Source of the DNA: a virus
Virus record (IMG/VR): IMGVR_UViG_3300044952_000182
Coordinates: 1,578 to 65,577 of that record
Reading direction: 5' to 3' (one strand)
Length of the DNA: 64,000 nucleotides
Shown one piece after another: positions 1-64,000 of this stretch. The notes beneath the pieces are model-generated. The model saw only the letters and a program-made list of their open reading frames with translations. It was not told where the DNA came from and searched no databases. Each line of letters begins with the position of its first letter. Position 1 is the first letter of the stretch. Both the position numbers and the translations under genes were made by a program.

Positions 1-1475
1 TCTTTTACAAAGAAGTCTACATCAAACATCATTCCATTGGTTTGAATTCCTTTTCCTTGAGATGTATTAACTATACCTAAATAAGCTTTCTTGTCTGTAT
101 TAAAGGATTCATTAATAACACCTAAGTCTTTCTCATTTACAACTACATCATATGTGTTATAGAATGCACGTTTGTATCCTAGATCTTGAGCAGCTTTGAA
201 TCCATTATATAAGTTAGTAAGTACAGTGAGAGACTGATTACTATATTTCAATCCATTGATATTCACCTCAGCATAATAGTCATCTGTATGTCTATAGAAT
301 CTGCTGTAATAAGAATGATGTGTTAATGGATTATGTGCATCGTACACATAGTGATCCACCATACGTTGTATCTCCTCGTCCACAGGATAGTGACTGATTA
401 ACATGATGTTTCTACCTAAGGCTTTCATAGAGTTGATAGTATCCTTAGTTAATTGTGCACGAGATTTTAAATTAGGATAGGTGCCTATGATGATAAGTTC
501 TTCATCTTTCTTATCAAGGTTTAATTTTTTGATGATATTAGTAGCATCACTACCAATATCTCCAGTTAAATAAACCATATTCTCTGCATCATTATACTTG
601 TTACAATATACATCTAGGTTGTACATTACTTTGATCAAGTCATCATATTCCATAGCTTCTTTAATAGCAATAGGATTTAACTCCTTGTTACCTCTGTCTC
701 CTTTAGATGGGAAGAAGAATACATCAGAAGCTTCTAAGAACATGTCTACATCATCTCGCTCACCCCACACAACACAGTTGTCTGGTTTGTTAGCCATCAA
801 GGGCTTCCAATATGATTCAAAGTTACCAGCTTGGTTACCTAGGAAATGAAACTTAACCTTGTAGTTCTTAAGTCTTTCTGCTAGTTGGAATGCATAAGCT
901 TGATTCTTTCTAGGTGTAAACAACCCTACAGTTACAAAGTGTTTATAGTCATGCTCTAATCCTAACTTTTCTCTTATAGCATACTGGTTTCTTTCTTTCT
1001 TGTTTACAGGATACTCAATCACTTCTGTAGGTACATTTAATGTAATGTATTGAAATGAATTATATGAGCTAACAAATATAAACTTGTCAGGCAAATAGTA
1101 TTTGTTTTTAGGATTGAATGAACTATCATGTGTAGTTTCTACAATCTTCCATGGCTTCTCTGCATCGTATAGATAGTCAGCACATTCTTCATTCATAAAC
1201 ATCTCTGGAAACTCTTCCATAGAGATTACATCTGGTTTGAACTCTTGCAGAACTTGCAACAGTTCATCATATTTATTCTCTCCTAGTGAATGGAAGTTCT
1301 GATCTCCCACTAGTTTAATTATTCTATTTCTTTGCACAACAAACTGCCATGCTAGGAATGCATACTCTACCACCTTGATATCAAAGTCATTCTGTAGTAG
1401 TTCTACTTTGTTTACTGTTACCTGGGGTGCTCCTCCTGTTGATAGATGAGGAGTGATGATTAATAGTTTCTTCAT
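1..1475 (-). CDS. glycosyltransferase, GT-B fold (GT4/GT1-like); C-terminus beyond window edge
   Basis: Minus-strand frame is open from ATG at 1475-1473 to the window edge, so it is absent from the ORF track. N-terminus MKKLLIITPHLSTGGAPQV matches the Gly-rich N-terminal motif of GT-B glycosyltransferases. ATGA start/stop overlap with the upstream GT9 gene. Confidence 0.5.
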   Translation of the reverse strand, partial: MKKLLIITPHLSTGGAPQVTVNKVELLQNDFDIKVVEYAFLAWQFVVQRNRIIKLVGDQNFHSLGENKYDELLQVLQEFKPDVISMEEFPEMFMNEECADYLYDAEKPWKIVETTHDSSFNPKNKYYLPDKFIFVSSYNSFQYITLNVPTEVIEYPVNKKERNQYAIREKLGLEHDYKHFVTVGLFTPRKNQAYAFQLAERLKNYKVKFHFLGNQAGNFESYWKPLMANKPDNCVVWGERDDVDMFLEASDVFFFPSKGDRGNKELNPIAIKEAMEYDDLIKVMYNLDVYCNKYNDAENMVYLTGDIGSDATNIIKKLNLDKKDEELIIIGTYPNLKSRAQLTKDTINSMKALGRNIMLISHYPVDEEIQRMVDHYVYDAHNPLTHHSYYSRFYRHTDDYYAEVNINGLKYSNQSLTVLTNLYNGFKAAQDLGYKRAFYNTYDVVVNEKDLGVINESFNTDKKAYLGIVNTSQGKGIQTNGMMFDVDFFVK

Positions 1476-2401
1476 ATGTTATTGTTAATTGCGTGAATCA
1501 CCTGCTCTACAGATGGATGACACTCATAAGCTTCTTTCTTCTCTAAGCATCCAATCAGTGGCTGTACAGAGTCTATTGTAGGCCAATACTCAAGAGCATA
1601 TTTCATATTGGATGAACAGTGTAATCCACATGCTCCTCTTACGTATATATGTTTGCTAGTCTTTCTACGTGGTCTACGAAACTCTGGGTTGATAGGAGAT
1701 CCTAATTCAATTATAGGTGTTTCTGTTGTACCTGCTAAATGTAGGATACCTGAGTCCATTGTAATTACAACTGCAGCATCGTTAATCAGATGCCAGCTCT
1801 CAGAGATAGATGTTTGATTCATTAGATTGATAACATTTTGATTATCAATATCATGTACAGGTTTGTTTACATTAAAGAATCCTGTCTCAGAACTATCCTT
1901 ACCTATAGCCACCACTTTGTATCCCCACTTCACTAACTCTTCAGATAGCTTTAGCCAGTTCTCTTGTGACCATGTTCTATTAGGCCAGCTGTTAACAGGA
2001 TGTATTACAGCATACTTCTCATGTACAAAGTTCTTCTTAGGTTCTGTAGGTTTGTAATAACATTCTAGTTCATCTTCTCCAAGCATAAAGCCTAGGTGTA
2101 TGGCATGAAACTGTCTGATGTCCATCATGTTATGCTTCATCTCCACACCACGCTCGTCCTTCTTACCTACTAGATAGAATGAATTATGTACAATGTAATT
2201 ACTTTGTATGTACGTCATGTCTATAGAACTAGCTTTATAGCTCTTCTCTACATAGGGATTCGTTTTAAATAGCTCAGGCATCTGAGAGATGACAGTAATC
2301 TTTCTTTGATATGCATCATGTAGTTTCTTAATGGTGGGGGTGGCACATATCAGGTCTCCCAAACCATTACATTCTTCTAAGTTTAAGCAAACTGGTTTCA
2401 T
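1472..2401 (-). CDS. glycosyltransferase family 9 (heptosyltransferase-like)
   Basis: N-terminal LEECNGLGDLICATP matches the GT9 motif (lGDvvlttP). C-terminal VVITMDSGILHLAGTTETPIIELGSP matches the GT9 signature (DSGpmHLAaA...lfGpt). Confidence 0.75.
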   Translation of the reverse strand: MKPVCLNLEECNGLGDLICATPTIKKLHDAYQRKITVISQMPELFKTNPYVEKSYKASSIDMTYIQSNYIVHNSFYLVGKKDERGVEMKHNMMDIRQFHAIHLGFMLGEDELECYYKPTEPKKNFVHEKYAVIHPVNSWPNRTWSQENWLKLSEELVKWGYKVVAIGKDSSETGFFNVNKPVHDIDNQNVINLMNQTSISESWHLINDAAVVITMDSGILHLAGTTETPIIELGSPINPEFRRPRRKTSKHIYVRGACGLHCSSNMKYALEYWPTIDSVQPLIGCLEKKEAYECHPSVEQVIHAINNNI

Positions 2402-3042
2402 TGTATTGACATTAAAAAATCAGGAGTTGTATAGTCTCTTTTAACTGTTGTATATCCTAGTCTAGCTAAGAAATTTACAGCTGTACTTGTATTGTCCTCT
2501 AACCATATTAGAGGCTTATCTCTTTGTATTAATTTTATCATTCCTTCAAAAGCAGACATCTCATGACCCTCAATATCTATCTTGATAAACTTAACAGGCT
2601 CATCAAACCATACATCATCTAGAGCTAAGACAATGTTCTTATGTGCTCCATTAGGTACAATCTTTACCACACCACTGTTGGAACCATGTCCATCATCAAA
2701 TGAAACAATAGATGTTCTACTACCCACTCCTACATTTATTGCAGATACATCCTTGTATCTTTTTGTGTTTTGCTTTAGAACAGAATAGTTATCTGGATGT
2801 GGTTCAAATGCTATAATCTTTAAGTTAGGGAAGTGGTGTTTAAATTGTACACAATGTCCTCCTATATTAGCCCCAATATCTAACATTAGTCCTGTAGAAG
2901 GGAAATGTTCTTTCCAATCATTAAATAACTGAAATTCCCAGAAATCATTGTATTTAACTATGTCATCTGAGATACATTCAGGACTCTCAAATATAACCAT
3001 AGGTGTATTGTGAATACTTACTATCCTAGTTTCTCGTTTCAT
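2398..3042 (-). CDS. FkbM-family SAM-dependent methyltransferase
   Basis: LDIGANIGGHCVQF ... IIAFEPHPDNYSVLKQN fit the FkbM domain motifs (DiGAniG ... fEP.p..f..L..N). Confidence 0.7.
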   Translation of the reverse strand: MKRETRIVSIHNTPMVIFESPECISDDIVKYNDFWEFQLFNDWKEHFPSTGLMLDIGANIGGHCVQFKHHFPNLKIIAFEPHPDNYSVLKQNTKRYKDVSAINVGVGSRTSIVSFDDGHGSNSGVVKIVPNGAHKNIVLALDDVWFDEPVKFIKIDIEGHEMSAFEGMIKLIQRDKPLIWLEDNTSTAVNFLARLGYTTVKRDYTTPDFLMSIQ

Positions 3043-3075
3043 TTGTTGGTTATTTCCACAAATATACTATCTTTG
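3042..3075 (+). promoter_or_regulatory. Bacteroidota sigma-A type promoter (TTTG -33, TATCTTTG -7)
   Basis: TTTG at 3042-3045 and TAnnTTTG (TATCTTTG) at 3068-3075, 25 nt upstream of ATG 3100. Confidence 0.4.
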
Positions 3076-3099
3076 CTCAAAATAACAAAACGTTTTGCT

Positions 3100-3468
3100 A
3101 TGAAAATTGAAGTTTCTGTAGGAGAAGTAGTAGATAAATGGACTATACTTTCCATCAAAGCCCTGAACATTACAGACAAAGACAAACTAGTTAATGTTTT
3201 CAAAGAAAGAAATTATCTGAATGATGCTGTACATCCTGAGATCTTACATGACCCTATGACTGATGAACTTCTTAAGGTGAACCAGTTTCTTTGGAAGGTG
3301 GAAGATCTTCTAAGAGACTTTGAAAGAGCTAGTAGCTTTGGAGAAGAGTTTGTTGACTTAGCTAGATCTGTCTACAAATTAAATGATCAAAGAGCACATA
3401 TTAAAAAAGAAATTAATATTAAGTATGGCTCTGACTTTGTAGAGGAAAAGTCCTACCAGCCCTACTAA
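3100..3468 (+). CDS. hypothetical protein
   Basis: ORF-track frame 3010..3468 trimmed to ATG 3100 (MKIEVSVGEV) downstream of the promoter; the upstream part overlaps the FkbM gene. Confidence 0.5.
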   Translation: MKIEVSVGEVVDKWTILSIKALNITDKDKLVNVFKERNYLNDAVHPEILHDPMTDELLKVNQFLWKVEDLLRDFERASSFGEEFVDLARSVYKLNDQRAHIKKEINIKYGSDFVEEKSYQPY

Positions 3469-3559
3469 AAAAATATTTGGTAGTTTCAACTTTTTTACCT
3501 AGTTTTGCAATGAAGTAGAATTTAACCTAAATAGGTCAATCTGACCATGTTATACATCC

Positions 3560-3901
3560 ATGTCCTGGGTGTATTTTTATTTACACTCCTTTAAGAAAAT
3601 GATAAAAAGTAACCCTACACTTGAGGCTTTTAAAGTTTGGACATTCCCAACCTTAGTTTCTATATTAGCTATGATGATATGGAATGATGTAAACGAAATC
3701 AAAAGTGACGTCAAAGTCTTAATGGCTCAGTCCAATGTAGACAAGACACGTATAGACAACTTGGAAAGAGTAGTCTATAAAACAGCTGCTTCCTTTCCTA
3801 CTAGAATTCCTATAGAAACAGCAGTATTTAGAGAGATGGCTATACTTCCTAATAACAAATTAATTATAAAAAATGAAAAAGTTCTTTTCAGATCTATTTG
3901 A
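3560..3901 (+). CDS. membrane protein, lysis cassette (holin/antiholin candidate)
   Basis: One hydrophobic TM segment (FPTLVSILAMMIW); sits at the head of the lysis cluster. Confidence 0.4.
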   Translation: MSWVYFYLHSFKKMIKSNPTLEAFKVWTFPTLVSILAMMIWNDVNEIKSDVKVLMAQSNVDKTRIDNLERVVYKTAASFPTRIPIETAVFREMAILPNNKLIIKNEKVLFRSI

Positions 3902-4115
3902 TGATAGCAACTCAATTAATGAGAAAGCTATAATTGGTTTCGCTTCTTTTATAATCATGATCATTTTTGCAATAGTGGACATCATCACTGGCACTATGCA
4001 TAAAGAGTTGGTTGTCAATGAGTTCATATATGATTCATTCAAAATATTAACTATAGCTTGTTTTGGTATTGCTTCTGTAGACAAATGGATAAACAAAATA
4101 AAAGGTAATGAATAA
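3873..4115 (+). CDS. holin candidate (two TM segments)
   Basis: 80 aa with two hydrophobic helices (AIIGFASFIIMIIFAIVDIITG; FKILTIACFGIASV) and a charged C-terminus, immediately upstream of the endolysin region. Confidence 0.45.
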   Translation: MKKFFSDLFDDSNSINEKAIIGFASFIIMIIFAIVDIITGTMHKELVVNEFIYDSFKILTIACFGIASVDKWINKIKGNE

Positions 4116-4704
4116 AATTCTAGTATTTGTTGTAATGGTTTTACTGTTTACAGTGACTCTTCAACATAAAGGATGCGTTAGCTCTCAGATAAAAGCTGAT
4201 ACTGTAACGTTACACGATACAACCTGGCAAGTTCATGACTCATTGATTGTCAAGAAGTTAAAGGTTAAAGAGATAATACATGACACACTACCTGCAGAAT
4301 ATATTGCAGACACAAACTACCCTAAGCTAAAAGCACAATATGATGCTTTAGTCTTTGCTCATTTAGCAAAGAAAGTCTATACTGACACTGTCAAGATAGA
4401 TACCTTAGGCTATGTAGCTGTAGCTGATACAGTACATAAAAACGAGCTACAGAACAGATCTTATAAATACAACTATAAGATCCCAACAATTACTGTGACA
4501 ACCATCATCACTAAGCAAGCTCCTCCTAAGGGAGCTCTATTTATTGGTGGTGGATTCACTAACACAAAACAACTAGAACTTCAAACCATACAGGGGGGAG
4601 TGCTTTACAAGACTAAGAAAGATAAGATATTTGGTTTACATATTGGAATAAACAACAATAGTCAAGTTATATATGGGGTGAGTAGCTATTGGAAAATTAA
4701 ATAA
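4108..4704 (+). CDS. secreted/lipoprotein-like protein
   Basis: N-terminal signal peptide MNKILVFVVMVLLFTVTLQHKGC. Confidence 0.4.
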   Translation: MNKILVFVVMVLLFTVTLQHKGCVSSQIKADTVTLHDTTWQVHDSLIVKKLKVKEIIHDTLPAEYIADTNYPKLKAQYDALVFAHLAKKVYTDTVKIDTLGYVAVADTVHKNELQNRSYKYNYKIPTITVTTIITKQAPPKGALFIGGGFTNTKQLELQTIQGGVLYKTKKDKIFGLHIGINNNSQVIYGVSSYWKIK

Positions 4705-4706
4705 CT

Positions 4707-5312
4707 ATGAACGTTGATAAATTAAAAGGGCACATTCCTGATGGGGTGATTGCTCAAATCCCTAGTGTAGTAGATAAGTTTGAGATCAATACACCTTTAC
4801 GTTTAGCCCATTTTCTAGCACAAACAGGACATGAATCTGGCGGATTCAAAGCTGTTACAGAAAACTTAAACTATGGAGCTGCAGGTCTTTCAAGTATCTT
4901 TAAGAAATACTTTACACCTGAAAGTGCTAAAGAGTATGAACGCAAACCTGAAAAAATAGCAAATATAGTATATGCAAACAGAATGGGGAATGGTAACCAG
5001 GCTTCTGGTGAAGGTTATAAATTTCGTGGAAGGGGTTTTATCCAACTAACAGGAAAGGATAACTACGCTGCTTTTGACAAGACAGTTGATGATGATATCA
5101 TAGCTAACCCAGATCTTGTAGCTACAAAGTACCCACTTTTATCTGCAGCTTGGTTCTTCCATAAGAATGGATTACACAAGATTGCTGACGAGGGGGCTAC
5201 AGATGCAGTGGTAACCAAGGTAACCAAGCGTGTTAATGGTGGAACAATTGGTCTACCAGATCGTATTAAACACTTTAATGAATACAATAATCTTTTAAAT
5301 GGTAGTATATAA
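4707..5312 (+). CDS. endolysin, glycoside hydrolase family 19 (chitinase-like lysozyme)
   Basis: LAHFLAQTGHESGGF ... YKFRGRGFIQLTGKDNY match the GH19 catalytic-core motifs (lAaFlAQ.gHESggf ... RGRGpiQLTg..NY). Confidence 0.85.
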   Translation: MNVDKLKGHIPDGVIAQIPSVVDKFEINTPLRLAHFLAQTGHESGGFKAVTENLNYGAAGLSSIFKKYFTPESAKEYERKPEKIANIVYANRMGNGNQASGEGYKFRGRGFIQLTGKDNYAAFDKTVDDDIIANPDLVATKYPLLSAAWFFHKNGLHKIADEGATDAVVTKVTKRVNGGTIGLPDRIKHFNEYNNLLNGSI

Positions 5313-5614
5313 TGGCAGCGAAAAAAGAAACAAATATATCAGCAAACCCTTTACCTATATCGTTTAAGGAGTTTGCTAAAAACCCAATAGTGGGCACCCT
5401 TTTCTTGGTGCTCATTGCTATTTCATACCTATACGTAGATGTTCGTACAACATTTAAAGAGCAGGCAACTTCTCAAAACGTACGTATAGATAAGGTAGAA
5501 ACTAGATTAGATAAGGTACAGGAAGCTTTGAGAGTTAGCGATAGCACTAAAGCTGTGACTACCACTCAGTTACAAACATTACAACAATTAGGGGCCATAA
5601 AAAAGTTACACTAA
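5312..5614 (+). CDS. i-spanin candidate (N-terminal TM, coiled-coil periplasmic domain)
   Basis: N-terminal TM segment IVGTLFLVLIAISYLYV followed by a charged helical region; directly after the endolysin. Confidence 0.45.
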   Translation: MAAKKETNISANPLPISFKEFAKNPIVGTLFLVLIAISYLYVDVRTTFKEQATSQNVRIDKVETRLDKVQEALRVSDSTKAVTTTQLQTLQQLGAIKKLH

Positions 5615-5943
5615 TGAGAACATTAGCATTTTTAATATTAATAAGTCTATATGGATGTCAATATACCACAGCTCAGCACGTTGATGAAACAGTTAAAGAA
5701 GATAAAGAGTTTGAACTTCTACTTAACAAAGTTTCAGAAAATAATAAAAATAGTGCAGCTATACAAGAAGGTGCTACCAAAGCCCAAACAAAAATAGTAA
5801 ACCAAGCTGTTAACCAAATTGTATCGTTAAAAGCAGAAGTTAGTTCATTAAAATCTGAATTAAATGATGTTAAAAGTAAACTTGATAGTAATCTTACTGA
5901 CACTGGTGTCAAATTTAAGTTATTGCCAGTATCCAATCGTTAA
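5614..5943 (+). CDS. o-spanin candidate (lipoprotein)
   Basis: Signal peptide plus lipobox-like LISLYGC; small periplasmic coiled-coil protein; ATGA-type overlap with the preceding gene. Confidence 0.45.
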   Translation: MRTLAFLILISLYGCQYTTAQHVDETVKEDKEFELLLNKVSENNKNSAAIQEGATKAQTKIVNQAVNQIVSLKAEVSSLKSELNDVKSKLDSNLTDTGVKFKLLPVSNR

Positions 5944-6253
5944 GAAAATAGGCAATGACTCTGTTGTAATAATGACCTTAAAACAGGCAACAACTATAAA
6001 TAGTACGTTTCAATCTAATCAAAATACAATTGATTCGTTGAAAACACATGTCTATATAAAAGATAGCATTATAAATAATAAAAAAACAACATATGATAGC
6101 TTATACAAAATTACAGATCAGTATAAGATAAGATATGATGAAAGACTAAACATGCGTATTCCTGTTCCTAAAGATAATAGTGGATGGGACTTTGCTCAAA
6201 AAATGGTATTGATTTTTGTTATAATATTACAATTCTCCACTATAAAACAATAA
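5864..6253 (+). CDS. hypothetical membrane/lipoprotein-like protein
   Basis: N-terminal signal-like VILLTLVSNLSYC and a C-terminal TM segment. Overlaps the 3-prime 80 nt of the o-spanin candidate in another frame, so the start is uncertain. Confidence 0.3.
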   Translation: MMLKVNLIVILLTLVSNLSYCQYPIVKKIGNDSVVIMTLKQATTINSTFQSNQNTIDSLKTHVYIKDSIINNKKTTYDSLYKITDQYKIRYDERLNMRIPVPKDNSGWDFAQKMVLIFVIILQFSTIKQ

Positions 6254-6254
6254 A

Positions 6255-6377
6255 ATGGCAAAAGCAGTAGGTAACTCAAGAAAAATCTCCTTTGGAAAAC
6301 GTAAAAGAGGCAAAGCTTCTAAGTTTAAAGGTCCTAAGGACAAGGCTACTAAGCCTTACAACAGGCAGGGTAAGTAA
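6255..6377 (+). CDS. small lysine-rich basic protein (40 aa)
   Basis: MAKAVGNSRKISFGKRKRGKASKFKGPKDKATKPYNRQGK; below the track's size cutoff; composition resembles the K-rich family at 9.8-11.7 kb. Confidence 0.35.
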   Translation: MAKAVGNSRKISFGKRKRGKASKFKGPKDKATKPYNRQGK

Positions 6378-6400
6378 TAACTAAAAAAGTTAAAACACAT

Positions 6401-6466
6401 ATAACTAAAATTGTTATTGTAAATTATTGACACTCATTGTTAATATTAAAAAGTAACATATCTTTG
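6401..6466 (+). promoter_or_regulatory. promoter region with conserved 20-nt motif ATAACTAAAATTGTTATTGT and a TATCTTTG -7 box
   Basis: TTG at 6437-6439 and TATCTTTG at 6459-6466, 19 nt before ATG 6486. The 20-mer at 6401-6420 recurs at 46671-46690. Confidence 0.4.
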
Positions 6467-6485
6467 AACATTAATTTTTTATATC

Positions 6486-6656
6486 ATGGCAATACCATCA
6501 AGACAGATAGGTTGGAGTACAACAGATAACTTGCTTTGGCAGATATCTAAGCAATTAGAATATTTGACACAAGTAACAGCTAATTGTTGTCCTACAACAA
6601 CTACCACAACTACAGTAGCACCAACAACTACTACTACGACTACACCTGCTCCTTAA
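6486..6656 (+). CDS. small CC-polyThr protein (shortest member of the mucin-like paralog family)
   Basis: MAIPSRQIGWSTTDNLLWQISKQLEYLTQVTANCCPTTTTTTTVAPTTTTTTTPAP. Shares the CC-(NY-V)-P-Thr-run and the terminal TPAP with ORFs 7702..7989 and 8002..8808. Confidence 0.4.
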   Translation: MAIPSRQIGWSTTDNLLWQISKQLEYLTQVTANCCPTTTTTTTVAPTTTTTTTPAP

Positions 6657-6681
6657 TAAAGAGAAACCAACAAACTACATA

Positions 6682-7699
6682 TATGAAGGATCTTAAATTT
6701 ATCTGTGCACAGCCAGATGATGTATACTACACATGGCAGGTACATCTATGGTTGGAAAGTTTAAAGAAGCTTGGGCACTCAGACAAAGCAATTGTTTTAG
6801 TGTACACACCTAGTTTCAGAGAATATAATGGTAAATGGGAGAAGATAATGGAGCTGTATCCAGAAGCACAATTTGCTTTCTACAAGGATACAGGAGATGT
6901 TAGTCAGTATTTAGGAGTATATATTCCTATTCTACGTCCTTATTGCTTAATGAGATATTTCCAGGACAATCCTGAGATGGTATCCAAAGCAGTTTTTTAT
7001 TGTGATTGTGATGTAATCTTCACAGAAAAGTTTGATATAGATAAATTTAAAGATGATGATATAAACTACTTGTCTGATACAAACAGTTATATCAACGCTT
7101 CATATTTTGATAGTAAAGACAGAGATGTTCTACCAGACAAACTGGAAGAGTATAAGACTAGAGATGTCTTAGCTGAGCTTACAAGCTTAGTGGGTATAAC
7201 AAGAGAGATAGCTGAAGCTAACAATGATCATTCAGGAGGAGCTCAATACTTCCTTAAAAATATAGACAGTGAGTTTTGGAAGAAGGTGATGAATGACTGT
7301 ATATTAATACGTGTCTACCTTCAGAATATAAACAAACAGTTCTTCAAAAATGAAGACAAAGGGTTCCAAAGCTGGTGTGCAGATATGTGGGCTGTGCTAT
7401 GGAACGTTTGGCTTAGAGAGAAAGAAACAAAGAACATTCCTGAATTGGAATTCTGTTGGTCTTCAGATCCTATAGAGAAGCTAGATAGAACAACATTGTT
7501 ACATAATGCAGGGATTACAGGACAGAACACAATGGGTTATCCTGCCTTTTATAAAGGAGCATATCACGCTGGTAAAGATCCTTTTAAAGATACACAACTA
7601 TATGTAGTACGCACTGATGAGAAGTCTAAGAAATATGCAACTCATTACTATGTAAAACAACTATTAGAAATAAAAAACAAATATAATATAAATTATTAA
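6682..7699 (+). CDS. hypothetical protein (possible GT-A-like nucleotide-sugar transferase, DCD motif)
   Basis: Track ORF 6584..7699 trimmed to ATG 6682 (MKDLKFICAQPDD), because the upstream part overlaps the small ORF 6486..6656. Contains YCDCDVIF (DxD-like). No firm family assignment. Confidence 0.45.
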
Positions 7700-7701
7700 T
7701 T

Positions 7702-7989
7702 ATGGCCCAGAATACTAATCGCCCTCTCAAAGCTTATGTACGCTTTGATGGTACTGGAAGAATCGTTCCAAGCAGCCTAATCTTAAGAAGAAAGAAACCC
7801 AAGGTTGGTAAGTGGGTAGAGATCCCAGCTTATGAATGTTGCAATTACGTTCCTACAACAACTACTACAACCAGTAGTACAAGCACTAGCACAACTACTA
7901 GTACATCTACTAGCACAAGTACAAGTACAACAACAACTACTACGACTGCTACTCCAACAACAACAACAACAACAACTCCTGCACCTTAA
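7702..7989 (+). CDS. Thr/Ser-rich mucin-like protein (conserved N-domain + poly-Thr/(ST)n tail)
   Basis: N-terminus NRPLKAYVRFDGTGRIV...ECCNYVPTTTTTTSSTSTS is a paralog of the N-terminus of 8002..8808; ends ...TTTTTTPAP. Confidence 0.55.
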   Translation: MAQNTNRPLKAYVRFDGTGRIVPSSLILRRKKPKVGKWVEIPAYECCNYVPTTTTTTSSTSTSTTTSTSTSTSTSTTTTTTTATPTTTTTTTPAP

Positions 7990-8001
7990 AATTAAATAAA
8001 C

Positions 8002-8808
8002 ATGGCAAATAGCAACAATAGATTAAAAGCATATGTACGTTACGATGGTACAGGACGTGTCATAGCAGGTAGCTTGATCTTACAAAGATTCAAACCACAA
8101 GTGGGTAATTGGGTGGAGATAGATGCAAATGAGTGTTGTAATTATGTTCCAACAACCACTACAACTACGTCTTCTACTAGTACTAGTACAAGCACTTCTA
8201 CAAGCACTTCTACAAGTACTACAACAAGTACATCTACTTCTACAAGTACAAGCACTTCTACAAGTACAACAACAACAACAACAACAGCTGCACCAGCAGA
8301 ATGTCCTGAAGATTATACAATTGGTCAAGCTGCATTAGGTGGTAAAATTGCATACATCCTACAATCAGGTGACCCAGGATATGATTCAAATTTACAACAA
8401 GGATTAGTAGCTACAATAGCAGATATTTCAACAGGAGCAGCATGGGGATGTTTTGGAACAGCAATTGCAGGAGCAGATGGTACAGCTATTGGTACTGGTA
8501 ATCAAAATACTATAGATATTATGGCTGGTTGTGCTACAGCAGGTATTGCAGCTAGACTTTGTGGTGATTTAGTTCAGGGAGGATATTCTGATTGGTATTT
8601 ACCTAGTCAAGATGAATTAAATAAATTATACCTAAATAGAGTAGCTATTGGTGGTTTTACGAATAACGGCTATTGGAGTTCTACGGAGTACGCCACCATC
8701 TTCGCGTGGGACCAGAATTTCCTCACTGGCAGTCAGGACGGCAGCGATAAGACCTTCCCAAACTATGTTCGCGCCATTAGGGCTTTTGCATGTACAATTC
8801 CTAGATAA
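8002..8808 (+). CDS. mucin-like linker protein with C-terminal DUF1566 (Lcl C-terminal / Fib_succ_major-type) domain
   Basis: Same N-domain as 7702..7989, then a long T/(ST)n linker. C-terminal GGYSDWYLPSQDELNKLYLN...GYWSSTEY...YVRAIRAF matches the DUF1566 signature (DWRLPt.dEL..L ... yWSSt ... vRcVR). Confidence 0.65.
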   Translation: MANSNNRLKAYVRYDGTGRVIAGSLILQRFKPQVGNWVEIDANECCNYVPTTTTTTSSTSTSTSTSTSTSTSTTTSTSTSTSTSTSTSTTTTTTTAAPAECPEDYTIGQAALGGKIAYILQSGDPGYDSNLQQGLVATIADISTGAAWGCFGTAIAGADGTAIGTGNQNTIDIMAGCATAGIAARLCGDLVQGGYSDWYLPSQDELNKLYLNRVAIGGFTNNGYWSSTEYATIFAWDQNFLTGSQDGSDKTFPNYVRAIRAFACTIPR

Positions 8809-8823
8809 TAAAACTAAAACAGC

Positions 8824-9228
8824 ATGGCAAAATCATTATTCCCTGATGAGATGATGAAATCAGGAGAATTAAACTTGGAAACAATAGCTGGGAAGCTTAC
8901 ATATTTCCATGAGCAACTACATCTATTGCATTGGCAGACAACTAGTTATGCACAGCACAAGGCTCTTGGAAAGTTATATGAATATGTACAAGATTTTAAA
9001 GATGGTGTTGTTGAGAAGCTTATGGGTTATACAGGTAAACGTCCTGGTGCAATTAAACTAGAACAATTAACAGCTACAGATCCTAATGCAGTTGTCACAG
9101 CACTAATGGACTTCTCTAGTAACTTAAAAGCATATGGTGAGACTAATAAATTTCATGATATAGCTAATTTAGCTGATGCCTTAAGTGGTGAAGCTGCAAA
9201 AACTAAATACTTATTAACCTTGTCTTAA
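8824..9228 (+). CDS. hypothetical protein
   Basis: Compact MA-start ORF in a tightly packed plus-strand operon. Confidence 0.5.
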   Translation: MAKSLFPDEMMKSGELNLETIAGKLTYFHEQLHLLHWQTTSYAQHKALGKLYEYVQDFKDGVVEKLMGYTGKRPGAIKLEQLTATDPNAVVTALMDFSSNLKAYGETNKFHDIANLADALSGEAAKTKYLLTLS

Positions 9229-9518
9229 TGCAAATTAACAAGAAATTCTTTCCTGAGGTGATGCAAGATAATGAACTTGCTTATTTTGCTCACCTTGAAG
9301 GAATTATATCATCAGTTGATGAACTTTCTACGTTAGAGGTCACTAAGAACCCTCTATCGTATCACTTTAGATTAGCTCCATCATTGCCTATGTATAATGA
9401 GATGTTGTTACAGGAGATATTAAAACTACACAACCTGTTCAAGATTAAGCTAAACTTAAGTAAAAGTATTAAGAGTTCTGCAACTATAACATTTGAAATA
9501 AATTTGGAGGATACGTAA
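9228..9518 (+). CDS. hypothetical protein
   Basis: ORF with ATGA-type overlap to the previous gene. Confidence 0.45.
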   Translation: MQINKKFFPEVMQDNELAYFAHLEGIISSVDELSTLEVTKNPLSYHFRLAPSLPMYNEMLLQEILKLHNLFKIKLNLSKSIKSSATITFEINLEDT

Positions 9519-9558
9519 AACATACATATCTTCGTGACTAAACCAAAAATATAATTAT

Positions 9559-9831
9559 ATGGCAGAGATTATCAATTTCGAAGACGTTGCTAACCAAGCA
9601 TCTCAAGGTCCTAAGTTTGATCCAAAAAAGAAGTACACATGGTCTCCAGAGACAGTGTTTACAATTAATGGTCATGAATTTGGACTGTTATTGAACACAT
9701 TACGTTCTATTACAAGCACAAAGGAAGCACAGACTATTATCCTAGCACATGAAGCTGGTGATGCTCTTGAAAAGACATTATCAAGTGCAGTTGAAACAGG
9801 TATAGTGGTTGAACTTCCAGAAAACAAATAA
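9559..9831 (+). CDS. hypothetical protein
   Basis: MAEIINFEDV...; compact operon context. Confidence 0.45.
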   Translation: MAEIINFEDVANQASQGPKFDPKKKYTWSPETVFTINGHEFGLLLNTLRSITSTKEAQTIILAHEAGDALEKTLSSAVETGIVVELPENK

Positions 9832-9835
9832 GATT

Positions 9836-10201
9836 ATGGCAACAATTAAAAAAGCTCAATCTGGTATTACAAAAAGAGGAATGGCAGGTATGAAAAAACT
9901 TCCTTCTCTTAATCCTAAAATGGTTCCAGGTGAAATGACTGGTAAAATGTACAAGAAGTCTGAACTTGATGAGATTGGTAGAAAACAAGCTGCAGAATTA
10001 GATAAAGTTTCTATGCTTGGTAAAGCTGCTATGGCTAAGAAGAAGGCTCCTAAAGCTAAGAATGGTATGTTAAAGCGTGCTGATGGTTCATATTCTAAAA
10101 GAGGATTATGGGATAATATCAGGAATGCTAAAGGATCTGGAAAGAAGCCTACAGCTGCCATGTTAAAACAAGAGAAGAAAATTAAAGCTAAAACAAAATA
10201 A
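9836..10201 (+). CDS. lysine-rich basic protein, paralog family member 1
   Basis: Track ORF 9809 trimmed to MATIKKAQSG at 9836. Extremely K/A/G-rich. Shares KKAQ(S/D)G and KAKNG motifs with 11164..11532. Confidence 0.55.
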   Translation: MATIKKAQSGITKRGMAGMKKLPSLNPKMVPGEMTGKMYKKSELDEIGRKQAAELDKVSMLGKAAMAKKKAPKAKNGMLKRADGSYSKRGLWDNIRNAKGSGKKPTAAMLKQEKKIKAKTK

Positions 10202-10203
10202 TA

Positions 10204-10548
10204 ATGGCAAAGATTAAAAAATCTGGTATGGGTAGCATGTCAGGCTTAGATGCTTCTGATAAGCGTGTAGGTCCTATTGACCCACAAGGTGCTTGGACTA
10301 AAGTTCAAGAGGCTACTTTAGCAGGTGCTAGAATGAAAGCTACTTTAAAGAGAGATAAAGAACTAGGTGCTACTAAGATGGCAAAGAATGGACGTTCTGA
10401 AATGCAATTTGGTCTTAACAAGAAACAAAAAGCATCAAAAGAAGTTAATCCAGCAGGTTTTAGAAAAGCAGCATTAAAGCGTGAATCTGAACTAGTTGAG
10501 AAGCGTAGTGGTGAAATGGCTCCTAAGTTGAAATCTAAAAAGAAGTAA
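10204..10548 (+). CDS. lysine-rich basic protein, paralog family member 2
   Basis: MAKIKKSGMG...; K-rich low-complexity small protein; 2-nt gap to the previous gene. Confidence 0.55.
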   Translation: MAKIKKSGMGSMSGLDASDKRVGPIDPQGAWTKVQEATLAGARMKATLKRDKELGATKMAKNGRSEMQFGLNKKQKASKEVNPAGFRKAALKRESELVEKRSGEMAPKLKSKKK

Positions 10549-10551
10549 GAT

Positions 10552-10704
10552 ATGGCAACAGCTAAAAAGAATTGGATACAAGATGCTGTTAACCCTAAGC
10601 ATAAAGGTTATTGCACTCCTATGACCAAAGCTACATGTACTCCTAAGCGTAAAGCTTTAGCTAAGACATTCAAAGCAATGGGTAGAGCTAGAAAAGGAAA
10701 ATAA
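10552..10704 (+). CDS. small basic protein (50 aa)
   Basis: MATAKKNWIQDAVNPKHKGYCTPMTKATCTPKRKALAKTFKAMGRARKGK; below the track cutoff; exactly fills the gap between 10548 and 10706. Confidence 0.45.
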   Translation: MATAKKNWIQDAVNPKHKGYCTPMTKATCTPKRKALAKTFKAMGRARKGK

Positions 10705-10705
10705 T

Positions 10706-11143
10706 ATGGCTAAGATACCTAAGACAAAAGTATATAATCCACAGAAGGCTGAAGCCTATGTAGGTAAAGATGTTCTCAGAAATGGAGATACATTAAGTCC
10801 TATCAAAGGATCTATAACACCTGTTCCTAATGGTCATCTAATTAAAAAAGATGGTACATCGTTAAAGAATGGTGGTAAAACACCAGCCTGGACTCGTTCT
10901 GAAGGGAAAGATCCAAAAGGTGGTCTTAATAGAAAAGGTGTAGCTTCTTATAGAAGAGCTAATCCAGGATCTAAATTAAAGATGGCTGTTACAACCAAAC
11001 CTTCTAAACTTAAAGCTGGTTCTAAAGCAGCAGGTAGACGTAAGTCTTTTTGTGCTCGTATGTCAGGAGTCAAGGGTCCTGCAAAGAAACCTAATGGTGA
11101 ACCAACAAGAAAAACGTTAGCATTAAGAAAATGGAATTGTTAA
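10706..11143 (+). CDS. lysine-rich basic protein, paralog family member 3
   Basis: MAKIPKTKVY...; K/G-rich; C-terminus ...RKTLALRKWNC. Confidence 0.55.
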   Translation: MAKIPKTKVYNPQKAEAYVGKDVLRNGDTLSPIKGSITPVPNGHLIKKDGTSLKNGGKTPAWTRSEGKDPKGGLNRKGVASYRRANPGSKLKMAVTTKPSKLKAGSKAAGRRKSFCARMSGVKGPAKKPNGEPTRKTLALRKWNC

Positions 11144-11163
11144 AAAATTAAAATTATAATAAG

Positions 11164-11532
11164 ATGGCAAAGATGGTAAAAAAAGCTCAAGATGGTATGG
11201 AATCTCCTTTAAAATCAAGGATTGCACCAAAAGGACCAGCTTTAAGAGAAGGTCAAATAAAGCGTATGGATAGAATCTATAAATCTAATCCTGATAGAGC
11301 TATTAAAGTAGGTAAAAGAATGTTAAAAAGAGCTAATGCTAAAGCTGAACCTATTATGAAAAAAGGTGGTAAAGCTAAGAATGGTACATCATTTGGTATG
11401 TTATCAGTGAAAGCTGGTATTGACAAAAACCCAAAACCTACAGCAGCAGATAGAATTGCAGGTGCTAAGAAACAAGCTAAGTCTGGTACAAAAATGATGA
11501 AAAAAGGTGGCAAATGTAAAAATGGTTGCTAA
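11164..11532 (+). CDS. lysine-rich basic protein, paralog family member 4
   Basis: MAKMVKKAQDG...KAKNG...KKGGKCKNGC; clear paralog of 9836..10201. Confidence 0.55.
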   Translation: MAKMVKKAQDGMESPLKSRIAPKGPALREGQIKRMDRIYKSNPDRAIKVGKRMLKRANAKAEPIMKKGGKAKNGTSFGMLSVKAGIDKNPKPTAADRIAGAKKQAKSGTKMMKKGGKCKNGC

Positions 11533-11738
11533 TGAAATCAGCTAAAGTAAGCAGCAAACAAGCAAAGTCAGTAAAGCCAATGACTGCAGGGAAAGCTAAA
11601 GGATCAGGTACACCAAGACCAGCTCCAAAGGTGGCTCCTCCTAAACCAGTCAATGGTAATTATATGAAGGAAGCTGATACACCTCTTAGATTAAAAAGTA
11701 AGAATTGGCCTCTTAAACAAAAGAGGTTATCAAAATAA
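11526..11738 (+). CDS. lysine-rich basic protein, paralog family member 5
   Basis: MLMKSAKVSSKQAKSVKPMTAGKAKGSG...; K/P-rich. Confidence 0.45.
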   Translation: MLMKSAKVSSKQAKSVKPMTAGKAKGSGTPRPAPKVAPPKPVNGNYMKEADTPLRLKSKNWPLKQKRLSK

Positions 11739-11848
11739 CTGTCTTCTCCTGCATCCCTCGCTCTGCACGCTCAGGTTGTGGTAACTCAGTCTAGAATGAG
11801 CCCCTTAAAGAAGAATTTTCCCCCCTATAGTCTCAGTATTATAGGTCT

Positions 11849-11882
11849 AAAAAAGCCTCCCTTAAAAAAGGAGGCTTTTTTT
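11849..11882. terminator. bidirectional rho-independent terminator
   Basis: AAAAAGCCTCC-cttaaaaaa-GGAGGC-TTTTTTT: a 6-bp GC stem with an A-run upstream and a T-run downstream. Lies between the convergent plus-strand K-rich operon and the minus-strand gene 11881..12417. Confidence 0.6.
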
Positions 11883-12417
11883 ATGATACTAATGAATTGT
11901 ATACAGATAGTATCTTGTTTATGTAATGTTTATTCTTTGCTTTTTTATAACAGTTCTCAGCAAATACACCATCAGCATCTCTCCTTGATAGAACAAATCT
12001 TTCTTGATTCACTATAGATGTATGTACAATGAAGTTATGGCTATCTACATAGCTTAACTTAATTATGTTTCCATACAATCTATGTACACCACTGTTCCAC
12101 AGTTGATCAAATGATATAAAATCATTGTTTAAGTCTTTGATATTGTCCCACAACTCTGGATGCATAGTTGTATCATCATCGTTGAAATATATCCAACCCT
12201 CTGTTACTAGATTAATTGCTAGGTTTCTTTGTGCATTTCCACATACGCTTTTTACATCCTTTATACAATAAGCTTCACATTCAGGAATATCAGTTGGAAT
12301 AGTCTCTGAATCAAACACAACAATCCATCTGTAATTTTCTTTAGGTATGTTAATGCTTTCTGCAATTCTATGTAAAAAATGAGGTCTACTACAAGGAGTG
12401 ATAATATTTAAGAACAT
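11881..12417 (-). CDS. glycosyltransferase-like protein (GT-A-type, DDD motif)
   Basis: MFLNIITPCSRPHFL...WIYFNDDDTTMHPELW resembles the N-terminal beta strand and DxD region of GT-A fold transferases. Confidence 0.4.
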   Translation of the reverse strand: MFLNIITPCSRPHFLHRIAESINIPKENYRWIVVFDSETIPTDIPECEAYCIKDVKSVCGNAQRNLAINLVTEGWIYFNDDDTTMHPELWDNIKDLNNDFISFDQLWNSGVHRLYGNIIKLSYVDSHNFIVHTSIVNQERFVLSRRDADGVFAENCYKKAKNKHYINKILSVYNSLVS

Positions 12418-13061
12418 GGTTTGTCATTTCTATGTAAAACTAAAAGCTTATCATTGTCCCAACCTGGAGAAAACTTTAACTCATGATTAGCCATAATAAA
12501 TGTAGCAGATGAGAAGTATTCTTTAATGTGATCCATGGCTTCCATGTATCTGTTTTCATCTTCTCTAAGGAAGATATCTTCGATGATGATTATACCTCCT
12601 GGCTTAACACATTTGTATGCTATGTTTAAAAATCTAATCTGATCTTCAAACACGTGTGTAGAATCTTCTATGATTATGTCAAAGAAGTTATTTTTGTTGA
12701 ACACATTGTTAAGAGACTGTTCACTGGTAACATCTACATGAGTGTATGTAGCATTGTTAAGATTATCACGTATTCCTTTTTGCAACTTATCATCATGATA
12801 TTCATAACCAAACAATGTTGCATTAGGGAAGTACTCTCTCCAACATAACATAGAATGATTATCTAATATACCCACTTCACCTATTGTAATCTCTTTGTAA
12901 CGAAGATTTGAAAACAATAAGTTATATATGGAAGTGTAAGCATGTCTATGTAAATGAGGATGGTTATGATAAGGACACTTGTCTGTAGGATACTTAACAG
13001 CAAGTTTACACAAGTCTGTATTAGAATGTGTAGAGTCAATACTTAGTCTATTTATTTGCAT
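12408..13061 (-). CDS. class I SAM-dependent methyltransferase
   Basis: ITIGEVGILDNHSM (motif I-like) ... CVKPGGIIIIEDI (post-II); Rossmann-fold methyltransferase pattern. Confidence 0.65.
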   Translation of the reverse strand: MQINRLSIDSTHSNTDLCKLAVKYPTDKCPYHNHPHLHRHAYTSIYNLLFSNLRYKEITIGEVGILDNHSMLCWREYFPNATLFGYEYHDDKLQKGIRDNLNNATYTHVDVTSEQSLNNVFNKNNFFDIIIEDSTHVFEDQIRFLNIAYKCVKPGGIIIIEDIFLREDENRYMEAMDHIKEYFSSATFIMANHELKFSPGWDNDKLLVLHRNDKPCS

Positions 13062-13803
13062 TGATAAAATCTTTTAACAATTCTGAATAATCTTTATCCC
13101 AATGAGGATTTAGTTTAACTTCTCCTGTAGGAATCTTTCCTAAACGTCTTTCAGATTCAATGTGAGCACTGTGTCTTTGTATAGCATTGAGTTTTTTAGG
13201 ATGGTCTGTACCTTCTCCACTCATGTGGTATCCTCTTCCTCCCCACATGTAAAACCAGCTAGCTTCTTCTTTAGGTGGAGTAGCAAATAGTCTACCTCCA
13301 TGTTTATGTAGTCTTTCAATGAAAGTCATATCATATCCAGCATTTTCAAGAGGATGTCCCCCTATTGCTTTCCAAGCTGCTTTTCTAAACACAAGACCAG
13401 AATTACCTATCCAACCAACTTGCTCAATACCTGTAATGTGACACAACACACCTATTTGCCAATGAAGTATGTTAACTTCTTCTGTCATGTATTTAGCTAC
13501 ATTCTTTAAATGGTGTGGTAGAGCTACGTCATCATCGTCCCATTGACATATAATATCTCCTTGACACAGTTCTGTAGCAAAGTTTTCTTTCTCTCCTATG
13601 GTCTCAAAGGTCTTAACTAGGTTAACTATCTTAACTTGAGGATGCTCAAATATAAGAGTTTGTAAGGCATAGTCATTTACTATGATAAGTTCGCACTTAT
13701 CTGCAGGGTAGTCCTGCTTGAGGAAAGACTCAATGCTCTCCTCAAGCGTACTAACCCTTCCATAAGTTATACACTTACATGATATAAATGGATGTGAGTT
13801 CAT
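13048..13803 (-). CDS. glycosyltransferase family 2
   Basis: ISCKCITYGRVSTLEESIESFLKQDYP..CELIIVNDYA and the QWDDDDV DxD-type motif are typical of GT2. Confidence 0.7.
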   Translation of the reverse strand: MNSHPFISCKCITYGRVSTLEESIESFLKQDYPADKCELIIVNDYALQTLIFEHPQVKIVNLVKTFETIGEKENFATELCQGDIICQWDDDDVALPHHLKNVAKYMTEEVNILHWQIGVLCHITGIEQVGWIGNSGLVFRKAAWKAIGGHPLENAGYDMTFIERLHKHGGRLFATPPKEEASWFYMWGGRGYHMSGEGTDHPKKLNAIQRHSAHIESERRLGKIPTGEVKLNPHWDKDYSELLKDFINANK

Positions 13804-13804
13804 A

Positions 13805-14086
13805 TTACCAGATCATTATTACATCAAATGGAGATACTAATAGAACTTGCTCAGTTTCTGATAAGTCTACTAATGGAGCTTTTGCTAAAACACCTGGATC
13901 TACCAACACTACATCTCCTGCTTTTATAGTTGATATAGTATCACCCACTGTGTGTACAGTTAACTTAGAGAACGTCTTAAGCATTTCTCTTTGTAATGAT
14001 TCTTTTGTGTTCTCATCTACAACAATCTTGTTTTCTTCATTTTGCTTTGGCATCTCTAAATAGATGCGATTTCCTAATAGTTTCAT
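13805..14086 (-). CDS. GroES-like co-chaperonin (T4 gp31 analog)
   Basis: MKLLGNRIYLE (cf. GroES LHDRVIVK), IKAGDVVLV (cf. VKVGDIVIF), C-terminal EQVLLVSPFDVIMIW (cf. EVLIMSESDILAIV); 93 aa. Confidence 0.5.
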   Translation of the reverse strand: MKLLGNRIYLEMPKQNEENKIVVDENTKESLQREMLKTFSKLTVHTVGDTISTIKAGDVVLVDPGVLAKAPLVDLSETEQVLLVSPFDVIMIW

Positions 14087-14087
14087 G

Positions 14088-14351
14088 TTATTTATTTGCT
14101 AGGTTATGGAATCTTTCAATGTCGTTACCACTTAATGTGATTTCTGTTTGGAAAGTGTTACGTTCCCTTTTGGAACCAACCACTTTACCATTTTTAACAT
14201 CAGGTACTTGTTCAGAACGCTCATGTATGTCATCTAATACAAGGATTACTTTGTTTTCATCTATTTGCATAGACCTAACTACCTTGTTAATGTTAAAACT
14301 GTCTGTGTAGATCTTTCCATCTACTTCTCTTGTGTAAAAGAATAAATTCAT
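14088..14351 (-). CDS. hypothetical protein
   Basis: Compact ORF, 1-nt spacing to its neighbours. Confidence 0.4.
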   Translation of the reverse strand: MNLFFYTREVDGKIYTDSFNINKVVRSMQIDENKVILVLDDIHERSEQVPDVKNGKVVGSKRERNTFQTEITLSGNDIERFHNLANK

Positions 14352-14352
14352 G

Positions 14353-14613
14353 TTAATTTTGATTTGGGTTATTTAATATTGCCATTCTTTGGACTAAAAC
14401 ACCTTCATACATTTGCATAGATGCTAATTGCTCTTCTAGTAAACGTGAATGTCTGTAGTTTAATGCTTTAAATTCAGAATTCATTGTTATGAAGATTTTT
14501 AACTTTTCAATCTTCTCTGATAATTGAAGTCTTTCAATGTGAAGTTTAGATTGTAAAGGTAAATCTACTTCTTGTTTTTCTTCTGGAACATTATCCCATT
14601 CTGATGCAATCAT
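14353..14613 (-). CDS. hypothetical protein
   Basis: Compact ORF. Confidence 0.4.
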   Translation of the reverse strand: MIASEWDNVPEEKQEVDLPLQSKLHIERLQLSEKIEKLKIFITMNSEFKALNYRHSRLLEEQLASMQMYEGVLVQRMAILNNPNQN

Positions 14614-15065
14614 TTGGTTATATTTATTTGGTTATAAAAAGAATTTGTTAAATGTTGCACTTCATATGCAAACGCTTCCTCTGTATCTGAATTAAGTCCC
14701 ATACCTACCCAGTACATTATGTTCAAAGTTGTATGAAATATCTCATGTGCTATGACACCTTGATCTTCTGTGTTAGCCATCCATATGATAGGAGACTTAC
14801 CATCTATTGTAGAAAATGATACAGCTCTAGCATCAAAGTCTGCAGATGTCACTGTACTATCTAAGTTCTCACGTACATATTTAGTGGCAAATGCTATGTC
14901 TTCTGTAATAAGAACTTTGACATCAAGATCAAACGTGTCTCCTTTTAATATAAAGAGTTGATACTTAGTAGTTAGTTCAGATGGTGCAATCTCTGTAAGT
15001 TTAAATACAGTAAATATTACCACTCCTGCTAATGTTAGACCAATTGCCCAATTAACTAATTTCAT
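14610..15065 (-). CDS. membrane-anchored HExxH zinc-metallopeptidase-like protein
   Basis: N-terminal TM segment LAGVVIFTVF; VIAHEIFHT (HExxH) with a downstream Glu (TEEAFAYE) fits a gluzincin-type active site. Confidence 0.5.
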   Translation of the reverse strand: MKLVNWAIGLTLAGVVIFTVFKLTEIAPSELTTKYQLFILKGDTFDLDVKVLITEDIAFATKYVRENLDSTVTSADFDARAVSFSTIDGKSPIIWMANTEDQGVIAHEIFHTTLNIMYWVGMGLNSDTEEAFAYEVQHLTNSFYNQINITK

Positions 15066-15480
15066 ATTTCTTTTTTAATAGTTCACGTCTTTTGTTTACT
15101 TCTTCATATCTTGTTGGGTCCATCTCTACCTGGTCATGTTCTTCCCATGTCAAAAGTATAATATTTTCTTCATCTAAACTAGCTTCAGGATATTTTTCTT
15201 TTGGTAAAATGTGATGGAAATAAACTGAAAGGGGCTCCCCAACTAAAGGGAGTCCACTAACTTCAGATAAATGTAGTCTCTTCTTCCATATTTGTAAGAA
15301 AAACTCTCTCATTTCTTTAATTCTATCAGCCATCATTTCATCATATATCTCTTTAGCAACCCCAGATAGTTTTACCTTTCTCATGGGTTTACCATTTGAC
15401 ATAAGTTGTTTTCTAGGCTTGTGCTTAAAACAGTATTCTCCCTCACAGTTTTTACCACATGTCTTACATTGTGCTTTCAT
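15052..15480 (-). CDS. zinc-ribbon protein
   Basis: N-terminal CKTCGKNCEGEYC four-Cys cluster. Confidence 0.4.
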   Translation of the reverse strand: MKAQCKTCGKNCEGEYCFKHKPRKQLMSNGKPMRKVKLSGVAKEIYDEMMADRIKEMREFFLQIWKKRLHLSEVSGLPLVGEPLSVYFHHILPKEKYPEASLDEENIILLTWEEHDQVEMDPTRYEEVNKRRELLKKKYEIS

Positions 15481-15658
15481 TACATTGTTGATGCTGTAGT
15501 TAATGTATATGAGTTAGATGTAGGAGCACTGCTAGCTGTAAATGTATTTATTACATTATTTGTACTATAAGTGCCTCCACATACGTATTGTCCAACATTA
15601 GTTCCATTCTTGAGGTATCTATCGCTAGATCCCCTGTTGGTGTAATAAGATGGAACAT

Positions 15659-15859
15659 TTAAAAATTTCTTACCAAGATTTGAACGTTATCTGAGTTCTC
15701 AGCAAACTCTTCAGGAATTTCTCTAGTAATTTTAAACACAAGGTCTTTCTCTGATTTTGCTAAGGCAAACTTAGGTTCAATGATAATTTGTGAATCTACA
15801 TAATTGTCATCTGTGTCATGCTTGTGAAAAAGCACTGTGTACTGGAATAAACTTTTCAT
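15659..15859 (-). CDS. hypothetical protein
   Basis: Small ORF in the minus-strand operon. Confidence 0.3.
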   Translation of the reverse strand: MKSLFQYTVLFHKHDTDDNYVDSQIIIEPKFALAKSEKDLVFKITREIPEEFAENSDNVQILVRNF

Positions 15860-15877
15860 TTTTGTTTATTTTAATTG

Positions 15878-16330
15878 TTATTTAATACCTGTTGATCCAA
15901 AGCCTCCCTCACCTCTTTCAGAGTTCTCTAGCTCAGGCACCACTTCAAAAGCTATAGGTATTACAGGTTCAAAAAATATTTGACCCACTCTATCACCTAC
16001 ATTATAAGGAAATGATGTAAAACCATTATGAGATCCTAAAGGAACAGGGATTTGTGTAAAGATTGCCATCCACTCTCCTCTATAATCAGCATCAATTATA
16101 CCAAAGGAGTTATTCATCATCCAGAAATGTTTAGTTAAGTTACTGCGTGGAACTAGGATGCCTTTATATCCCTTAGGGATTTCAGTTTTAAATCCAAGTC
16201 CTACAGCCACCTTACCTTCTTCTTTACTTGTGATGCTATGTGCGTATACATCATAGCAAGCAGCATCAGAGGATGCCTTAAATGGCATGTTTGCATCCTC
16301 TGTTGTCTTTTGTAGTTTAATTTTCAACAT
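15878..16330 (-). CDS. dut: dUTP diphosphatase (dUTPase)
   Basis: AACYDVYA, VPRSNL and IIDADYRGE match dUTPase motifs 1-3; GDRVGQIFF is motif 4/5-like. Confidence 0.8.
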   Translation of the reverse strand: MLKIKLQKTTEDANMPFKASSDAACYDVYAHSITSKEEGKVAVGLGFKTEIPKGYKGILVPRSNLTKHFWMMNNSFGIIDADYRGEWMAIFTQIPVPLGSHNGFTSFPYNVGDRVGQIFFEPVIPIAFEVVPELENSERGEGGFGSTGIK

Positions 16331-17354
16331 CTGCTAATTCAATTTTAGGTTCTTCAACTTGTTTAATTTTGTTTACAATACTATTTCTAATATCATTATA
16401 AAACTCTTCATTATCTAATAACATGCGTTTGAATTCTTCAAGGTTGTATTTAACATCATTGAACGTCATTGTCTGGCCATACTTTCTACCAAGTTCAAAC
16501 TCATTAAGAAGGTCCATGATTTCTTTCACTTTATCAATACCTACACCATACACAATCTCAAATGTAGTCATTCTAAATGGAGGACTCATTCTATTCTTAG
16601 CACACTTCACTTTAGTAATATTACCATAAGTTACATCACCATCTTTAGCAGCTGACTTACTGACTTCTATACGAGCATCAGATGCAAACTTTAATGCATG
16701 TCCACCTTGTGTTGTAGTTGGATTACCAAACATCACACCAATCTTCTCACGATATTGAGAGATGACAATAACACATGTATTGTGTATGGATATTGCAGAT
16801 TTTAGTTTTGAATACACACTGCTATTCAATCTAGCTTTCAAACCAATTGATGAATCACCCACTTCACCATCTAATACCTTCTTAGGAATTAATGATGAGT
16901 CTGAGTCAATGATTACAAGATCCACTTCATTAGTCTTAATCATTTCTAATGCAATATTAAATCCTTCTTCACCACAACTTGGTTGAGAGATTAACATGTC
17001 TGCAGTGTTTACACCAATTGCTTCAAAGTAATTTTTATCTACAGCATGTTCGCCATCAATGTAAACCACTTTACCTCCTGCCTTCTGACATTCAGCAACA
17101 GCATGACCACATATAGTAGACTTACCTGAACCTTCCCATCCCATCAATTCATATAATTTTCCTTTAACAAATCCACCAGTACCTAATGTAATCCAATCAA
17201 ATCCAATTGAACCTGTACTAATAATGTCATAGTGACCATCTGTTTTGGAATCTAGTGCAAGAACTGTTCCTACACCATATGCTTTGTTTAATTTATCCAA
17301 AGCGTCTTGGAGTTTAGAGACACCACTGTCTGTTTGTTTTACTGCTTTCGCCAT
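16317..17354 (-). CDS. recA: RecA/UvsX-family recombinase
   Basis: Track ORF trimmed to MAKAVKQTDSG at 17354. Walker A GWEGSGKST and the RecA core KVVYIDGEHAVD, IIDSDSS. Confidence 0.85.
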   Translation of the reverse strand: MAKAVKQTDSGVSKLQDALDKLNKAYGVGTVLALDSKTDGHYDIISTGSIGFDWITLGTGGFVKGKLYELMGWEGSGKSTICGHAVAECQKAGGKVVYIDGEHAVDKNYFEAIGVNTADMLISQPSCGEEGFNIALEMIKTNEVDLVIIDSDSSLIPKKVLDGEVGDSSIGLKARLNSSVYSKLKSAISIHNTCVIVISQYREKIGVMFGNPTTTQGGHALKFASDARIEVSKSAAKDGDVTYGNITKVKCAKNRMSPPFRMTTFEIVYGVGIDKVKEIMDLLNEFELGRKYGQTMTFNDVKYNLEEFKRMLLDNEEFYNDIRNSIVNKIKQVEEPKIELADVEN

Positions 17355-17404
17355 AATTGTTAATTTTGTATACAAATTTACTATTTTTCTCTGATATTTC
17401 CATA

Positions 17405-17441
17405 CTTTTTCGTTAAAAAATAAAGCCCCCAAGATAGAAAT
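17405..17441 (-). terminator. rho-independent terminator (minus strand)
   Basis: Minus-strand hairpin AGCCCC...GGGGCT followed by TTATTTTTT, downstream of the small CxxC gene. Confidence 0.45.
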
Positions 17442-17516
17442 CCCAGGGGCTGACACAATTAACGAAAAACAGAGATGCAAACATACGCATATAAATGCAT
17501 ACACACGCAAAATATT

Positions 17517-17696
17517 TTATCCTTTATTATCATCTGCTATCATTTGGTTACCCTTGATAACAGGTTTTTCATATGGACAGTGTCTGCAGTTATTACCACA
17601 GCACTCTCCTTTCTCTCTGAGATAGCTTTCTGTAAAGATTACAAAACCATCTTCCAGATAGTAATCAATGTCTTTTATAAAATCTTTCTTTTCCAT
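17517..17696 (-). CDS. small CxxC protein (possible redox partner of NrdJ)
   Basis: Trimmed to MEKKDFIKD... (60 aa), ending ...GECCGNNCRHCPYEKP; immediately downstream of nrdJ. Confidence 0.4.
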   Translation of the reverse strand: MEKKDFIKDIDYYLEDGFVIFTESYLREKGECCGNNCRHCPYEKPVIKGNQMIADDNKG

Positions 17697-17697
17697 A

Positions 17698-19695
17698 TTA
17701 TTGTATTTCACAAGCACCACCAGCACAAGCTGCCACTTGACTAAATTCAACATTGTCATCTATTTCCATCACCTTGTTTAAGTCTATGGCTTTCAATGTG
17801 TTAATGCGTACATTGTATTCATCTTCTGTAATGTCTTCAAAAGGAGCTTGCTTATATGTATGATCAAATGCTGGTAATACAGAAAGACCATTATAGAATT
17901 CTCTATTCTCCCACATCCATTGACCTACAGCATCCCACTCATCATAGTTATAATTAGCCAAATCATGTTTCATTACATCTGACGCACTATGTCCTTCTGA
18001 TAAATAACCATTTTCATCACCAATGTCATACCTTTCTTTTACTGTTTCTAGAGAAAGAAATTGATCCATTTTATAAGTTCTATTTTTATCAATTGATATT
18101 GTAGCACTTACGTTATGTGTATTAGGACCATTTACATGGCCTGCTCTCACCCATTCTGTAGAGAATCTCTTAACACGCTCTAATGTATCAATTGCTGTCT
18201 CTGTTCTCAAGATAGATCCTTCTGGAGCCTTAACAGGAATTCTTACACATATTGTATCTTTAGGACGTAACACATCATCTTCAACTAGTTCAGGATGGTT
18301 AATCTCTAAGTATAAAGCTAAGTCTTCTGTCTTGTTAAATCTCATTGTTCTTAAGTAGTGTGGAGCATGCCAAGCATGAATACCACTTGCTGTACCTAAA
18401 ACTAATGATGTAGTTCCTGAAGGTTTGATACATGTAATACGAGCTGCTTCGTTGGTGCCAATAATCTCAGTGATTAATTGGTTTGTCTTCTTAGCAATAG
18501 CTGCTGCCACTTCTAGATTGTATTTCAATACTTCACCAGAAGCAATACCAGTCATTCCTATGCCTAATAGAGCGTCTCTGAAGGTTGTCATCTTCCATAC
18601 GTCACGTAGATAATGAAAGTCTGTAAAACCTGCCTGCAATGTACCAAAGAATGCAGCTGCTGTCACTCTATCATTAAGATCTTCTTGACATGTGATGTCA
18701 GATACATTCACTTCACATAGGTTACAGAACTGATAGGGTCTCAAAGCAATCTCACAACAAGGATTAGTTCCCCAATCTCTATCATTAGTCCAATAGATAC
18801 CTGGTTCACCAGAACCAGAAGCTTCAATTCTTTTCCATAGAGCGTTAAACTCTTCTTCACCTACTGATTCTCTCTCTAACACTGCAGAGTTATTAGCTCT
18901 ACCTCTTTGTTCATTTAGTTCCCACCAGTTACCATACTTACATGTAATCATCTCTTCATCGTCATGGCTGAATAGAGCAATCATTGCTGATCTTCTAATA
19001 CCACCAGCTAACACAGAGTTTGCAATGTAACATAAGATGTCATGAGACTCTAATGGTGTAAGCTTTGATCCATGTTCTTTACGCTCCATAATAGCATCAA
19101 TGTGTGCTAAACAGATCTTTAATGGTTCTGGACCAGGTGCTTTACCTCCTGCAGTCACTAATCTAGCTCCTTTGTGTCTAATAGCTCTAAAGTCAAACTT
19201 AGGCTTAAGACCTCCCTCAAAGTAAAACTTCATCAAGACCTTCACAGCATCAGCCCAGCCCATAATACTGTCTTCAATAAGCCAGTTTCTGTGCTTGTAA
19301 CGCTCATGCTTAATAATTGTAGGTAGTTGGTCTACGTGGTGCTTTTGTACAGAATAACCTACACCTGTACCTCCTAATAATAGAAACATAGTCTCACTGA
19401 AGCTATGAACACTATCAATTGGTAGGAAACAACAGTTGTAGATACGTGAGTTGTTCACTTCAGCTGCAGGTCCTGCAAACTGTAGAGCTCTCATAGAAGG
19501 AAGGACTTTCTTCTTTCTGATAAATGTAGCACTGTCTTTGATTTCTTGTTCTAGATTAGGATACTTCTTAACCATCATGTTCTCATATCTGTCTACTATC
19601 TCGTCCCAGGTCTCTCTTCTTTTTAGTTCAGGGATGTACTTTGCGTACTTACTAAAAATGGTAATTTTGCTCAAGGCTTCTAATCCTAAATCCAT
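17698..19695 (-). CDS. nrdJ: class II (adenosylcobalamin-dependent) ribonucleotide reductase NrdJ
   Basis: N-terminal RRETWDEIVDRY matches the NrdJ start motif (ETWeEvvdRv). 665 aa. C-terminal redox Cys pair CAGGACEIQ. Confidence 0.75.
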   Translation of the reverse strand: MDLGLEALSKITIFSKYAKYIPELKRRETWDEIVDRYENMMVKKYPNLEQEIKDSATFIRKKKVLPSMRALQFAGPAAEVNNSRIYNCCFLPIDSVHSFSETMFLLLGGTGVGYSVQKHHVDQLPTIIKHERYKHRNWLIEDSIMGWADAVKVLMKFYFEGGLKPKFDFRAIRHKGARLVTAGGKAPGPEPLKICLAHIDAIMERKEHGSKLTPLESHDILCYIANSVLAGGIRRSAMIALFSHDDEEMITCKYGNWWELNEQRGRANNSAVLERESVGEEEFNALWKRIEASGSGEPGIYWTNDRDWGTNPCCEIALRPYQFCNLCEVNVSDITCQEDLNDRVTAAAFFGTLQAGFTDFHYLRDVWKMTTFRDALLGIGMTGIASGEVLKYNLEVAAAIAKKTNQLITEIIGTNEAARITCIKPSGTTSLVLGTASGIHAWHAPHYLRTMRFNKTEDLALYLEINHPELVEDDVLRPKDTICVRIPVKAPEGSILRTETAIDTLERVKRFSTEWVRAGHVNGPNTHNVSATISIDKNRTYKMDQFLSLETVKERYDIGDENGYLSEGHSASDVMKHDLANYNYDEWDAVGQWMWENREFYNGLSVLPAFDHTYKQAPFEDITEDEYNVRINTLKAIDLNKVMEIDDNVEFSQVAACAGGACEIQ

Positions 19696-19716
19696 GTTAA
19701 TTTGTGTTTTATTAGT

Positions 19717-19745
19717 TAAAAAATGAAGGGCTGCAAATCTACTGC
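19717..19745 (-). terminator. rho-independent terminator (minus strand)
   Basis: Minus-strand hairpin GGGTTGCAGTAGATTTGCAGCCC followed by a T-run, between gene 19780..20031 and the nrdJ start. Confidence 0.4.
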
Positions 19746-19779
19746 AACCCTTCTAATAAACCAAGAGAATTTGAAAATT

Positions 19780-20031
19780 CTAACTAACTAAATTTCTTAT
19801 TTTCATTCCTAATTCTGCATTGTTTGGATGGTCTCTAACTAATTTAGTTAGTTCCTTGTCTAAGCTCATTAATTTCTGTAAATAGAGCGTAGCATCCATC
19901 AATTCTTCCTGTAGATGCTTAAGATAATTATCCTTATTGTTAGTCTCTAGAGTGGTGCCATACTTGGTAATCCCTATTTGACTTCTCTCTAAATATTTGT
20001 CAACAACATCTTCTACTATTTGATCTCTCAT
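19780..20031 (-). CDS. hypothetical protein
   Basis: ORF in the minus-strand operon. Confidence 0.4.
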   Translation of the reverse strand: MRDQIVEDVVDKYLERSQIGITKYGTTLETNNKDNYLKHLQEELMDATLYLQKLMSLDKELTKLVRDHPNNAELGMKIRNLVS

Positions 20032-20405
20032 AACTTGTTATTTAAGATTTGAAATGCTTCTTTAATAACTAATTTCTCAGCTTCTATTCTGGTAAAAAAT
20101 GTTTCTGCTGATCCAACTTCTGCTATATCACCCACTATAGAGTAATGAAACAAGCTATTAGGAAAAGCTGTAACGTTGATATAAATATCATTTTCATCAA
20201 ATACATCAAACAAAAACCTAGGATTTGAATCTATAAATGCTGCAACATATTCATTATCAAAGCTTTGTTGTTTTAGCATTTCTTTAAACTCTTCTGAAAC
20301 TCCTTCAGAAGAATCATTCATAGAGTCTATAAGTTTATTATTGTAAAACTCACCTATAACCTTAGCTGCTTTGGGATAGGTTTCTAATAGTTCTGCTCCT
20401 GTCAT
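20028..20405 (-). CDS. hypothetical protein
   Basis: ATGA overlap with its neighbours. Confidence 0.4.
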   Translation of the reverse strand: MTGAELLETYPKAAKVIGEFYNNKLIDSMNDSSEGVSEEFKEMLKQQSFDNEYVAAFIDSNPRFLFDVFDENDIYINVTAFPNSLFHYSIVGDIAEVGSAETFFTRIEAEKLVIKEAFQILNNKL

Positions 20406-20608
20406 ATTCTTTGTTTTAATTGTTTACCACTGTTAGCCCACCAATCCCTCTCAAACTTCCATTCGTTAGGTTCTGGGTGGTGCTGCTTGTCTTCATCTAC
20501 TGACTGTGCTAGGAGAGAGTTCTTTTCACTCTCCATATCACAGAATTTAATTACATCATCTATACCATATTTACTGATTAGATGGTCTAGTATATCACTG
20601 TTATACAT
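20402..20608 (-). CDS. hypothetical protein
   Basis: Small ORF with coupled overlaps. Confidence 0.35.
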   Translation of the reverse strand: MYNSDILDHLISKYGIDDVIKFCDMESEKNSLLAQSVDEDKQHHPEPNEWKFERDWWANSGKQLKQRI

Positions 20609-21152
20609 GTTCTTTAATTTTATTAAGGTCTAATGTTTCAAAGTCATCAAAGAAACCATACCAAACTTCTACATCGCTTGGAAGGTTTATATCTAATTTA
20701 TCTTCCCAAAATTTTACAAGGTCTTCTGTCTTATTAAAGACTCTGTACTGCAGAGATATCTCATCTCTACGCAGTCCATTCTTCTTAATTTGTACAACTT
20801 TAGGGAAAATTCCTTGGAAAGCAGGTGAAGTTTGAGAATATTTGCCTTGTTTTACTAATTCTATATCTCCTTTAAGTCTAGGATTAATTTCGTAGACAAC
20901 CACTACATAGCCATCTTCATAATCATAGTCATCTATGATTGACTTGGTACGTTCATACTCATTATCTAAAAAGTTTCTAAACTTATCCAAATCTTCTGGC
21001 TTAAATAAAAGATACACAGCATTTTCATACTGTATATCTCTCTTTACATCTTTTATATATCCATTTACAAATCCATTGTCCAATAGTTTCTCTTTGCCAA
21101 TGCTAAGAGTTGGGACAATGAATATGCTAGTGATTGTGTGCTTTCTCTCCAT
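20601..21152 (-). CDS. hypothetical protein
   Basis: 183-aa ORF. Confidence 0.45.
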   Translation of the reverse strand: MERKHTITSIFIVPTLSIGKEKLLDNGFVNGYIKDVKRDIQYENAVYLLFKPEDLDKFRNFLDNEYERTKSIIDDYDYEDGYVVVVYEINPRLKGDIELVKQGKYSQTSPAFQGIFPKVVQIKKNGLRRDEISLQYRVFNKTEDLVKFWEDKLDINLPSDVEVWYGFFDDFETLDLNKIKEHV

Positions 21153-21159
21153 ATGTGTT

Positions 21160-22203
21160 TTATCCTAGTTTTACAACCCCATTATTAATATGATTCTCTC
21201 TTGAAATGTTCCACACATCATTATCTAAAGCCCATTTAAGGTCTCCAATAAGTTGTGCAACACCTGGATATTCTCTTCCTTTGTATTCAAAACCATCAAG
21301 AGCATTGTTCATACTGTCTTGAGTCATTTCATATACTAATGGATTAGCATAGTTTGTACTGTCACAAACAATAAACTTAGGCAAGAGGATTTCATAATCT
21401 CCATATCCCATTTCACTAGCCCAAGACTCTGCAGCTTTATGATATAAAAATCCTTGGATGTAAGCTCTTCTATATAAATAATACTCACTATAAAAGTTCT
21501 CTACAGACCAGGTACACTTAAGGTCATACACTTGCCCTGTCTTTGCTTTGTGATCTAGAATTACCTTGTCCATCATAGACTTAAACATGTGACCAAACAC
21601 TTCATATCCTTCTACTTGTAACTGATTAAATACAGAATATTGTACATCATCTACTAAGTTTACAATCTCTGCTGTGGTAGGATTAGTCTTTAGTTCTATC
21701 ACTATCTTTTCAGCGTTTGCAATCTCTTGTGCAGCTACCACTGTAAGATGTTTAGGTCTAACTTCTCTAATTTCTTTGTAATATACTTCAGCATCAGATC
21801 CTATAAACTTTTTAAGAACAGCATCTAAGCCTATCTTAAATCCTGAATCTGCGTGTGCATCTTTACACATATCTTCAAAGCTTCTAGTAACTACACCATC
21901 TTCAGCTGTAGCTTCTACAGTGTGTTTATATAATGCTTCTACAAAATCCAACATCATAGCTGTTGGTGTAGAAAGACATGTAGATACATAAAATCTTTCA
22001 TCAAATAAATGTGGTTCCATCAATAATGTTTCCACCATTCTACCCATTGTAGCAGCTTTACTGTCTTCATCCTCAACTACTTCATTAAGGATATATTTCT
22101 TATGGTACTTTCTCCTATCTGTGGAGAATTCCTTTAGACTAGAACTACTGTCTAGATAGATTGCTCTATATTGAGCCTCTGTTTTCACTGTTCCCTGTAT
22201 CAT
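21160..22203 (-). CDS. PD-(D/E)XK-type nuclease candidate (phage exonuclease-like)
   Basis: GQVYDLKCTW contains a D-x-K arrangement consistent with the PD-(D/E)xK catalytic motif; size and placement fit a recombination exonuclease. Weak. Confidence 0.35.
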   Translation of the reverse strand: MIQGTVKTEAQYRAIYLDSSSSLKEFSTDRRKYHKKYILNEVVEDEDSKAATMGRMVETLLMEPHLFDERFYVSTCLSTPTAMMLDFVEALYKHTVEATAEDGVVTRSFEDMCKDAHADSGFKIGLDAVLKKFIGSDAEVYYKEIREVRPKHLTVVAAQEIANAEKIVIELKTNPTTAEIVNLVDDVQYSVFNQLQVEGYEVFGHMFKSMMDKVILDHKAKTGQVYDLKCTWSVENFYSEYYLYRRAYIQGFLYHKAAESWASEMGYGDYEILLPKFIVCDSTNYANPLVYEMTQDSMNNALDGFEYKGREYPGVAQLIGDLKWALDNDVWNISRENHINNGVVKLG

Positions 22204-22216
22204 ACTCTTTCTAATT

Positions 22217-22531
22217 TTACTTTTTTAAAAAATCTGTGTTTCTTCTTGCGTTTGCTGGTAGTTTACTTACAACATCAGGATCTGGAATCAAATCTTCTCC
22301 TGCAGTGGGATTACCATATACAGAAAGATCATTTTGATCAACTGTTCTAAGCTGTCCTGTGTTATAGAATCTTATAATAAACTGAGGATTGGAGTGAATA
22401 CTACCTACAATCATAAATAGTGCCACACCATATCCCAATTGTTTAACTTCTACATCAAATGGATTTAGAATTTCGTGTACTGTTTGAACTATCATCTTTT
22501 GCGTCTTTAAAATCGTTAATAATTTGATCAC
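22217..22531 (-). CDS. hypothetical protein
   Basis: ORF; the 5-prime region overlaps the next ORF, so the true start is probably internal (MIVQTVHE). Confidence 0.35.
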   Translation of the reverse strand: MIKLLTILKTQKMIVQTVHEILNPFDVEVKQLGYGVALFMIVGSIHSNPQFIIRFYNTGQLRTVDQNDLSVYGNPTAGEDLIPDPDVVSKLPANARRNTDFLKK

Positions 22532-22736
22532 TTAGTTTTCTTACTTCCATTGGTACCTGTTTGAACCACCATCTTACTTCCATTTCATACTCACGTCCTT
22601 GGTCATCAAGTCCTCTTGGATTAATAAGCCAGAACATAAAAGTTCTGCCATTAAAGTCAACAGATCCTTCATGCCATATTTCAGTGAAGGATGGTTGTCT
22701 GTTAATAGTTACTGTTAATTGTTTTTCGTCACTCAT
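22455..22736 (-). CDS. hypothetical protein
   Basis: MSDEKQLTVTINRQ...; 93 aa. Confidence 0.4.
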   Translation of the reverse strand: MSDEKQLTVTINRQPSFTEIWHEGSVDFNGRTFMFWLINPRGLDDQGREYEMEVRWWFKQVPMEVRKLSDQIINDFKDAKDDSSNSTRNSKSI

Positions 22737-23020
22737 TTCTCTGTTATTTTAGTGGGTTCCCAAAGATAGGATAGCAAATGATATGGCCTATCACCAAACT
22801 TTGGTACAGCAATATACTGTCTGCCAACACATTTTGTTTTGAGTTCTTCTGGGGTGAGAGTCATCACCTTACCTTTGTATTCAATTTCATAACTCTCTTT
22901 CTTTTGAATACATTCTCTTACACTGTGATCAATTAGATCAACATACTTCTTGTCATGAAGTTTTAAGATTGTCCTTTTCATGTTTATCTGCTTTTGTTTT
23001 TTTGTCGTGGCATTTTTCAC
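22733..23020 (-). CDS. hypothetical protein
   Basis: 95-aa basic protein. Confidence 0.4.
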   Translation of the reverse strand: MKNATTKKQKQINMKRTILKLHDKKYVDLIDHSVRECIQKKESYEIEYKGKVMTLTPEELKTKCVGRQYIAVPKFGDRPYHLLSYLWEPTKITEK

Positions 23021-23429
23021 ATAAGACTTGTAAGTTGTCTACCTCACAGAATAGTCTCTCTACAAATCCTGGTAAGTCTTTTGAACTCATCAAACTACCT
23101 GCAGGATGGATGTGATCAACATTAATCTTCTTCTCTATAAACCAATTCTTGCACACATTGCATTGATACTCATACTTTTGTCTCTTGTTTACACCCTTGT
23201 ACAATCTGCGTGCTTTAAGCTTGCATTCTGTAATAGGCTTCCAAAACCTGGACTTCTGTCTGAGAGCACTGCGTATGAAACTCCAGAATGCTGATTCTGT
23301 CATAGTTCCAGCACATCTTGGTTTACTTACTACTCTTCTAGGTTTTTTAGAGATTCTTTTTGTTGCGTTTTTTATCATAATATATATATAATCCCAGGGT
23401 GTTACCCCTGGGAATACAAATTTAATCAA
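22953..23429 (-). CDS. HNH endonuclease
   Basis: CNVCKNWFIEKKINVDHIHPAGSL ... CEKCHDKK: an HNH motif (CxxC ... H-N ... H) with the second zinc-binding pair. Confidence 0.6.
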   Translation of the reverse strand: MIKFVFPGVTPWDYIYIMIKNATKRISKKPRRVVSKPRCAGTMTESAFWSFIRSALRQKSRFWKPITECKLKARRLYKGVNKRQKYEYQCNVCKNWFIEKKINVDHIHPAGSLMSSKDLPGFVERLFCEVDNLQVLCEKCHDKKTKADKHEKDNLKTS

Positions 23430-24891
23430 TTTCTACAATTCTTTTAGATATTTCTTGCTTTATTTCATCAAGACTCTTAACAATTGTATACACTTCTACT
23501 GCAGATAGGGCAGGAAGATTGAAATCATATTTCATAGCCTCAGCTGTGAATCCTTCTTTAGCTTTCTCAGCCAAGTTATCCAACTCACGTACAGCATAAG
23601 ACTCATCTAACTCAAGAGTATCAAAGTCTAGGTCATGTAAGATTTCTGTTGCTTCCTCACGTGGCACAGTCATAATTGGTAAATACTCATAACATCTACC
23701 TTTTGACTCACCAATACCTACAACCTTCATTGGGTTGATAAGTATAAGAACACTTGTATCACCACAGCCTACATAATGAATCTCATCACTAGTAAAGTGT
23801 AATCCTGCATGTGCACAATCTGCTCTTGACCAATTGCATTCGTCCATAGGCATACTCACTGGTCTACCAATTCTGATGTCAAATGTTCTTGTGTGAGCAT
23901 CTGTAAATCTATTTTCTGCTCTATTAGGCAAGTCAAGATATAAGTCTGTTAAGTTACCAAGATTTTCACCTTTAACTGCAAGAACAAGATCTTCATATTC
24001 ACCTGTACCATCACACTCACAACACTCTTCACTATCTTCCCACTCATCACACTCAGGAATGGTTCCTGTACCATCACAATAAGAACATGTGCATGTTTCT
24101 TTTTTATACATAGCTTCTCCATGAACCATTTTATATTCACCATTCTCTAGGAATACAAAATACTCATCAGGCTTCTTCTTCCATACAGCCTTCACTTTAT
24201 TATATGCATTAGATACAAACTGTACTAATTCTGTAGAACCATGCAATGTAACTACATTTCTCAAAGCTACAAAGAAGCCTTGTTTAGTGATGCTGAAGCT
24301 ATTCTTCTTCAAGAAGTTGAATAGATCATTTGCAACCTCAGCTCTTGGATTCAAGCAGCACCACATAAAGAATCTATGCAAAGCATTGAATTCATCGCTA
24401 TCTGTGTTACCATGTTTACCAACCACTTCTAAGAATTCTTCCACTAATAATGGAGGTAGACTTCTATTGATACCCTTTAAATAAAGAGAACCATTTTTCA
24501 TCTCAAACTCAGGAAGTGTAGCTAAGAACTTGGCACCTGCTGTTATAGCCTTAATTTTCTCATACTCAGCTTCAGCTTTTCTTCTCTCATCTTTTATCTC
24601 CTGTGTGCTCACAAGATCAAATAGACAAGCTTCTGTTTTACAATCTCTAGCAGAATTAAAATGTTCTGATGTTGCTGGAGATTTGGTAATGATATTACCA
24701 TCGTTCATTACAATAGTCAATGTATCATTAACCATTTTAATGTTTAGATAGGGCTTTCCTGAAGAATGATAAGAAGGGGCTGTCTGCCCCTCCTCATTAT
24801 CCAACTGGTTAAAAGCCTGCTCAATTTTGTTTTCTACTACCTTTTCAATTGTGCGTTCAATTGCACCCTTAAACCATTTCAAACTTAGCAT
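23422..24891 (-). CDS. protein with DnaJ-type CxxCxGxG zinc-finger motifs
   Basis: CSYCDGTG and CCECDGTG (two CxxCxGxG repeats, i.e. one DnaJ-like Zn centre) inside a 489-aa protein of otherwise unknown fold; adjacent to the Hsp90-like gene. Confidence 0.5.
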   Translation of the reverse strand: MLSLKWFKGAIERTIEKVVENKIEQAFNQLDNEEGQTAPSYHSSGKPYLNIKMVNDTLTIVMNDGNIITKSPATSEHFNSARDCKTEACLFDLVSTQEIKDERRKAEAEYEKIKAITAGAKFLATLPEFEMKNGSLYLKGINRSLPPLLVEEFLEVVGKHGNTDSDEFNALHRFFMWCCLNPRAEVANDLFNFLKKNSFSITKQGFFVALRNVVTLHGSTELVQFVSNAYNKVKAVWKKKPDEYFVFLENGEYKMVHGEAMYKKETCTCSYCDGTGTIPECDEWEDSEECCECDGTGEYEDLVLAVKGENLGNLTDLYLDLPNRAENRFTDAHTRTFDIRIGRPVSMPMDECNWSRADCAHAGLHFTSDEIHYVGCGDTSVLILINPMKVVGIGESKGRCYEYLPIMTVPREEATEILHDLDFDTLELDESYAVRELDNLAEKAKEGFTAEAMKYDFNLPALSAVEVYTIVKSLDEIKQEISKRIVEID

Positions 24892-24901
24892 GTTTTTCTT
24901 T

Positions 24902-27250
24902 TTAAATTGTTTCTAATTCTGTAATTGTGTCTTGTGTTAATACTTCCTCTAAAGGAGCATCTTCTGTTAATATGAGCTTGTAATGCTCTAGGTTTACTCT
25001 ATGTTTGTGATATTTGAATAAATCAACTATAGCTGTTATCAATGGATTTTGTTTAACATTACTATAACCCATTGTACCTAATATAGCATCTAAGAATGGT
25101 AGCTTAGTAAACACTTCATTAACCTGTTTGTACACTAAATATGTAGGTTGGTCAAATAAATTGTTTGCTATGGCATGTTCTATAACTGCTTTTCTAGTGT
25201 CAGCATCACAATAACTTCTATACTGGCTATTATGATACTGATGTAATGTCTGTAATTTATCTGCTAAATCAATAGATACATCTCTAACTGTATTGATTCT
25301 TTTAAATGTATCACTATATGTTTCAATCAAATCCCTGATTAGAAACTCTGTAGCTATTGTTTTAAATGGTCTGTTTTTACCTTCCATAAATTTATCTATT
25401 GTTATCCAGTTATGTAAATCAGCTTTCTGTAAGTTATCATAGGTTGCTTGGGCCACTATTACAAATAATGCATGTTTATTAAAACAAGACCAAGCATTAT
25501 CCATTTTCTTCTTATCAGCTTCTTTAGCATAGACATTCAACGTAGACCTTTGATGGATCATTTCCATCTTAAATGTTGTAGGAACAAACTTGCAATGTTG
25601 ATCAGATAGATCTATTTGCATTTGTGTACCCACCTTACCAGAGAATTCACCTTTTAGTCTAACCTTCTTAGGACCTGCTACAGCTGCAACTGTTACCTTC
25701 ATTCTTTTAGCTTTCTGAGCATCCTTGAATGATTGTGGTACATCAATAGCATCTACATCTATAAAATCCTTAGCATATAATCCCACTACATATTGAAACT
25801 CTTGAATAAGCTGTCTCCATTGAGTTTTAGGATACATTCCTAAATTTAACACAGAATCATAATATTTAGCATAATCTATTTGACCAGTCTTGCTTCTAAG
25901 CTTAAATGCTGATTTCTTAACAAAATAACTAGTTTTATTATCTGGCAAAAGAGTCCTTAAATAGTCTTGCTTACCTTTAGGAAGAGAATCATCATAAATA
26001 TATACACCACCAACAGCATATCCTGTTAAATCTGACATTCTCAAATGCTCATAATAATAGTTCTTAGCATTTTGAAATTTACCATTACTAAATCTATATT
26101 TAAACTTATACTCAGCAAGTATATACTCTTTAGATTTTACAGCAAGTCTTTCTAGGTTTAATAGCTTTATGTTATCTAGTTTAGGCTGTGCTACAGATAC
26201 AGTAGAATGCTTTACAAGATCATCTATACAAATATCATCTTCTGTGCCTTTGTACCAGCATTTGATATGCTTACTATTTTGACTATAGAATTCCATAATA
26301 GCTTTGATATCGCTTTGTGTAGTGATGGCATCATTAAACTTGTCCATGAATACATTACCCACTGTAGCTATCTTCTTTAGAATGGTTTCTTTAGCTTCTT
26401 TAGTATATCTAATAGCTTCTCTGTTTGGTGTAGGAAATAATCCATCACTAAGACTAAATCTCAAAGCCATCTTCATACGTATTCTATCAATACCAAGCTT
26501 CTCCCAGTCAATTGGATAACTAACATTGTCCAAGCATAAATGCATGTCACTGTTCATAGCTATTTGAGAATATTGAAAATGTTCAGCTCTATGTATTGTA
26601 AAATCATTAGGAACATTATAGCTACCCATTGGTTCTACATCAAAGTAAACATTATCAAAATAAGCTAATTGCTCTTTAATCTTGTTGTGGAAATTATATC
26701 TATCAGAATAATCCACTGGAACAATAACCTTTACACCATTAGGTTCTGCTGTAGGCTTTTCATACAAAAGGTCAATACTGTTTGTATCTTCTCCTTCATA
26801 CATCATATACTTACGTTCCATAAAATCTTTTCTACATACAAAGTAGAAGCTAGAGCTATATGCCAATGGAGCCTTGAAACCAAGACCCATCATGCCTAAT
26901 TCTGTATTGCTATTACGCTTGGTTGACTTACCATACTTACTGATGATGTTACGCACATCATCTGCATCTAAGCCAATACCAAAGTCTTCAACAGCAAATT
27001 CATATGTATTTGCCTGATTGTTTCTTTTAAACGAAACAATAACAGGTTCGTCACATCCAGCTCTTCTGTGACTATCCAGTGCATTAGATGCACATTCTCT
27101 GATAGTAGAGCCTATTGAATCTGAATATAGATTCTTACTTAACATCTGCATCAAGACTTGTGCAGAATCTAAGTCTAGTGACATTTTCACAGTTTCCTGT
27201 GTTGTTCCTTCTTCAAGGATGTGTGCTTCTGTTTGTTTTTCTAAAATCAT
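24902..27250 (-). CDS. GHKL-superfamily ATPase, Hsp90 (HtpG)-like
   Basis: LMQMLSKNLYSDSIGSTIRECASNALDS vs Hsp90 [30 protein letters not shown] (N-box); VEDFGIGLDADDV vs DTGIGMTKADL (G1); LGMMGLGFKAPLAYSSSFYFVCRK vs [23 protein letters not shown] (G2). 782 aa. Confidence 0.6.
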   Translation of the reverse strand: MILEKQTEAHILEEGTTQETVKMSLDLDSAQVLMQMLSKNLYSDSIGSTIRECASNALDSHRRAGCDEPVIVSFKRNNQANTYEFAVEDFGIGLDADDVRNIISKYGKSTKRNSNTELGMMGLGFKAPLAYSSSFYFVCRKDFMERKYMMYEGEDTNSIDLLYEKPTAEPNGVKVIVPVDYSDRYNFHNKIKEQLAYFDNVYFDVEPMGSYNVPNDFTIHRAEHFQYSQIAMNSDMHLCLDNVSYPIDWEKLGIDRIRMKMALRFSLSDGLFPTPNREAIRYTKEAKETILKKIATVGNVFMDKFNDAITTQSDIKAIMEFYSQNSKHIKCWYKGTEDDICIDDLVKHSTVSVAQPKLDNIKLLNLERLAVKSKEYILAEYKFKYRFSNGKFQNAKNYYYEHLRMSDLTGYAVGGVYIYDDSLPKGKQDYLRTLLPDNKTSYFVKKSAFKLRSKTGQIDYAKYYDSVLNLGMYPKTQWRQLIQEFQYVVGLYAKDFIDVDAIDVPQSFKDAQKAKRMKVTVAAVAGPKKVRLKGEFSGKVGTQMQIDLSDQHCKFVPTTFKMEMIHQRSTLNVYAKEADKKKMDNAWSCFNKHALFVIVAQATYDNLQKADLHNWITIDKFMEGKNRPFKTIATEFLIRDLIETYSDTFKRINTVRDVSIDLADKLQTLHQYHNSQYRSYCDADTRKAVIEHAIANNLFDQPTYLVYKQVNEVFTKLPFLDAILGTMGYSNVKQNPLITAIVDLFKYHKHRVNLEHYKLILTEDAPLEEVLTQDTITELETI

Positions 27251-27254
27251 TGTG

Positions 27255-27617
27255 TTAGTATTTTACGTCTATGTTGAATTCTTTAAGAACTTCTTTATCT
27301 TCTAGAAGTTTTTCTATTGTTTCTTGGTCTGTAATGTTTTCTCTGTTTAATTTCATAATTCTATACTCATCTGGTGTATTAACGTAGTTCTTACCCATTT
27401 GAGAAATGGTAAGTGGTTTCATTGGTTTATCACCTTTCCATTGGCCTAGTTGTATCCCATGCCAATTCTTTTGTGATGAAGCAGAACCAGGCCATAGATA
27501 CTGGACTGTTCCTCCTTGTCCTCGTCCAAGATAAATACCAATGCTTATGTAATTATTACTAGCCACTGCTATGAGATCTCCTTTTTGGATGTCTCCTCCA
27601 TTTTTAACTTTAATCAT
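27255..27617 (-). CDS. hypothetical protein
   Basis: 120-aa ORF. Confidence 0.4.
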   Translation of the reverse strand: MIKVKNGGDIQKGDLIAVASNNYISIGIYLGRGQGGTVQYLWPGSASSQKNWHGIQLGQWKGDKPMKPLTISQMGKNYVNTPDEYRIMKLNRENITDQETIEKLLEDKEVLKEFNIDVKY

Positions 27618-27619
27618 AA

Positions 27620-27919
27620 TTAAATGCTTTTAATGATTTCTGATTTTCTGATTTCTATTTTTTCATCCATATGCATCATCAACATAACAAGCATTTCACG
27701 TGCTTCGTTATAATCTAGTTCTATTGCCTTCTTATTAGGAAATTTGAACTTAATACCATTACCATCATCTGTTAATGTTAATGCTGTTTCTCCTTCACAT
27801 GTCCAATCTTTATGGTTTGAGTAGTTTAATTTGCTTAATATGGCTCCTCTGTTAAGATCATAATCATAATCTAACTCTCCATTTCTATTATTCTGTACAT
27901 AGACTTGTAATTCTTCCAT
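27620..27919 (-). CDS. hypothetical protein
   Basis: 99-aa ORF. Confidence 0.4.
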   Translation of the reverse strand: MEELQVYVQNNRNGELDYDYDLNRGAILSKLNYSNHKDWTCEGETALTLTDDGNGIKFKFPNKKAIELDYNEAREMLVMLMMHMDEKIEIRKSEIIKSI

Positions 27920-27929
27920 AATTTTGTTT

Positions 27930-28646
27930 TTAAAAGGGTGTATCTAACATCCAATCTATCGCTAGGTTGTTGTTTTCCTTTAATAGTTTGTTAATTTTTG
28001 TAAATGTGCCTTCTGTATCCCAATCAGTTTGTTTATAAGACGCACTGGCAGGATGACTCATTGTGAATTCCCATGTAAATGGTGCAACATACTTTTTGTA
28101 TTTAGCTGCATCTTTACCTAGAAACACAACTGGTACTCCTGTAGTAGCCAACACTTCTTCAAACAGATACTTAGTAAAGGGTTCCCACAAATCAATGTGA
28201 GAGCCTGCTTTATTTATTTCTGTAGTCAAAGCTGCATTATACATAAGGATACCTTGTTTGGCTAAGAAAGATACATCTGGTGGTCTTTCACATGTTACGC
28301 AAAGACCATTGAACATCTCTTTCTCAATACCATCATAGAATTTTATTAGAGATGGTTGTAATATGCCTGTTGTTGAACAGCCCATTAACAGACCATCTGC
28401 TACGTATTCTCCATTCTTCATAGAGTGATAAGGACACATACCTACCATGACTAGTTTTAGTTCATCATAAGGTGTCTCATAAAAACATCTATAAACATTC
28501 TGAGAGAGAGGGGCAATCTTCTTGCCCCTCTGACTTTCAGCTTTGAGATATTTATAGATATTATCACATGCTTCACTTTCAATAAAAGGTTGCATAAACC
28601 TATGCCAAGAAGAATGAAACTGATCTTTAAATTTCTCCCAATTCAT
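27930..28646 (-). CDS. ung: uracil-DNA glycosylase (family 1 UDG)
   Basis: VMVGMCPYH (cf. VILGQDPYH), PPDVSFLAKQGILMYNAALT (cf. GDL.pWA.QGVLLLNtvLT), SHIDLWEPFT (cf. SHrgkGWE.FT), VVFLGKDA (cf. VVFLLWGs.A). Confidence 0.8.
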   Translation of the reverse strand: MNWEKFKDQFHSSWHRFMQPFIESEACDNIYKYLKAESQRGKKIAPLSQNVYRCFYETPYDELKLVMVGMCPYHSMKNGEYVADGLLMGCSTTGILQPSLIKFYDGIEKEMFNGLCVTCERPPDVSFLAKQGILMYNAALTTEINKAGSHIDLWEPFTKYLFEEVLATTGVPVVFLGKDAAKYKKYVAPFTWEFTMSHPASASYKQTDWDTEGTFTKINKLLKENNNLAIDWMLDTPF

Positions 28647-28647
28647 A

Positions 28648-29412
28648 TTAAAACATTGATAATTGATTAAGTACTATTTCTCCTTGCTCATAATCCATTG
28701 GTGTAGCATCATATGCATAGTTGTTGAAGAATGCATGTGCTTGTATATGACTCTCCATCCATTGAGATGGGTGTGTCTCTTTCATAGCAAATGTTGTATA
28801 GTTATATAACTCCCATAAGCTATCTTTAGCATTGTAATCATGTGTAGGGGCTTTTAACTCTCTACTGATGATGTTTAACTGTGTAGACGTAATAAACTGC
28901 TCTTCTAGCATCATTCTACCAACTAACTCAGCTTTGATACGTTTAGTGATTTCTATTTGCTTCATAGACTCTCTTTGCTGTTGCATAAGAGTGAATGCTT
29001 CACCTGCACCTTTGATGTAATCAGTGATAGCACCTGGTGTGAAGTCTTGGATGTCACCTTTATGTCTTTTCTTAAAGGCACCAAAGTCTCCTGATACACA
29101 ACCATTAGAGCATATCATAATTCTTGTACCAATAGCAAACTTTAAGCTCATGCTTCTGTCATAGCTATTCTGCCAACCAATTTGTAATTGCATCTCACTG
29201 TCTGCTACGTTGCTGATAGAGAATCTACCATTAGCAACACTACCATCTCTAGCTGCAGAATAAGTTTCTTTGTCTAAGATAAATCCTGCTTTCTCAATGC
29301 TGTTCAATGTAAGATCCATCAATGAAGAATGGCTAACTGGTTTATATGTACGTGTTTGTACTGGAACTGCTGTATTCATTAACAGTTCCTTTGTGGTGTT
29401 AAACGTCTCCAT
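28648..29412 (-). CDS. DUF932-like phage/plasmid protein
   Basis: WQNSYDRSMSLKFAIGTRIMICSNG resembles the DUF932 core (nShDgS.al.l..G.fRlvCsNG). Recalled from memory, not searched. Confidence 0.4.
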   Translation of the reverse strand: METFNTTKELLMNTAVPVQTRTYKPVSHSSLMDLTLNSIEKAGFILDKETYSAARDGSVANGRFSISNVADSEMQLQIGWQNSYDRSMSLKFAIGTRIMICSNGCVSGDFGAFKKRHKGDIQDFTPGAITDYIKGAGEAFTLMQQQRESMKQIEITKRIKAELVGRMMLEEQFITSTQLNIISRELKAPTHDYNAKDSLWELYNYTTFAMKETHPSQWMESHIQAHAFFNNYAYDATPMDYEQGEIVLNQLSMF

Positions 29413-29556
29413 CTTGTGTTAATTTAATTGGTGTTCCTAAATATTTACTTAATATGCCTTCTAGGTTTTCTATACCTATGCATTCTAAATCATCTCCTTC
29501 AGTGGTTTCAAACCATTCTATTTCGCTTTGAATAGCTTCTACTAAATCTTTTACTG

Positions 29557-30561
29557 TCATAAAATTTGTTTACTTTTTAAATAATCTTCAATCACTTTTA
29601 ATCCATGGACCTTTGCAAGATCTGCCCAATCTTTAATGCCTTCTGCTAGATACTGACGTGGGACGTTAGTATAGTCAAAGTCAAACATCTTTGTAATCTG
29701 TACAGAATTCTGTACACCTACATCATCAGCATCAAAGCTAAGTATTTGTCTATCAGAGTTTGCTTTTAGATATTCTACATTGTCATGTGAGAAACATCCA
29801 AGTCCTTCATTTTGGACAGCACAGCTGCATGGGAATATCTTCTTCATCACCATAAAGTCTTTTTTACTCTTGTTGATGAATGCTGTCTTACAGTCTTTTA
29901 TATTCTCTTTACCATCCATTGCTGTGATAGGAACATTGTTAGGCATCCACTTATGCTTCTTATCAGCATATGGCCTATATATCTTCCAATACTGTCCTTC
30001 ATAAAGGTAACCAAATCTAAGCTCGTCTTCTCCTAATGGGAACCTTTGCTTATTAAGATATAGTTCTTTGATAGAATACACATTGTTATCTCTGAGGTCC
30101 TGGAGATCCTGGTGATACTCTGCCCAATACTCAAGTTCTCTATTAGTGAACTTTCTAGTCTTGACCTGAATTAGGGAATATCTCTTCTCTATCTCAGGCT
30201 GTTTGTATTCAGATATAATCTTCTTGTACTCTCCTGTCATGACACCTGTAGAAAAACCTAGACCAAAGTCTCTGTCTATCATCTTCAAAGTATCACTGAC
30301 GCTAGGAAGGCTATGAAGCTTCTGAACAAAATTAAAACAATCACCACGAAGACTAGTATCAGCATAGTCTATAAACATTAGATAGCCCATTTTGTTACCA
30401 ATCATAAATGATGGATTGTTCTCATGCCTGAATGGAGAATAGGTCACTCTGTTAATTTTCCAATCTTGATTAGGCATGTAATACCTAAATATATCATACT
30501 CTGATATCCTACTTAGAATAGCTTCTATAGACATCTTTGTCTTTCTTTCTCCAGTAATCAT
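29557..30561 (-). CDS. DNA primase-like protein (degenerate CHC2 zinc-binding region + TOPRIM-like DxD)
   Basis: SPFRHENNPSFMIGNKMGYLMFIDYADTSLRGDCFNFV follows the DnaG zinc-binding-domain pattern (CPFHdEKTPSF.v...k..y.CFGCGagGD.i.F), with cysteines partly replaced. Later ILSFDADDVG. Confidence 0.4.
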   Translation of the reverse strand: MITGERKTKMSIEAILSRISEYDIFRYYMPNQDWKINRVTYSPFRHENNPSFMIGNKMGYLMFIDYADTSLRGDCFNFVQKLHSLPSVSDTLKMIDRDFGLGFSTGVMTGEYKKIISEYKQPEIEKRYSLIQVKTRKFTNRELEYWAEYHQDLQDLRDNNVYSIKELYLNKQRFPLGEDELRFGYLYEGQYWKIYRPYADKKHKWMPNNVPITAMDGKENIKDCKTAFINKSKKDFMVMKKIFPCSCAVQNEGLGCFSHDNVEYLKANSDRQILSFDADDVGVQNSVQITKMFDFDYTNVPRQYLAEGIKDWADLAKVHGLKVIEDYLKSKQIL

Positions 30562-30621
30562 AACTTAAGTTAATGAAAAGGCCCCACAATAGTGAGGCCA
30601 TTTCTTATTTAGAGGGGTATA

Positions 30622-31497
30622 CTAAAAATCACTATCATCTTCAGCAATCACCTTATCAGATGCTACCAAATTATCTTCAGAGCTATACTCTTTCAATTCC
30701 TTAAATGTAAAGAAGTCTTTACAACCATACTCACCCACTACGTTTAATACAAAACGCTCATGAGGTTTCAAGTCTTTAGAAGACTTCTGACGTAAGCCAC
30801 TGATAGTACCAGCTGCATTGTAATCTAACAATCTGAAAGCTTTGATGCTATATGGAGGTAAGAATGCTTTGTTATATATATTCTGAAACTCCTTTACACC
30901 ATCATCTGTTTCTTTTGTATTGATAGTAGCCAATGCTACAATGTTTGTAGCCCACTCACCATTGATTTGTTCTTTAAGTTCTTTAACATTACCCTTAATC
31001 AACTTATTGAATTCTAATTGTAATGTAGATTTCTTGCTGCTAAAGTCAATGTTACTTAACCAAGAGCGTAAGAAATTGTAAAGATCTTCCTCACCTACAA
31101 ATGATACACGATTCTCTCTTTCTTTGAACCATGTTGGTAAGTTGTTTGGACTGTCAGCCCATGTACAACGTCCAATGTTGTTGATGTATTGTTTCTTTGT
31201 TTGATCTCTGTTCTCTTTCTCTTTGTTCTCAATAAAGAAAGTTAATTTGAACTTCTCTTTTGATTTAACTTCCTCTAACCAGAAGTCTAAACGCAATCTA
31301 GCATTACCATCTTTACTAGTACCTAAGTACTCTGTAGCTTTGCTATCTTCTTTTAATTGTCTTCCCAATACATCAGCATATTCTTCTGTTGTAGGGTTAA
31401 CTGCAATTACTCTTGCTTCGAATAAGCCAACCTTCTTGGCAAATTCTTTGTCATCAAATACTGGGCTTTGTCTTTTTTCTCCTCCAATGTTACTCAT
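30622..31497 (-). CDS. ssDNA-binding protein candidate (DUF669-like N-terminus)
   Basis: N-terminal FDDKEFAKKVGLFEARVIAVNPT pattern, plus its position next to a Sak4-like ATPase. Weak. Confidence 0.3.
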   Translation of the reverse strand: MSNIGGEKRQSPVFDDKEFAKKVGLFEARVIAVNPTTEEYADVLGRQLKEDSKATEYLGTSKDGNARLRLDFWLEEVKSKEKFKLTFFIENKEKENRDQTKKQYINNIGRCTWADSPNNLPTWFKERENRVSFVGEEDLYNFLRSWLSNIDFSSKKSTLQLEFNKLIKGNVKELKEQINGEWATNIVALATINTKETDDGVKEFQNIYNKAFLPPYSIKAFRLLDYNAAGTISGLRQKSSKDLKPHERFVLNVVGEYGCKDFFTFKELKEYSSEDNLVASDKVIAEDDSDF

Positions 31498-31519
31498 TTT
31501 TTACTGATTTTATTTGTTA

Positions 31520-32191
31520 TTAATTGTAATATTCATCAATTGAATTGACTACTTGTTGTAAGTTGTTAGGTATTCTGATATCTGCAAACATTCCATCAGG
31601 ACTCTTTGCTGGATACTTCTTGAATCTGTTAGTTACAAAGTTATATGTGGCTGTGCCATCTTTGCTTTCTTCTACGTGTGTATATAAACAGATAGTAAGT
31701 AAACCTTCTAACACAATTTGGTTATCAATTAACTTACCTGCTGTCTTAATCTTGTATCCTATAATTTCACCTGAGTCTTCAATAGTCTCTGGGTGTGTGA
31801 AATAGAATACTTTTAAATCATCACGTAAACGTCTTGCTTCTCTGAATAGTTCCACCATATCTTTAGCCATAATGGTAAACTTGGTGAATCCTACTTCTGT
31901 AGCTCTCGCTAACATATTGAAACCCATAATGTAATTAGAGTCTTCAATAATAATGTTCTTAATGTGTGGTGCTTTGTCAGAGATAGTCTTTAATAGACGT
32001 GTAATCTCGTTAGCATCATCCACTTCTTTGTAGTTTTTAGCCTCAGCGTTATACAACTTCTCTGCTCCTTTAAAAGGTAATTCCTTTTTAGCAACATTGA
32101 TGATGTAAGTCTCTTTTGGATCTAAATGTTTTACTGATGTTGACTTGCCAGTGCCTGTAGCACCAACAATTCCAATTAATTTGCTTGCCAT
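31520..32191 (-). CDS. P-loop ATPase, Sak4-like (AAA_24-type recombination accessory) candidate
   Basis: Walker A GIVGATGTGKST, Walker B IIIEDS; ~220 aa RecA-fold size class. Confidence 0.5.
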   Translation of the reverse strand: MASKLIGIVGATGTGKSTSVKHLDPKETYIINVAKKELPFKGAEKLYNAEAKNYKEVDDANEITRLLKTISDKAPHIKNIIIEDSNYIMGFNMLARATEVGFTKFTIMAKDMVELFREARRLRDDLKVFYFTHPETIEDSGEIIGYKIKTAGKLIDNQIVLEGLLTICLYTHVEESKDGTATYNFVTNRFKKYPAKSPDGMFADIRIPNNLQQVVNSIDEYYN

Positions 32192-32196
32192 GTTTT

Positions 32197-32412
32197 TTAC
32201 TGATTTTGTTCTGATAAAGGTACTTCAATTTCTTGAGATTTCAAAATAATTTCCCTAGTTTTTGTTGCATCTATATTATTAATTATATCATCATAAATGG
32301 CATCTGCAATCACTTTATCTCTACTCCATTTTACTGATGTACCATTGACTCTTACACCATACCAAGCCTCATCACTAAATGGTTCATATTGTTCAACTAA
32401 TTCTACTTTCAT
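32197..32412 (-). CDS. hypothetical protein
   Basis: 71-aa ORF coupled to the helicase gene. Confidence 0.35.
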   Translation of the reverse strand: MKVELVEQYEPFSDEAWYGVRVNGTSVKWSRDKVIADAIYDDIINNIDATKTREIILKSQEIEVPLSEQNQ

Positions 32413-33503
32413 ATGTATTTAATTTTGTCTTTATCAAAGAATTCTAGTGCTCTTTTGAGCCACTTTCTCTCCACGTCTTCAACAGAAGATATGATGTATA
32501 TATAGGCTTTCTTTTCTGGAGTGTTATACTCCATGGCCATACATCTATTAATCTTCTGTGCTAGATTCTCACCATTACTATCAAAGTAATTAATAATCAC
32601 CCTATTGAGTGGTTTATATGTAACACCTGTATTACCTATCTTTACGACAGCCAGGTGGTTACCAACACCAGATGCAAAGTCATCAAACACTTGCTTGTCT
32701 CCTGCTTTGCTATGATAGACAGGAATTCCTAGGTCATCTGCTACCTTTGTGACACCACAGAATACTAGTACACGCTCATCTTTGTGCTTAACTAATAGCT
32801 CTTTTGTCTTATTAAGCTTAGCAAGACTGTTCTGAATGAGTCTCATTCTAGCCAAACGCAAGAACATGGTTGCTTTACCTTGCTTCTCTAGCTGATCTAT
32901 CACCCATCCATATGCAGCAAACTGAGTCTTTTCAGTCTTCCACTTACCTTTGTAGTTATTCTGCTGTGTGTTATCTAATGGTACTCCTACCACTGTGATT
33001 TCATAGTCAGAGACAACTCCTTCCTGAATAGCCTGATCTATGGAATAGGTAGCTAAGACAGATAGTCCTAGCTCTGTTCCTAATGTTTGTTCTGTATGTG
33101 ATGATAAGGTCCCTGTTAGACCTAACACCTTTGTGCATTGTAGCTCCTTTACAGCCTCCATTTGTGCCTCAGACAGTAAATGTACCTCATCTAAGATAAC
33201 AAGGTCATAAAAGGCAGCTGTATGCTTTTTTAGAGACAAATGGGTGGTATAAGTCATATTCCTATTCTTATACTTCCTAGCCAAGAAATGCTCTTCCCAT
33301 GCATTCTTAATCTTAAGATCAGGATATGCTATGAGAATGTTGATGTCTTTGTCCAGTTTTTCTAATATATTAATGGACACATTGATCTTACCAAACCTAG
33401 GACATAGGTTCAGGATACCAAACTTACCATTGTTCAGCCATACATCAGCAAACTCTGCTTGTCTCTTATCTCGTAGCGTAAGGGTGGGCTTGCTTTTTGC
33501 CAT
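32409..33503 (-). CDS. SF2 (DEAH-type) DNA helicase
   Basis: Motif I-like region, LVILDEVHLL (DEvH motif II), C-terminal helicase domain pattern; 364 aa. Confidence 0.65.
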   Translation of the reverse strand: MAKSKPTLTLRDKRQAEFADVWLNNGKFGILNLCPRFGKINVSINILEKLDKDINILIAYPDLKIKNAWEEHFLARKYKNRNMTYTTHLSLKKHTAAFYDLVILDEVHLLSEAQMEAVKELQCTKVLGLTGTLSSHTEQTLGTELGLSVLATYSIDQAIQEGVVSDYEITVVGVPLDNTQQNNYKGKWKTEKTQFAAYGWVIDQLEKQGKATMFLRLARMRLIQNSLAKLNKTKELLVKHKDERVLVFCGVTKVADDLGIPVYHSKAGDKQVFDDFASGVGNHLAVVKIGNTGVTYKPLNRVIINYFDSNGENLAQKINRCMAMEYNTPEKKAYIYIISSVEDVERKWLKRALEFFDKDKIKYI

Positions 33504-33674
33504 AACTTATTATTGTTGTTAATGACCAAAATAGATACTCTACATTTAGAGCTACATATGGATCATGTTTCTGTATGTTATTCATAACAGATACTGTTGG
33601 AAATAATACCACTTGCCACCAATGACTCTTTTCATTGGGCAATGTATTATATGCTTTAAAATTTAACTTCATTA

Positions 33675-34736
33675 TCATTTATTTAAAAAGAATGTTTTAT
33701 TAATAATATCATTATATATACTGTCGTTCATATACTTAACCTTAGGTAGTTCTTTGAACATACCAATCTGGCCAAGAAAACTTAATCCTATTCTCACATC
33801 ATCTTCTCCATAACTATTCTTTATTAGTCTCAATGATCTGAAATACTTTGCACCAAACTCATCTCTAAGTTTGTTTAGGTCATACCCTGAAGGGTCTGCC
33901 ACTTTATATCTCATGGGATCAAACAATGCTAGGACAACATCAGCATCATTCTGTGTCTGTGAACTCTCAGCAAAATCTTCTAGCTGTGGTTCTACATCAC
34001 CATTCTTTAGTCTCATTGGACTAGAAATGTCCCTATTAAACTGACTAACAATTACAGGACTATAGCCATACATGTCACGAGCATATCTCAGATCGTCAGA
34101 CATCTTGTCTATACACTGTTTCTTAGTAGAATAATCTTTTGTAGGTTTTAATAGGCCTATGTGGTCAATAACAACAATAGTTATTTCATTCTCATCATTG
34201 GGAATGTATTTCTTGTTATATTGATCTACATCTTCTATTACACCATTAGCTAATGCATAGTCTCTTAGCTGTTTGGCTATACCCACTGGATTCTCTGGTC
34301 CATCAATAAGAGTGATTGTTTCTTTCATTTGTCCCATATAATCCTCATACATCAGGAACAGATCATGTTCATCAGGTGTCATCTTATCTGTCCAACCTAA
34401 TAGCTTGGATACAGGAATAATTATACCTTGGTCAAGGAATATCTTTCTTGAGACCCATTTAGCATATTTGTATGTTCTACTACGCTCCATGGATCTGTAT
34501 ATGATCTTTAACTTAAGACCTGGAGTCTTCTGACTGATAAACCAATCAAATGGATTTAAAACATATGCGTCATCTAAGAAGCTTGTTTTACCTGATCCAG
34601 TGAGGCCACCTATCAGTGTGTACATAGACTTTCTGATGCCAATATATCTGTTCAATCTTTCAAAGCCCATAGGTATACCATTGTTCCTACCATCTAGGCC
34701 TGCTTGAACTTCTCGTTTTAAATCTTCAAAACTCAT
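33675..34736 (-). CDS. DnaB-like replicative helicase (RecA-fold C-domain)
   Basis: GFERLNRYIGIRKSMYTLIGGLTGSGKTSFLDDA matches the DnaB/gp41 Walker A region (G...L..i.ggrpsmGKTafaln.a); IVVIDHIGLL is Walker B. Confidence 0.7.
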   Translation of the reverse strand: MSFEDLKREVQAGLDGRNNGIPMGFERLNRYIGIRKSMYTLIGGLTGSGKTSFLDDAYVLNPFDWFISQKTPGLKLKIIYRSMERSRTYKYAKWVSRKIFLDQGIIIPVSKLLGWTDKMTPDEHDLFLMYEDYMGQMKETITLIDGPENPVGIAKQLRDYALANGVIEDVDQYNKKYIPNDENEITIVVIDHIGLLKPTKDYSTKKQCIDKMSDDLRYARDMYGYSPVIVSQFNRDISSPMRLKNGDVEPQLEDFAESSQTQNDADVVLALFDPMRYKVADPSGYDLNKLRDEFGAKYFRSLRLIKNSYGEDDVRIGLSFLGQIGMFKELPKVKYMNDSIYNDIINKTFFLNK

Positions 34737-34921
34737 AGCTTTTCTATTTCATTTTTTACATCTTGCCAATATATTTTTTCTAATTCATAATCATAACTTC
34801 CAATTATGACATTCATTATCTCATCTATTGCTATTAATGCACATTCTTTAGCTTGATAATAATTATTTGTTACCTCAAAATATTTATCAAATAATTCTTC
34901 TGCTTTTTCTTTTGGTGTCAT
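34733..34921 (-). CDS. small protein, tandem paralog A
   Basis: MTPKEKAEELFDKYFEV...CALIAIDEI; paralog of the adjacent ORF. Confidence 0.4.
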   Translation of the reverse strand: MTPKEKAEELFDKYFEVTNNYYQAKECALIAIDEIMNVIIGSYDYELEKIYWQDVKNEIEKL

Positions 34922-35157
34922 AATGCTTCTATCTCTTGTTTTACTTCAGCCCAATAGTCTTTCATTCCATATTTTGCACCACTATATTTTTCAATATTTC
35001 TTATTGAGGCATCATATATTGAATTAAAACTTTCAATTAATTCATCTACTGCTATTAACGCACATTGTTTAGAATTATTCCATGCATTATTTTCAAGGTA
35101 ATGCTGCAATTCCATAAACTTTTGATTTAAGTCCCATGCTTTTTCTTTTGGTGTCAT
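34918..35157 (-). CDS. small protein, tandem paralog B
   Basis: MTPKEKAWDLNQKFMEL...CALIAVDELI. Confidence 0.4.
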   Translation of the reverse strand: MTPKEKAWDLNQKFMELQHYLENNAWNNSKQCALIAVDELIESFNSIYDASIRNIEKYSGAKYGMKDYWAEVKQEIEAL

Positions 35158-35780
35158 ATGTCCATTCCTTTAATTGGTTCAGCAGATTCTTTGATAGTCT
35201 TACCCTCTCTTATCAACTCAATGAATGGTTCAAATGACCTCTGGTTGAGATAGGTGAGACTGTTCTGCATAAATGTAAGTCTATTGACTTTTGTCTTAAT
35301 TGAATTCTCTTTCTTCTGCAGTATTTCGTATTCTAATGCAGCTATGAGCTCTGTAGGTTTGTACTCGCCTTCTTCAACAATGCTGTTGAATTTGACTTTA
35401 CACTCATCTTTCTTTACACGCATACCACGTGTACCTGTAAATGATTGACTCTTATATGTGAAGGTGTCAGTACCTGGGTACATCATCCACCACTTATCAA
35501 AGTCTGAATCTGTTTTCTTCTTCTTAACTATCTTAGGTTGCTCTATCTTCTCATTAAGAAAAGACAAAACTTCATTACCTATGATAGTTATCTTATTTGA
35601 CTCTGACAATAGACCTTTTCTGCGTACAGTTTGATAGAGCATTTTCATCTTACTATCATCTGTACACATTTCGTCTACATCATTGCCTTCTTGAACAAGT
35701 GTTATGAAGCATAACATGTCTAAGCTGTAGCCAGCTTTAGTCAGCTCCTTAAAATGGGAGAACGTTAGCGTGAGGTTCAT
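35154..35780 (-). CDS. hypothetical protein
   Basis: 208-aa ORF. Confidence 0.45.
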   Translation of the reverse strand: MNLTLTFSHFKELTKAGYSLDMLCFITLVQEGNDVDEMCTDDSKMKMLYQTVRRKGLLSESNKITIIGNEVLSFLNEKIEQPKIVKKKKTDSDFDKWWMMYPGTDTFTYKSQSFTGTRGMRVKKDECKVKFNSIVEEGEYKPTELIAALEYEILQKKENSIKTKVNRLTFMQNSLTYLNQRSFEPFIELIREGKTIKESAEPIKGMDI

Positions 35781-35967
35781 TATGTTTCTCTAGGATTTTG
35801 TCTGTGTCTATTACTTCAATACGAGCAGGTTGCTTCTGATTTAATTCTCTCTGAATTGCTTCGTTCCACTCCTGTCCCTGTTCATGCAAATATATGAAAT
35901 CCTTGAGATATTCTCTCTCCCAATCCTCAATTATTTTTAGGTTTTTCATCTTTTTTATATTGTTCAT
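35749..35967 (-). CDS. hypothetical protein
   Basis: 72-aa ORF. Confidence 0.35.
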   Translation of the reverse strand: MNNIKKMKNLKIIEDWEREYLKDFIYLHEQGQEWNEAIQRELNQKQPARIEVIDTDKILEKHNEPHANVLPF

Positions 35968-36161
35968 TGTTCCAAAAATAAGAACAACTTAATGTTGCAA
36001 CACCAAGATTTGCTTGATGTTCATCAAACATAAAATTTAATTTATATGGAGGGTCTGAGAAATAACTTTGTCCTATCTCTTCAGGTTTTACTGTATATCT
36101 GTGGCAGTTCAGTCTTAATAGACAACTACCACCTTGGCAACATGAAATGTCTGGCATAATG
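35927..36161 (-). CDS. small Cys-rich protein with SDPPY motif (possible methyltransferase remnant)
   Basis: Trimmed to MPDISCCQGG...; contains SYFSDPPYKL, which resembles the DPPY catalytic motif IV of N6A/N4C DNA methyltransferases, but the protein is only ~78 aa. Confidence 0.3.
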
Positions 36162-36216
36162 TTTAATTTTATTTGTTTTGGATATGTTATCGCATATATA
36201 CAGATATATACGTATA

Positions 36217-36777
36217 TTATTCTGCTGCATAACCAAAGAATATCCACTCACCATCTCTTTCATTAGTGGCTTTCTTGTATGTTATTTTAGCTACTGTCTT
36301 ATTAGCTTTATCAAGAACCTTCTCCATTGTTATATATGTAGACTCTTGTGTCTTTTCTGTATGTACTCTTGCTTTGGTAACAGCTTCACCTTTAGTGAGA
36401 TATGCACCAATAAATGTATCATAATTAGCAAATACAAAATACTTAAGTATCCACTTCTTGGTACCAGGTGTTACAATGTGCTCCACTTGTGACTTAGTCT
36501 TGTTCTTATTACCAACAGGTTGTCTAACACATATAGCTGAACAATCACGTTTATTCATAGCATGACTATCAAATCTGTCACGTATGTAAGTAGATACATC
36601 ATTAAACTTACTTTTATTATATGCTTCTGTTTCATCTCTAAATCCATGAGTAGTACTGATTGTACCATTATAGCCATCTTGATGACCATATTCATTTTCA
36701 GCTATTTCACAAATTCTTTTATATGCTTCATCTGCTGTTTTACCACTACTTCTTTCTTTAAATTGACATGCTCCCAT
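36217..36777 (-). CDS. hypothetical protein
   Basis: 186-aa ORF. Confidence 0.45.
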   Translation of the reverse strand: MGACQFKERSSGKTADEAYKRICEIAENEYGHQDGYNGTISTTHGFRDETEAYNKSKFNDVSTYIRDRFDSHAMNKRDCSAICVRQPVGNKNKTKSQVEHIVTPGTKKWILKYFVFANYDTFIGAYLTKGEAVTKARVHTEKTQESTYITMEKVLDKANKTVAKITYKKATNERDGEWIFFGYAAE

Positions 36778-36788
36778 AATTGTGTGTT

Positions 36789-37043
36789 TTAATCTTTAAT
36801 ACGTAATCCAAATTCTAAATCAAACCATTGAAAGTTTGCTTCAGCCCTTGCTTTGTTTATTTTAAATACCTTTTTCATTAATGGTATAGCGTATGCTTTG
36901 AACTCCTCATGTTGTTCTTGAGTCATAGTCCATTTGCTGTACCACTCTTTTGTCATATATGCTTCTTGCATAGACTTACCAACCATACCTAATTGATAAT
37001 CAACTAGATGATTTCCTATATTTTCTCTATTTATCTTTGCCAT
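36789..37043 (-). CDS. hypothetical protein
   Basis: 84-aa ORF. Confidence 0.4.
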   Translation of the reverse strand: MAKINRENIGNHLVDYQLGMVGKSMQEAYMTKEWYSKWTMTQEQHEEFKAYAIPLMKKVFKINKARAEANFQWFDLEFGLRIKD

Positions 37044-37231
37044 TAGAATGTGTCTATAAGTTTAATAATTTCATCGTAGTCATACGTATCTCCTTCTTGT
37101 TGTGCTTTCATTAATAGCTTTGCAGCCACTTTACCACATTTCTTAGCTACATCTATACCTGTATATGGATCTTGTCCTATAATTGGTAGGAATTCCAATA
37201 CTAATTCTGCTGCTTTATGTTTATTGTCCAT
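37043..37231 (-). CDS. hypothetical protein
   Basis: 62-aa ORF coupled to polB. Confidence 0.35.
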   Translation of the reverse strand: MDNKHKAAELVLEFLPIIGQDPYTGIDVAKKCGKVAAKLLMKAQQEGDTYDYDEIIKLIDTF

Positions 37232-39183
37232 TAGAATAAATTTAATTGATTTGGGTTAATAATAATTTTACGTTTTCTACCTTCATACTGTATTTTGTGC
37301 ATGATTCTCTCAGCACGTTCTATATAATATGCATGATTGATGTTATCCAAAGGATGATCTGGTAATAGATGATTACATACTTTCATCACCCATTCACCTG
37401 CTTCAACTTGTGATACATCAACAGCTGTGCTATCTGAATTCTCATTCTTAACCTTCAATAACTTCTCACCTGTATTACTTACATAATATCTGATAAGTTT
37501 ATTGTAGACTGTTCTGTTTTCTTTCGAGTGGCCTTCGTAGTGAAAGTCTTTACTAGCTTTCTGCCTGAGACAATAGTCATAAATATTTGTGTGATTACAA
37601 ATAGTGGTAGCCACAGGCACATCATTAACAAAAAACTGCTCCAGTGCAATAGGTACAATCCTAGCACTCTTATTTTTGTGTAACTCAAAGTCAGTAAGGA
37701 AATCTCCTTTCTTTTTAATTTCTCCATTGGTTTTAATTGCTAAATAGTCATTTACTGTAGAGAATATAATCTTTTGATAATCAGTGCGTTCAAGCTCATA
37801 GCTAGTTATATTCATCCACCACTTGTTTATCTCATGCATCTTATCTATTAGTGATTTATTAACCATAATAGTTACACCATCTGTATTTGCAGATATAACA
37901 TGTATACCAGCTAATTCATATGCTTCGATGAGCATAAGAAGACTCAATTCACCTGTAATAGTTGTGAACATAGTTAGTTGTCTATCATAGATCCAAGACT
38001 GCATGTCACTACTTTTACCATACACAGAGTTAACTGCAAGCTTAAGAGCACCAACAATACCTGCTATCTTCTTATCCTTTTTAGCCATTGGTTTAAGTTC
38101 CAACCTTTTTTCAAACATTGCTTTATATCCAAGTAAGAATTCCTTACCCAGGTGACCAGGATATCTGCCATTGCTAATAATAATAGCAGGATAATAGCTA
38201 GACACATCCCAATCAATAATCTCATGATCCTCATCACATTCAAAAACCTTTGGTTTATTCTCTGTATGAAGACCTCCCTTTGCAAACGTGTAGGTATTTT
38301 CATAAAACACTAATGATTCTTTGAATTCATCCTTCATTGTTAAACGCTCCTTACTAACCTTCTTTAAGAATGCTTGTAGCTCTGGTGTCTGGAATGATAT
38401 GTAATCAGCAATACAATCTCTCACCTTTACCTCTGTTCTAAACAATCCTTTCTTTGGTAAATCAGAGTATTGTATACCTTTCTCCTGACAGTAGTATTTC
38501 TTAATCATCTCATCACCTATCTTACTATCTGAATAGTTTAAGCATGGTATGCCAAACTCTTCGTATATATCTTGTCTAAGCTCTATCTGATTGTTACCCT
38601 TGTATAGTGGATGGTTAGTGTTACCTGTTGTTACCTTATAGAATTCATACGTAGCCATAACATCATTACGACAGTAGTCTATTGTTATAGATATATCATC
38701 CTGAGTCATGTTCTCTTTAGTATGATGGATGGGCATCTCTTCAATGTTCTCCAGATCCATCTCAAACTCTAACCTTTTTAGTGAGACCATTCTATTCTTG
38801 TTATCATAATGATTAATCTTGAATAGGTCTAACTGTTTTAGTGATAACCATTCCTCTCTATATTCAGGGAATACATCATAATTAGCATCATGTATTGTGT
38901 CTGCAGCCTTCTGTGCTACGATAGCACATATCTCTAGCCCACTCAACTCATGCCAATTCTCATAGTTTCTAATTATATGCTCAACAACCTGACTATCAAA
39001 GCGTAAGTTATTGTAGCCCACCCAATAATGCTCATCGTGTTGTTCAGTGAATCTCATGAATCCATCTAATTGATTGGTCCACCTACTCACTTGAAACTCG
39101 TATGTTACATCACTCTCTGGATTGTATATAACAATAAGAAACAGTTCTTTCAGTGTTTCAATATCATAGATGAGTACGTTCAT
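37231..39183 (-). CDS. family B DNA polymerase (compact, with 3-prime-5-prime exonuclease)
   Basis: Exo I YDIETL; exo II-like GYNNLRFDSQV; Pol motif A DVSSYYPAIIISNG (DxxSLYPS); motif B KLAVNSVYGKSS (KxxxNSxYG); motif C SANTDGV (YGDTDS). Confidence 0.8.
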   Translation of the reverse strand: MNVLIYDIETLKELFLIVIYNPESDVTYEFQVSRWTNQLDGFMRFTEQHDEHYWVGYNNLRFDSQVVEHIIRNYENWHELSGLEICAIVAQKAADTIHDANYDVFPEYREEWLSLKQLDLFKINHYDNKNRMVSLKRLEFEMDLENIEEMPIHHTKENMTQDDISITIDYCRNDVMATYEFYKVTTGNTNHPLYKGNNQIELRQDIYEEFGIPCLNYSDSKIGDEMIKKYYCQEKGIQYSDLPKKGLFRTEVKVRDCIADYISFQTPELQAFLKKVSKERLTMKDEFKESLVFYENTYTFAKGGLHTENKPKVFECDEDHEIIDWDVSSYYPAIIISNGRYPGHLGKEFLLGYKAMFEKRLELKPMAKKDKKIAGIVGALKLAVNSVYGKSSDMQSWIYDRQLTMFTTITGELSLLMLIEAYELAGIHVISANTDGVTIMVNKSLIDKMHEINKWWMNITSYELERTDYQKIIFSTVNDYLAIKTNGEIKKKGDFLTDFELHKNKSARIVPIALEQFFVNDVPVATTICNHTNIYDYCLRQKASKDFHYEGHSKENRTVYNKLIRYYVSNTGEKLLKVKNENSDSTAVDVSQVEAGEWVMKVCNHLLPDHPLDNINHAYYIERAERIMHKIQYEGRKRKIIINPNQLNLF

Positions 39184-39306
39184 ATAATTCTATTAATTGT
39201 TCAACTTTTAAATACACAGTGGGAAATTGTGCTGGTTTGTACCATTTATCATCTTTATACCTAACATAATTGTTTTCTGTTATCCATTCTAATAAACTTA
39301 ACATAA

Positions 39307-39540
39307 TTAAAATGTTATTTGTGGTGTAACAAAACTGAATTTTATAGGCTCACCTAATTCATAAATTTTAATCTTATCCTTAGCATCTAAATATGTATCA
39401 GGATTTTCATTGAAATCATTAATTATGTCCTTTTTTGTACCTACTACCCATGCTTCTGTATTTTCATACATTACAACATATTGTTTTTGTTTAGCTGTTG
39501 ATAGTTCTTTAACTAAGTGAGCTGGTGTTTTCTTTCTCAT
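39307..39540 (-). CDS. hypothetical protein
   Basis: 77-aa ORF. Confidence 0.35.
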   Translation of the reverse strand: MRKKTPAHLVKELSTAKQKQYVVMYENTEAWVVGTKKDIINDFNENPDTYLDAKDKIKIYELGEPIKFSFVTPQITF

Positions 39541-39717
39541 ATGTTATTTGTTTTGGTTATTTACATATTCTTTTATTTCTTGTGCGGACATTGGTGGCTT
39601 ACCTTCTAATTCTTTTGATAACAAATAGTTATTTTCACTTATTTCATCCAAATCAGTTCTTTCAATTTCTTCAAATGTTTTAACAATTGGGAATAATAAA
39701 TCAAATAGTTTCATAGT

Positions 39718-39966
39718 TTATTTGTTTTGGTTATAGGTTTGGTTGTAGTATTTTTCTGCTTCTATATCTGTTGCACCACCAATATAATTACAAGATTTCG
39801 CTGCATTTATTATTTGCTCCTTTTCTTTTTCAAGTAAATGATTAGATATATAAATAGCTAAATCTATTCCTTGTTTAAACATTCTATCTTCTATATGGTC
39901 GTCTTTGGTAATAAAATTTGATTCTATTTTAAGTTTATCAATTAACTCTTGCATTGCTGTTTTCAT
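39718..39966 (-). CDS. hypothetical protein
   Basis: 82-aa ORF. Confidence 0.35.
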   Translation of the reverse strand: MKTAMQELIDKLKIESNFITKDDHIEDRMFKQGIDLAIYISNHLLEKEKEQIINAAKSCNYIGGATDIEAEKYYNQTYNQNK

Positions 39967-40175
39967 GCTGCTTTGTTTTTATCTTTATGTATACCATACT
40001 TCTTCAACCTAAATTCTAATGCAGATTGTTTATTATTAAGTTTGTCTCTTGTTTTATCAGTAAGGTTTAACTTACTAGTTTCTATTTCAAAATCAAACTT
40101 ATCATCATATGATAATGTATCTCTATGTTTTTTAATAGCTATCATTATGTCTATTTCTGATATATATGTCTCCAT
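39963..40175 (-). CDS. hypothetical protein
   Basis: 70-aa ORF. Confidence 0.35.
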   Translation of the reverse strand: METYISEIDIMIAIKKHRDTLSYDDKFDFEIETSKLNLTDKTRDKLNNKQSALEFRLKKYGIHKDKNKAA

Positions 40176-40286
40176 TATTTATATGTTTTAATGTATGCTT
40201 TGATGCACCATTTGATCATGTCCCAAATGTAATACCTCTGTTTTGATTTAGGAAGCTTATGTAAGCTCTCATAATAACTAAAATAT

Positions 40287-40793
40287 TCATTCATAATTGT
40301 TTACAATTTCTTTGATAAAATCTTTTGTCTGTTGGTCAGTCATATTGTTCTTCATATAGTTAATAGATGTAGAAACAAACTGTACATTACCTTTAATGTA
40401 TCCTTTAGATGAATCAATTCTATCTAATGAAGCAAGATATCTGTGATCGTTGTTTCTTTGTTTACGTTTAGCTACATATAATTTAACTCTAGTATATGGA
40501 CATGTACCTTTTTGTTTATTCCAAAGTTTAGATAAATATTCAGTATCTATATTCACTTCTAAATTTGCTTTTTCTCTTTTTCTTAAATTTGCTGTATGAA
40601 CATAACTATGAAAAGGTATTGCTGGTTTTCTATTACCTAAGCCAGTAGGACCAAAGTTAGGAATAGATACTTGCCCTACACATTTTGTAGAACAACATAC
40701 TCTCCAACCTTTTCTTATTCCATTATCATACTGACTTTTTTCTCTTTGAAATGTAATACTACAATTAGAACAAACTATATCTATTTTTGCCAT
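40287..40793 (-). CDS. HNH endonuclease (homing-endonuclease-like)
   Basis: N-terminal Cys cluster CSNCSITF; SLDRIDSSKGYIKGNVQFVS matches the HNH motif (sLDRid..kgY...Nv.wv). Confidence 0.6.
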   Translation of the reverse strand: MAKIDIVCSNCSITFQREKSQYDNGIRKGWRVCCSTKCVGQVSIPNFGPTGLGNRKPAIPFHSYVHTANLRKREKANLEVNIDTEYLSKLWNKQKGTCPYTRVKLYVAKRKQRNNDHRYLASLDRIDSSKGYIKGNVQFVSTSINYMKNNMTDQQTKDFIKEIVNNYE

Positions 40794-40834
40794 AATGTGT
40801 AATTTAATGCACTAAATTAGAAATATATTATTTT

Positions 40835-41113
40835 TTAGCCCTTTTTTACTGCTTTTGCAGGCTTTTTAGGCACTGTATTGCTCTTTTTAGAACTATATTT
40901 CTCTCTATTGAATTGTAATTCATGAGCAGCAATAGCTGTAGCAACAGCTAATATTTGTTGTACATCTTTTCCATCTTTATTTTCATCAAGAATAAGTGTT
41001 GCAAATGCTGCAGATATAATATTCTTATCACCTGAGCAATTTACATCTAATTCACCATTACAGATACTCATAAAGAAATACCCATCAATCTTTGTTTTTT
41101 TACTTGTTGCCAT
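40835..41113 (-). CDS. hypothetical protein
   Basis: 92-aa ORF. Confidence 0.4.
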   Translation of the reverse strand: MATSKKTKIDGYFFMSICNGELDVNCSGDKNIISAAFATLILDENKDGKDVQQILAVATAIAAHELQFNREKYSSKKSNTVPKKPAKAVKKG

Positions 41114-41227
41114 GTTGTTGTTTTTTCTTTTTAATTATGTTACCATCTCTATCCATGAATGGAGCCCTATGAATTTCATAGGACATCCATGCAAAGATTG
41201 ATAGTAACACAAATATAACTAAATATA

Positions 41228-41476
41228 TCATTTGTCAAAGTTTTTAACTCTGATTAGTAACTGATATGTGTCAGAACTGATGTACATATATTTGCGTCCT
41301 TTAATGTGTAAACGTTTAGATGGTGTGTAATGTGCTTTGGTAGCAAATATAGCATCTATTAGTTTAGAGCACGCTTTAAGTCCCCTAACATAAGGAGAAT
41401 CTTGTTGGTTTGGTTCGTAAACCTGGATTGTATGTGTGCAATGTGGTTTTGCACTGTAGACTAGGCTGTAAGACAT
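41228..41476 (-). CDS. hypothetical protein
   Basis: 82-aa ORF. Confidence 0.35.
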   Translation of the reverse strand: MSYSLVYSAKPHCTHTIQVYEPNQQDSPYVRGLKACSKLIDAIFATKAHYTPSKRLHIKGRKYMYISSDTYQLLIRVKNFDK

Positions 41477-41494
41477 GATGTGTTAGTTTATTAG

Positions 41495-41782
41495 TTAGAA
41501 ATAGAATGTCATACCTTGATCAGATATCTCTATCTTGGTTGGTCTACTACTAATTGTGTGTTTCTTACCTTCCACTACTGTTTTAGTACGCACAGTGTTG
41601 GTGATAACAGGCTCCACTTTTATCTGCTTACGCATAATCAATAGTTTAGCATACACCCCACCAAATGTTCTGTTGAACTGTTTAGCTAGTCTTTTAGCTA
41701 ATCTAGTTGTTGAAATAGGCTTCTTAGCCATTTCTTGCATTGTTGATAACTCTGCTTGAGAGTACATTTTCATGTTTTTCAT
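41495..41782 (-). CDS. hypothetical basic protein
   Basis: 95-aa ORF. Confidence 0.4.
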   Translation of the reverse strand: MKNMKMYSQAELSTMQEMAKKPISTTRLAKRLAKQFNRTFGGVYAKLLIMRKQIKVEPVITNTVRTKTVVEGKKHTISSRPTKIEISDQGMTFYF

Positions 41783-41786
41783 GTGC

Positions 41787-42119
41787 TTATTTTTTGTTTT
41801 TGTTTTTAAAATGTCTACTAGCTTCTTGCTGTCTAATCACCTGCTTTGGTATATCATTAACCCAATTAGGTATACTATCTAACATCTCTGCTATCTTTTT
41901 TGAAATAGGACTCATTGGTTTAAGTGGTAATGGTACTTTGTTGGAACTAAATCTACCTGTATCCACTCCATCTTTATATCTTTTGTCTATGGCTCTTTGG
42001 CCTGGTTTAAGTATAGTGCTATATATTATACCACTCTTTATTCTTCTTCTCATAACAATGGGTTTAAGAAAAGCCCCACATTTCTGCAGGGCTTTCTCGT
42101 TTACTAACCACACACACAT
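41787..42119 (-). CDS. hypothetical protein
   Basis: 110-aa ORF. Confidence 0.4.
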   Translation of the reverse strand: MCVWLVNEKALQKCGAFLKPIVMRRRIKSGIIYSTILKPGQRAIDKRYKDGVDTGRFSSNKVPLPLKPMSPISKKIAEMLDSIPNWVNDIPKQVIRQQEASRHFKNKNKK

Positions 42120-42404
42120 CTAACCTAATCTCTTATTATTTAAATCATAAATCAATTTATACCATTCATTTTCATCTAATTGCTCATCAGGTGTAGCAGT
42201 AGACATAAGCTTTATCTCAAGCTTTAATGGTTGTTGTTCAGGCTTTTTATCTTCAAATAAAATTTCATATAACTTCTTCATCTCTTTGGTTTTAAAGGGT
42301 TTATTAATCTGGGTCATTGTCTGTCTTGTCTTTAGGGTGATCGTGTGGCCATTCAGGATTGTCATAATCAGTGAGGTCATCCATATCATCAAAGTTTTCT
42401 TCAT
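42120..42404 (-). CDS. hypothetical protein
   Basis: ORF; the upstream part overlaps the acidic-protein ORF, so the true start is probably internal (MKKLYEILFED). Confidence 0.3.
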   Translation of the reverse strand: MKKTLMIWMTSLIMTILNGHTITLKTRQTMTQINKPFKTKEMKKLYEILFEDKKPEQQPLKLEIKLMSTATPDEQLDENEWYKLIYDLNNKRLG

Positions 42405-42942
42405 CTTCTAATCTATCATCTTCAATAAACCCTGCACTATCATATTCTGGTTCATCATCCTCATCTACAAAGTCAGCTTGTTTAATCATCACCTTATTGG
42501 TGTCTTCATATAACAATGGCTCTCTAGTCTCATCATCTACCTCAAGGGCTATGAGACCATCATTATCACCATTCTCACCATATAACCAATCATTGATAAT
42601 CTTGGGACTAATGTCTTCCAATGTAGTGTGATCTGTCCATGTACCATCTTCATTCTCTTCAGCAAGGTTATCTTCCCACCAACCTATGTGCTCAGGACGT
42701 ACAAGTATTTCTTCTACATCATCAGGGTTGGTCATTGGTTGAATAATGAAGGGTTCAACTGGTGCACCACTAGTAGACATATATTCGTACATGTCATATG
42801 GTATTTCTTTTAATTCATATATGGTAAAATAGTTATATACTTTACCATAGACCACATCACTGTGATCTCTTTTAAACCACATACCTACTTCCAATTGCTT
42901 GGGCATATATGATTTAAATATAAGTTTTGCTAATATAAACAT
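42304..42942 (-). CDS. highly acidic Asp/Glu-rich protein (DNA-mimic anti-restriction candidate)
   Basis: The C-terminal ~120 aa are dominated by D/E (…FVDEDDEPEYDSAGFIEDDRLEDEENFDDMDDLTDYDNPEW…). Confidence 0.45.
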   Translation of the reverse strand: MFILAKLIFKSYMPKQLEVGMWFKRDHSDVVYGKVYNYFTIYELKEIPYDMYEYMSTSGAPVEPFIIQPMTNPDDVEEILVRPEHIGWWEDNLAEENEDGTWTDHTTLEDISPKIINDWLYGENGDNDGLIALEVDDETREPLLYEDTNKVMIKQADFVDEDDEPEYDSAGFIEDDRLEDEENFDDMDDLTDYDNPEWPHDHPKDKTDNDPD

Positions 42943-43027
42943 AATTGTTTGTTTTTGCAGCTAGAGGTGTAAATAAGGACCCTGCTAGGGGAAGCAGAGT
43001 CCTATTATCTAACACACATATTACCAA

Positions 43028-43219
43028 CTAGCCAATCTTTTTTGTGTTTTGTTTGTAATTGTAAACAAATAATGCTGCTAATGTATATCCTACAGAAGAT
43101 ACAAATGTAAGTATACTCCATCCAAGATTACTCTCTTCAAAAGTATATAATATCCATAGGATAAGAGTTGTCGTAATTAAAGTCATCATAATGGCCATAA
43201 ATAAATTAAATAGTTTCAT
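43028..43219 (-). CDS. small membrane protein
   Basis: Two TM segments. Confidence 0.35.
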   Translation of the reverse strand: MKLFNLFMAIMMTLITTTLILWILYTFEESNLGWSILTFVSSVGYTLAALFVYNYKQNTKKIG

Positions 43220-43223
43220 ATAA

Positions 43224-43445
43224 CTAATTGGTTTTGTGTGTTTTGTTCAATTTGTTTCCTATTATAATGAGAAATACGCTAAATACTGTTAATCCCACCC
43301 AACTCAATGCTATCCAATTAGGAAGATTTTGTTGTGGTTCATCATCAAATGTTGGTTCAGCCATTGTTAATAATACAACTGGCATAATTAAAACAATGAA
43401 CAAGCACCAGCCTGTCCATTCAATTCTGTTAAATAATTTGTTCAT
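43224..43445 (-). CDS. small membrane protein
   Basis: Two TM segments; preceded by the ATTAATAATGTGT motif at 43466-43478. Confidence 0.4.
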   Translation of the reverse strand: MNKLFNRIEWTGWCLFIVLIMPVVLLTMAEPTFDDEPQQNLPNWIALSWVGLTVFSVFLIIIGNKLNKTHKTN

Positions 43446-43567
43446 AAATGTGTGTTAAATGATTGATTAATAATGTGTTATAATATGTCTCCGACATGTA
43501 TGTCGTGAACATAAGAGCAAATATATATCGCCTTTGGCACGCTAAAGGCTAATAGCAGAGATATATA

Positions 43568-43909
43568 TTATTTTAATTCAAGAGGAATACCAGGATATCT
43601 ATGTATGTCCCAATATTCTGAGCCATCATATTCATGTCTATCCATCCAAATATCATTTGTGAACCATACTGTACCAAACAGCTGTTGACTACCATAACCT
43701 GAATCATAGTCAAAGTCAAGACTATTTAAGAACTCTGCAAGTTCAACAGGTGTATAACTCAGTTTGAGAATATGTGGCTTTGGTTTATAATCTTCATCAT
43801 TCCAATAACCATATGGTTCATGAGTAATAGTAGCACATCGTATTTGTGTACCATCTAACCATCTAGTAATTTGTTCTATTTTACCTAATAACTCTTCTTT
43901 AGCGTTCAT
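43568..43909 (-). CDS. hypothetical protein
   Basis: 113-aa ORF; a candidate terminator hairpin GCCTTTGGCACGCTAAAGGC lies downstream at 43522-43541. Confidence 0.45.
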   Translation of the reverse strand: MNAKEELLGKIEQITRWLDGTQIRCATITHEPYGYWNDEDYKPKPHILKLSYTPVELAEFLNSLDFDYDSGYGSQQLFGTVWFTNDIWMDRHEYDGSEYWDIHRYPGIPLELK

Positions 43910-44509
43910 AACTAATTGATTTTAAAGCGAATATATAGCCTAATGTTGCCTCAGCTTATATATTCTAATGTATTCATATGCAACAAATAATGTATTAGCA
44001 TAGGTTCTCAACTAATACTTGTAGCGTTTTCATCCACTATTATAATACTCTTGTACTCAATGTACGTATGACATATCTTTTTGTCAGAGCATTATATTCG
44101 TAGCTACATTAACAATAATAGATATAGTTACCACGTAGGATTAAATGTATTGTTATGCAAGGATTTCATAGCCCTTGAACCACTTTTGTGTCATAACCAT
44201 TATAATCTATCTACTGTAACCCTTATGTGTGACTCGCAACACATAAGCTATGAACTTCATCTATTAGAAATAATAACAAGGCATAGTCCACTTAAGGTAG
44301 GTATGAGCTGAATTGTTTTCCTTGTTATTATATAAAATCCCTCTGTACTCAGATGTAATGCTGAAAGGAACAACCTTTCTCTATTGCAATGTCTCTGTTA
44401 ATTGTTATAAACCTTTATGATTAGTGAGTACCATATCGAGTTTAACATACTGCATTACATAAATTGTATTACATCTGTCTATCCTTGGGAAATAGAAATA
44501 CAGAGGTTG

Positions 44510-44667
44510 TAGTGAGGACAGGATTTGAACCTGTATGTTATACCAAATGGTTAGGGTTATATTGCTTTCTTGCGTCCAAGAAATAATGTAGTAGTTCCCA
44601 TCTACGCCTCACCCTCTGTGTTTGATAGTATAACTCCATTAGCGTCTACCAATTCCGCCACCTCACT
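44510..44667 (-). tRNA. tRNA-like gene (type-II Leu-like D-arm) with a ~80-nt insertion between the anticodon-stem halves
   Basis: Minus strand: acceptor AGTGAGG…CCTCACT (perfect 7 bp) plus discriminator A; D-arm TGGCGGAATTGGTAGACGC identical to bacterial tRNA-Leu; T-arm ACAGG-TTCAAAT-CCTGT. Candidate anticodon stem AATGG…CCATT is separated by ~84 nt that contains its own hairpins. Confidence 0.4.
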
Positions 44668-45195
44668 ATATTGGGAAATAGAAATGGTACATTAAAACAT
44701 AAGACTATTCCATCTATGTGTAATATCTCCAATGGTAAATCTTATATATCCATTGTATGATGTAAATATCTTACCCAAATCCTTGTGTTCTCCTTGTACA
44801 TATCCATTATCTAATAGGTATGCAATCTTTTGTTCTGTTGTCATATAAATATGATTTAATTAATTAATAATGTGTCTCATAGTCAATAATATCATCCCAA
44901 TCAAGACCAGAAGTCTCAATCATCTTATCAGTAGGATAACTATCAAACACCCTAGTGCTAATAGATCCATCTTTCATAAAGAATATCGTATTGTACATAT
45001 AAATGCTATTTAATGCTATATATATTGTATTGTATAGCGTGAATTAATAATGTGTCAATAAGTGGTAATAAGTGGGAATGGAGTACACACCACCTCTCAC
45101 ATTCATGCAGAATGTGTTGAGTTTCAGTGAGTTATATAATTATTCCCACCCAGATGTGTTGCTAACACCCACCCTTATATACGAATAAGGGAAAA

Positions 45196-45232
45196 CAAGA
45201 GCTTGGATGATGTTCCAAGCCCTTGTTAAGTG
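45196..45232 (-). terminator. rho-independent terminator (minus strand)
   Basis: Minus-strand hairpin GCTTGGAACATCATCCAAGC followed by TCTTGTTTT, immediately after the stop of gene 45238..45663. Confidence 0.45.
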
Positions 45233-45237
45233 TGAGA

Positions 45238-45663
45238 TTAAGCCCCTGCCAACTCTTCAAGCTCTGCTTCGCTTGTGATGCCCACAGCAGTGTACTCTTT
45301 CTTGATAGCCTGTGCAACTTCTGCATCTAATGTAGCGTCTATCACGTGAGCGTCAATGTACTCTTTCTTGGTCTTGAACACTGCAGTTGCAGTATCACGA
45401 GTCATTGTGAACTTTCCATCTGCATAAGGAATGTAGATTGGATTGTTGTCTGCATCAACCATTGGTTGCTTGGTTGTAGGGTCAAGCTTTGGTCTTGCAC
45501 CATAAGTCTTCTTTGCAACAATAGCAAAGAATTGCTTAAATTCTTCATCTTTCTTAATGCCCAATGCATCCATCTGACGCTTGTAGATGTGGATTCTTTC
45601 GCCTTTAGTGTTGTAACCATTGAAGTTACCATTTGGTGAGAAGTTGCCTGAATTGATTACCAT
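45238..45663 (-). CDS. hypothetical protein (isolated gene in the control region)
   Basis: 141-aa ORF with protein-like composition and its own terminator. Confidence 0.55.
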   Translation of the reverse strand: MVINSGNFSPNGNFNGYNTKGERIHIYKRQMDALGIKKDEEFKQFFAIVAKKTYGARPKLDPTTKQPMVDADNNPIYIPYADGKFTMTRDTATAVFKTKKEYIDAHVIDATLDAEVAQAIKKEYTAVGITSEAELEELAGA

Positions 45664-45723
45664 AACGAATTTTACAGTTTTGTAGTGGTGTCTCCACTAT
45701 AGGTTTGTTAATTGTGAGCCATA

Positions 45724-45749
45724 GGGGGGATATGTCAACCCCCTTTTTT
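45724..45749 (+). terminator. rho-independent terminator-like hairpin (plus strand)
   Basis: GGGGGG-atatgtcaa-CCCCC-TTTTTT. Confidence 0.4.
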
Positions 45750-45945
45750 GTACACGGAGGTGCAATCTGGGTTACCCTCCTCCCCCATGGATACAATAAG
45801 AATGGGGGCTATGTAAAATTTTGGGGGGCTAGAGGGGGATGGGCTGATAAGACTGGGGGCATATAGAAAATTGTGTACATAGTCAAAGCACAGGATAGTT
45901 CCACAAGGAACGTTTGCATGAATTTTTCCAAAAGTTTCATGCATA

Positions 45946-46021
45946 TTGTGTCACAGTTTTTCAAATATTTGTGACATATTTATATAGGTATTTGTTACAG
46001 ATTTATATATATAGGTAACAA
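45946..46021. promoter_or_regulatory. two operator-like inverted repeats
   Basis: TGTCACA-14 nt-TGTGACA (45949-45976) and TTGTTAC-16 nt-GTAACAA (45992-46021), both with AT-rich spacers. Confidence 0.35.
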
Positions 46022-46405
46022 TGACTTCCTGGTTTGGCTGTGTTTCACTTCTTGATTTGGCAAGTTATAGCTTGATTATATTCTGCCAAAAGTCAATCTA
46101 TAGCTTTACATAATGTGTCTTATAAGGGACACGCTCAGCTTAACAATGTTGCTTTTATGACACATTATGATATGTCTTTACATATAATGATGGAATTAGT
46201 TTACATATTATATGTTATAGCATATTGTTGCTCCCAACAAAATGGACCAATATTATAATATCCTGTTGTATCAAAACTAGAAAATCCTGCAAGTTTTGAT
46301 AATAGGAAAAAATAAATTTGGCTGGTAAATTTATTTAGCAGTATCTTTGGGGGGGATTTAGGGGGGGCCCTGCTAATACCTCCTCATTAATAAAAGCTTA
46401 GATAT

Positions 46406-46651
46406 ATGGTAGTAGTAAATGTGTTGTTGGTTATAGTGACGTTACTTAGTATGGCAGTGATTGTATGGGGGTTAGTCTGCTTTGAGGAGTATGAGATAGG
46501 TATAGAGTTTCTCCCTAAAGACTACAATAGTTTTGAACTAGGGGTGTCTAATAGAAACTACAAGCTAGATGATGGAGGATTAGAACAAGAGCTTAGGATA
46601 GGACTGTTGTTATTCAGTGTTATTTTCCTGTTTAGGAGATTTGATGCATAA
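46406..46651 (+). CDS. small membrane protein
   Basis: N-terminal TM segment; first plus-strand gene after the control region; preceded by G7-ATTTA-G7 at 46349-46370. Confidence 0.4.
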   Translation: MVVVNVLLVIVTLLSMAVIVWGLVCFEEYEIGIEFLPKDYNSFELGVSNRNYKLDDGGLEQELRIGLLLFSVIFLFRRFDA

Positions 46652-46670
46652 TATAGCATTAAGTTTTATA

Positions 46671-46717
46671 ATAACTAAAATTGTTATTTGTAGATAGGTA
46701 AGATATACATACCTTTG
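46671..46717 (+). promoter_or_regulatory. Bacteroidota sigma-A promoter (TTTG, 19 nt spacer, TACCTTTG) embedded in the conserved ATAACTAAAATTGTTATTTG motif
   Basis: TTTG 46687-46690; TAnnTTTG 46710-46717; ATG 46730. Confidence 0.45.
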
Positions 46718-46729
46718 TATCAACTAATT

Positions 46730-47089
46730 ATGGAAACCAAACCTAAATCTCCCATTGTACAACGACTGAAAAAATCAGTGGAGGACAGTTACGTCCTGGC
46801 TGAGAAGTATTATAGAATCTTGTCATCTGTCAACGACCTTAAGTTGACAAACAGGGAGATACAGCTTATTGCGTTTGCTGCTATGAAGGGTAATATATCC
46901 TATGCTAACATACGTAAGGAGTTTTGTGAGAAATACGACAGTACGTCTCCTGCAATCAATAACATTATTAGTAAGCTGAAGAAGATGGGTGTGTTTGTAA
47001 AGGATGGGACAAAGGTGAAGGTCAATCCTCTTATTCTGCTCAACTTCGACAAGGATATTGTATTACAAATAAGTCTAATACATGGATAA
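46730..47089 (+). CDS. hypothetical protein
   Basis: Track ORF 46715 (TTG start) trimmed to ATG 46730 (METKPKSP). Confidence 0.45.
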   Translation: METKPKSPIVQRLKKSVEDSYVLAEKYYRILSSVNDLKLTNREIQLIAFAAMKGNISYANIRKEFCEKYDSTSPAINNIISKLKKMGVFVKDGTKVKVNPLILLNFDKDIVLQISLIHG

Positions 47090-47483
47090 GCCTATAAGCA
47101 TGTCTGTCAAAGACTTCCTAGTTAGGACCCTTGCAGTTAAGATGATGATGAGTGAAAAGATGATTGAGGCTGTGGTGAACCATCAGTTTCAGTCTGCCAA
47201 TGAGGCAATGGATCTTAACAATAGTCTAGAGATATCTGGCTTTGGTAAGTTCTATTTCAATGAGAAGAAAGCTGTAAAACGACTTGGACAGTTGAATGCT
47301 AAGAAGCAGGCAATACAAAAGATAATAATAGATGAAACTACATCTGAACAAAAGAAACGTTCATCTAAGGTGACACTAGAGAAAACAGAAGCTCTGATCA
47401 ATTTGCTAACAACAAAAACTATATATGAAGATCAACTTCTCTCAGATATACGAGGGGTGGAAGAACAACCTCTTTCCAGCTGA
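47082..47483 (+). CDS. HU/IHF-family DNA-binding protein
   Basis: MSVKDFLVRTLAVKMMMSEKMIEAVVNHQF...LEISGFGKFYFNEKKA matches the HU-family pattern (…aveavf..i.eal..g..v.l.GFGkFevrera). Confidence 0.6.
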   Translation: MDKPISMSVKDFLVRTLAVKMMMSEKMIEAVVNHQFQSANEAMDLNNSLEISGFGKFYFNEKKAVKRLGQLNAKKQAIQKIIIDETTSEQKKRSSKVTLEKTEALINLLTTKTIYEDQLLSDIRGVEEQPLSS

Positions 47484-47772
47484 TGAAATAAAAGAACAAA
47501 TTAGACAAGTGAGCCAGGAACGTATGGCCATTTGTGATCAATGCGAATGGTGTTCTGAGAACAAACCTAAGAAGCCTCGTAGATTTGATAAGCATTGCAC
47601 TCATTGTGGATGTGTCCTATCAGCCAAAACTAAGTGTTTATCTTGTAGCTGTCCTATAGACAAATGGGGACCAGAAATGGAATCTAAGGAAGATGAAGAT
47701 CAATTAATACAAACAATATATGGAAAACAGGGAAGTGAAAATAGAGAAGATTCCACTGGACAGGCTAATTGA
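47425..47772 (+). CDS. Cys-rich zinc-finger protein
   Basis: CDQCEWC … CTHCGC … CLSCSC clusters; the start is uncertain because the 5-prime end overlaps the HU-like gene. Confidence 0.4.
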   Translation: MKINFSQIYEGWKNNLFPADEIKEQIRQVSQERMAICDQCEWCSENKPKKPRRFDKHCTHCGCVLSAKTKCLSCSCPIDKWGPEMESKEDEDQLIQTIYGKQGSENREDSTGQAN

Positions 47773-47974
47773 TACGCTTGTTGACTTATATAATAAGGGT
47801 ATAGACTATGTTGATATAGTGGGAGTTCCTGGGGTTGAGTTTGATAGAATGGGAATAGCCTTTACAAAAGACTATATGACAGAACATGGAAAAGAAAACT
47901 TTGGAGAAATAGGTGTTGACTTAGAGATTACATCTTCAAAGCTAACAGATGATGATTTAAATGAATTAATATAA
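47720..47974 (+). CDS. hypothetical protein
   Basis: 84-aa ORF. Confidence 0.4.
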   Translation: MENREVKIEKIPLDRLIDTLVDLYNKGIDYVDIVGVPGVEFDRMGIAFTKDYMTEHGKENFGEIGVDLEITSSKLTDDDLNELI

Positions 47975-47979
47975 AACTA

Positions 47980-48264
47980 ATGAGTAAAAAGACTCACTAT
48001 ACAGAAGTCATTAATATACTACAAGAACTACATAGTGATTTTCCAACATATAACATTGGAAGACATCTAGCTACAGCTCTTGCAGATTATGGTGATATTT
48101 GGGGAATAACAGATAAAGAACTTGCTTTTGCTCTAAGTAAATATAAGAGCGAGATTGAGATGGATGTTCCACATACAGATGACTCTGAACTTGAAAAAAT
48201 AATTAAAGAGGGAATGGACCTTGATAATATCCTTAAGGAGGAGGAAGAAGATGGCAACTATTAA
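47980..48264 (+). CDS. hypothetical protein
   Basis: 94-aa acidic ORF. Confidence 0.4.
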   Translation: MSKKTHYTEVINILQELHSDFPTYNIGRHLATALADYGDIWGITDKELAFALSKYKSEIEMDVPHTDDSELEKIIKEGMDLDNILKEEEEDGNY

Positions 48265-48583
48265 AAAAACTACATATGTAAATACAGAGCTTGAATGGGC
48301 TGAGTCACAACTCGTTTCATGGAAAGCTTATGTAAATGCTAACCCACTGCATGAATTGAAAGATAGGATTGAGTGGAAACCTACAGCAAAAGGAGGACTA
48401 TTACCTATGGTGATAGCATCTATTGAAGCTCAAGGTAAATTTGTCCAAGAGACAATGAAAAACTATCTAGCATTGATAGAGGTGGTAGATAAGCTAAGAA
48501 ACATGGAAGAAGCTAAGGTGGAAGTGAGAGGTAAAGGTGAGTTGTCAGGAGCTGCTGCTGAGTTCTTAGCAAATAGAAAATAA
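48251..48583 (+). CDS. small terminase subunit candidate
   Basis: 110-aa ORF (trimmed to MATIKKTTYV) directly upstream of and overlapping (TAATG) the large terminase. Assigned by position only. Confidence 0.3.
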   Translation: MATIKKTTYVNTELEWAESQLVSWKAYVNANPLHELKDRIEWKPTAKGGLLPMVIASIEAQGKFVQETMKNYLALIEVVDKLRNMEEAKVEVRGKGELSGAAAEFLANRK

Positions 48584-50622
48584 TGGAACTACAAAGTATA
48601 GACTACAAAGACTGGTTTATAAATCAGAAGCGTATTCCTGATAAAGAATCTCAGGAGTGTAAGCCATTCTTTGACTTCCACAGAGAGCTATGCTTAAATG
48701 GAGCTATGATGGGAGGTACATATATTAACCCTTTCCTTTACTGGCACCTTAATATATGGCATACAGAAGTAGATATAATAGATAGTTATGGGAGGATTGC
48801 ACAGAAATATGCCAATCCCCTATTGAGAGATAATGAATGGCTTGTGACGAACGAAATTGACAGAGCTCAACAAGAAAAGAGGGGCTTAGTCATTCTAGGT
48901 ATTAGACGTTTTGCCAAGTCTGTTCTTGAAGCATCCTATATTGCATGGGGTGCGACCTTTGATGAAAACAGTCAGAATATCATAGCAGGCTTAAATGCCC
49001 CAGATATAAAACTGATTACTGATAAGATTGACAAAGGATTGAATTTCATTCCTGAGTATTGGAGGTGGCAGAGAATTGAGGATAACTGGAAGAACCAAGT
49101 GACTCTAGGTATAAAGACCAAGTCTGGTGAACGTATCCCATTCTCTTCCATTCTAATACGTAACCTTGATGAAGGTAATAATGAAGAGGCAATTGCAGGT
49201 ACAAAACCACGTAAATTAATTATAGATGAGATTGGTAAAGGGAATTTTCTTAGAGGCTTACAAGCTGCTATTCCAGGTTTCACTACACCCTATGGCTGGG
49301 GATGTAGTCCCATTCTTACTGGTACAGGTGGGGACATGAAGAAATTCATGGATGCCAAAAGTTTAATGTTTGACGTAGACAACTTTAATTTCCTTACATA
49401 TAATAATGCTAAAGATGACAAACGTATACATGGTTTGTTTATCTCCCATAAATATAGAATGGAGGCAAAGGAGGATTCTACACTAGGAGAATATTTAAAC
49501 GAGCCAACTAGTTCAGACTTACATAATGTTAAAATGCTTGTAAGTAATGAAGATAAGGCTACAGAAATTACTAACAAAAACCTAGAAAGACTTAAGAAAG
49601 CTGGTGATCGTATAGCCTATTTAAAAGAAAAGATGTACTATCCTCAAGAAGTAGATGATATCTTCTTGAACGAGGACACAAATATATTTGACATTGAGAG
49701 TGCTAAGAGACAGAAGACTAGACTGTTACAACAAGAAAGAACAGGAACTCCTGTTATATTGTTTAATGATGGAGAGAAGATAGCTCATGAGTTTACAGAT
49801 AAACTACCTATATCTAACTTCCCTCTAAAGAACTCAGACTTAAAAGAAGCACCTATTGTTATATATGAATTCCCTATAGATAATCCACCTTATGGATTGT
49901 ATGTAGCAGGAGTCGATCCATATAGACAAGGTAAGTCTGCATATTCAACTTCACTTGGATCTGTATACATATACAAGAGGATGCATGAAATTAGTGGTGA
50001 GAAGTATCAAGATATGTTTGTAGCTTCGTATTGTGCAAGACCTGATAAGAAAGAAACTTGGGAAGAACAAGCTAGACTTCTTATAAAGTATTATAACGCT
50101 AGAGCTCTTTGTGAGAATGATGATATATCCTTTATTGAATATATGAAAGCTAAAGGAGATGCTCACTTTTTAGAAAGACAACCTGACTGGTTGAAAGAGA
50201 TTGTACCAAATACCACTGTAAAAAGAGATTATGGTATTCATCGTTCAAGTCAGAAGATAATTGACTATCTTCACACTTGTTTAAAGAAGTATATGGAATC
50301 TCCAATCTTTGTAGAAAAGAATGATGCAGGAGAAGTGATTAGAGAAGTGTTAGGTGTGAGTAAGATATTTGATCCTGTATTGCTTGAAGAGATTATTCAA
50401 TATAATGATTCAGGTAACTTTGATAGAATCATAGCTGCAGAGTTAGCCATAGCACAAGCTTTAAAGATGGACCCAATAATGGGTAAGATAGGTGGAACAA
50501 GTGATGAACGAGTTGCTTCTATGTTTAAGAAGAAGAGAGGAAACATACTCTTCACTGACTCTAGAAATAACATGTTTGGACAATCAAAAAATAAATATAA
50601 ACGAAATAAATTGTTTTCATAA
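48583..50622 (+). CDS. terminase large subunit
   Basis: 679 aa immediately upstream of the portal. Deviant Walker A region LVILGIRRFAKSV, Walker B KLIIDEIG; acidic residues in the C-terminal half consistent with the RNase H-like nuclease domain. Confidence 0.7.
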   Translation: MELQSIDYKDWFINQKRIPDKESQECKPFFDFHRELCLNGAMMGGTYINPFLYWHLNIWHTEVDIIDSYGRIAQKYANPLLRDNEWLVTNEIDRAQQEKRGLVILGIRRFAKSVLEASYIAWGATFDENSQNIIAGLNAPDIKLITDKIDKGLNFIPEYWRWQRIEDNWKNQVTLGIKTKSGERIPFSSILIRNLDEGNNEEAIAGTKPRKLIIDEIGKGNFLRGLQAAIPGFTTPYGWGCSPILTGTGGDMKKFMDAKSLMFDVDNFNFLTYNNAKDDKRIHGLFISHKYRMEAKEDSTLGEYLNEPTSSDLHNVKMLVSNEDKATEITNKNLERLKKAGDRIAYLKEKMYYPQEVDDIFLNEDTNIFDIESAKRQKTRLLQQERTGTPVILFNDGEKIAHEFTDKLPISNFPLKNSDLKEAPIVIYEFPIDNPPYGLYVAGVDPYRQGKSAYSTSLGSVYIYKRMHEISGEKYQDMFVASYCARPDKKETWEEQARLLIKYYNARALCENDDISFIEYMKAKGDAHFLERQPDWLKEIVPNTTVKRDYGIHRSSQKIIDYLHTCLKKYMESPIFVEKNDAGEVIREVLGVSKIFDPVLLEEIIQYNDSGNFDRIIAAELAIAQALKMDPIMGKIGGTSDERVASMFKKKRGNILFTDSRNNMFGQSKNKYKRNKLFS

Positions 50623-53207
50623 TGGCAATTATAAGGTACACGAAAGACGCAACAATAAGATATGCTTATCTGAATATCTTTCCTGATCAGTTTAAAACTG
50701 AGAAGGAAAAGATGGATGAAAGCTGGATAAAGAATTCAATGGACTACTTTGCAAACAAAGCTTATGCTGAGTATGTCAAAGCTAGAGATACATTTGTAAA
50801 AAACTATGATCTTGTTAAAGGTATTTTAAGAAGAGAAGATTTCTTTGTAGAACCAGAAGTTAGAAGTTTTACAGATGTGCTTACATCAGATCTTGAACTT
50901 CCTGCTTATGTAAAACATTATTCTATAATGACCACTCCTATTAATGAGTTAGTAGGAGAGATATCAAAGCGACCTGATGCTTTCCTAGTAAAAGCATTTG
51001 ATGATGATAGTCAAGCTGAAGAGTTACAATTTAAGACTCAGATACTAAATGAATATGTAATTAATCAAGCAAAACAAAAGATAGAAGAACAAGCAATGGC
51101 TCAAGGTCAAGAAATTGATCCTGAAGAGTTAGATCAAATGACCATGGAACAAGTGAAAGATGAAATAGATAACTATACATCTGTAGCAGAGAAATGGGCA
51201 AATCATATTCTTTCAGCTCAAAAGATTGAATTTAATCTTAAAGAAAAAGGAGAAGATTCATTTAGAGACTTATTGATATCTGCTAGAGAGTTCTTTCATA
51301 TCTATGAGGACAACTCTAAGCTAGGATTTAATATAGAAGTAGCTAATCCAAAGAACACTTGGTTCTTAACTACTCCAGATAGAAAGTGGATATCTGATAC
51401 TACAGGACGTGCACAAGGAGCGTATGCTGCTGGCACTGTACAAGTGTTAGAATTATCTGAAATTATTGAAGCAGTTCCTGACTTAACTAAAGATGAGATT
51501 GATCACTTACGTAGTTCATTACAAGACTATGGATTGATTAATGTACGTGAATCTAACTTAGGTAATCCTAATGCTGTTCCAGGTAATGACTCTATTCAAT
51601 ACGATACATATGATCCATTAGTATTACAAACTAGAATGCTTATTGAATCAGAAATGAAAGAGAACAATGATGGTCTTAAGGACTTCTTAGGACTTACATC
51701 TAACGTATCTTCATTTGGTTATAAGTATGTTGTGGTAAGAGCTTATTGGATTTCTAAAAAGAAGATAGGTAAAGTAATATATACAGATGAGATGGGTAAT
51801 GAACAATCTATGTTAGTAGATGAGAATTATAAGTCTGGAACTATTCCTACACAAGAATCATTAGAGTGGGGATGGATTAACCAATGGTATCAAGGTATTA
51901 AGATTGGTCCAGATATCTACCATATCAAACCTTATAAGTTATTACCTTATTGTCCAATCATTGGTCAAACGTTTGAAGTTAAGAATACAGAGGCTAAGAG
52001 CTTAGTAGATATGATGAAACCTTTCCAAGTTATATACAATGTTTGTATGAACCAATTGTATAAGTTACTTGAGAAGGAAGTAGGTAAGGTGCAGTTAATG
52101 TCTATTAGACACATTCCTATTCCTAAGGATGGTGATGCTCAAGATGCATTAGATATCTGGGAAATGGAAGCACGTAATAGAGGAGTTGTGTTTGTTGATG
52201 ATAGTCCTGAGAACTTAAAGAGTCCATCTAGCTTCAACCAATATACAAGCTTAGATCTTACACGTACTACAGAGATCCAAGCAAGATATACTCTAGCACA
52301 ACAAATAAAGAATGAATGTTGGGAATTGATTGGTATGTCTAAGCAAAGACTTGGATCTGTGTCTGCTAGTGAATCAGCCACAGGTACCAATGCAGCTATT
52401 ACACAATCTTATTCTCAAACAGAACCTTTGTTTGTAGCTCATGAATATATCATGGGTCAGTTATACCAAGCTGTTATTGATGCAGCTTTATATGTAGAAG
52501 CTAAGAAGCCACAATCAACTATATCTTATATCACTAATGAAGGTGAATCTGCTTTTGTAACTGTAAATGGTACAGACTTAAGATTTAGAGATTTAAAAGT
52601 TTATTTAACTAACAGACCTGAAGATAGAAAAGCATTTGAGGAAATTAGAGGATTGTCTCAAGCAGTTCTTCAAAATGGTGGTAGCTTACATGATGTAATT
52701 GAATTGTATAGTACTAACTCCATGAGACAAATGAAGAAGGTATTTAAGACTCTTAAAGAAAGACAAGAGCAATTGCAAAATACTCAAATGCAACAAAAGC
52801 AACAAGAACTTGAACAACAACAACAAATAGGTCAAGCTCAATTAGCTCAGGCTCAACAACAAGCTGAAGAGAAAATAGCTAATGATAATTACAATGCTGA
52901 GTTAGATAGAATTAATAAGAAAGAGATTGCCCTTATTGCAGCTGAATCTAAAGCAGGACCTTTATCAGATATAGATGCATCTGGAGCTCCTGATGTTTTA
53001 GAAATTGAAAAATTATCAGCAGAAAAAGATAATGCATCTAGAGAATATCAAATGAAGACGCAAGATGCTATGACTAAAAATAGACTTGCTTCTGAGAAAT
53101 TACAATTAGAGAAAGAAAAATTACAAGTAGCTAGAGAAAACCAAGCAAATGATTTAGCTGTTGCTAAAGAAAATGCTAAAGGAAGATCTACTAAAAAACC
53201 TAAATAA
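50622..53207 (+). CDS. portal protein
   Basis: 861 aa between the terminase and the scaffold/capsid genes; Q-rich coiled C-terminal region; TAATG coupling to terL. Confidence 0.65.
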   Translation: MAIIRYTKDATIRYAYLNIFPDQFKTEKEKMDESWIKNSMDYFANKAYAEYVKARDTFVKNYDLVKGILRREDFFVEPEVRSFTDVLTSDLELPAYVKHYSIMTTPINELVGEISKRPDAFLVKAFDDDSQAEELQFKTQILNEYVINQAKQKIEEQAMAQGQEIDPEELDQMTMEQVKDEIDNYTSVAEKWANHILSAQKIEFNLKEKGEDSFRDLLISAREFFHIYEDNSKLGFNIEVANPKNTWFLTTPDRKWISDTTGRAQGAYAAGTVQVLELSEIIEAVPDLTKDEIDHLRSSLQDYGLINVRESNLGNPNAVPGNDSIQYDTYDPLVLQTRMLIESEMKENNDGLKDFLGLTSNVSSFGYKYVVVRAYWISKKKIGKVIYTDEMGNEQSMLVDENYKSGTIPTQESLEWGWINQWYQGIKIGPDIYHIKPYKLLPYCPIIGQTFEVKNTEAKSLVDMMKPFQVIYNVCMNQLYKLLEKEVGKVQLMSIRHIPIPKDGDAQDALDIWEMEARNRGVVFVDDSPENLKSPSSFNQYTSLDLTRTTEIQARYTLAQQIKNECWELIGMSKQRLGSVSASESATGTNAAITQSYSQTEPLFVAHEYIMGQLYQAVIDAALYVEAKKPQSTISYITNEGESAFVTVNGTDLRFRDLKVYLTNRPEDRKAFEEIRGLSQAVLQNGGSLHDVIELYSTNSMRQMKKVFKTLKERQEQLQNTQMQQKQQELEQQQQIGQAQLAQAQQQAEEKIANDNYNAELDRINKKEIALIAAESKAGPLSDIDASGAPDVLEIEKLSAEKDNASREYQMKTQDAMTKNRLASEKLQLEKEKLQVARENQANDLAVAKENAKGRSTKKPK

Positions 53208-53737
53208 TGTTTGATAAACTAATTGATGTATTGATTGAATGGTGGAATCATATTCTACCATTCATCATTATCAGAGACTATGAACAAGCTGTACTCCTTA
53301 GATTTGGAAAGTTTAATCGAGTGCTATTACCAGGTATACATTTTAAGATACCTTTCTTTGATGAGGCAATTGATCAGCATGTAGTAGTTACAACACTTAG
53401 TCTTGATGCTCAATCTTTATATACAAAGGATAAGCAAAACATTGTAGTCAAAGGACTTGTCAAATATAAGATAGCAGATGTTAAGATATTCCTATTAGAA
53501 GTCTATGATGCACAGGATGCCCTGTCAGATATGTCTCAAAGTATTATAAAAAATATTATTATGTCTATGACCTTAGAAGAATGTACAGATTCTGAACTTG
53601 ATAATATTTTGACAAAGAAAGTTAGGGTGGAAGCACGCAAGTGGGGAGTTGAAGTTCAACAAGTTACGCTTACGGATCTTGCTCCAATAAGAAGCTATAG
53701 GCTTATAAATGACAATTTTCTTAACAAATTAGATTAG
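53207..53737 (+). CDS. SPFH/band-7 (stomatin-prohibitin-like) domain protein, no TM anchor
   Basis: YEQAVLLRFGKFNRVLLPGIHFKIPFFDEAIDQHVV...TKDKQNIVVKGLVKYKIAD matches the SPFH core (e.gvv.rfGk....l.PGlhf.iPfid.v..vd.r...d.....tkD...v.vd.vv.yrv.d). Confidence 0.7.
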   Translation: MFDKLIDVLIEWWNHILPFIIIRDYEQAVLLRFGKFNRVLLPGIHFKIPFFDEAIDQHVVVTTLSLDAQSLYTKDKQNIVVKGLVKYKIADVKIFLLEVYDAQDALSDMSQSIIKNIIMSMTLEECTDSELDNILTKKVRVEARKWGVEVQQVTLTDLAPIRSYRLINDNFLNKLD

Positions 53738-53855
53738 AGTAAAAAATATTAATGCTATATTATATTGAATAATAGCCTATATAGAGCCTTGTCTCTTTGC
53801 TGTTAATTTAACTTGATATACTTTTACATTGAAAACCAAATAAATACAACTACAT

Positions 53856-55139
53856 ATGGCTGAAAATCTAGATATGCCTCAAATAGGCAACTTTAGTATT
53901 CAAGATACTATGGACATGGGTATGGGTAACCAAGAGTTATTAAATGATTTAATGTCTCCTGAAAGTGCTACATCTAATCCTGATGACATTCAGGATATCA
54001 AAGATGAACCTGCTCCTGCTCCAACAAAGAAAACTACTTCTAAACAACAAGCTATCCCAGATCCTGCAGAACCTGCAGACGATAAGAAAGACGAACCTGT
54101 TAAAGGGATTCAAGATTTCTTATATGGTGAAGATGATGATGAGGATGGTGAAGATAATGACAAACCAGCAACTGCACCAGCTAAGAAAGCTACGCAACCT
54201 GCTGATAATCAAGAAGATAGTAAAGATAATAATGATGATGATGAAGAAGGAGCTCCTGAGAGTCAATTCACTGCATTATCAAATGACCTTTTCAAACTAG
54301 GTGTTTTCTCTAAAGAAGACGAAGAAGAAGAAACTGCAATAGATACTCCTGAAGCATTCTTAGAACGCTTCCAAGCAGAAAAGAAAAAAGGAGCTATTGA
54401 AATTGTAGATAATTTCATTGGACAGTTTGGAGAAGATTATCAAAAAGCATTTGATGCCATATTTGTAAAAGGAGTTGATCCTAAAGATTACTTTGGTGCA
54501 TTTAGCCAAATACAATCTTTTGCTGAAATGGACTTAACTCAAGAGAACAATCAAGTGGCTGTTATTAAACAAGCTTTGACTGATCAAGGATTTGAGCCTG
54601 AAGATGTTATAACAGAAGTAGAAAGATTAAAAAACTATGGTGATTTAGAAAGTGTTGCTACTAAACATCATAAAGTCCTAATAAAGAAAGAAGGCCAAAA
54701 GCTTCAACAAATGGAGCAACAAAAAGAGGTCCAATTACAACAGCAACAAGCCATCAAGCAACAATATCATCAAAATGTAAACAACGTTTTACAAGAGAAG
54801 ATTAAAGCTAAAGAATTTGATGGCATACCAATTAACCCTAAATTAGCTGGTGAACTACAAGATTTCCTAGTAACAGATAAGTACAAAACAAATTCAGGTG
54901 AAACTCTCACTGATTTTGATCGTACAATTCTGGAGCTGAAACGTCCTGAGAATCATGCAACCAAAGTAAAGCTTGCGTTGATCATGAAGATAATGGAGAA
55001 AGATCCTACATTATCTACTATTCAAAAGACAGGTATCACCAAAAAGTCTAATGAATTATTTGGTGAAGTTGCCAGACAAGCCCAGAAAAGTTCAGTGAAA
55101 TCTAAACCATCAACTAAACCCAATTCTTGGTTTCAATAA
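53856..55139 (+). CDS. scaffolding protein candidate (acidic, Gln/Glu-rich coiled coil)
   Basis: 427 aa, very acidic N-terminal half, Q-rich helical C-terminal half; located directly before the capsid gene. Confidence 0.5.
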   Translation: MAENLDMPQIGNFSIQDTMDMGMGNQELLNDLMSPESATSNPDDIQDIKDEPAPAPTKKTTSKQQAIPDPAEPADDKKDEPVKGIQDFLYGEDDDEDGEDNDKPATAPAKKATQPADNQEDSKDNNDDDEEGAPESQFTALSNDLFKLGVFSKEDEEEETAIDTPEAFLERFQAEKKKGAIEIVDNFIGQFGEDYQKAFDAIFVKGVDPKDYFGAFSQIQSFAEMDLTQENNQVAVIKQALTDQGFEPEDVITEVERLKNYGDLESVATKHHKVLIKKEGQKLQQMEQQKEVQLQQQQAIKQQYHQNVNNVLQEKIKAKEFDGIPINPKLAGELQDFLVTDKYKTNSGETLTDFDRTILELKRPENHATKVKLALIMKIMEKDPTLSTIQKTGITKKSNELFGEVARQAQKSSVKSKPSTKPNSWFQ

Positions 55140-55174
55140 ACAATTTATATAACAAAAATTAAAAAAGGATAAAA

Positions 55175-56728
55175 ATGGCAATTCAAACAATCCCAGGTTT
55201 AACTGGTTTTACCTATGCTAGAGTAGCTTCTATGGACAAGCGTGCAGTAGGTAAATTGACTGACTCGAACCATCTAGAGAGCTTTCACTCAACTGAGCCT
55301 GCTGATTATGATAAAAAAATCATCAGCTTGTACACTCAGAGTTCTCTTTATAGTAATGACTTCTTGGATATGATTAACAAGAGCACACCTTACTATATCG
55401 ACAATAATAGTGATGCTTGGAAATGGCAAGTACAAGTACCTTACAAGTTCCCAAAAATCATTGACGTTCCAACTTCAACACAGGAATTAAACAAGCCTGG
55501 TATTGATGGACAAGAGTTTCAAATCATCGTTGACACTAATGAGTTTTCTAAGAACGCAATTGTATCTGTTGGTACTCGTCAATATGGTCCACGTTTCTAT
55601 GTAGTAAAAGATCCAGTTCCTTGGAACGTTGGATACTTATACACTGTTACCTTAGTAAGTGACAATCCAACTGTTGATTTCGTAAGCCCTATCTTCTTGC
55701 AAGTGGGTGTTGAATTAGAGTTAGTTGATGCTGCTATTGGTGAGTTCGATCAAGACTTATTAGGTCTTCCTCGTTTGGGTGAGCAAATCACAATGTTTGA
55801 ATCTTTAGGTTCTGCATATGGTTATGAGCACAAAATTACTGAGTGGGCTGATGACAAGATGATGAGAGATGCTTCTGGCAAACCTTTAGACATCTTAGTA
55901 TATGCTCCTCAAAGACGTAACCAATTACCTTTAACTCGTAACGATGTTAAGTGGGAACCATTTATTGAGTTCTGGATGCGTAAGTCTATGTTAGAATTAA
56001 AAGTTAAGCGTATGATCTGGGCTCGTCCTGGAACTGTGAAGACTAATGGTTCTAAGCAAGAATTAAAGCGTACTTCTGCTGGTGTATATCACAGAATGCG
56101 TAACAATGGTAACTTAGTACAATACAATCGTGGTGAGTTTACAGCTAACTTGATTCGTTCTGTATTTGGTGACTTATTCTACAGACGTGTGGATGTTAAA
56201 GACAGACGTGTTAAAATGTACACTAATGAAGCTGGCTTTGACGTATTCCAACAAGCTTTAAAAACAGATGCTTTGAATTCTGGTCTTACTTTCATGGCTG
56301 ATTCTGGTAACAGATACATGCAAGGTGAAGGTCAACATATCACTTACAACTTTGCATTCGATGCAATGGTAACTCGTGAGACTGGTCGTGTTGAATTAAT
56401 TCACTTGAAAGAATTAGACTTACCTCAAACAAACTTAGAATTTGGACAAAACAAGAAGTCAACTCCAGTATTTATGGTGTTTGATGTATCTCCAATGTCT
56501 GATGGTTCTATGATCAACAATATTCGTGAAGTACGTATGAAGGGTGCACCTTCTATGACTTGGGGTTATATCGATGGTACTCGTCACCACTTAGGCTTTG
56601 CTAAGTCTCAAGGTATGAGTTCTGCAAATAAATTCCCTGGATATGAGATTTGGATGAAAGATCGTTGTGATGTGTTCATTGAAGATTTGTCTCGTACAGT
56701 CTTGATTGAGGAAATACCACAATTCTAA
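55175..56728 (+). CDS. major capsid protein candidate
   Basis: 517-aa ORF after the scaffold in the canonical terL-portal-scaffold-MCP order. A structured GC-rich element and the next gene's start context follow. Confidence 0.55.
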   Translation: MAIQTIPGLTGFTYARVASMDKRAVGKLTDSNHLESFHSTEPADYDKKIISLYTQSSLYSNDFLDMINKSTPYYIDNNSDAWKWQVQVPYKFPKIIDVPTSTQELNKPGIDGQEFQIIVDTNEFSKNAIVSVGTRQYGPRFYVVKDPVPWNVGYLYTVTLVSDNPTVDFVSPIFLQVGVELELVDAAIGEFDQDLLGLPRLGEQITMFESLGSAYGYEHKITEWADDKMMRDASGKPLDILVYAPQRRNQLPLTRNDVKWEPFIEFWMRKSMLELKVKRMIWARPGTVKTNGSKQELKRTSAGVYHRMRNNGNLVQYNRGEFTANLIRSVFGDLFYRRVDVKDRRVKMYTNEAGFDVFQQALKTDALNSGLTFMADSGNRYMQGEGQHITYNFAFDAMVTRETGRVELIHLKELDLPQTNLEFGQNKKSTPVFMVFDVSPMSDGSMINNIREVRMKGAPSMTWGYIDGTRHHLGFAKSQGMSSANKFPGYEIWMKDRCDVFIEDLSRTVLIEEIPQF

Positions 56729-56812
56729 AAAACCTAGAGCAAGGTTAGAACTACGCTCTACAAATACAAAGAAGAATTCCCCCCCACATCCCAGTGGGGG
56801 AGTCTTCTAACA

Positions 56813-56870
56813 CAGATGGACAGGTCAGGGCTTCATGCCTCACCGTGTTTCCTTCGATGGAAACCATCTG
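56813..56870 (+). ncRNA. structured GC-rich RNA element (three-helix, tRNA-minihelix-like)
   Basis: Closing stem CAGATGG…CCATCTG (7 bp) encloses hairpins GGTCAGG-gcttcatg-CCTCACC and GTTTCC-ttcgat-GGAAAC (T-loop-like TTCGAT). A CCCCC-acatcccagt-GGGGG hairpin sits upstream at 56781-56800. Confidence 0.3.
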
Positions 56871-56898
56871 CAAATAAACCAACAAAAATTAACTACAT

Positions 56899-57864
56899 AT
56901 GGGTAAGATAGGAAAAATCTCTACTATTAAGAAAGAGTACAACAACTCACAATTGCAAACAATGCAAGGTGGACTGGCTATGAAAGGTTATACAAGAATC
57001 CCTGGTACAGGTGTATTTAAGTATCCTTATAAAGAACTTGATGGACAGTATAGAACAGGCTTAGATCCTAAAGCTGCTTACATTAGAAGAATCCAAGACC
57101 CTTTAGAAAGGGAATTAGAAACTGAAAGAGTAACAGAGTTAAAGGAAAAACTTGAATCAGCATTGAATGCTGACTTAGGTCCTCGTTCTACATTCTGGAA
57201 TTATGGCTTATCAACTTCTGTTGATGATTCATTGCACGTTCAACCAGTTAAGTTGTTAGATGGTGATAACTATTTTGACTTTACATTGCCATTGCAAGAA
57301 TTAGCATTCTCATGGTTGAGAGTTCATCCAACAATTGCTTCTAGCTACCAAGCTTGGGAGCGTGGTGAATTCCCTGCTGATATTCAGTACTACGTTGCTG
57401 ATGATGATATTGAGAACAAGGTAATGTTTAAGAAGAAGCAACTTATTAATAAAGCAATTGTTAAGTTTGATAGTATGACTCCTGAAAAGAAGAAGAAAGT
57501 GGCTCGTCTACTTGGTCTTCCAGTATCAGATGATTCCAAAGAAGAATCAGTTTACAATCAAGTAGATAACATATTGAAACAAACTGAATTCAAGAATGGC
57601 AAATATCAAGGTTTGAATCCAATTGAGGTATTCAACAGATTTGCAGATATGAAAGAAAACTTACTCCATATTAAAGACTTGGTTAAACAAGCTGTTGCTC
57701 ATTCAGTTTATAGAGTTAGACCTAATGGAAGAGTCTATGAAGGTGAATTTGAAATAGCTGCTGATGAAGATGAATTAGTGAAGTTCTTAGCAGATGAAGA
57801 TAACCAAGACCAATTGTTAGTTTTAGAAGGTAAATTGAAAGGTAAAAAAATAGCTGCAATATGA
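56899..57864 (+). CDS. virion structural/head-completion protein (hypothetical)
   Basis: 321-aa ORF in the late module. Confidence 0.45.
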   Translation: MGKIGKISTIKKEYNNSQLQTMQGGLAMKGYTRIPGTGVFKYPYKELDGQYRTGLDPKAAYIRRIQDPLERELETERVTELKEKLESALNADLGPRSTFWNYGLSTSVDDSLHVQPVKLLDGDNYFDFTLPLQELAFSWLRVHPTIASSYQAWERGEFPADIQYYVADDDIENKVMFKKKQLINKAIVKFDSMTPEKKKKVARLLGLPVSDDSKEESVYNQVDNILKQTEFKNGKYQGLNPIEVFNRFADMKENLLHIKDLVKQAVAHSVYRVRPNGRVYEGEFEIAADEDELVKFLADEDNQDQLLVLEGKLKGKKIAAI

Positions 57865-58592
57865 TCCCAGTAGATAGTTTATTATATAAGATTGATCAGA
57901 AACTAAATAAACTATCCACTAATGAGCATCAAGAGATTCCTGTAGAAGATAAGATCTTAGCAGTGAATGAAGCTCAAATTAAGCTGATAAAGCAAAAGGT
58001 TGATGGGTTTAGTACAGTTTCTGGATTAGGTATGGATGCGTTTAAGAAGCGTTACGAAGACTTACAAAGTCTTGTACAGCCCTACAACCACCAACCTCTT
58101 CCCCTAGCATTGAAGAATGCTGAACTAAATCAATGGTTTGCAAATATCCATCTTCTTGTACCTCAGTACATGTTCTATATAGATAGTTATATATTAGCTG
58201 ATAAAGGAAGATGTATAGATAGAAAGGTTTGGATTAATAGAGATCTTGCTAAGCATGGTGACTTACAGTTTTGCTTAAACAACACTCACTATAGACCTTC
58301 TTTTGAATACCAAGAGACATTCAACTTTATATCTTCTGATGAGATCTCCATATTTACAGATGGTACATTTACACCTAAGGATATATATATATCTTACATG
58401 AGATATCCTCAATATATAAATAAGACAGGATATATCATGCTTGATGGCTTACCATCTTTTGATCAGGATTGTGAACTTGAACTATACCTAGAAGATGAAC
58501 TATTAGATCTGACAGTACAAAACTTGGCTATGTATACAGAAAACCAAAGTGCTGTTCAAAGCTCAATTTATAGAATACAAACAAACGAATAA
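57861..58592 (+). CDS. virion structural protein (hypothetical)
   Basis: 243-aa ORF, ATGA-coupled. Confidence 0.45.
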   Translation: MIPVDSLLYKIDQKLNKLSTNEHQEIPVEDKILAVNEAQIKLIKQKVDGFSTVSGLGMDAFKKRYEDLQSLVQPYNHQPLPLALKNAELNQWFANIHLLVPQYMFYIDSYILADKGRCIDRKVWINRDLAKHGDLQFCLNNTHYRPSFEYQETFNFISSDEISIFTDGTFTPKDIYISYMRYPQYINKTGYIMLDGLPSFDQDCELELYLEDELLDLTVQNLAMYTENQSAVQSSIYRIQTNE

Positions 58593-58618
58593 TTTTTAAC
58601 AATTAAATATAAAGCAAA

Positions 58619-59779
58619 ATGGCTGATTTTTCCCTAACCACGCTCTTTGTTGTACCAGTAGGAAACACATTACCTAGCTCTGGATCAACACAAGACTTAA
58701 CAGCAGGTCAAGTAGGAATATTCCTAAATGACTATAGTGTTGCCACAGCTGGTAACATTGCTGCTGCCCCTTATTTTTATGTAGCTCAAGGTAGAGTTAA
58801 CACCTACTTACAAGGTTCTAAGCGTTCAGACAAAATCTCTGGATGTCCTGGTGGATCTTCTTGTAAGACAAACGTAACTGAATGGTACAAGTCTAATGGC
58901 TGTGCTACTGTTGTAAACCAAGTAACTGATGTAGTTGATTTCACTGTAAAATGTGGTGAAATTGTTACATTAACTTTACGTGGTTTCTCTAGCTACTTAA
59001 ACACATTGTACTTCAATGGTTTCACTCGTAGTGTAACTGTTAATGCACCTTGTTGTGATTGTGGTGGAGATCCTTGTACAGATACTGATGTTCCTGCTTT
59101 GATTGATTCATTAATCATCAAGTTAGAGGAGCATGCACCTGGTGATAACCCAGACAACATTTATTTGACTCAGTTCTATCAGTTCCAAAGAATTGGTAAC
59201 GATTCATCTGCGTTGTTACGTATCACTGGTAAACCTTTGACTGCTTATGGACAACCTTGTGACGTTGCTGCATTCCCTTGGGAGTATGACAGATTCTACT
59301 TTAGAACTTTCATCTTCTCTGGTCCAGCTACAACTGCTGACTTTATTGTTGACGATCCTTGTAACAGAGTTGCTCAACCTGTAATCACTCAACGTTCTAA
59401 CTATCCTGCTGGTACTTCTGCTGAGGTTCAACAATTAGAAAAGAACTTCTATAGCTACCAAGCTGGTTACTTAAAGCATTTATACAGAATGAATGGTTAC
59501 AACGAGAACTTTGAGTCTTGGGTAACTGATGGTACAATCTATGATTTGTATTACATCAAATTCAATGAGTATGACAAGAGTGCTTACCAATGGGGTGATT
59601 ACATCATGGAAGATTCAACTGTAATCATTGCTGTTCCTAACAACCAAACAACTGCTATCGAAGCTATCTTAGAAGCTGGTTTAGGAACTGTTGCAGGTGA
59701 CACAGCTTGTCTTACTACTACTAGTACTACAACTACTGTATGGCCTAGCACTTCAACAACAACTACTTTGATCCCTTAA
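58619..59779 (+). CDS. virion structural protein with C-terminal poly-Thr tail
   Basis: 386-aa ORF with Cys-rich patches, ending …CLTTTSTTTTVWPSTSTTTTLIP. Confidence 0.5.
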   Translation: MADFSLTTLFVVPVGNTLPSSGSTQDLTAGQVGIFLNDYSVATAGNIAAAPYFYVAQGRVNTYLQGSKRSDKISGCPGGSSCKTNVTEWYKSNGCATVVNQVTDVVDFTVKCGEIVTLTLRGFSSYLNTLYFNGFTRSVTVNAPCCDCGGDPCTDTDVPALIDSLIIKLEEHAPGDNPDNIYLTQFYQFQRIGNDSSALLRITGKPLTAYGQPCDVAAFPWEYDRFYFRTFIFSGPATTADFIVDDPCNRVAQPVITQRSNYPAGTSAEVQQLEKNFYSYQAGYLKHLYRMNGYNENFESWVTDGTIYDLYYIKFNEYDKSAYQWGDYIMEDSTVIIAVPNNQTTAIEAILEAGLGTVAGDTACLTTTSTTTTVWPSTSTTTTLIP

Positions 59780-59807
59780 GGAAAAAGGTAGCATCATATT
59801 AACCTAT

Positions 59808-59850
59808 GCCAGAGGGTGAGAGGATATCTCAAATCCTCTGGCATTTTTAT
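59808..59850 (+). terminator. rho-independent terminator
   Basis: GCCAGAGG … CCTCTGGC (8-bp stem) followed by ATTTTTATT, directly after gene 58619..59779. Confidence 0.55.
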
Positions 59851-59861
59851 TAAAAAAAATC

Positions 59862-60419
59862 ATGACATTAGATTTTTTAGTAATTAATACTTACACCACT
59901 GAGACATTAGCAATAGCTGATACTTCTGTATATGATACAGATCCACCAGTTGTTAGTGCTCCCACTATGCAAATCACTGTACCTGGTTACACTTCTCCTG
60001 TTGCTATTCCTTTTAATGTTCAACAAATAAATACTTATAACTCAACTATATTGGGTTTGACTGTTTTTCCTGCTACAGCTCCTTTACCTGATGGTGTATA
60101 TTTCATGAGATATTCAGTTGCTCCTGCTACTGTAAATTATGTAGAGAAAAATATCATGCGTACAGCAGCTATACAAGAAAAGTTTGATAGTGCATTTATG
60201 AAACTTGACATGATGGAATGTGATTCAGCTATTAGAACCCAAGCAAAAGTAGTTTTAAGTAGTATCAACTTTATGATTCAAGGCTCCATAGCAGCAGCTA
60301 ATAACTGTGCTATTGATACAGCCAACAAATTATACATGCAAGCTAACAGACAATTAGATTATTTTATTGCAAACCAATGTGGTTGTACAGGAAACAACTA
60401 TATAATTAATTTTCCTTAA
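59862..60419 (+). CDS. virion structural protein (hypothetical)
   Basis: 185-aa ORF. Confidence 0.45.
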   Translation: MTLDFLVINTYTTETLAIADTSVYDTDPPVVSAPTMQITVPGYTSPVAIPFNVQQINTYNSTILGLTVFPATAPLPDGVYFMRYSVAPATVNYVEKNIMRTAAIQEKFDSAFMKLDMMECDSAIRTQAKVVLSSINFMIQGSIAAANNCAIDTANKLYMQANRQLDYFIANQCGCTGNNYIINFP

Positions 60420-60420
60420 T

Positions 60421-60573
60421 ATGGCAAACTGTAGAGACTGTGGCATGAAGGTAGGATGTGGCTGTCAATTAATTAATGGCCTATGTTCAGCATGCAACAA
60501 TAAACTTAAAACTGCTACAAATAGAATAAAAGATGTTATCACCAAGATTAACAAATTGTGTAATCAATGGTAG
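60421..60573 (+). CDS. small Cys-rich protein (50 aa)
   Basis: MANCRDCGMKVGCGCQLINGLCSACNNKLK...; below the track cutoff; fills the gap after 60419. Confidence 0.35.
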   Translation: MANCRDCGMKVGCGCQLINGLCSACNNKLKTATNRIKDVITKINKLCNQW

Positions 60574-60808
60574 TATTCCAGCTACATTGACAAAAATTGA
60601 TGAAAGACTGACTTACTGGGCAAATCGCCAGTATAACAATATTATATTCTCTATGAATAATTATATTCCTGGAGAAGTAATTGATGATCTATTAACTTAC
60701 AAACAAATATTAACATACAGACTTTGTAACACAACCTATGCTATGGTATGTGGTGTTCCTACTGATTCTCAGATTATAAGTAGAGTTATAGTGTTAATTA
60801 ATAAATAA
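60533..60808 (+). CDS. hypothetical protein
   Basis: 91-aa ORF. Confidence 0.4.
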   Translation: MLSPRLTNCVINGSIPATLTKIDERLTYWANRQYNNIIFSMNNYIPGEVIDDLLTYKQILTYRLCNTTYAMVCGVPTDSQIISRVIVLINK

Positions 60809-60816
60809 ATTATAAA

Positions 60817-62010
60817 ATGCCAGAAGATACCACTACTACTAGCACTACAAGTACAACTTCTACCATTACAACAACAAGACCTTGTGATGCCTGTTATAAT
60901 GGATGTGTACAAATTGTATCTGATCAATGTGTTAGATATACAGGTCTTGACAGCATCCCTTTAGATATAACATATGGAGATAACCTTCAGCTTGTATTAG
61001 ATAATATAATTAATAACTTAGTCCCTCTCTTAACTGGAGAAGGAGATAAGATTCTTATATTAGAAAGTATACGTTGTGCAATTATAAATGGTTATTTACC
61101 TACTCCAAGTGAAGCAGATACTTGGACATCTGCACAGTTGTTTAATGCTTTAGTACAAGTAGTTTGTGATTTACAAGCTCAGATTGATGCAATTGATGCT
61201 GAAATAACTATACTAAATGCTGACTATGATATTGATTGTTTGACTGGTGTAACAACTAGCTCAGATACGCATGCTATTGTCCAAGCTATTATAACAAGGC
61301 TATGTGATACTATAGCTGATCTTGCTGCTCTTGAACTTGATGTAGCTACAAACTATGTTAAACTATCAGATCTTGATGCTTTGATTGCAGCTTATTTAGC
61401 TAGTCAAGCAGGAAGTGGAAGCATACAACAATATTTAAAAATGGTTCCATTTGTAGCATATGAATATTATGGACCATTGAGTAACTTTGATGGATCAGGT
61501 GTTGGTTTTCCAAGTCTTGGTTTCTATAAGGTGTATCTATGTAATGGTCTTAATGCCACTCCTGATAAAAGAGGACGTGTTGCTGTTGGAGCTATTGATA
61601 ATGTTCCTCCTATTAATATTGGCCTTGATGCTTCTGTAAATCCTGCTTTTGTTGGAAATCCAAACTATGCATTATTCACCACAGCAGGTGCAAATAGTGT
61701 AACACTTATTACATCACAATTGCCTTCTCACTCACACACTGCAGTAGGAACAACAAATGTTACATTAAATGATCCTGGTCACTTCCATTTTGGTGGAAAA
61801 ACAAATGATTTTGGTGGAGCAAGTGGAAGTATAGGTTTATCTAAAAACCTTCCTCAAAATTATGCAACAACAACTAGTACAACTGGAATAACAGTTACTT
61901 CTAATACTCCTGGTAACGTATCTATTGGAATTGACAATACAGGTAGTGGACAAGCTCACGCAAACATCCAACCTGTTATTGCTGCGTATTATATAATGTA
62001 TATTCCTTAA
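60817..62010 (+). CDS. tail fibre/receptor-binding protein candidate with N-terminal poly-Thr segment
   Basis: Begins MPEDTTTTSTTSTTSTITTTRPCDACYNGC; Cys-rich N-terminal region; Gly/Asn/Thr-rich, beta-like C-terminal half typical of fibre tips. Confidence 0.45.
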   Translation: MPEDTTTTSTTSTTSTITTTRPCDACYNGCVQIVSDQCVRYTGLDSIPLDITYGDNLQLVLDNIINNLVPLLTGEGDKILILESIRCAIINGYLPTPSEADTWTSAQLFNALVQVVCDLQAQIDAIDAEITILNADYDIDCLTGVTTSSDTHAIVQAIITRLCDTIADLAALELDVATNYVKLSDLDALIAAYLASQAGSGSIQQYLKMVPFVAYEYYGPLSNFDGSGVGFPSLGFYKVYLCNGLNATPDKRGRVAVGAIDNVPPINIGLDASVNPAFVGNPNYALFTTAGANSVTLITSQLPSHSHTAVGTTNVTLNDPGHFHFGGKTNDFGGASGSIGLSKNLPQNYATTTSTTGITVTSNTPGNVSIGIDNTGSGQAHANIQPVIAAYYIMYIP

Positions 62011-62031
62011 TTTATCTAAACTAATAATAAA

Positions 62032-64000
62032 ATGGCTTGCAATCCTGGCGATCCTTGTTATAACGCATATTATCAACCTAGTGAAAACTGTGGTTCTATC
62101 CCTTGTGAAACTACAGCAGATCGTGTTATATATAATGGACCTAACCTTCCTTGTTCAGGAATTCAAACTGGAGAAAACTTAGACTGTGCTCTATCAAAAA
62201 TAGATGATGCTCTTTGTAATGGTGTTGTTGGTCTTAATGGTACCTCTGGTACTTCAGGTATATCTGGCTCGTCTGGCATATCTGGAACCAATGGAACATC
62301 TGCAACTTCTGGTGTTACAGGTCCTTCTGGAACAAATGGTACTTCTGGTTCATCTGGAATTACAGGTACATCTGGAACATCATCAAGTGGTTCTAGTGGT
62401 ACTAGTGGCTCTTCTGGTAGAGCTGGTTCAAATGGCACTAGTGGTTCTGCTGGTGTGAGTGGCACAGGTGGTACAAGTGGTACTTCAGGTACTTCTGCTA
62501 CTAGTGGTACTTCAGGTACTGATGGTTCAAATGGAACTTCTGCTACTTCTGGAACAGATGGAAGTAGTGGAACTAGTGGTAGAGATGCCACAGCAGGAAC
62601 ATCTGGTCAAGATGGAACATCTGGTACAAGTGCAAGTTCTGGTACCTCTGCTTCTAGTGGATTAACTGGTACAGCTGGAACATCTGGAACATCTGGCACA
62701 TCAGCATCTTCTGGAACTGCAGGTCAAGATGGAGATAGATATTTAACAAGTTCTACAACTTCTTTATTAATAGGAACAGGATCAAAAAGTTTAACAGTAG
62801 GAACAGGGTTAGCATATAGTGTTGCACAGACAGCTATCATAGTATATGATGTAAGTAATACAATGCAAGGAACTGTTACCTCTTATAATAGTGGAACAGG
62901 TGCATTAGTAATTAATGTCACCACCATAGCAGGTGCAGGAACCTATGCTGTATGGACAGTAAATCTGTTTGGTGCATCTGGTGGTAATGGTACTTCTGGA
63001 ATAGCTGGTACTTCTGGCACAGCTGGTACGTCTGCTTCTTCAGGTTCATCTGGTTCTTCAGGGTCATCTGGTACTTCAGGTACCACAGGTACATCTGGAA
63101 CATCTGCTTCTTCAGGTAGCTCAGGAAGTTCAGGTAGCTCAGGATCAACAGGTACATCAGGTACTGCTGCCACTTCTGGTACAAGTACTGGTACAAGTGG
63201 TACAAGTGGTGTAAATGCAACTTCAGGAACTGCAGGTATAAATGGTTCTTCTGGAACTGCAGGTACAAGCGGAGCGAGTGTGACAGGTCCTTCAGGATCT
63301 TCAGGTACCTCAGGGTCATCAGGATCATCAGGCTCCTCTGGATCTTCTGGATCTTCAGGTACTTCTGCTTCTTCTGGTTCAAGTGGATCAAGTGGATCAA
63401 GTGGATCATCTGGTTCTAGTGGGTCAAGTGGTACAGCTGGAGCTAATGGTGCTGTTGGTTCTTCAGGAACATCAGGATCTTCAGGATCTTCAGGAACAAG
63501 TGGAGCTAATGGAACAAGTGGTTCATCTGGATCTTCTGGATCTTCTGGTTCAAGTGGCACTAGTGGTGCTAATGGAGCAAATGGTTCATCTGGTACTTCT
63601 GGAGCATCTGGTACAAGTGGTTCTTCAGGATCAAGTGGATCAAGTGGATCAAGTGGATCTAGTGGAACATCTGGAGCTAGTGGTACATCTGGATCATCTG
63701 GTAGTTCTGGTTCTAGTGGCTCTTCTGGATCTTCAGGAACATCTGGAGCTAATGGTGGTAATGGTTCCTCTGGAACATCTGGTGCTACTGGTGGTCCTGG
63801 ATCACCAGGAACAAGTGGGTCGTCTGGTTCTAGTGGTTCTTCTGGATCTTCTGGAACATCTGGTGCTACTGGTGGTCCTGGAGGAAATGGTTCTAGTGGT
63901 ACAAGTGGAGCTAACGGAGGGAATGGTAGCAGTGGAACAAGTGGAACAAGTGGTGCAAGTGGTTCTTCTGGAACTGCAGGTACATCTGGTGCGAATGGAG
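62032..64000 (+). CDS. collagen-like (Gly-X-Y) tail fibre protein; 3-prime end beyond window
   Basis: Frame 62032 onward has no stops. N-terminal Cys-rich region, then >500 aa of GTS/GSS/GTA triplets. These are interrupted by a ~75-aa non-collagenous segment (DRYLTSSTTSLLIGTG…VWTVNLF). Confidence 0.7.
   Translation, partial: MACNPGDPCYNAYYQPSENCGSIPCETTADRVIYNGPNLPCSGIQTGENLDCALSKIDDALCNGVVGLNGTSGTSGISGSSGISGTNGTSATSGVTGPSGTNGTSGSSGITGTSGTSSSGSSGTSGSSGRAGSNGTSGSAGVSGTGGTSGTSGTSATSGTSGTDGSNGTSATSGTDGSSGTSGRDATAGTSGQDGTSGTSASSGTSASSGLTGTAGTSGTSGTSASSGTAGQDGDRYLTSSTTSLLIGTGSKSLTVGTGLAYSVAQTAIIVYDVSNTMQGTVTSYNSGTGALVINVTTIAGAGTYAVWTVNLFGASGGNGTSGIAGTSGTAGTSASSGSSGSSGSSGTSGTTGTSGTSASSGSSGSSGSSGSTGTSGTAATSGTSTGTSGTSGVNATSGTAGINGSSGTAGTSGASVTGPSGSSGTSGSSGSSGSSGSSGSSGTSASSGSSGSSGSSGSSGSSGSSGTAGANGAVGSSGTSGSSGSSGTSGANGTSGSSGSSGSSGSSGTSGANGANGSSGTSGASGTSGSSGSSGSSGSSGSSGTSGASGTSGSSGSSGSSGSSGSSGTSGANGGNGSSGTSGATGGPGSPGTSGSSGSSGSSGSSGTSGATGGPGGNGSSGTSGANGGNGSSGTSGTSGASGSSGTAGTSGANG

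What the first reader, a model, noticed from the sequence alone, without database searches (positions are those of the whole stretch)
1..3042. Glycan-modification cluster I: GT-B glycosyltransferase, GT9 heptosyltransferase-like protein and FkbM methyltransferase
Three co-directional, translationally coupled genes (ATGA overlaps) encode:
- a GT-B glycosyltransferase;
- a clear GT9 (heptosyltransferase-family) protein, matching both the GDLICATP and DSGILHLAG signatures;
- an FkbM-type methyltransferase.

GT9 enzymes normally build the LPS inner core, so a phage-borne copy is unusual. It could modify host surface glycans (superinfection exclusion). Alternatively, together with the Ser/Thr-rich proteins elsewhere in the window, it could glycosylate and methylate virion proteins.
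Basis: partly seen in the sequence, partly recalled or inferred. Interest (0 to 1): 0.6.

Follow-up and report, generated by a model that had tools for sequence, protein, structure and literature searches.

The report
Phage fibre-glycosylation gene cluster (partial)
The three genes are real and are the first part of a larger phage sugar-adding operon that includes a relative of the bacterial enzyme that puts heptose on adhesin proteins; it most likely decorates the phage's own serine/threonine-rich fibres rather than the host's lipopolysaccharide.

Summary
Observation confirmed. On the minus strand lie an FkbM methyltransferase (3042-2398), a 309-aa GT9-family protein (2401-1472) and a GT4/GT-B glycosyltransferase (1475 to the window edge), joined by two ATGA overlaps. 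The GT4 gene is cut by the window: a near-identical contig shows it is 884 aa. That contig also shows a second GT4 and a TibC/Aah-type protein O-heptosyltransferase (BAHT, above NCBIfam's equivalog cut-off), then a convergent operon with a sulfation module and a giant fibre gene.

The 309-aa GT9 is neither an LPS heptosyltransferase nor a canonical BAHT. It is a barrel-less relative with the BAHT four-cysteine 'iron finger' and a WaaF-like donor motif. In other sequences its family is fused in one polypeptide with BAHT (25 of 150 representatives), GT4 (21) and FkbM (6) domains.

The module is syntenic in 44 IMG/VR viral contigs. In 33 of 45 loci, and also in a megaphage and a Microcystis phage, it lies beside (Gly-Ser/Thr-Ser)n collagen-like fibre genes.

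Best reading (about 0.55): soluble, cytoplasmic O-glycosylation and methylation of virion fibres. Everything here is computational.

The parts
2398..3042 (-). FkbM-family SAM-dependent methyltransferase (214 aa). First gene of the operon. SAM-binding motif LDIGANIGGH at residues 54-63 (window 2883-2854).
   Evidence: PF05050 3.9e-16 and TIGR01444 1.2e-21, both above their cut-offs. phrog_8156 'methyltransferase' 6e-24. PDB 2py6 6.6e-7. Motif position.
1472..2401 (-). GT9-family GT-B glycosyltransferase (309 aa) of a BAHT-related clade that lacks the N-terminal beta-barrel. Catalytic LGD with D16 (window 2359-2336). Donor motif DSGILHLAG (1756-1730). Invariant Cys4 knuckle C258/C262/C285/C294 (1630-1520).
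   Evidence: PF01075 4.2e-17. All NCBIfam equivalogs are below cut-off. Invariant residues. The Cys residues align with the TibC iron finger. Foldseek returns GT9 structures and TibC.
1..1475 (-). First 491 codons of an 884-aa multidomain glycosyltransferase. It has a GT4 domain (about residues 1-310, E-x7-E at 265-273, window 683-657) and the start of an uncharacterised middle domain. The C-terminal GT-A-like domain lies outside the window.
   Evidence: PF00534 2.8e-10. Full length comes from the near-identical contig L001. The middle domain is homologous to the Mel-JY01 fusion protein.
3100..3468 (+). Divergently transcribed DUF6165 protein (122 aa). It is the most constant neighbour of the GT core in related phage contigs. 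Its function is unknown.
   Evidence: PF19662 5.8e-12. Present beside the cluster in nearly all IMG/VR loci. No PDB relative.
6683..7699 (+). A further probable glycosyltransferase (338 aa) with a GT-A fold and an invariant D108-x-D110. It lies between two poly-Thr genes. It belongs to PHROG 4417, listed as 'unknown function'.
   Evidence: AF2 pLDDT 92. All top Foldseek PDB hits are GT-A enzymes: UGGT, glycogenin and ABO transferases. Invariant residues.
6486..6656 (+). Small ORF (56 aa) ending in a poly-Thr tail. Candidate acceptor.
   Evidence: Translation. Called as a gene on related contigs.
7702..7989 (+). 95-aa protein consisting of an N-terminal module and a (Ser/Thr)n tail. Candidate acceptor.
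   Evidence: A homologue is found in L020.
8002..8808 (+). 268-aa protein with the same N-terminal module, a (Ser-Thr)n linker and an Lcl_C lectin-like domain. Candidate acceptor or fibre.
   Evidence: PF07603 7.7e-11. Ser/Thr stretch.
62020..64000 (+). Collagen-like (Gly-Ser/Thr-Ser)n fibre protein that runs off the window end. It directly follows the tail-fibre gene of the structural module. Candidate acceptor.
   Evidence: Pfam Collagen 7e-56. Triplet composition. Structural module. Its N-terminal module is homologous to the fibres that abut the GT cluster in L008 and L010-L013.

Best explanation
The three genes are the promoter-proximal part of a five-gene, start/stop-overlapping operon: FkbM methyltransferase, BAHT-like GT9, an 884-aa multidomain GT4, a second GT4, and a TibC/Aah-type protein O-heptosyltransferase. 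The operon encodes a soluble, cytoplasmic protein O-glycosylation pathway for the phage's own fibre proteins.

Proposed mechanism:
1. The TibC-type enzyme primes Ser/Thr residues of repetitive fibre proteins with a heptose from host ADP-heptose. The candidate fibres are the (Gly-Ser/Thr-Ser)n collagen-like fibres, the poly-Thr linker proteins, and a giant fibre with autotransporter-head-like repeats.
2. The 309-aa GT9 and the GT4 and GT-A domains extend the glycan. The GT9 has the same catalytic Asp and Cys4 knuckle as the TibC-type enzyme but no beta-barrel, and its donor motif is WaaF-like.
4. In this phage a neighbouring sulfotransferase and APS-kinase module may add sulfate.

Shown:
- the family and fold assignments;
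- operon continuity;
- domain fusions of these families;
- conserved synteny next to fibre genes.

Inferred:
- that the acceptor is a virion protein;
- the order of the steps;
- that heptose is the sugar;
- that the sulfation module belongs to the same pathway.
For: 1. **A bona fide BAHT sits in the same operon.** It lies just beyond the window start.
   - It scores 235 bits on TIGR04414 against an equivalog cut-off of 200.
   - It matches TibC 4rap at 6.6e-46, with D110, T226, K230, W305 and all four iron-finger Cys conserved.
   - JGI annotates its homologues the same way.
2. **The 309-aa GT9 aligns with the BAHT catalytic domain over 256 columns.** hhalign gives 86% probability and E 5e-6, with the four Cys and a His aligned. 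Its best TM-scores are to TibC, at 0.58-0.60.
3. **Rosetta-stone fusions link the families.** Of 150 cluster representatives of the GT9_309 family, 25 carry a BAHT domain, 21 the GT4 domain, 8 the GT-A-like C-domain and 6 an FkbM domain. The commonest order is GT9-GT4-BAHT, the same as the phage gene order.
4. **The core order is conserved.** The order GT9, GT4(884), GT4(337), BAHT plus DUF6165 is kept in 44 IMG/VR viral contigs whose BAHT identity is 47-83%.
5. **The module sits beside fibre genes.**
   - (Gly-Ser/Thr-Ser)n collagen-like genes of up to 3196 aa lie next to the module in 33 of 45 loci.
   - The same is seen independently in megaphage LR756501 and in Microcystis phage Mel-JY01.
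   - In this phage the convergent operon starts with a fibre of more than 1632 aa that matches the UspA1 autotransporter head at 3.7e-15.
6. **All enzymes are predicted to be soluble.** No flippase, polymerase, ligase or polyprenyl-phosphate transferase was seen in the cluster.
7. **There is an organisational precedent.** Cluster O mycobacteriophages have an O-methyltransferase followed by three tandem glycosyltransferases that modify capsid and tail-tube proteins (PMC11600133, citing Freeman et al. 2023).
Against: - No experiment supports this. No isolate exists and no glycan has been observed.
- The BAHT gene, the giant fibre and the sulfation genes are outside the window. They are inferred from a contig with 4 mismatches in 12.4 kb.
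- Adjacency to fibre genes may be inherited synteny within one lineage. About six loci with long flanks have no collagen-like gene nearby, although other structural or fibre-like genes are there.
- Known BAHT acceptors are right-handed beta-helices of classical autotransporters, not collagen-like or poly-Thr sequences.
- The phage BAHT lacks the beta-hairpin thumb and R286 of TibC.
- The C-lobe of the 309-aa GT9 is most similar in sequence to LPS heptosyltransferase II: TIGR02195 1.3e-14 and 1psw 7e-9.
- FkbM is absent from many related loci, and the GT9 is absent from L010. Neither is therefore obligatory for the core pathway.
- The AF2 model of the GT9 is only moderate (pLDDT 69), and it is poor in the Cys region.
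Confidence: 0.55

Rival explanations
1. Host envelope glycan remodelling. The enzymes act on host LPS core, O-antigen or capsule precursors at the cytoplasmic face during infection. The purpose would be to block superinfection or to stop progeny adsorbing to debris.
For: - GT9 and GT4 are the classical LPS core families.
- The best single-family sequence hit of the 309-aa protein is heptosyltransferase II, through its C-lobe.
- FkbM relatives methylate O-antigens; there is a weak RfbT hit at 0.01.
- The sulfotransferase weakly resembles NoeE, which sulfates a glycolipid.
- The host is Gram-negative, judged from a spanin pair and a lipobox.
Against: - All LPS equivalog scores are 2.5- to 12-fold below cut-off.
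- A protein-specific BAHT lies in the same operon, and the families occur as fusions.
- There are no membrane or export components.
- The phage looks lytic (rIIA/rIIB, own replication genes), whereas seroconversion is typical of temperate phages.
- The module is consistently placed next to virion fibre genes.
Confidence: 0.15
2. Glycosylation of host surface proteins. The BAHT module modifies host autotransporter-type adhesins or other surface proteins that serve as receptors, which changes adsorption.
For: All characterised BAHTs (Aah, TibC) modify bacterial autotransporter adhesins (PMC4358343). The phage enzyme is an equivalog by score.
Against: - In bacteria the BAHT gene lies beside its substrate gene. 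Here, and in two unrelated phage lineages, the adjacent genes with repeats are phage fibres.
- A five-enzyme elaboration with methylation is more than mono-heptosylation of a host adhesin needs.
Confidence: 0.1
3. DNA hypermodification. The transferases attach sugars to modified bases of the phage genome to evade restriction.
For: Phage glycosyltransferases are often DNA-modifying. PMC12619734 summarises Pyle et al. 2024 on diverse DNA glycans.
Against: - No pyrimidine hydroxymethylase or related enzyme was found among the roughly 30 window ORFs scanned. The scan was not exhaustive.
- GT9 and BAHT enzymes have no known DNA activity.
- The module travels with fibre genes, not with replication genes.
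Confidence: 0.03

Closest known systems
Bacterial autotransporter heptosyltransferases (BAHT: Aah/TibC; TIGR04414; PDB 4rap/4rb4)
   Same: - GT9-type GT-B catalytic domain.
- Catalytic Asp in an LGD motif.
- Four-cysteine iron-finger insertion near the C-terminus.
- Soluble cytoplasmic enzymes encoded next to a repetitive adhesin-like substrate gene.
- The operon partner (367 aa, outside the window) passes the equivalog cut-off.
   Different: - The window's 309-aa protein has no N-terminal beta-barrel.
- Its first Cys pair is CxxxC, not CxxC.
- It has His where TibC has W305, giving a WaaF-like DSGxxHLAG motif.
- It scores only 37.7 bits against the 200-bit cut-off.
- The phage BAHT itself lacks the beta-hairpin thumb that TibC needs for its dodecamer.
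- The setting is a phage, with four or five further transferases, instead of a single enzyme adding single heptoses.
LPS inner-core heptosyltransferases WaaC/WaaF/WaaQ (CAZy GT9)
   Same: Same Pfam family (PF01075). Same catalytic Asp position. Same DSG-x-x-H-L-A nucleotide-sugar motif. The C-lobe aligns with WaaF (1psw, 7e-9).
   Different: All equivalog scores are far below cut-off and only the C-lobe aligns. There is an extra Cys4 knuckle. The genomic partners are a protein heptosyltransferase and fibre genes, not Kdo or lipid A genes.
Virion glycosylation operons of Cluster O/F mycobacteriophages (Freeman et al. 2023, as described in PMC11600133 and PMC12619734)
   Same: Phage-encoded. An O-methyltransferase gene is followed by tandem glycosyltransferase genes. 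The targets are virion proteins with Ser/Thr-rich extensions. Modification is cytoplasmic.
   Different: - The enzyme families differ: here GT9/BAHT with GT4 and an FkbM-type methyltransferase.
- The host is Gram-negative.
- The presumed targets are fibres (collagen-like and poly-Thr), not capsid or tail-tube C-termini.
- There is an additional sulfation module.
- Nothing is demonstrated experimentally here.
Glycosylated collagen-like surface fibres such as Bacillus anthracis BclA (own knowledge, not tested here)
   Same: Collagen-like Gly-X-Thr repeats carry O-linked oligosaccharides that end in a methylated sugar.
   Different: BclA is a bacterial exosporium protein with rhamnose/anthrose glycans made by unrelated enzymes. 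The phage repeats are Gly-Ser/Thr-Ser and almost free of Pro.

Membership tests
CAZy GT9 / Pfam PF01075 (for the 309-aa protein) | Profile match above the gathering threshold | tested here: met
   62.7 bits against a cut-off of 22, but only residues 122-254 are matched.
CAZy GT9 / Pfam PF01075 (for the 309-aa protein) | GT-B two-lobe fold most similar to solved GT9 enzymes | tested here: met
   AF2 model (pLDDT 69, pTM 0.68). The top 30 Foldseek PDB hits are all GT9 enzymes: 3tov, 1psw, TibC and WaaC.
CAZy GT9 / Pfam PF01075 (for the 309-aa protein) | N-terminal catalytic Asp (WaaC D13 / TibC D110) and the C-lobe DSGxxHxA donor motif | tested here: met
   D16 in LGD and M215-DSGILHLAG-224 are invariant in 29 homologues.
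CAZy GT9 / Pfam PF01075 (for the 309-aa protein) | Transfers heptose from ADP-heptose | not testable with these tools
   Needs an enzyme assay.
LPS heptosyltransferase I/II/III (WaaC, WaaF, WaaQ equivalogs) | Full-length match above the NCBIfam equivalog cut-off | tested here: not met
   TIGR02195 54 against 134.6. TIGR02193 42.9 against 185.3. TIGR02201 43.7 against 170.2. PRK10916 48.9 against 569. Only the C-lobe aligns.
BAHT (Aah/TibC, TIGR04414), tested on the window's 309-aa protein | Equivalog score of at least 200 bits | tested here: not met
   37.7 bits, although the match spans residues 2-251.
BAHT (Aah/TibC, TIGR04414), tested on the window's 309-aa protein | N-terminal beta-barrel domain (TibC residues 1-97) | tested here: not met
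   The protein starts 15 residues before the catalytic Asp. Some 400-aa homologues do carry an N-terminal extension of about 95 aa.
BAHT (Aah/TibC, TIGR04414), tested on the window's 309-aa protein | Four-Cys iron-finger insertion (TibC C339/C342/C358/C370) | tested here: met
   C258, C262, C285 and C294 are invariant. They align column for column with the TibC and phage-BAHT cysteines in MAFFT and hhalign. Metal binding was not tested.
BAHT (Aah/TibC, TIGR04414), tested on the window's 309-aa protein | Sugar-binding residues K230 and W305 of TibC | tested here: inconclusive
   K230 corresponds to R142, a conservative change that is invariant. W305 corresponds to H221, as in WaaF.
BAHT (Aah/TibC, TIGR04414), tested on the 367-aa operon partner outside the window | Equivalog score, catalytic Asp, Cys4, T226/K230/W305, beta-hairpin thumb | tested here: met
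   235.4 bits against 200. TibC matches at 6.6e-46 with Asp, Thr, Lys, Trp and all four Cys conserved. Exceptions: the thumb segment is deleted and R286 is not conserved.
FkbM methyltransferase family (TIGR01444 / PF05050) | Profile match above cut-off and a SAM-binding glycine-rich motif | tested here: met
   77.7 bits against 37.7 and 60.1 against 22.7. Motif LDIGANIGGH at residues 54-63. PDB 2py6 at 6.6e-7.
GT4 / Glycos_transf_1 (PF00534) for the truncated first gene | Profile match above cut-off and an E-x7-E motif in the C-lobe | tested here: met
   40.5 bits against 26.4 at residues 166-277. ELNPIAIKE at residues 265-273. No PDB sequence relative was found.
Phage virion-glycosylation systems (mycobacteriophage type) | Glycans demonstrably attached to virion proteins | not testable with these tools
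   Needs virions or heterologous co-expression plus mass spectrometry.

The most novel reading that the evidence does not exclude
A previously undescribed module is widespread among uncultivated aquatic phages, including a cyanophage and a 735-kb megaphage. In it, a TibC-type protein O-heptosyltransferase and a barrel-less paralogue (the window's GT9) work together with GT4 and GT-A enzymes, an FkbM methyltransferase and a sulfation module. Together they would turn (Gly-Ser/Thr-Ser)n collagen-like and poly-Thr virion fibres into methylated, sulfated, proteoglycan-like filaments. Bacterial adhesin-glycosylation machinery would thus have been repurposed for phage adsorption organelles.
Probability: 0.4. 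Interest if true: 0.85.

Novelty: new variant of a known kind. Interest (0 to 1): 0.68.

Why it matters
- **Scope of virion glycosylation.** In bacteriophages it is so far documented essentially for mycobacteriophages. A second, mechanistically different system would extend it to abundant environmental phages of Gram-negative hosts. This one is based on autotransporter-type heptosyltransferases and aimed at fibres.
- **Possible consequences.** Heavily glycosylated, methylated or sulfated fibres would affect host recognition, adhesion to mucus or particles, protease resistance and immune visibility.
- **Enzymology.** The module defines a large uncharacterised GT9 clade: 3405 cluster representatives at E ≤ 1e-3 and 109 at E ≤ 1e-30. 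It also gives a testable partner and substrate context for that clade.
- **Annotation.** It gives a probable function to PHROG 4417. It also flags a mis-annotated fibre gene in Microcystis phage Mel-JY01.

Tried and rejected
- **Search for a close phage relative.** Megablast of window 1-8000 against 50,697 phage records found nothing. tblastn of the GT9 found only weak partial hits in Campylobacter phages and bacterial WGS records. The DNA polymerase is at most 32% identical to any isolate. No cultured relative could be used.
- **Are the ~400-aa GT9_309 homologues with N-terminal extensions true BAHTs?** NCBIfam gave no TIGR04414 match above 31 bits, so I rejected that idea.
- **Anti-phage defence reading.** PADLOC gave no hit for any cluster protein.
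- **Promoter and terminator scan of 1-4200.** Counts were at chance level (21 against 19.6 expected). The scan is not informative, and the host may use non-sigma-70 consensus promoters.
- **PDB sequence searches.** They were uninformative for DUF6165, PHROG 4417 and the 884-aa GT4.
- **Is the PHROG 4417 protein homologous to the N-terminal GT-A domains of the giant fusion proteins?** No sequence match was found.
- **Direct-repeat search around the poly-Thr genes.** It found only low-complexity coding repeats.
- **Literature.** No paper links BAHT or TibC-type enzymes to phages. Freeman et al. 2023 is not held in the library.
- **Full length of the giant fibre.** It could not be recovered, because the contig ends inside the gene.


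Full report
**1. The observation**

Window 1-3042 holds three co-directional genes on the minus strand.

- **FkbM methyltransferase (3042..2398, 214 aa).** It matches PF05050 at 60.1 bits (cut-off 22.7) and TIGR01444 at 77.7 bits (cut-off 37.7). It also matches phrog_8156 and PDB 2py6. The SAM motif LDIGANIGGH lies at residues 54-63.
- **GT9-family protein (2401..1472, 309 aa).** It matches PF01075 at 62.7 bits (cut-off 22).
- **GT4/GT-B glycosyltransferase (1475..1).** It matches PF00534 at 40.5 bits (cut-off 26.4). An E-x7-E motif lies at residues 265-273.
- **Overlaps.** The ATGA start/stop overlaps at 2401-2398 and 1475-1472 are read directly.

The window is from a phage. It carries rIIA/rIIB, ribonucleotide reductase, a family-B DNA polymerase, terminase, portal, major head and tail-fibre genes. 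G+C is about 34%. No close relative exists among 50,697 phage records.

**2. The cluster is larger than the finding**

The exact 309-aa protein is found on 16 metagenomic contigs. The longest locus, L001, differs from the window by 4 mismatches over 12,401 nt. I treat it as the same phage.

L001 shows the following:

- The GT4 gene is 884 aa. It has a GT4 domain, an uncharacterised middle domain and a C-terminal GT-A-like domain.
- With overlapping stops and starts it is followed by a second GT4 (337 aa) and a 367-aa GT9 protein.
- The 367-aa protein scores 235.4 bits on TIGR04414, 'autotransporter strand-loop-strand O-heptosyltransferase'. The equivalog cut-off is 200.
- It matches TibC (PDB 4rap) at 6.6e-46. 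The catalytic Asp (TibC D110), T226, K230, W305 and all four iron-finger cysteines are conserved. These residues are defined in PMC4358343.
- A convergent operon runs towards this one. It encodes a fibre of more than 1632 aa, two small proteins, a GT9-like 289-aa protein, a sulfotransferase, an APS-kinase-like protein, an HxGH nucleotidyltransferase-like protein and a DUF2061 membrane protein.
- The last 609 residues of the fibre match the head of the trimeric autotransporter adhesin UspA1 at 3.7e-15.

**3. What the 309-aa GT9 is**

It is not an LPS heptosyltransferase equivalog. All such models score far below cut-off and align only with the C-lobe.

It is not a canonical BAHT either. It scores 37.7 bits against the 200-bit cut-off, and it has no N-terminal beta-barrel.

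Features it shares with BAHTs:

- Four C-terminal cysteines and the following histidine are invariant in its family. They align column for column with the TibC iron finger (C339, C342, C358, C370), both in a MAFFT alignment and in a profile-profile comparison.
- hhalign gives 86% probability, E 5e-6 and 256 aligned columns, pairing residues 9-309 with BAHT residues 98-366.
- The AF2 model (pLDDT 69) finds only GT9 structures at the top. The best TM-scores are to TibC, at 0.58-0.60.

Features it shares with WaaF: its donor motif is DSGxxHLAG, with His where TibC has W305.

I therefore place it in a distinct, uncharacterised GT9 clade related to BAHTs. The clade is large: 3405 cluster representatives at E ≤ 1e-3 and 109 at E ≤ 1e-30.

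**4. Functional coupling of the three genes with the BAHT**

- **Domain fusions.** Among the best 150 representatives of the GT9_309 family, 72 are multidomain proteins of at least 450 aa. Of the 150, 25 contain a BAHT-type domain, 21 the GT4 domain of the 884-aa protein, 8 its C-terminal GT-A-like domain, 6 an FkbM domain and 5 the middle domain. The recurrent order is GT9_309, GT4, BAHT, which is the phage gene order.
- **Synteny.** In IMG/VR, 44 viral contigs carry a BAHT homologue at 47-83% identity. The order GT9_309, GT4(884), GT4(337), BAHT plus the divergent DUF6165 gene is conserved. In some contigs GT4(337) and BAHT are fused.
- **Accessory parts.** FkbM and the sulfation genes are present in only some loci and change position, so they are accessory. 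GT9_309 is missing in one locus, L010.

**5. The likely acceptor**

- **Collagen-like fibre genes next to the module.** Such genes lie next to the module in 33 of 45 loci. They reach 3196 aa with about 950 triplets, and the triplets are almost purely Gly-(Ser/Thr)-Ser.
- **The same pairing in two unrelated phage lineages.**
  - Megaphage LR756501 has a GT4-GTA-MID protein and a GT4-BAHT fusion beside a 699-aa GTS-collagen ORF.
  - Microcystis phage Mel-JY01 has a GT4-X-TibC fusion of 1226 aa. It lies 1.7 kb downstream of an unannotated ORF of at least 1016 aa with 176 GTS/GSS triplets.
- **Loci without collagen-like genes.** These still have fibre-like or structural genes next to the module.
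- **Candidates inside the window.**
  - A (GTS)n collagen-like ORF at 62020 to beyond 64000 matches Pfam Collagen at 7e-56. It directly follows the tail-fibre gene. Its N-terminal module is homologous to the fibres that abut the cluster in related phages.
  - Three poly-Thr or Ser-Thr proteins lie at 6486-8808. One of them has an Lcl_C domain.
  - These three flank a 338-aa PHROG 4417 protein. Its high-confidence model (pLDDT 92) has a GT-A glycosyltransferase fold and an invariant DxD.
- **Cellular location.** None of the transferases has a predicted membrane segment, and the cluster encodes no export or ligase functions. This fits modification of proteins in the cytoplasm before virion assembly.

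**6. Mechanism proposed (inferred)**

1. The BAHT primes Ser/Thr of the fibre repeats with heptose from host ADP-heptose. The host is Gram-negative, judged from the spanin pair and lipobox in the neighbouring lysis cassette.
2. GT9_309 and the GT4 and GT-A domains extend the glycan.
3. FkbM caps it by O-methylation.
4. The sulfotransferase, supplied by the APS-kinase-like protein, may sulfate it.

The closest organisational precedent is in Cluster O mycobacteriophages. There an O-methyltransferase gene is followed by three tandem glycosyltransferase genes, which modify capsid and tail-tube proteins (PMC11600133; also PMC12619734).

**7. Rivals**

- **Host LPS or capsule remodelling (0.15).** It is favoured by the family names and the WaaF-like C-lobe. 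It is disfavoured by the sub-threshold scores, the BAHT partner, the lack of membrane components and the fibre neighbourhood.
- **Modification of host autotransporter-type proteins (0.1).** It fits BAHT biology, but it does not explain the conserved pairing with phage fibre genes.
- **DNA glycosylation (0.03).** It lacks any supporting enzyme among the ORFs scanned.

**8. Caveats**

- Everything is computational.
- The key partner genes lie outside the finding and outside the window.
- Adjacency is not proof of a substrate relationship.
- Known BAHT acceptors are beta-helices, not collagen-like repeats.
- The phage BAHT lacks the beta-hairpin thumb and R286 of TibC.
- The GT9 model is weak in the Cys region.

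**9. Verdict**

- **Observation:** confirmed.
- **Interpretation:** partly supported. The families are right. The LPS framing is not supported. The virion-protein alternative is favoured.
- **Novelty:** a new variant of a known kind, namely phage virion glycosylation built on BAHT/GT9 chemistry. No paper linking BAHTs to phages was found.
- **Prevalence in sequenced phages:** only 4 of 50,697 phage records carry a BAHT homologue.

Noticed in passing
window 6683-7699 (+): The PHROG 4417 'unknown function' protein folds with high confidence (pLDDT 92) as a GT-A glycosyltransferase. Its best PDB matches are the UGGT catalytic domain, glycogenin and ABO transferases. It has an invariant D108-x-D110 and lies between two poly-Thr genes.
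   Followed up: yes
window 6486-6656, 7702-7989, 8002-8808 (+): Three genes encode poly-Thr or (Ser-Thr)n tracts. Two of them share an N-terminal module with a Cys-Cys pair. The third ends in an Lcl_C (Legionella collagen-like protein C-terminal) domain. They look like mucin-like whiskers.
   Followed up: partly
window 62020-64000 (+), runs off the window end: Collagen-like ORF made of Gly-Ser/Thr-Ser triplets, directly after the tail-fibre gene (60817-62010). It explains the jump in G+C to 45% in the last 2 kb. Its N-terminal module matches the fibres that abut the GT cluster in related phages.
   Followed up: partly
window 11881-13803 (-): A second small glycan-related pair: a GT2 glycosyltransferase (13048-13803, PF00535 4.5e-11) overlapping a class-I methyltransferase (12408-13061).
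   Followed up: no
L001 15659-17488 (outside the window, beyond coordinate 1): Sulfation module: a sulfotransferase (PF13469 1.5e-20), an APS-kinase-like P-loop protein, a 128-aa HxGH nucleotidyltransferase-like protein and a DUF2061 membrane protein. The set moves as a unit to different positions in related phage contigs. It is not resolved whether the nucleotidyltransferase makes APS or ADP-heptose.
   Followed up: partly
L001 19100-20930 (outside the window): Giant fibre of more than 1632 aa, cut by the contig end. Its 14-residue Gly-rich repeats match the head of the trimeric autotransporter adhesin UspA1 (3pr7, 3.7e-15). It is followed by a C-terminal globular domain. The homologue in L024 (more than 2714 aa) adds collagen repeats and a Peptidase_S74 chaperone domain.
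   Followed up: partly
L007 (Microcystis phage Mel-JY01, PP395634.1) 2-3049 (+) and 4750-8430 (+): A plus-strand ORF of at least 1016 aa with 176 GTS/GSS triplets is not annotated. Opposite-strand CDSs are annotated in its place. The neighbouring 1226-aa protein is labelled 'methyltransferase FkbM', but it scans as a GT4 domain, an unknown region, the TibC N-terminal domain and a GT9 (BAHT) domain.
   Followed up: partly
L001 14578-15681 (phage BAHT): The phage TibC-type enzyme has a deletion where TibC carries the beta-hairpin thumb (TibC residues ~258-272). TibC needs the thumb for dodecamer assembly. The phage enzyme also lacks R286, so its oligomeric state may differ from TibC.
   Followed up: no
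window 3100-3468 (+): The DUF6165 protein is the most faithful neighbour of the GT core across phage contigs, usually divergent or adjacent. It has a weak similarity to DUF4254. No structural or functional clue was found.
   Followed up: partly
window 3560-5943 (+): Lysis cassette next to the cluster: small membrane proteins, a GH19 endolysin (4707-5312), an i-spanin-like protein (5312-5614) and an o-spanin-like lipoprotein with an LYGC lipobox (5614-5943). This points to a Gram-negative host.
   Followed up: no

What the first reader, a model, noticed from the sequence alone, without database searches (positions are those of the whole stretch)
6486..8808. Paralogous family of CC-polyThr mucin-like proteins, one fused to a DUF1566 domain
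Three ORFs share the C-C-(N-Y-V)-P-Thr-run architecture: 6486..6656, 7702..7989 and 8002..8808. The two shorter ones end in the same TTTTTTTPAP tail.

7702 and 8002 also share a ~45-aa N-terminal domain (…LKAYVR(F/Y)DGTGR…WVEI.A.ECCNYVP). Their DNA is diverged (~70% identity), so this is not a DGR-like template/variable pair.

The longest member carries a C-terminal DUF1566/Fib_succ_major-type domain (DWYLPSQDEL…YWSSTEY…VRAIRAF). That domain family is linked to Legionella collagen-like adhesin and to Bacteroidota surface proteins.

The family looks like a set of alternative or decorating adhesins with O-glycosylatable linkers. A RiPP-precursor interpretation (conserved leader plus Cys/Thr-rich core) was considered. 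It is not supported by any modification enzyme in the window.
Basis: seen in the sequence. Interest (0 to 1): 0.6.

Follow-up and report, generated by a model that had tools for sequence, protein, structure and literature searches.

The report
Phage poly-threonine proteins flanking a glycosyltransferase
Three small phage genes encoding proteins with long threonine runs surround a previously unnamed sugar-adding enzyme, and comparison with other phages suggests the enzyme sugar-coats such threonine tails, pointing to a widespread but unstudied way for phages to glycosylate their own proteins.

Summary
ORFs 6486-6656, 7702-7989 and 8002-8808 carry all seven Thr runs of six or more residues in the window (0.005 expected). 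They are under purifying selection, and the longest carries an Lcl_C/DUF1566 domain.

The interpretation needs two corrections.

- **Two families, not one.** 6486 has an unrelated N-terminal module ("A"). 7702 and 8002 share module "B".
- **A modification enzyme is present.** It is a confident GT-A glycosyltransferase with an invariant DxD motif and an invariant His. The order A gene, GT, B gene(s) is kept in all eight related contigs.

In nine of nine isolate phages with this GT, poly-Thr tracts sit on capsid, tail-tube, portal or small proteins, mostly as C-terminal tails. Hosts include Enterococcus, Lactococcus, Lactobacillus, Staphylococcus, Clostridium, Arcanobacterium and Chryseobacterium. 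Four GT-lacking relatives with homologous capsid and tail genes have none. Distant bacterial homologues lie in lanthipeptide-type peptide clusters.

Best reading: the Thr tracts are O-glycosylation acceptors of the adjacent enzyme. The proteins are modular, with an N-terminal adaptor, a glycosylated stalk and an optional binding domain. They are probably virion adhesins or decorations. Glycosylation and virion location are inferred, not shown. This is a new variant of phage protein glycosylation.

The parts
6378..6485 (+). AT-rich intergenic region upstream of the cassette. It contains TATCTTTG (6459-6466), a match to the Bacteroidota -7 promoter consensus TAnnTTTG, 20 nt before the ATG. Possible promoter.
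   Evidence: Sequence. The motif search found 110 sites in the window against 84 +/- 8.6 expected, a weak enrichment. This is a consensus match only.
6486..6656 (+). A-type poly-Thr protein, 56 aa. N-terminal module MAIPSRQIGW..LLWQISKQLEYLTQV (about residues 1-31), a variable linker (TANCCP), then T7-VAP-T7-PAP.
   Evidence: 587 homologues were found, with a conserved N-module and variable tails. dN/dS is 0.09-0.35 against relatives.
6683..7699 (+). 338-aa GT-A-fold glycosyltransferase (PHROG 4417, annotated 'unknown function', no Pfam or NCBIfam hit). The proposed enzyme that O-glycosylates the poly-Thr tracts. DxD at D108-C-D110; invariant H274.
   Evidence: PHROG match E 6.4e-56. AF2 pLDDT 93.6, pTM 0.91. 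Foldseek PDB top hits are glycogenin, UGGT, LARGE1, GTA/GTB and GlyE, E 3e-6 to 5e-5. BFVD hits are giant-virus and phage GT8-type enzymes. Invariant residues hold across phage and bacterial members.
7702..7989 (+). B-type poly-Thr protein, 95 aa. B module (residues 1-51, nt 7702-7854, ..LKAYVRFDGTGR..KPKVGKWVEI..ECCNYVP), then a 41-residue Thr/Ser tract (7855-7977), then PAP. No C-terminal domain (stalk-only form).
   Evidence: The family has 1680 hits. dN/dS is about 0.1.
8002..8808 (+). B-type modular protein, 268 aa. B module (8002-8151), a 45-residue Thr/Ser tract (8152-8286), a Cys-containing linker, then an Lcl_C/DUF1566 domain (residues 138-260, nt 8413-8781).
   Evidence: Pfam, NCBIfam adhesin_Lcl partial match, PDB 8q4e. 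The B module is predicted as a small beta domain with pLDDT 91-93; the rest is low confidence.
1..3042 (-). Other glycosylation genes that may extend or methylate the glycan: a GT4-type gene (open from the window edge to 1475), GT9 (1472-2401) and an FkbM-type methyltransferase (2398-3042).
   Evidence: Pfam hits. The same genes sit upstream in related contigs. Any link to the poly-Thr proteins is inferred from proximity only.
11881..13803 (-). A second group of sugar-modifying genes: a weak GT2-like gene (11881-12417), a methyltransferase (12408-13061) and GT2 (13048-13803).
   Evidence: Pfam and PHROG hits.
58619..59779 (+). 386-aa protein in the structural module, three genes after the crAss-type major capsid gene. 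It ends in a Thr-rich tail (..CLTTTSTTTTVWPSTSTTTTLIP). Candidate further acceptor.
   Evidence: No family, PHROG or PDB match, so its role in the virion is unknown.
60817..62010 (+). 397-aa tail-fibre-like protein with an N-terminal Thr-rich segment (MPEDTTTTSTTSTTSTITTT..). Candidate further acceptor.
   Evidence: PHROG tail protein and tail fibre hits, E 1.6e-19 and 2.4e-15.

Best explanation
The three ORFs and the gene between them form a protein O-glycosylation cassette of an uncultivated freshwater phage. The phage has a crAss-type capsid, and its host is probably a member of the Bacteroidota, perhaps Chitinophagaceae.

The 338-aa GT-A enzyme (6683-7699) would bind a nucleotide sugar through its DxD/His metal site. 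It would transfer sugar onto the hydroxyls of the disordered Thr (and Ser) runs in the host cytoplasm. The other glycosyltransferases and methyltransferases nearby may extend and methylate the glycan.

The acceptor proteins are modular:
- a small conserved N-terminal adaptor (module A or B);
- a Thr tract built of blocks of about seven Thr separated by x-x-Pro spacers, which becomes an extended, protease-resistant, mucin-like stalk once glycosylated;
- either nothing more (6486, 7702) or a carbohydrate- or surface-binding head (Lcl_C in 8002).

The adaptor most likely docks the protein on the virion or oligomerises it. The family would then act as exchangeable adhesins or decoration fibres plus a glycan brush.

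**Shown:** gene order and its conservation; the GT-A fold and motifs; purifying selection; the modular architecture; and the co-occurrence of this enzyme family with poly-Thr tracts.

**Inferred:** the glycosylation itself, the sugar, the roles of the other enzymes, virion attachment and the binding function.
For: 1. **The middle gene is a glycosyltransferase.**
   - The AF2 model is confident (pLDDT 93.6).
   - Its top solved-structure matches are protein- or glycoprotein-modifying GT-A enzymes: glycogenin, UGGT, LARGE1, XXYLT1, and GlyE of the serine-rich-repeat pathway.
   - DxD and a downstream His are invariant in 38 close and 14 distant members.

2. **Synteny.** The order A-type gene(s), GT, B-type gene(s), DUF5856 is kept in the window and in L002, L005, L006, L007, L017, L018, L019 and L026, while the A and B genes themselves vary.

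3. **Co-occurrence across phyla.**
   - The GT family has exactly 77 members in the phage collection, and two divergent queries recover the same 77.
   - All nine sampled GT-positive phages have poly-Thr tracts, mostly C-terminal tails, on capsid, tail-tube, portal, protease or small flanking proteins. The GT gene usually sits right after the tail-tube or capsid gene. The nine are phiFL1A, R3.3, FA88, PMBT8, TPWB06, MA9V-3, bIL285, 1706 and Bacchae.
   - Four GT-negative phages with homologous capsid and tail-tube genes have none: Streptococcus phiGBSVK-C, SPP1, and Lactobacillus Bassarid and ATCC8014. Bassarid and ATCC8014 were checked across their full genomes and belong to the same genus as R3.3; for phiGBSVK-C and SPP1, only the ~18-kb structural region was scanned for tracts and GT absence rests on the 77-record host list.
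   - My calculation: 9/9 against 0/4 gives a Fisher exact p of about 0.0014.

4. **A matching cassette elsewhere.** Lactobacillus myophage Bacchae has small T-x-x-P-repeat proteins on both sides of its GT.

5. **Bacterial homologues act on peptides.** Homologues at 28-35% identity lie in lanthipeptide-type clusters next to ribosomal precursor peptides. One precursor has a T13 tail. The family therefore appears to act on polypeptides encoded beside it.

6. **The ORFs are real proteins.** dN/dS is 0.04-0.38 with saturated synonymous sites. There are 587 and 1680 homologues.

7. **Module B heads surface-type binding domains.**
   - It is always N-terminal in 917 clusters at 50% identity.
   - In 111 of the 150 best hits a Thr/Ser run is present, usually beginning at residue 47-54, immediately after the B domain.
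   - Known C-terminal domains are LRR, Lcl_C, Fib_succ_major, DUF285, Ice_binding-like, PKD, a PQQ propeller and Peptidase_S74, a tail-fibre chaperone.
   - Module A likewise heads Laminin_G_3 and Fib_succ_major proteins.

8. **Precedent.** Mycobacteriophages glycosylate the capsid and tail-tube C-termini with their own glycosyltransferases (Freeman 2023, as cited in PMC12619734, PMC12363180 and PMC11600133).
Against: - No biochemical data exist. Glycosylation, the sugar and the site are all inferred.
- The enzyme has no Pfam, NCBIfam or PDB sequence match, and structural TM-scores to known enzymes are moderate (0.4-0.57).
- In 11 of 13 distant bacterial loci there is no poly-Thr ORF within 6 kb. 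Family membership alone therefore does not imply a poly-Thr acceptor.
- The three genes lie beside the lysis genes, about 40 kb from the structural module, and the major capsid protein has no Thr tail. Virion association is therefore unproven.
- The B module has no recognisable structural relative, and one B-headed protein in relatives resembles an enzyme (LCIB_C_CA) and lacks a Thr tract.
- The sampled phages were chosen by hand, and n is small.
Confidence: 0.6

Rival explanations
1. RiPP-like glycopeptides. The short forms (6486, 7702) are precursor-like peptides whose conserved N-terminal part is a recognition handle for the adjacent glycosyltransferase. Their Cys/Thr-rich tail is the modified product, released at lysis as a free glycopeptide (toxin, signal or decoy) rather than built into virions.
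For: - Small size, a conserved N-terminus, a hypervariable C-terminus and an adjacent tailoring enzyme.
- Homologues of the GT are fused to a second GT domain in Bacteroidota clusters. Those clusters have a C39-ABC exporter, HlyD, LanB and LanC-like genes, a radical SAM enzyme and tandem double-glycine-leader precursors.
- The Sphingobacterium detergens precursor ends in KCD-T13-KAPAVIL.
- Cys45 and Cys46 are nearly invariant in module B.
- Lysis would remove the need for an exporter.
Against: - There is no double-glycine or other cleavage motif in A or B.
- No protease, exporter, dehydratase or cyclase was found among the gene products scanned here: positions 1-15.5 kb and 53.9-62 kb. The rest of the window was not scanned.
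- Module B is a confidently folded beta domain that also heads proteins of 120-600 aa with LRR, lectin-like, propeller and tail-fibre chaperone domains. That is not leader-like behaviour.
- The single-domain phage branch of the GT is tied to tails of folded capsid and tail-tube proteins.
- The CC motif is not conserved in family A.
Confidence: 0.12
2. The Thr tracts are plain flexible linkers that are not modified. The glycosyltransferase acts on something else, such as phage DNA, host lipopolysaccharide or capsule, or a cell-wall polymer, and its position among these genes is incidental.
For: - Phage glycosyltransferases commonly modify DNA or host surface polysaccharide (reviewed in PMC12619734).
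- GT9 is a heptosyltransferase-type family that acts on LPS cores.
- Thr/Pro-rich linkers exist without glycosylation in many bacterial proteins (established knowledge).
- Most distant bacterial homologues have no poly-Thr gene nearby.
Against: - The 9/9 against 0/4 presence/absence pattern includes same-genus pairs. There the capsid and tail-tube C-termini differ essentially by the appended Thr tail.
- The A-GT-B order is conserved in all related contigs.
- The GT lies inside the head-tail gene block of siphophages.
- C-terminal tails of pure Thr link nothing to anything, so a linker role does not explain them.
Confidence: 0.15
3. Glycosylated but non-structural proteins. The A and B proteins are modified as proposed but act as soluble factors inside the infected cell or after lysis. 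Examples would be lectin-like decoys that bind host polysaccharide or vesicles, or primers on which a polysaccharide is built as on glycogenin. They would not be virion components.
For: - The genes sit next to lysis genes and away from the structural module.
- The top structural match of the GT is the self-priming enzyme glycogenin.
- A B-headed enzyme-like protein occurs in relatives.
Against: - A conserved N-terminal adaptor with swapped C-terminal binding heads is the classic layout of phage fibres and receptor-binding proteins (established knowledge). One B-headed protein carries the tail-fibre chaperone domain Peptidase_S74.
- In the other GT-positive phages most acceptors are virion proteins.
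Confidence: 0.13

Closest known systems
Mycobacteriophage virion O-glycosylation (Che8, Corndog, Myrna; Freeman et al. 2023, Cell Host Microbe; not held here, cited through PMC12619734, PMC12363180 and PMC11600133)
   Same: Phage-encoded glycosyltransferases, often accompanied by a methyltransferase, modify C-terminal parts of the phage's own capsid and tail-tube proteins in the host cytoplasm.
   Different: - The enzyme family differs. Che8 gp108-110 show no similarity to the window GT (blastp E > 0.1; family HMM E > 0.1), and no Mycobacterium phage is among the 77 family members.
- The acceptor differs. Che8 capsid and tail-tube proteins end in ..NKTGS and ..YSDGS, not in poly-Thr blocks.
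- Here the acceptors adjacent to the GT are dedicated small or modular proteins rather than the capsid protein.
Serine-rich repeat glycoproteins of Gram-positive bacteria (GtfA/B, then GT8 enzymes such as GlyE)
   Same: Long Ser/Thr-rich low-complexity stalks are O-glycosylated in the cytoplasm and present a binding domain. GlyE is among the structural matches of the window GT.
   Different: SRRPs are huge, carry signal peptides, use the accessory Sec system and are cell-wall anchored. None of these features occurs here. The tracts here are Thr7 blocks, not SASESAS-type repeats.
Glycosylated RiPPs and Bacteroidota class I lanthipeptide clusters with double-glycine leaders (Walker et al. 2020, PMC7268733)
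   Same: A small ribosomal peptide with a conserved N-terminus and a Cys/Ser/Thr-rich C-terminus is encoded beside a tailoring enzyme. Bacterial homologues of this GT lie in such clusters.
   Different: The phage cassette has no leader cleavage motif, protease, exporter, dehydratase or cyclase. Its N-terminal modules are domains reused on large proteins. The known glycocin transferases (SunS-type) belong to GT2, not to this family (my knowledge).
Legionella pneumophila Lcl adhesin (collagen-like region plus Lcl C-terminal domain, PF07603)
   Same: The C-terminal domain of ORF 8002 matches Lcl_C above the Pfam threshold. It also matches the NCBIfam adhesin_Lcl model over its last 69 positions. 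In both proteins an extended stalk presents this domain.
   Different: The stalk here is poly-Thr/Ser, not collagen. The whole-protein NCBIfam score is far below its cut-off (45 against 500 bits). There is no signal peptide. A separate collagen-like Gly-Thr-Ser fibre gene exists at 62032 to the window end.
Glycosylated fibrils and capsids of giant viruses (mimivirus, chloroviruses), made with virus-encoded GT8-type and other glycosyltransferases
   Same: Virus-encoded glycosylation machinery, independent of host pathways, decorates surface proteins. Giant-virus GT8-type enzymes are among the structural matches (reviews PMC9614988 and PMC4691112 were listed but not read).
   Different: Those viruses have eukaryotic hosts, different acceptor proteins and mostly N-linked or atypical linkages in chloroviruses (my knowledge).

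Membership tests
GT-A fold, GT8-like metal-dependent glycosyltransferase (gene 6683-7699) | Single Rossmann-like GT-A fold | tested here: met
   AF2 pLDDT 93.6, pTM 0.91. 126 PDB matches at E <= 0.001, all of the top 50 glycosyltransferases, led by glycogenin, UGGT and LARGE1. BFVD shows the same pattern.
GT-A fold, GT8-like metal-dependent glycosyltransferase (gene 6683-7699) | DxD motif after a beta strand, plus a C-terminal His as metal ligands | tested here: met
   D108-C-D110 follows strand 103-106. D108, D110 and H274 are invariant in 38 close homologues and in 14 members from phages of three host phyla and from bacterial clusters. Their role as metal ligands is inferred by analogy.
GT-A fold, GT8-like metal-dependent glycosyltransferase (gene 6683-7699) | Sequence match to a curated GT family model (such as Pfam Glyco_transf_8) | tested here: not met
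   No Pfam, NCBIfam or PDB sequence hit. The only match is PHROG 4417, 'unknown function'. I therefore call it GT8-like in fold, not a GT8 member.
GT-A fold, GT8-like metal-dependent glycosyltransferase (gene 6683-7699) | Sugar transfer from a nucleotide sugar to an acceptor | not testable with these tools
   Needs an enzyme assay.
Lcl_C / DUF1566 domain (ORF 8002, residues 138-260) | Match to PF07603 above the gathering score | tested here: met
   42.7 bits against 34.9, covering profile positions 2-117 of 117. PDB 8q4e matches at E 1.3e-9 over residues 79-146 of the domain query. The AF2 model of this part was low confidence, so the fold was not checked.
Phage virion O-glycosylation system (mycobacteriophage type) | Phage-encoded glycosyltransferase(s) with Ser/Thr-bearing termini on its own structural proteins | tested here: inconclusive
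   The GT and Thr tracts are present. In this window, however, the tracts are on small or modular proteins of unknown location, on a 386-aa protein of the structural module and on a tail-fibre-like protein, not on the major capsid protein. In Gram-positive phages with the same GT, they are on capsid and tail-tube proteins.
Phage virion O-glycosylation system (mycobacteriophage type) | Homology of the enzyme to Che8 gp108-110 or Corndog gp38 | tested here: not met
   No significant blastp or HMM similarity to Che8 gp108-110. Corndog gp38 was not tested directly.
Phage virion O-glycosylation system (mycobacteriophage type) | Glycans detected on virion proteins | not testable with these tools
   Needs mass spectrometry or glycan staining.
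RiPP precursor plus tailoring enzyme | Short precursor with a conserved leader, a variable core and an adjacent modifying enzyme | tested here: met
   Conserved N-terminus, hypervariable tail and an adjacent GT.
RiPP precursor plus tailoring enzyme | Leader cleavage site and a protease or exporter (such as GG with C39-ABC) | tested here: not met
   Neither A nor B has a GG motif at the module-tract junction. No C39, ABC, LanB or LanC gene appears among the Pfam scans of window genes. These genes are present in the bacterial homologue clusters.
Serine-rich repeat glycoprotein (SRRP) | Signal peptide, accessory Sec system, cell-wall anchor | tested here: not met
   The N-termini MAIPSRQIGW.. and MANSNNRLKAY.. 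have no hydrophobic signal segment (sequence). No aSec or sortase motif was seen.

The most novel reading that the evidence does not exclude
PHROG 4417 and its bacterial relatives form an undescribed family of polypeptide Thr-O-glycosyltransferases. Their cognate acceptor would be a portable poly-Thr tag (about seven Thr, then x-x-Pro, repeated).

Phages of at least three host phyla would append this tag to capsid, tail-tube, portal and fibre proteins, or carry it on dedicated stalk-only proteins, to build a glycan coat. Bacteroidota would use the same enzyme family to tailor lanthipeptide-type peptides.

The phage cassette would then be an evolutionary bridge between RiPP tailoring and virion glycosylation. 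The short phage proteins might even be released as free glycopeptides.
Probability: 0.35. Interest if true: 0.8.

Novelty: new variant of a known kind. Interest (0 to 1): 0.66.

Why it matters
Phage self-glycosylation has so far been documented experimentally only for a few mycobacteriophages, where it blunts antibody recognition.

If this reading is right, three things follow.

- **A named function and a marker.** An unannotated protein family present in 77 sequenced phages gains a function and a simple sequence marker, poly-Thr tails. The 77 include dairy phages (Lactococcus 1706 and bIL285, Lactobacillus casei and plantarum phages) and Enterococcus and Staphylococcus phages of the kind considered for therapy.
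- **Direct tests in cultivable systems.** Knocking out one gene and weighing the capsid and tail proteins would test the idea. The result bears on phage immunogenicity, stability, mucus or polysaccharide adherence and host range.
- **Environmental and engineering angles.** An abundant freshwater phage lineage would carry a toolbox of exchangeable glycosylated adhesins. A genetically portable Thr7-x-x-Pro tag plus one enzyme could also serve as a glyco-engineering handle.

The link to lanthipeptide-type clusters additionally suggests unexplored glycosylated peptides in Bacteroidota.

Tried and rejected
- **DNA search against phages** (blastn). Only three short low-complexity matches to Thr-coding tracts of Staphylococcus phages. 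No close isolate exists.
- **tblastn with ORF 8002**. It found only two Pseudomonas phage Lcl_C-like hits. The A and B modules are absent from isolate phages.
- **Pfam, NCBIfam and PDB sequence searches of the GT**. Nothing found, so function had to come from fold.
- **Structure of ORF 8002**. Only the B module folded confidently. Foldseek on that model gave no match better than E 7.6, so the B module stays unassigned and the Lcl_C fold was not verified structurally.
- **The 386-aa Thr-tailed structural-module protein.** No Pfam, PHROG or PDB hit.
- **tRNA scan**. None found, so there is no phage tRNA-Thr to support the tracts.
- **Sigma-70 promoter and terminator scan**. Not above shuffles, so uninformative. 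Only a Bacteroidota-type -7 box upstream of 6486 was noted.
- **Spurious-ORF explanation.** Rejected by dN/dS and by thousands of homologues.
- **DGR or recent duplication.** Rejected. The paralogues differ mostly at synonymous sites, and the identical TTTTTTTPAP tails use different codons. No reverse transcriptase was looked for.
- **Simple slippage as the source of length variation.** Only partly supported. Thr codons are mixed (ACA, ACT, ACC, ACG), and run length is quantised at seven. Variation looks like gain and loss of whole blocks plus (Thr-Ser)n changes.
- **Universality of the GT/poly-Thr link.** Rejected for distant bacterial homologues.
- **Literature.** Ten full-text searches found no report linking this family or poly-Thr tails to phage glycosylation. 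The key paper (Freeman 2023) is not held, so prior description elsewhere cannot be excluded.

Full report
**1. What is there**

The three ORFs exist exactly as described.

- 6486-6656 encodes 56 aa ending ANCCP-T7-VAP-T7-PAP.
- 7702-7989 encodes 95 aa with ECCNYVP followed by 41 Thr/Ser residues and PAP.
- 8002-8808 encodes 268 aa with the same ECCNYVP, 45 Thr/Ser residues, a short Cys-containing linker and a C-terminal domain. That domain matches Pfam Lcl_C (PF07603, formerly DUF1566) above the curated threshold. It also matches the solved chain 8q4e.

All seven runs of six or more Thr in the six-frame translation of the window are in these ORFs. The expectation from 200 triplet shuffles is 0.005.

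The N-terminal 50 residues of 7702 and 8002 are 72% identical in protein. Their synonymous sites are saturated (pS 0.72, pN 0.19, dN/dS about 0.1).

**2. Two families, not one**

HMMs built from homologues separate two unrelated N-terminal modules.

- **Module A:** MAIPSRQIGW..LLWQISKQLE.., found in ORF 6486.
- **Module B:** ..LKAYVRYDGTGR..KPKVGNWVEI..ECC.., found in ORFs 7702 and 8002.

The public protein collection holds 587 A-type and 1680 B-type relatives.

- In both families the module is almost invariant while the tail is hypervariable, from 9 to 41 residues.
- The Cys-Cys motif is nearly invariant in B. In A it is replaced by AHPPA, GRNIPA, AQGNTYP and others, so it does not define a common family.
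- The tails are not random low complexity. Pure-Thr runs have a sharp mode at exactly seven residues: 122 of 227 runs in A and 158 of 339 in B. They are separated by three-residue spacers, mostly ending in Pro, such as VAP, VPP and AAP. I have no explanation for this quantisation.

**3. The missed gene**

Between 6486 and 7702 lies a 338-aa ORF (ATG at 6683, stop at 7699). It has no Pfam, NCBIfam or PDB sequence match and matches only PHROG 4417, "unknown function".

- With an alignment of 38 homologues, AlphaFold2 gives a confident model (pLDDT 93.6, pTM 0.91).
- Foldseek places the model among GT-A glycosyltransferases. The best matches are glycogenin, the catalytic domain of UGGT, LARGE1, the blood-group transferases, XXYLT1 and GlyE of the pneumococcal serine-rich-repeat pathway.
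- Against predicted viral structures it matches GT8-type enzymes of giant viruses and phages.
- D108-x-D110 and H274 are invariant in close homologues. They are also invariant in a 14-member set that spans phages of Bacillota, Actinomycetota and Bacteroidota hosts plus bacterial members.

The window also encodes:

- a GT4-type enzyme (open from the window edge to 1475), GT9 (1472-2401) and an FkbM methyltransferase (2398-3042);
- a GT2 (13048-13803) and a further methyltransferase (12408-13061).

**4. Conserved neighbourhood**

In eight related contigs the order is always A-type gene(s), GT, B-type gene(s), DUF5856. The contigs are L002, L005, L006, L007, L017, L018, L019 and L026, with GT identity of 65-88%. 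The A and B genes themselves are swapped.

- **A-headed proteins** include a 47-aa stalk-only form, a 189-aa form with a beta-rich head, and 422- and 459-aa forms with Laminin_G_3 and Fib_succ_major domains.
- **B-headed proteins** include 60-84-aa stalk-only forms and 130-, 141-, 167-, 245- and 490-aa forms.

An exhaustive profile search finds module B in 917 clusters at 50% identity. It is always at the N-terminus and sometimes duplicated.

- In 111 of the 150 best hits a Thr/Ser run is present, usually beginning at residue 47-54, immediately after the B domain.
- Where the C-terminal part has a known family, it is a surface-binding type: LRR or BspA, Lcl_C, Fib_succ_major, DUF285, Ice_binding-like, PKD, a PQQ propeller, or Peptidase_S74, the tail-fibre chaperone.

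This is the layout of exchangeable phage fibres: a conserved adaptor, a stalk and a variable head. ORF 8002 is one such combination. Most proteins with its exact B module are 80-aa stalk-only forms.

**5. The enzyme and poly-Thr travel together**

The GT family has 77 members in the 50,697-record phage collection, and two divergent queries recover the same 77.

I inspected nine of them. Every one has poly-Thr tracts, and the GT gene usually follows the tail-tube or capsid gene directly.

| Phage | Proteins carrying poly-Thr tracts |
|---|---|
| Enterococcus phiFL1A | capsid ..T5KPT5KPT7QG; tail tube ..T5ST6SST7QASSK |
| Lacticaseibacillus R3.3 | capsid and tail tube |
| Clostridium FA88 | portal, a small head protein and tail tube |
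| Staphylococcus PMBT8 | head protease/scaffold and tail tube |
| Arcanobacterium TPWB06 | the same two, plus an overlapping-frame extension of the tail tube |
| Chryseobacterium MA9V-3 | two proteins just upstream of the GT, internal tracts |
| Lactococcus bIL285 | orf50, the probable tail-tube protein |
| Lactococcus 1706 | capsid/protease fusion, major structural protein and a holin-like protein |
| Lactobacillus myophage Bacchae | three small proteins flanking the GT with T5ST3-VKP and T7-type repeats, the same cassette as in the window |

Four phages that lack the GT but have homologous capsid and tail-tube genes have no such tracts. They are Streptococcus phiGBSVK-C, Bacillus SPP1, and Lactobacillus Bassarid and ATCC8014. 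For Bassarid and ATCC8014 the whole genomes were scanned for both the GT and Thr tracts. For phiGBSVK-C and SPP1 only the ~18-kb structural regions were scanned for tracts. Their GT-negative status rests on the absence of any Streptococcus or Bacillus phage among the 77 family members.

The same-genus contrast is the most telling. R3.3 (GT present) ends its tail tube ..ERPGEKAGEFADGSVTTTTTTSHA. Bassarid (GT absent) ends ..ERPGETEGEFSDAVGSEDAPGSGAA.

By my calculation, 9/9 against 0/4 gives a Fisher exact p of about 0.0014. The sample was hand-picked and is small.

**6. Bacterial relatives**

A scan of one genome per GTDB species with patterns from the window's clade returned 17 Bacteroidota loci.

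- **The four closest (39-65% identity).** They include a 112-kb contig binned with a Sediminibacterium MAG and the Chitinophaga sp. YR573 chromosome. All keep A or B genes beside the GT.
- **The thirteen distant ones (28-35% identity).** Eleven have no poly-Thr ORF within 6 kb.
  - In the loci where I listed ORFs (L030, L031, L035, L039), the GT domain is the N-terminal half of a 537-588-aa protein. In L030 and L035 its C-terminal half matches Glyco_transf_7C.
  - The three loci scanned with Pfam (L030, L031, L035) are lanthipeptide-type clusters. Between them they carry a C39-peptidase ABC exporter, HlyD, LanB-type dehydratase halves, LanC-like proteins and a radical SAM enzyme.
  - Seven loci (L031, L034, L035, L036, L038, L039, L040) carry small precursor-like ORFs with double-glycine leaders and Cys/Ser/Thr-rich cores. 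Tandem sets occur in L035 (six), L034 (three) and L038 (two).
  - This matches the leader type described for Bacteroidetes class I lanthipeptides (PMC7268733).
  - One precursor, from Sphingobacterium detergens, ends KCD-T13-KAPAVIL.

Two conclusions follow. The family as a whole acts on ribosomal polypeptides encoded next to it, which supports the proposed function. And family membership alone does not guarantee a poly-Thr acceptor, which limits the generality of the claim.

**7. Mechanism proposed**

1. The cassette is transcribed from the AT-rich gap at 6378-6485. A Bacteroidota-type -7 box lies 20 nt upstream of the ATG. This is weak evidence.
2. The N-terminal modules fold. The B module is predicted as a small beta domain with pLDDT 91-93. 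The Thr tracts stay disordered.
3. The GT-A enzyme transfers sugar to Thr/Ser hydroxyls in the cytoplasm. The neighbouring GT2, GT4 and GT9 enzymes and the methyltransferases may elaborate the glycan. Cluster O mycobacteriophages likewise pair three glycosyltransferases with an O-methyltransferase (PMC11600133).
4. Dense O-glycosylation makes such tracts extended and protease-resistant (established for mucin domains). The product is a stalk that presents a binding head (Lcl_C in ORF 8002) or, in the short forms, only a glycan brush.

Virion attachment through modules A and B is the weakest step. The genes lie beside the lysis genes: a GH19 endolysin at 4707-5312 and small membrane proteins after it. 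The major capsid protein (55175-56728, a crAss-type fold) has no Thr tail. Two proteins of the structural block do carry Thr-rich ends: 58619-59779 and the tail-fibre-like 60817-62010.

**8. Comparison with what is known**

- **Mycobacteriophage virion glycosylation** is the closest system. It differs in enzyme family and in acceptor. Che8 gp108-110 are not detectably related, and Che8 capsid and tail-tube termini are not poly-Thr.
- **Serine-rich repeat glycoproteins, glycosylated RiPPs, Legionella Lcl and giant-virus fibrils** each share one aspect.
- **Literature.** Ten full-text searches found no paper linking PHROG 4417-type proteins or poly-Thr tails to phage glycosylation. The library lacks most subscription journals, and the Freeman paper itself is not held.

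I rate this a new variant of a known kind.

**9. Verdict**

Mucin-like, O-glycosylatable adhesin proteins: yes. One family of three: no. No enzyme present: no.
- The best-supported explanation is a phage-encoded poly-Thr O-glycosylation cassette with modular acceptor proteins. I put confidence at about 0.6 for the whole statement, higher for the link between the GT and poly-Thr, and lower for virion location.

Noticed in passing
L030 (Chitinophaga niastensis), L031 (Sphingobacterium detergens), L034, L035 (Longitalea arenae), L038, L039, L040: Bacterial homologues of the phage glycosyltransferase form the N-terminal half of 537-588-aa proteins; in L030 and L035 the C-terminal half matches Glyco_transf_7C. 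The three loci scanned with Pfam (L030, L031, L035) are lanthipeptide-type clusters with a C39-ABC exporter, HlyD, LanB or LanC-like genes and a radical SAM enzyme. Tandem precursors with double-glycine leaders are present (six in L035 at 294-1821). One precursor (L031 247-492) ends in a run of 13 Thr. These may be undescribed glycosylated peptides of Bacteroidota.
   Followed up: partly
A and B family tails (P0121-P0360); window 6594-6644, 7957-7977, 8266-8286: Pure-Thr runs are quantised at exactly seven residues, separated by three-residue spacers that mostly end in Pro. A similar T5-9 plus x-x-P pattern occurs in Lactobacillus, Clostridium and Arcanobacterium phages. The cause is unknown.
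   Followed up: partly
window 62032-64000 (+), open to the window end: A protein of at least 656 aa begins MACNPGDPCYNAYY.. and contains hundreds of residues of Gly-Thr-Ser / Gly-Ser-Ser triplets, that is, collagen-like Gly-X-Y repeats rich in Thr and Ser. It is probably a fibre and another possible glycosylation target. The ORFs listed on the opposite strand at 62163-63560 are mirror-frame artefacts of it.
   Followed up: no
window 6255-6377 (+); also 9809-11143 (+): A 40-aa extremely basic protein (MAKAVGNSRKISFGKRKRGKASKFKGPKDKATKPYNRQGK) is conserved in related contigs (L005 5321-5449, L007 5537-5665). It is followed further on by a series of Lys-rich proteins, one with DUF6321. Their function is unknown.
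   Followed up: no
L023 19057-21161 (Lactobacillus phage Bacchae, Herelleviridae): Three small proteins with Thr-repeat tails flank the GT homologue, the same cassette layout as in the window. One of them (19649-19996) consists largely of five T5ST3-VKP repeats and is annotated 'major tail protein', which looks like a mis-annotation.
   Followed up: partly
L012 18921-19184 (Arcanobacterium phage TPWB06): A poly-Thr ORF (T6-VKP-T7-QP-T6SST7-KP-T9) overlaps the 3' end of the major tail protein gene in another frame. This suggests a frameshift-generated Thr-rich extension of the tail tube.
   Followed up: no
L002 9396-10376; L018 7651-8649: A 326-332-aa protein matching Pfam LCIB_C_CA (a carbonic-anhydrase-like family) carries a divergent B module at its N-terminus and has no Thr tract. 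Module B is therefore also used on an enzyme-like cargo. It is absent from this window.
   Followed up: no
window 55175-56728; L026: The major capsid protein matches the crAss-type capsid family (PF23898, E 1.2e-27). No isolate is closer than Leptolyngbya phage Lbo-JY46 (26%) and Flavobacterium FpV4-type phages (22%). A 112-kb relative is binned with a Sediminibacterium MAG, and all GTDB loci with the GT are Bacteroidota. The lineage is an uncultivated freshwater phage group of about 110-118 kb, probably infecting Chitinophagaceae or related Bacteroidota.
   Followed up: partly
L019 5484-5699: A 71-aa protein made of ETTTETTT and T7 repeats, with neither an A nor a B module, sits in the same slot after the GT in a related contig.
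   Followed up: no
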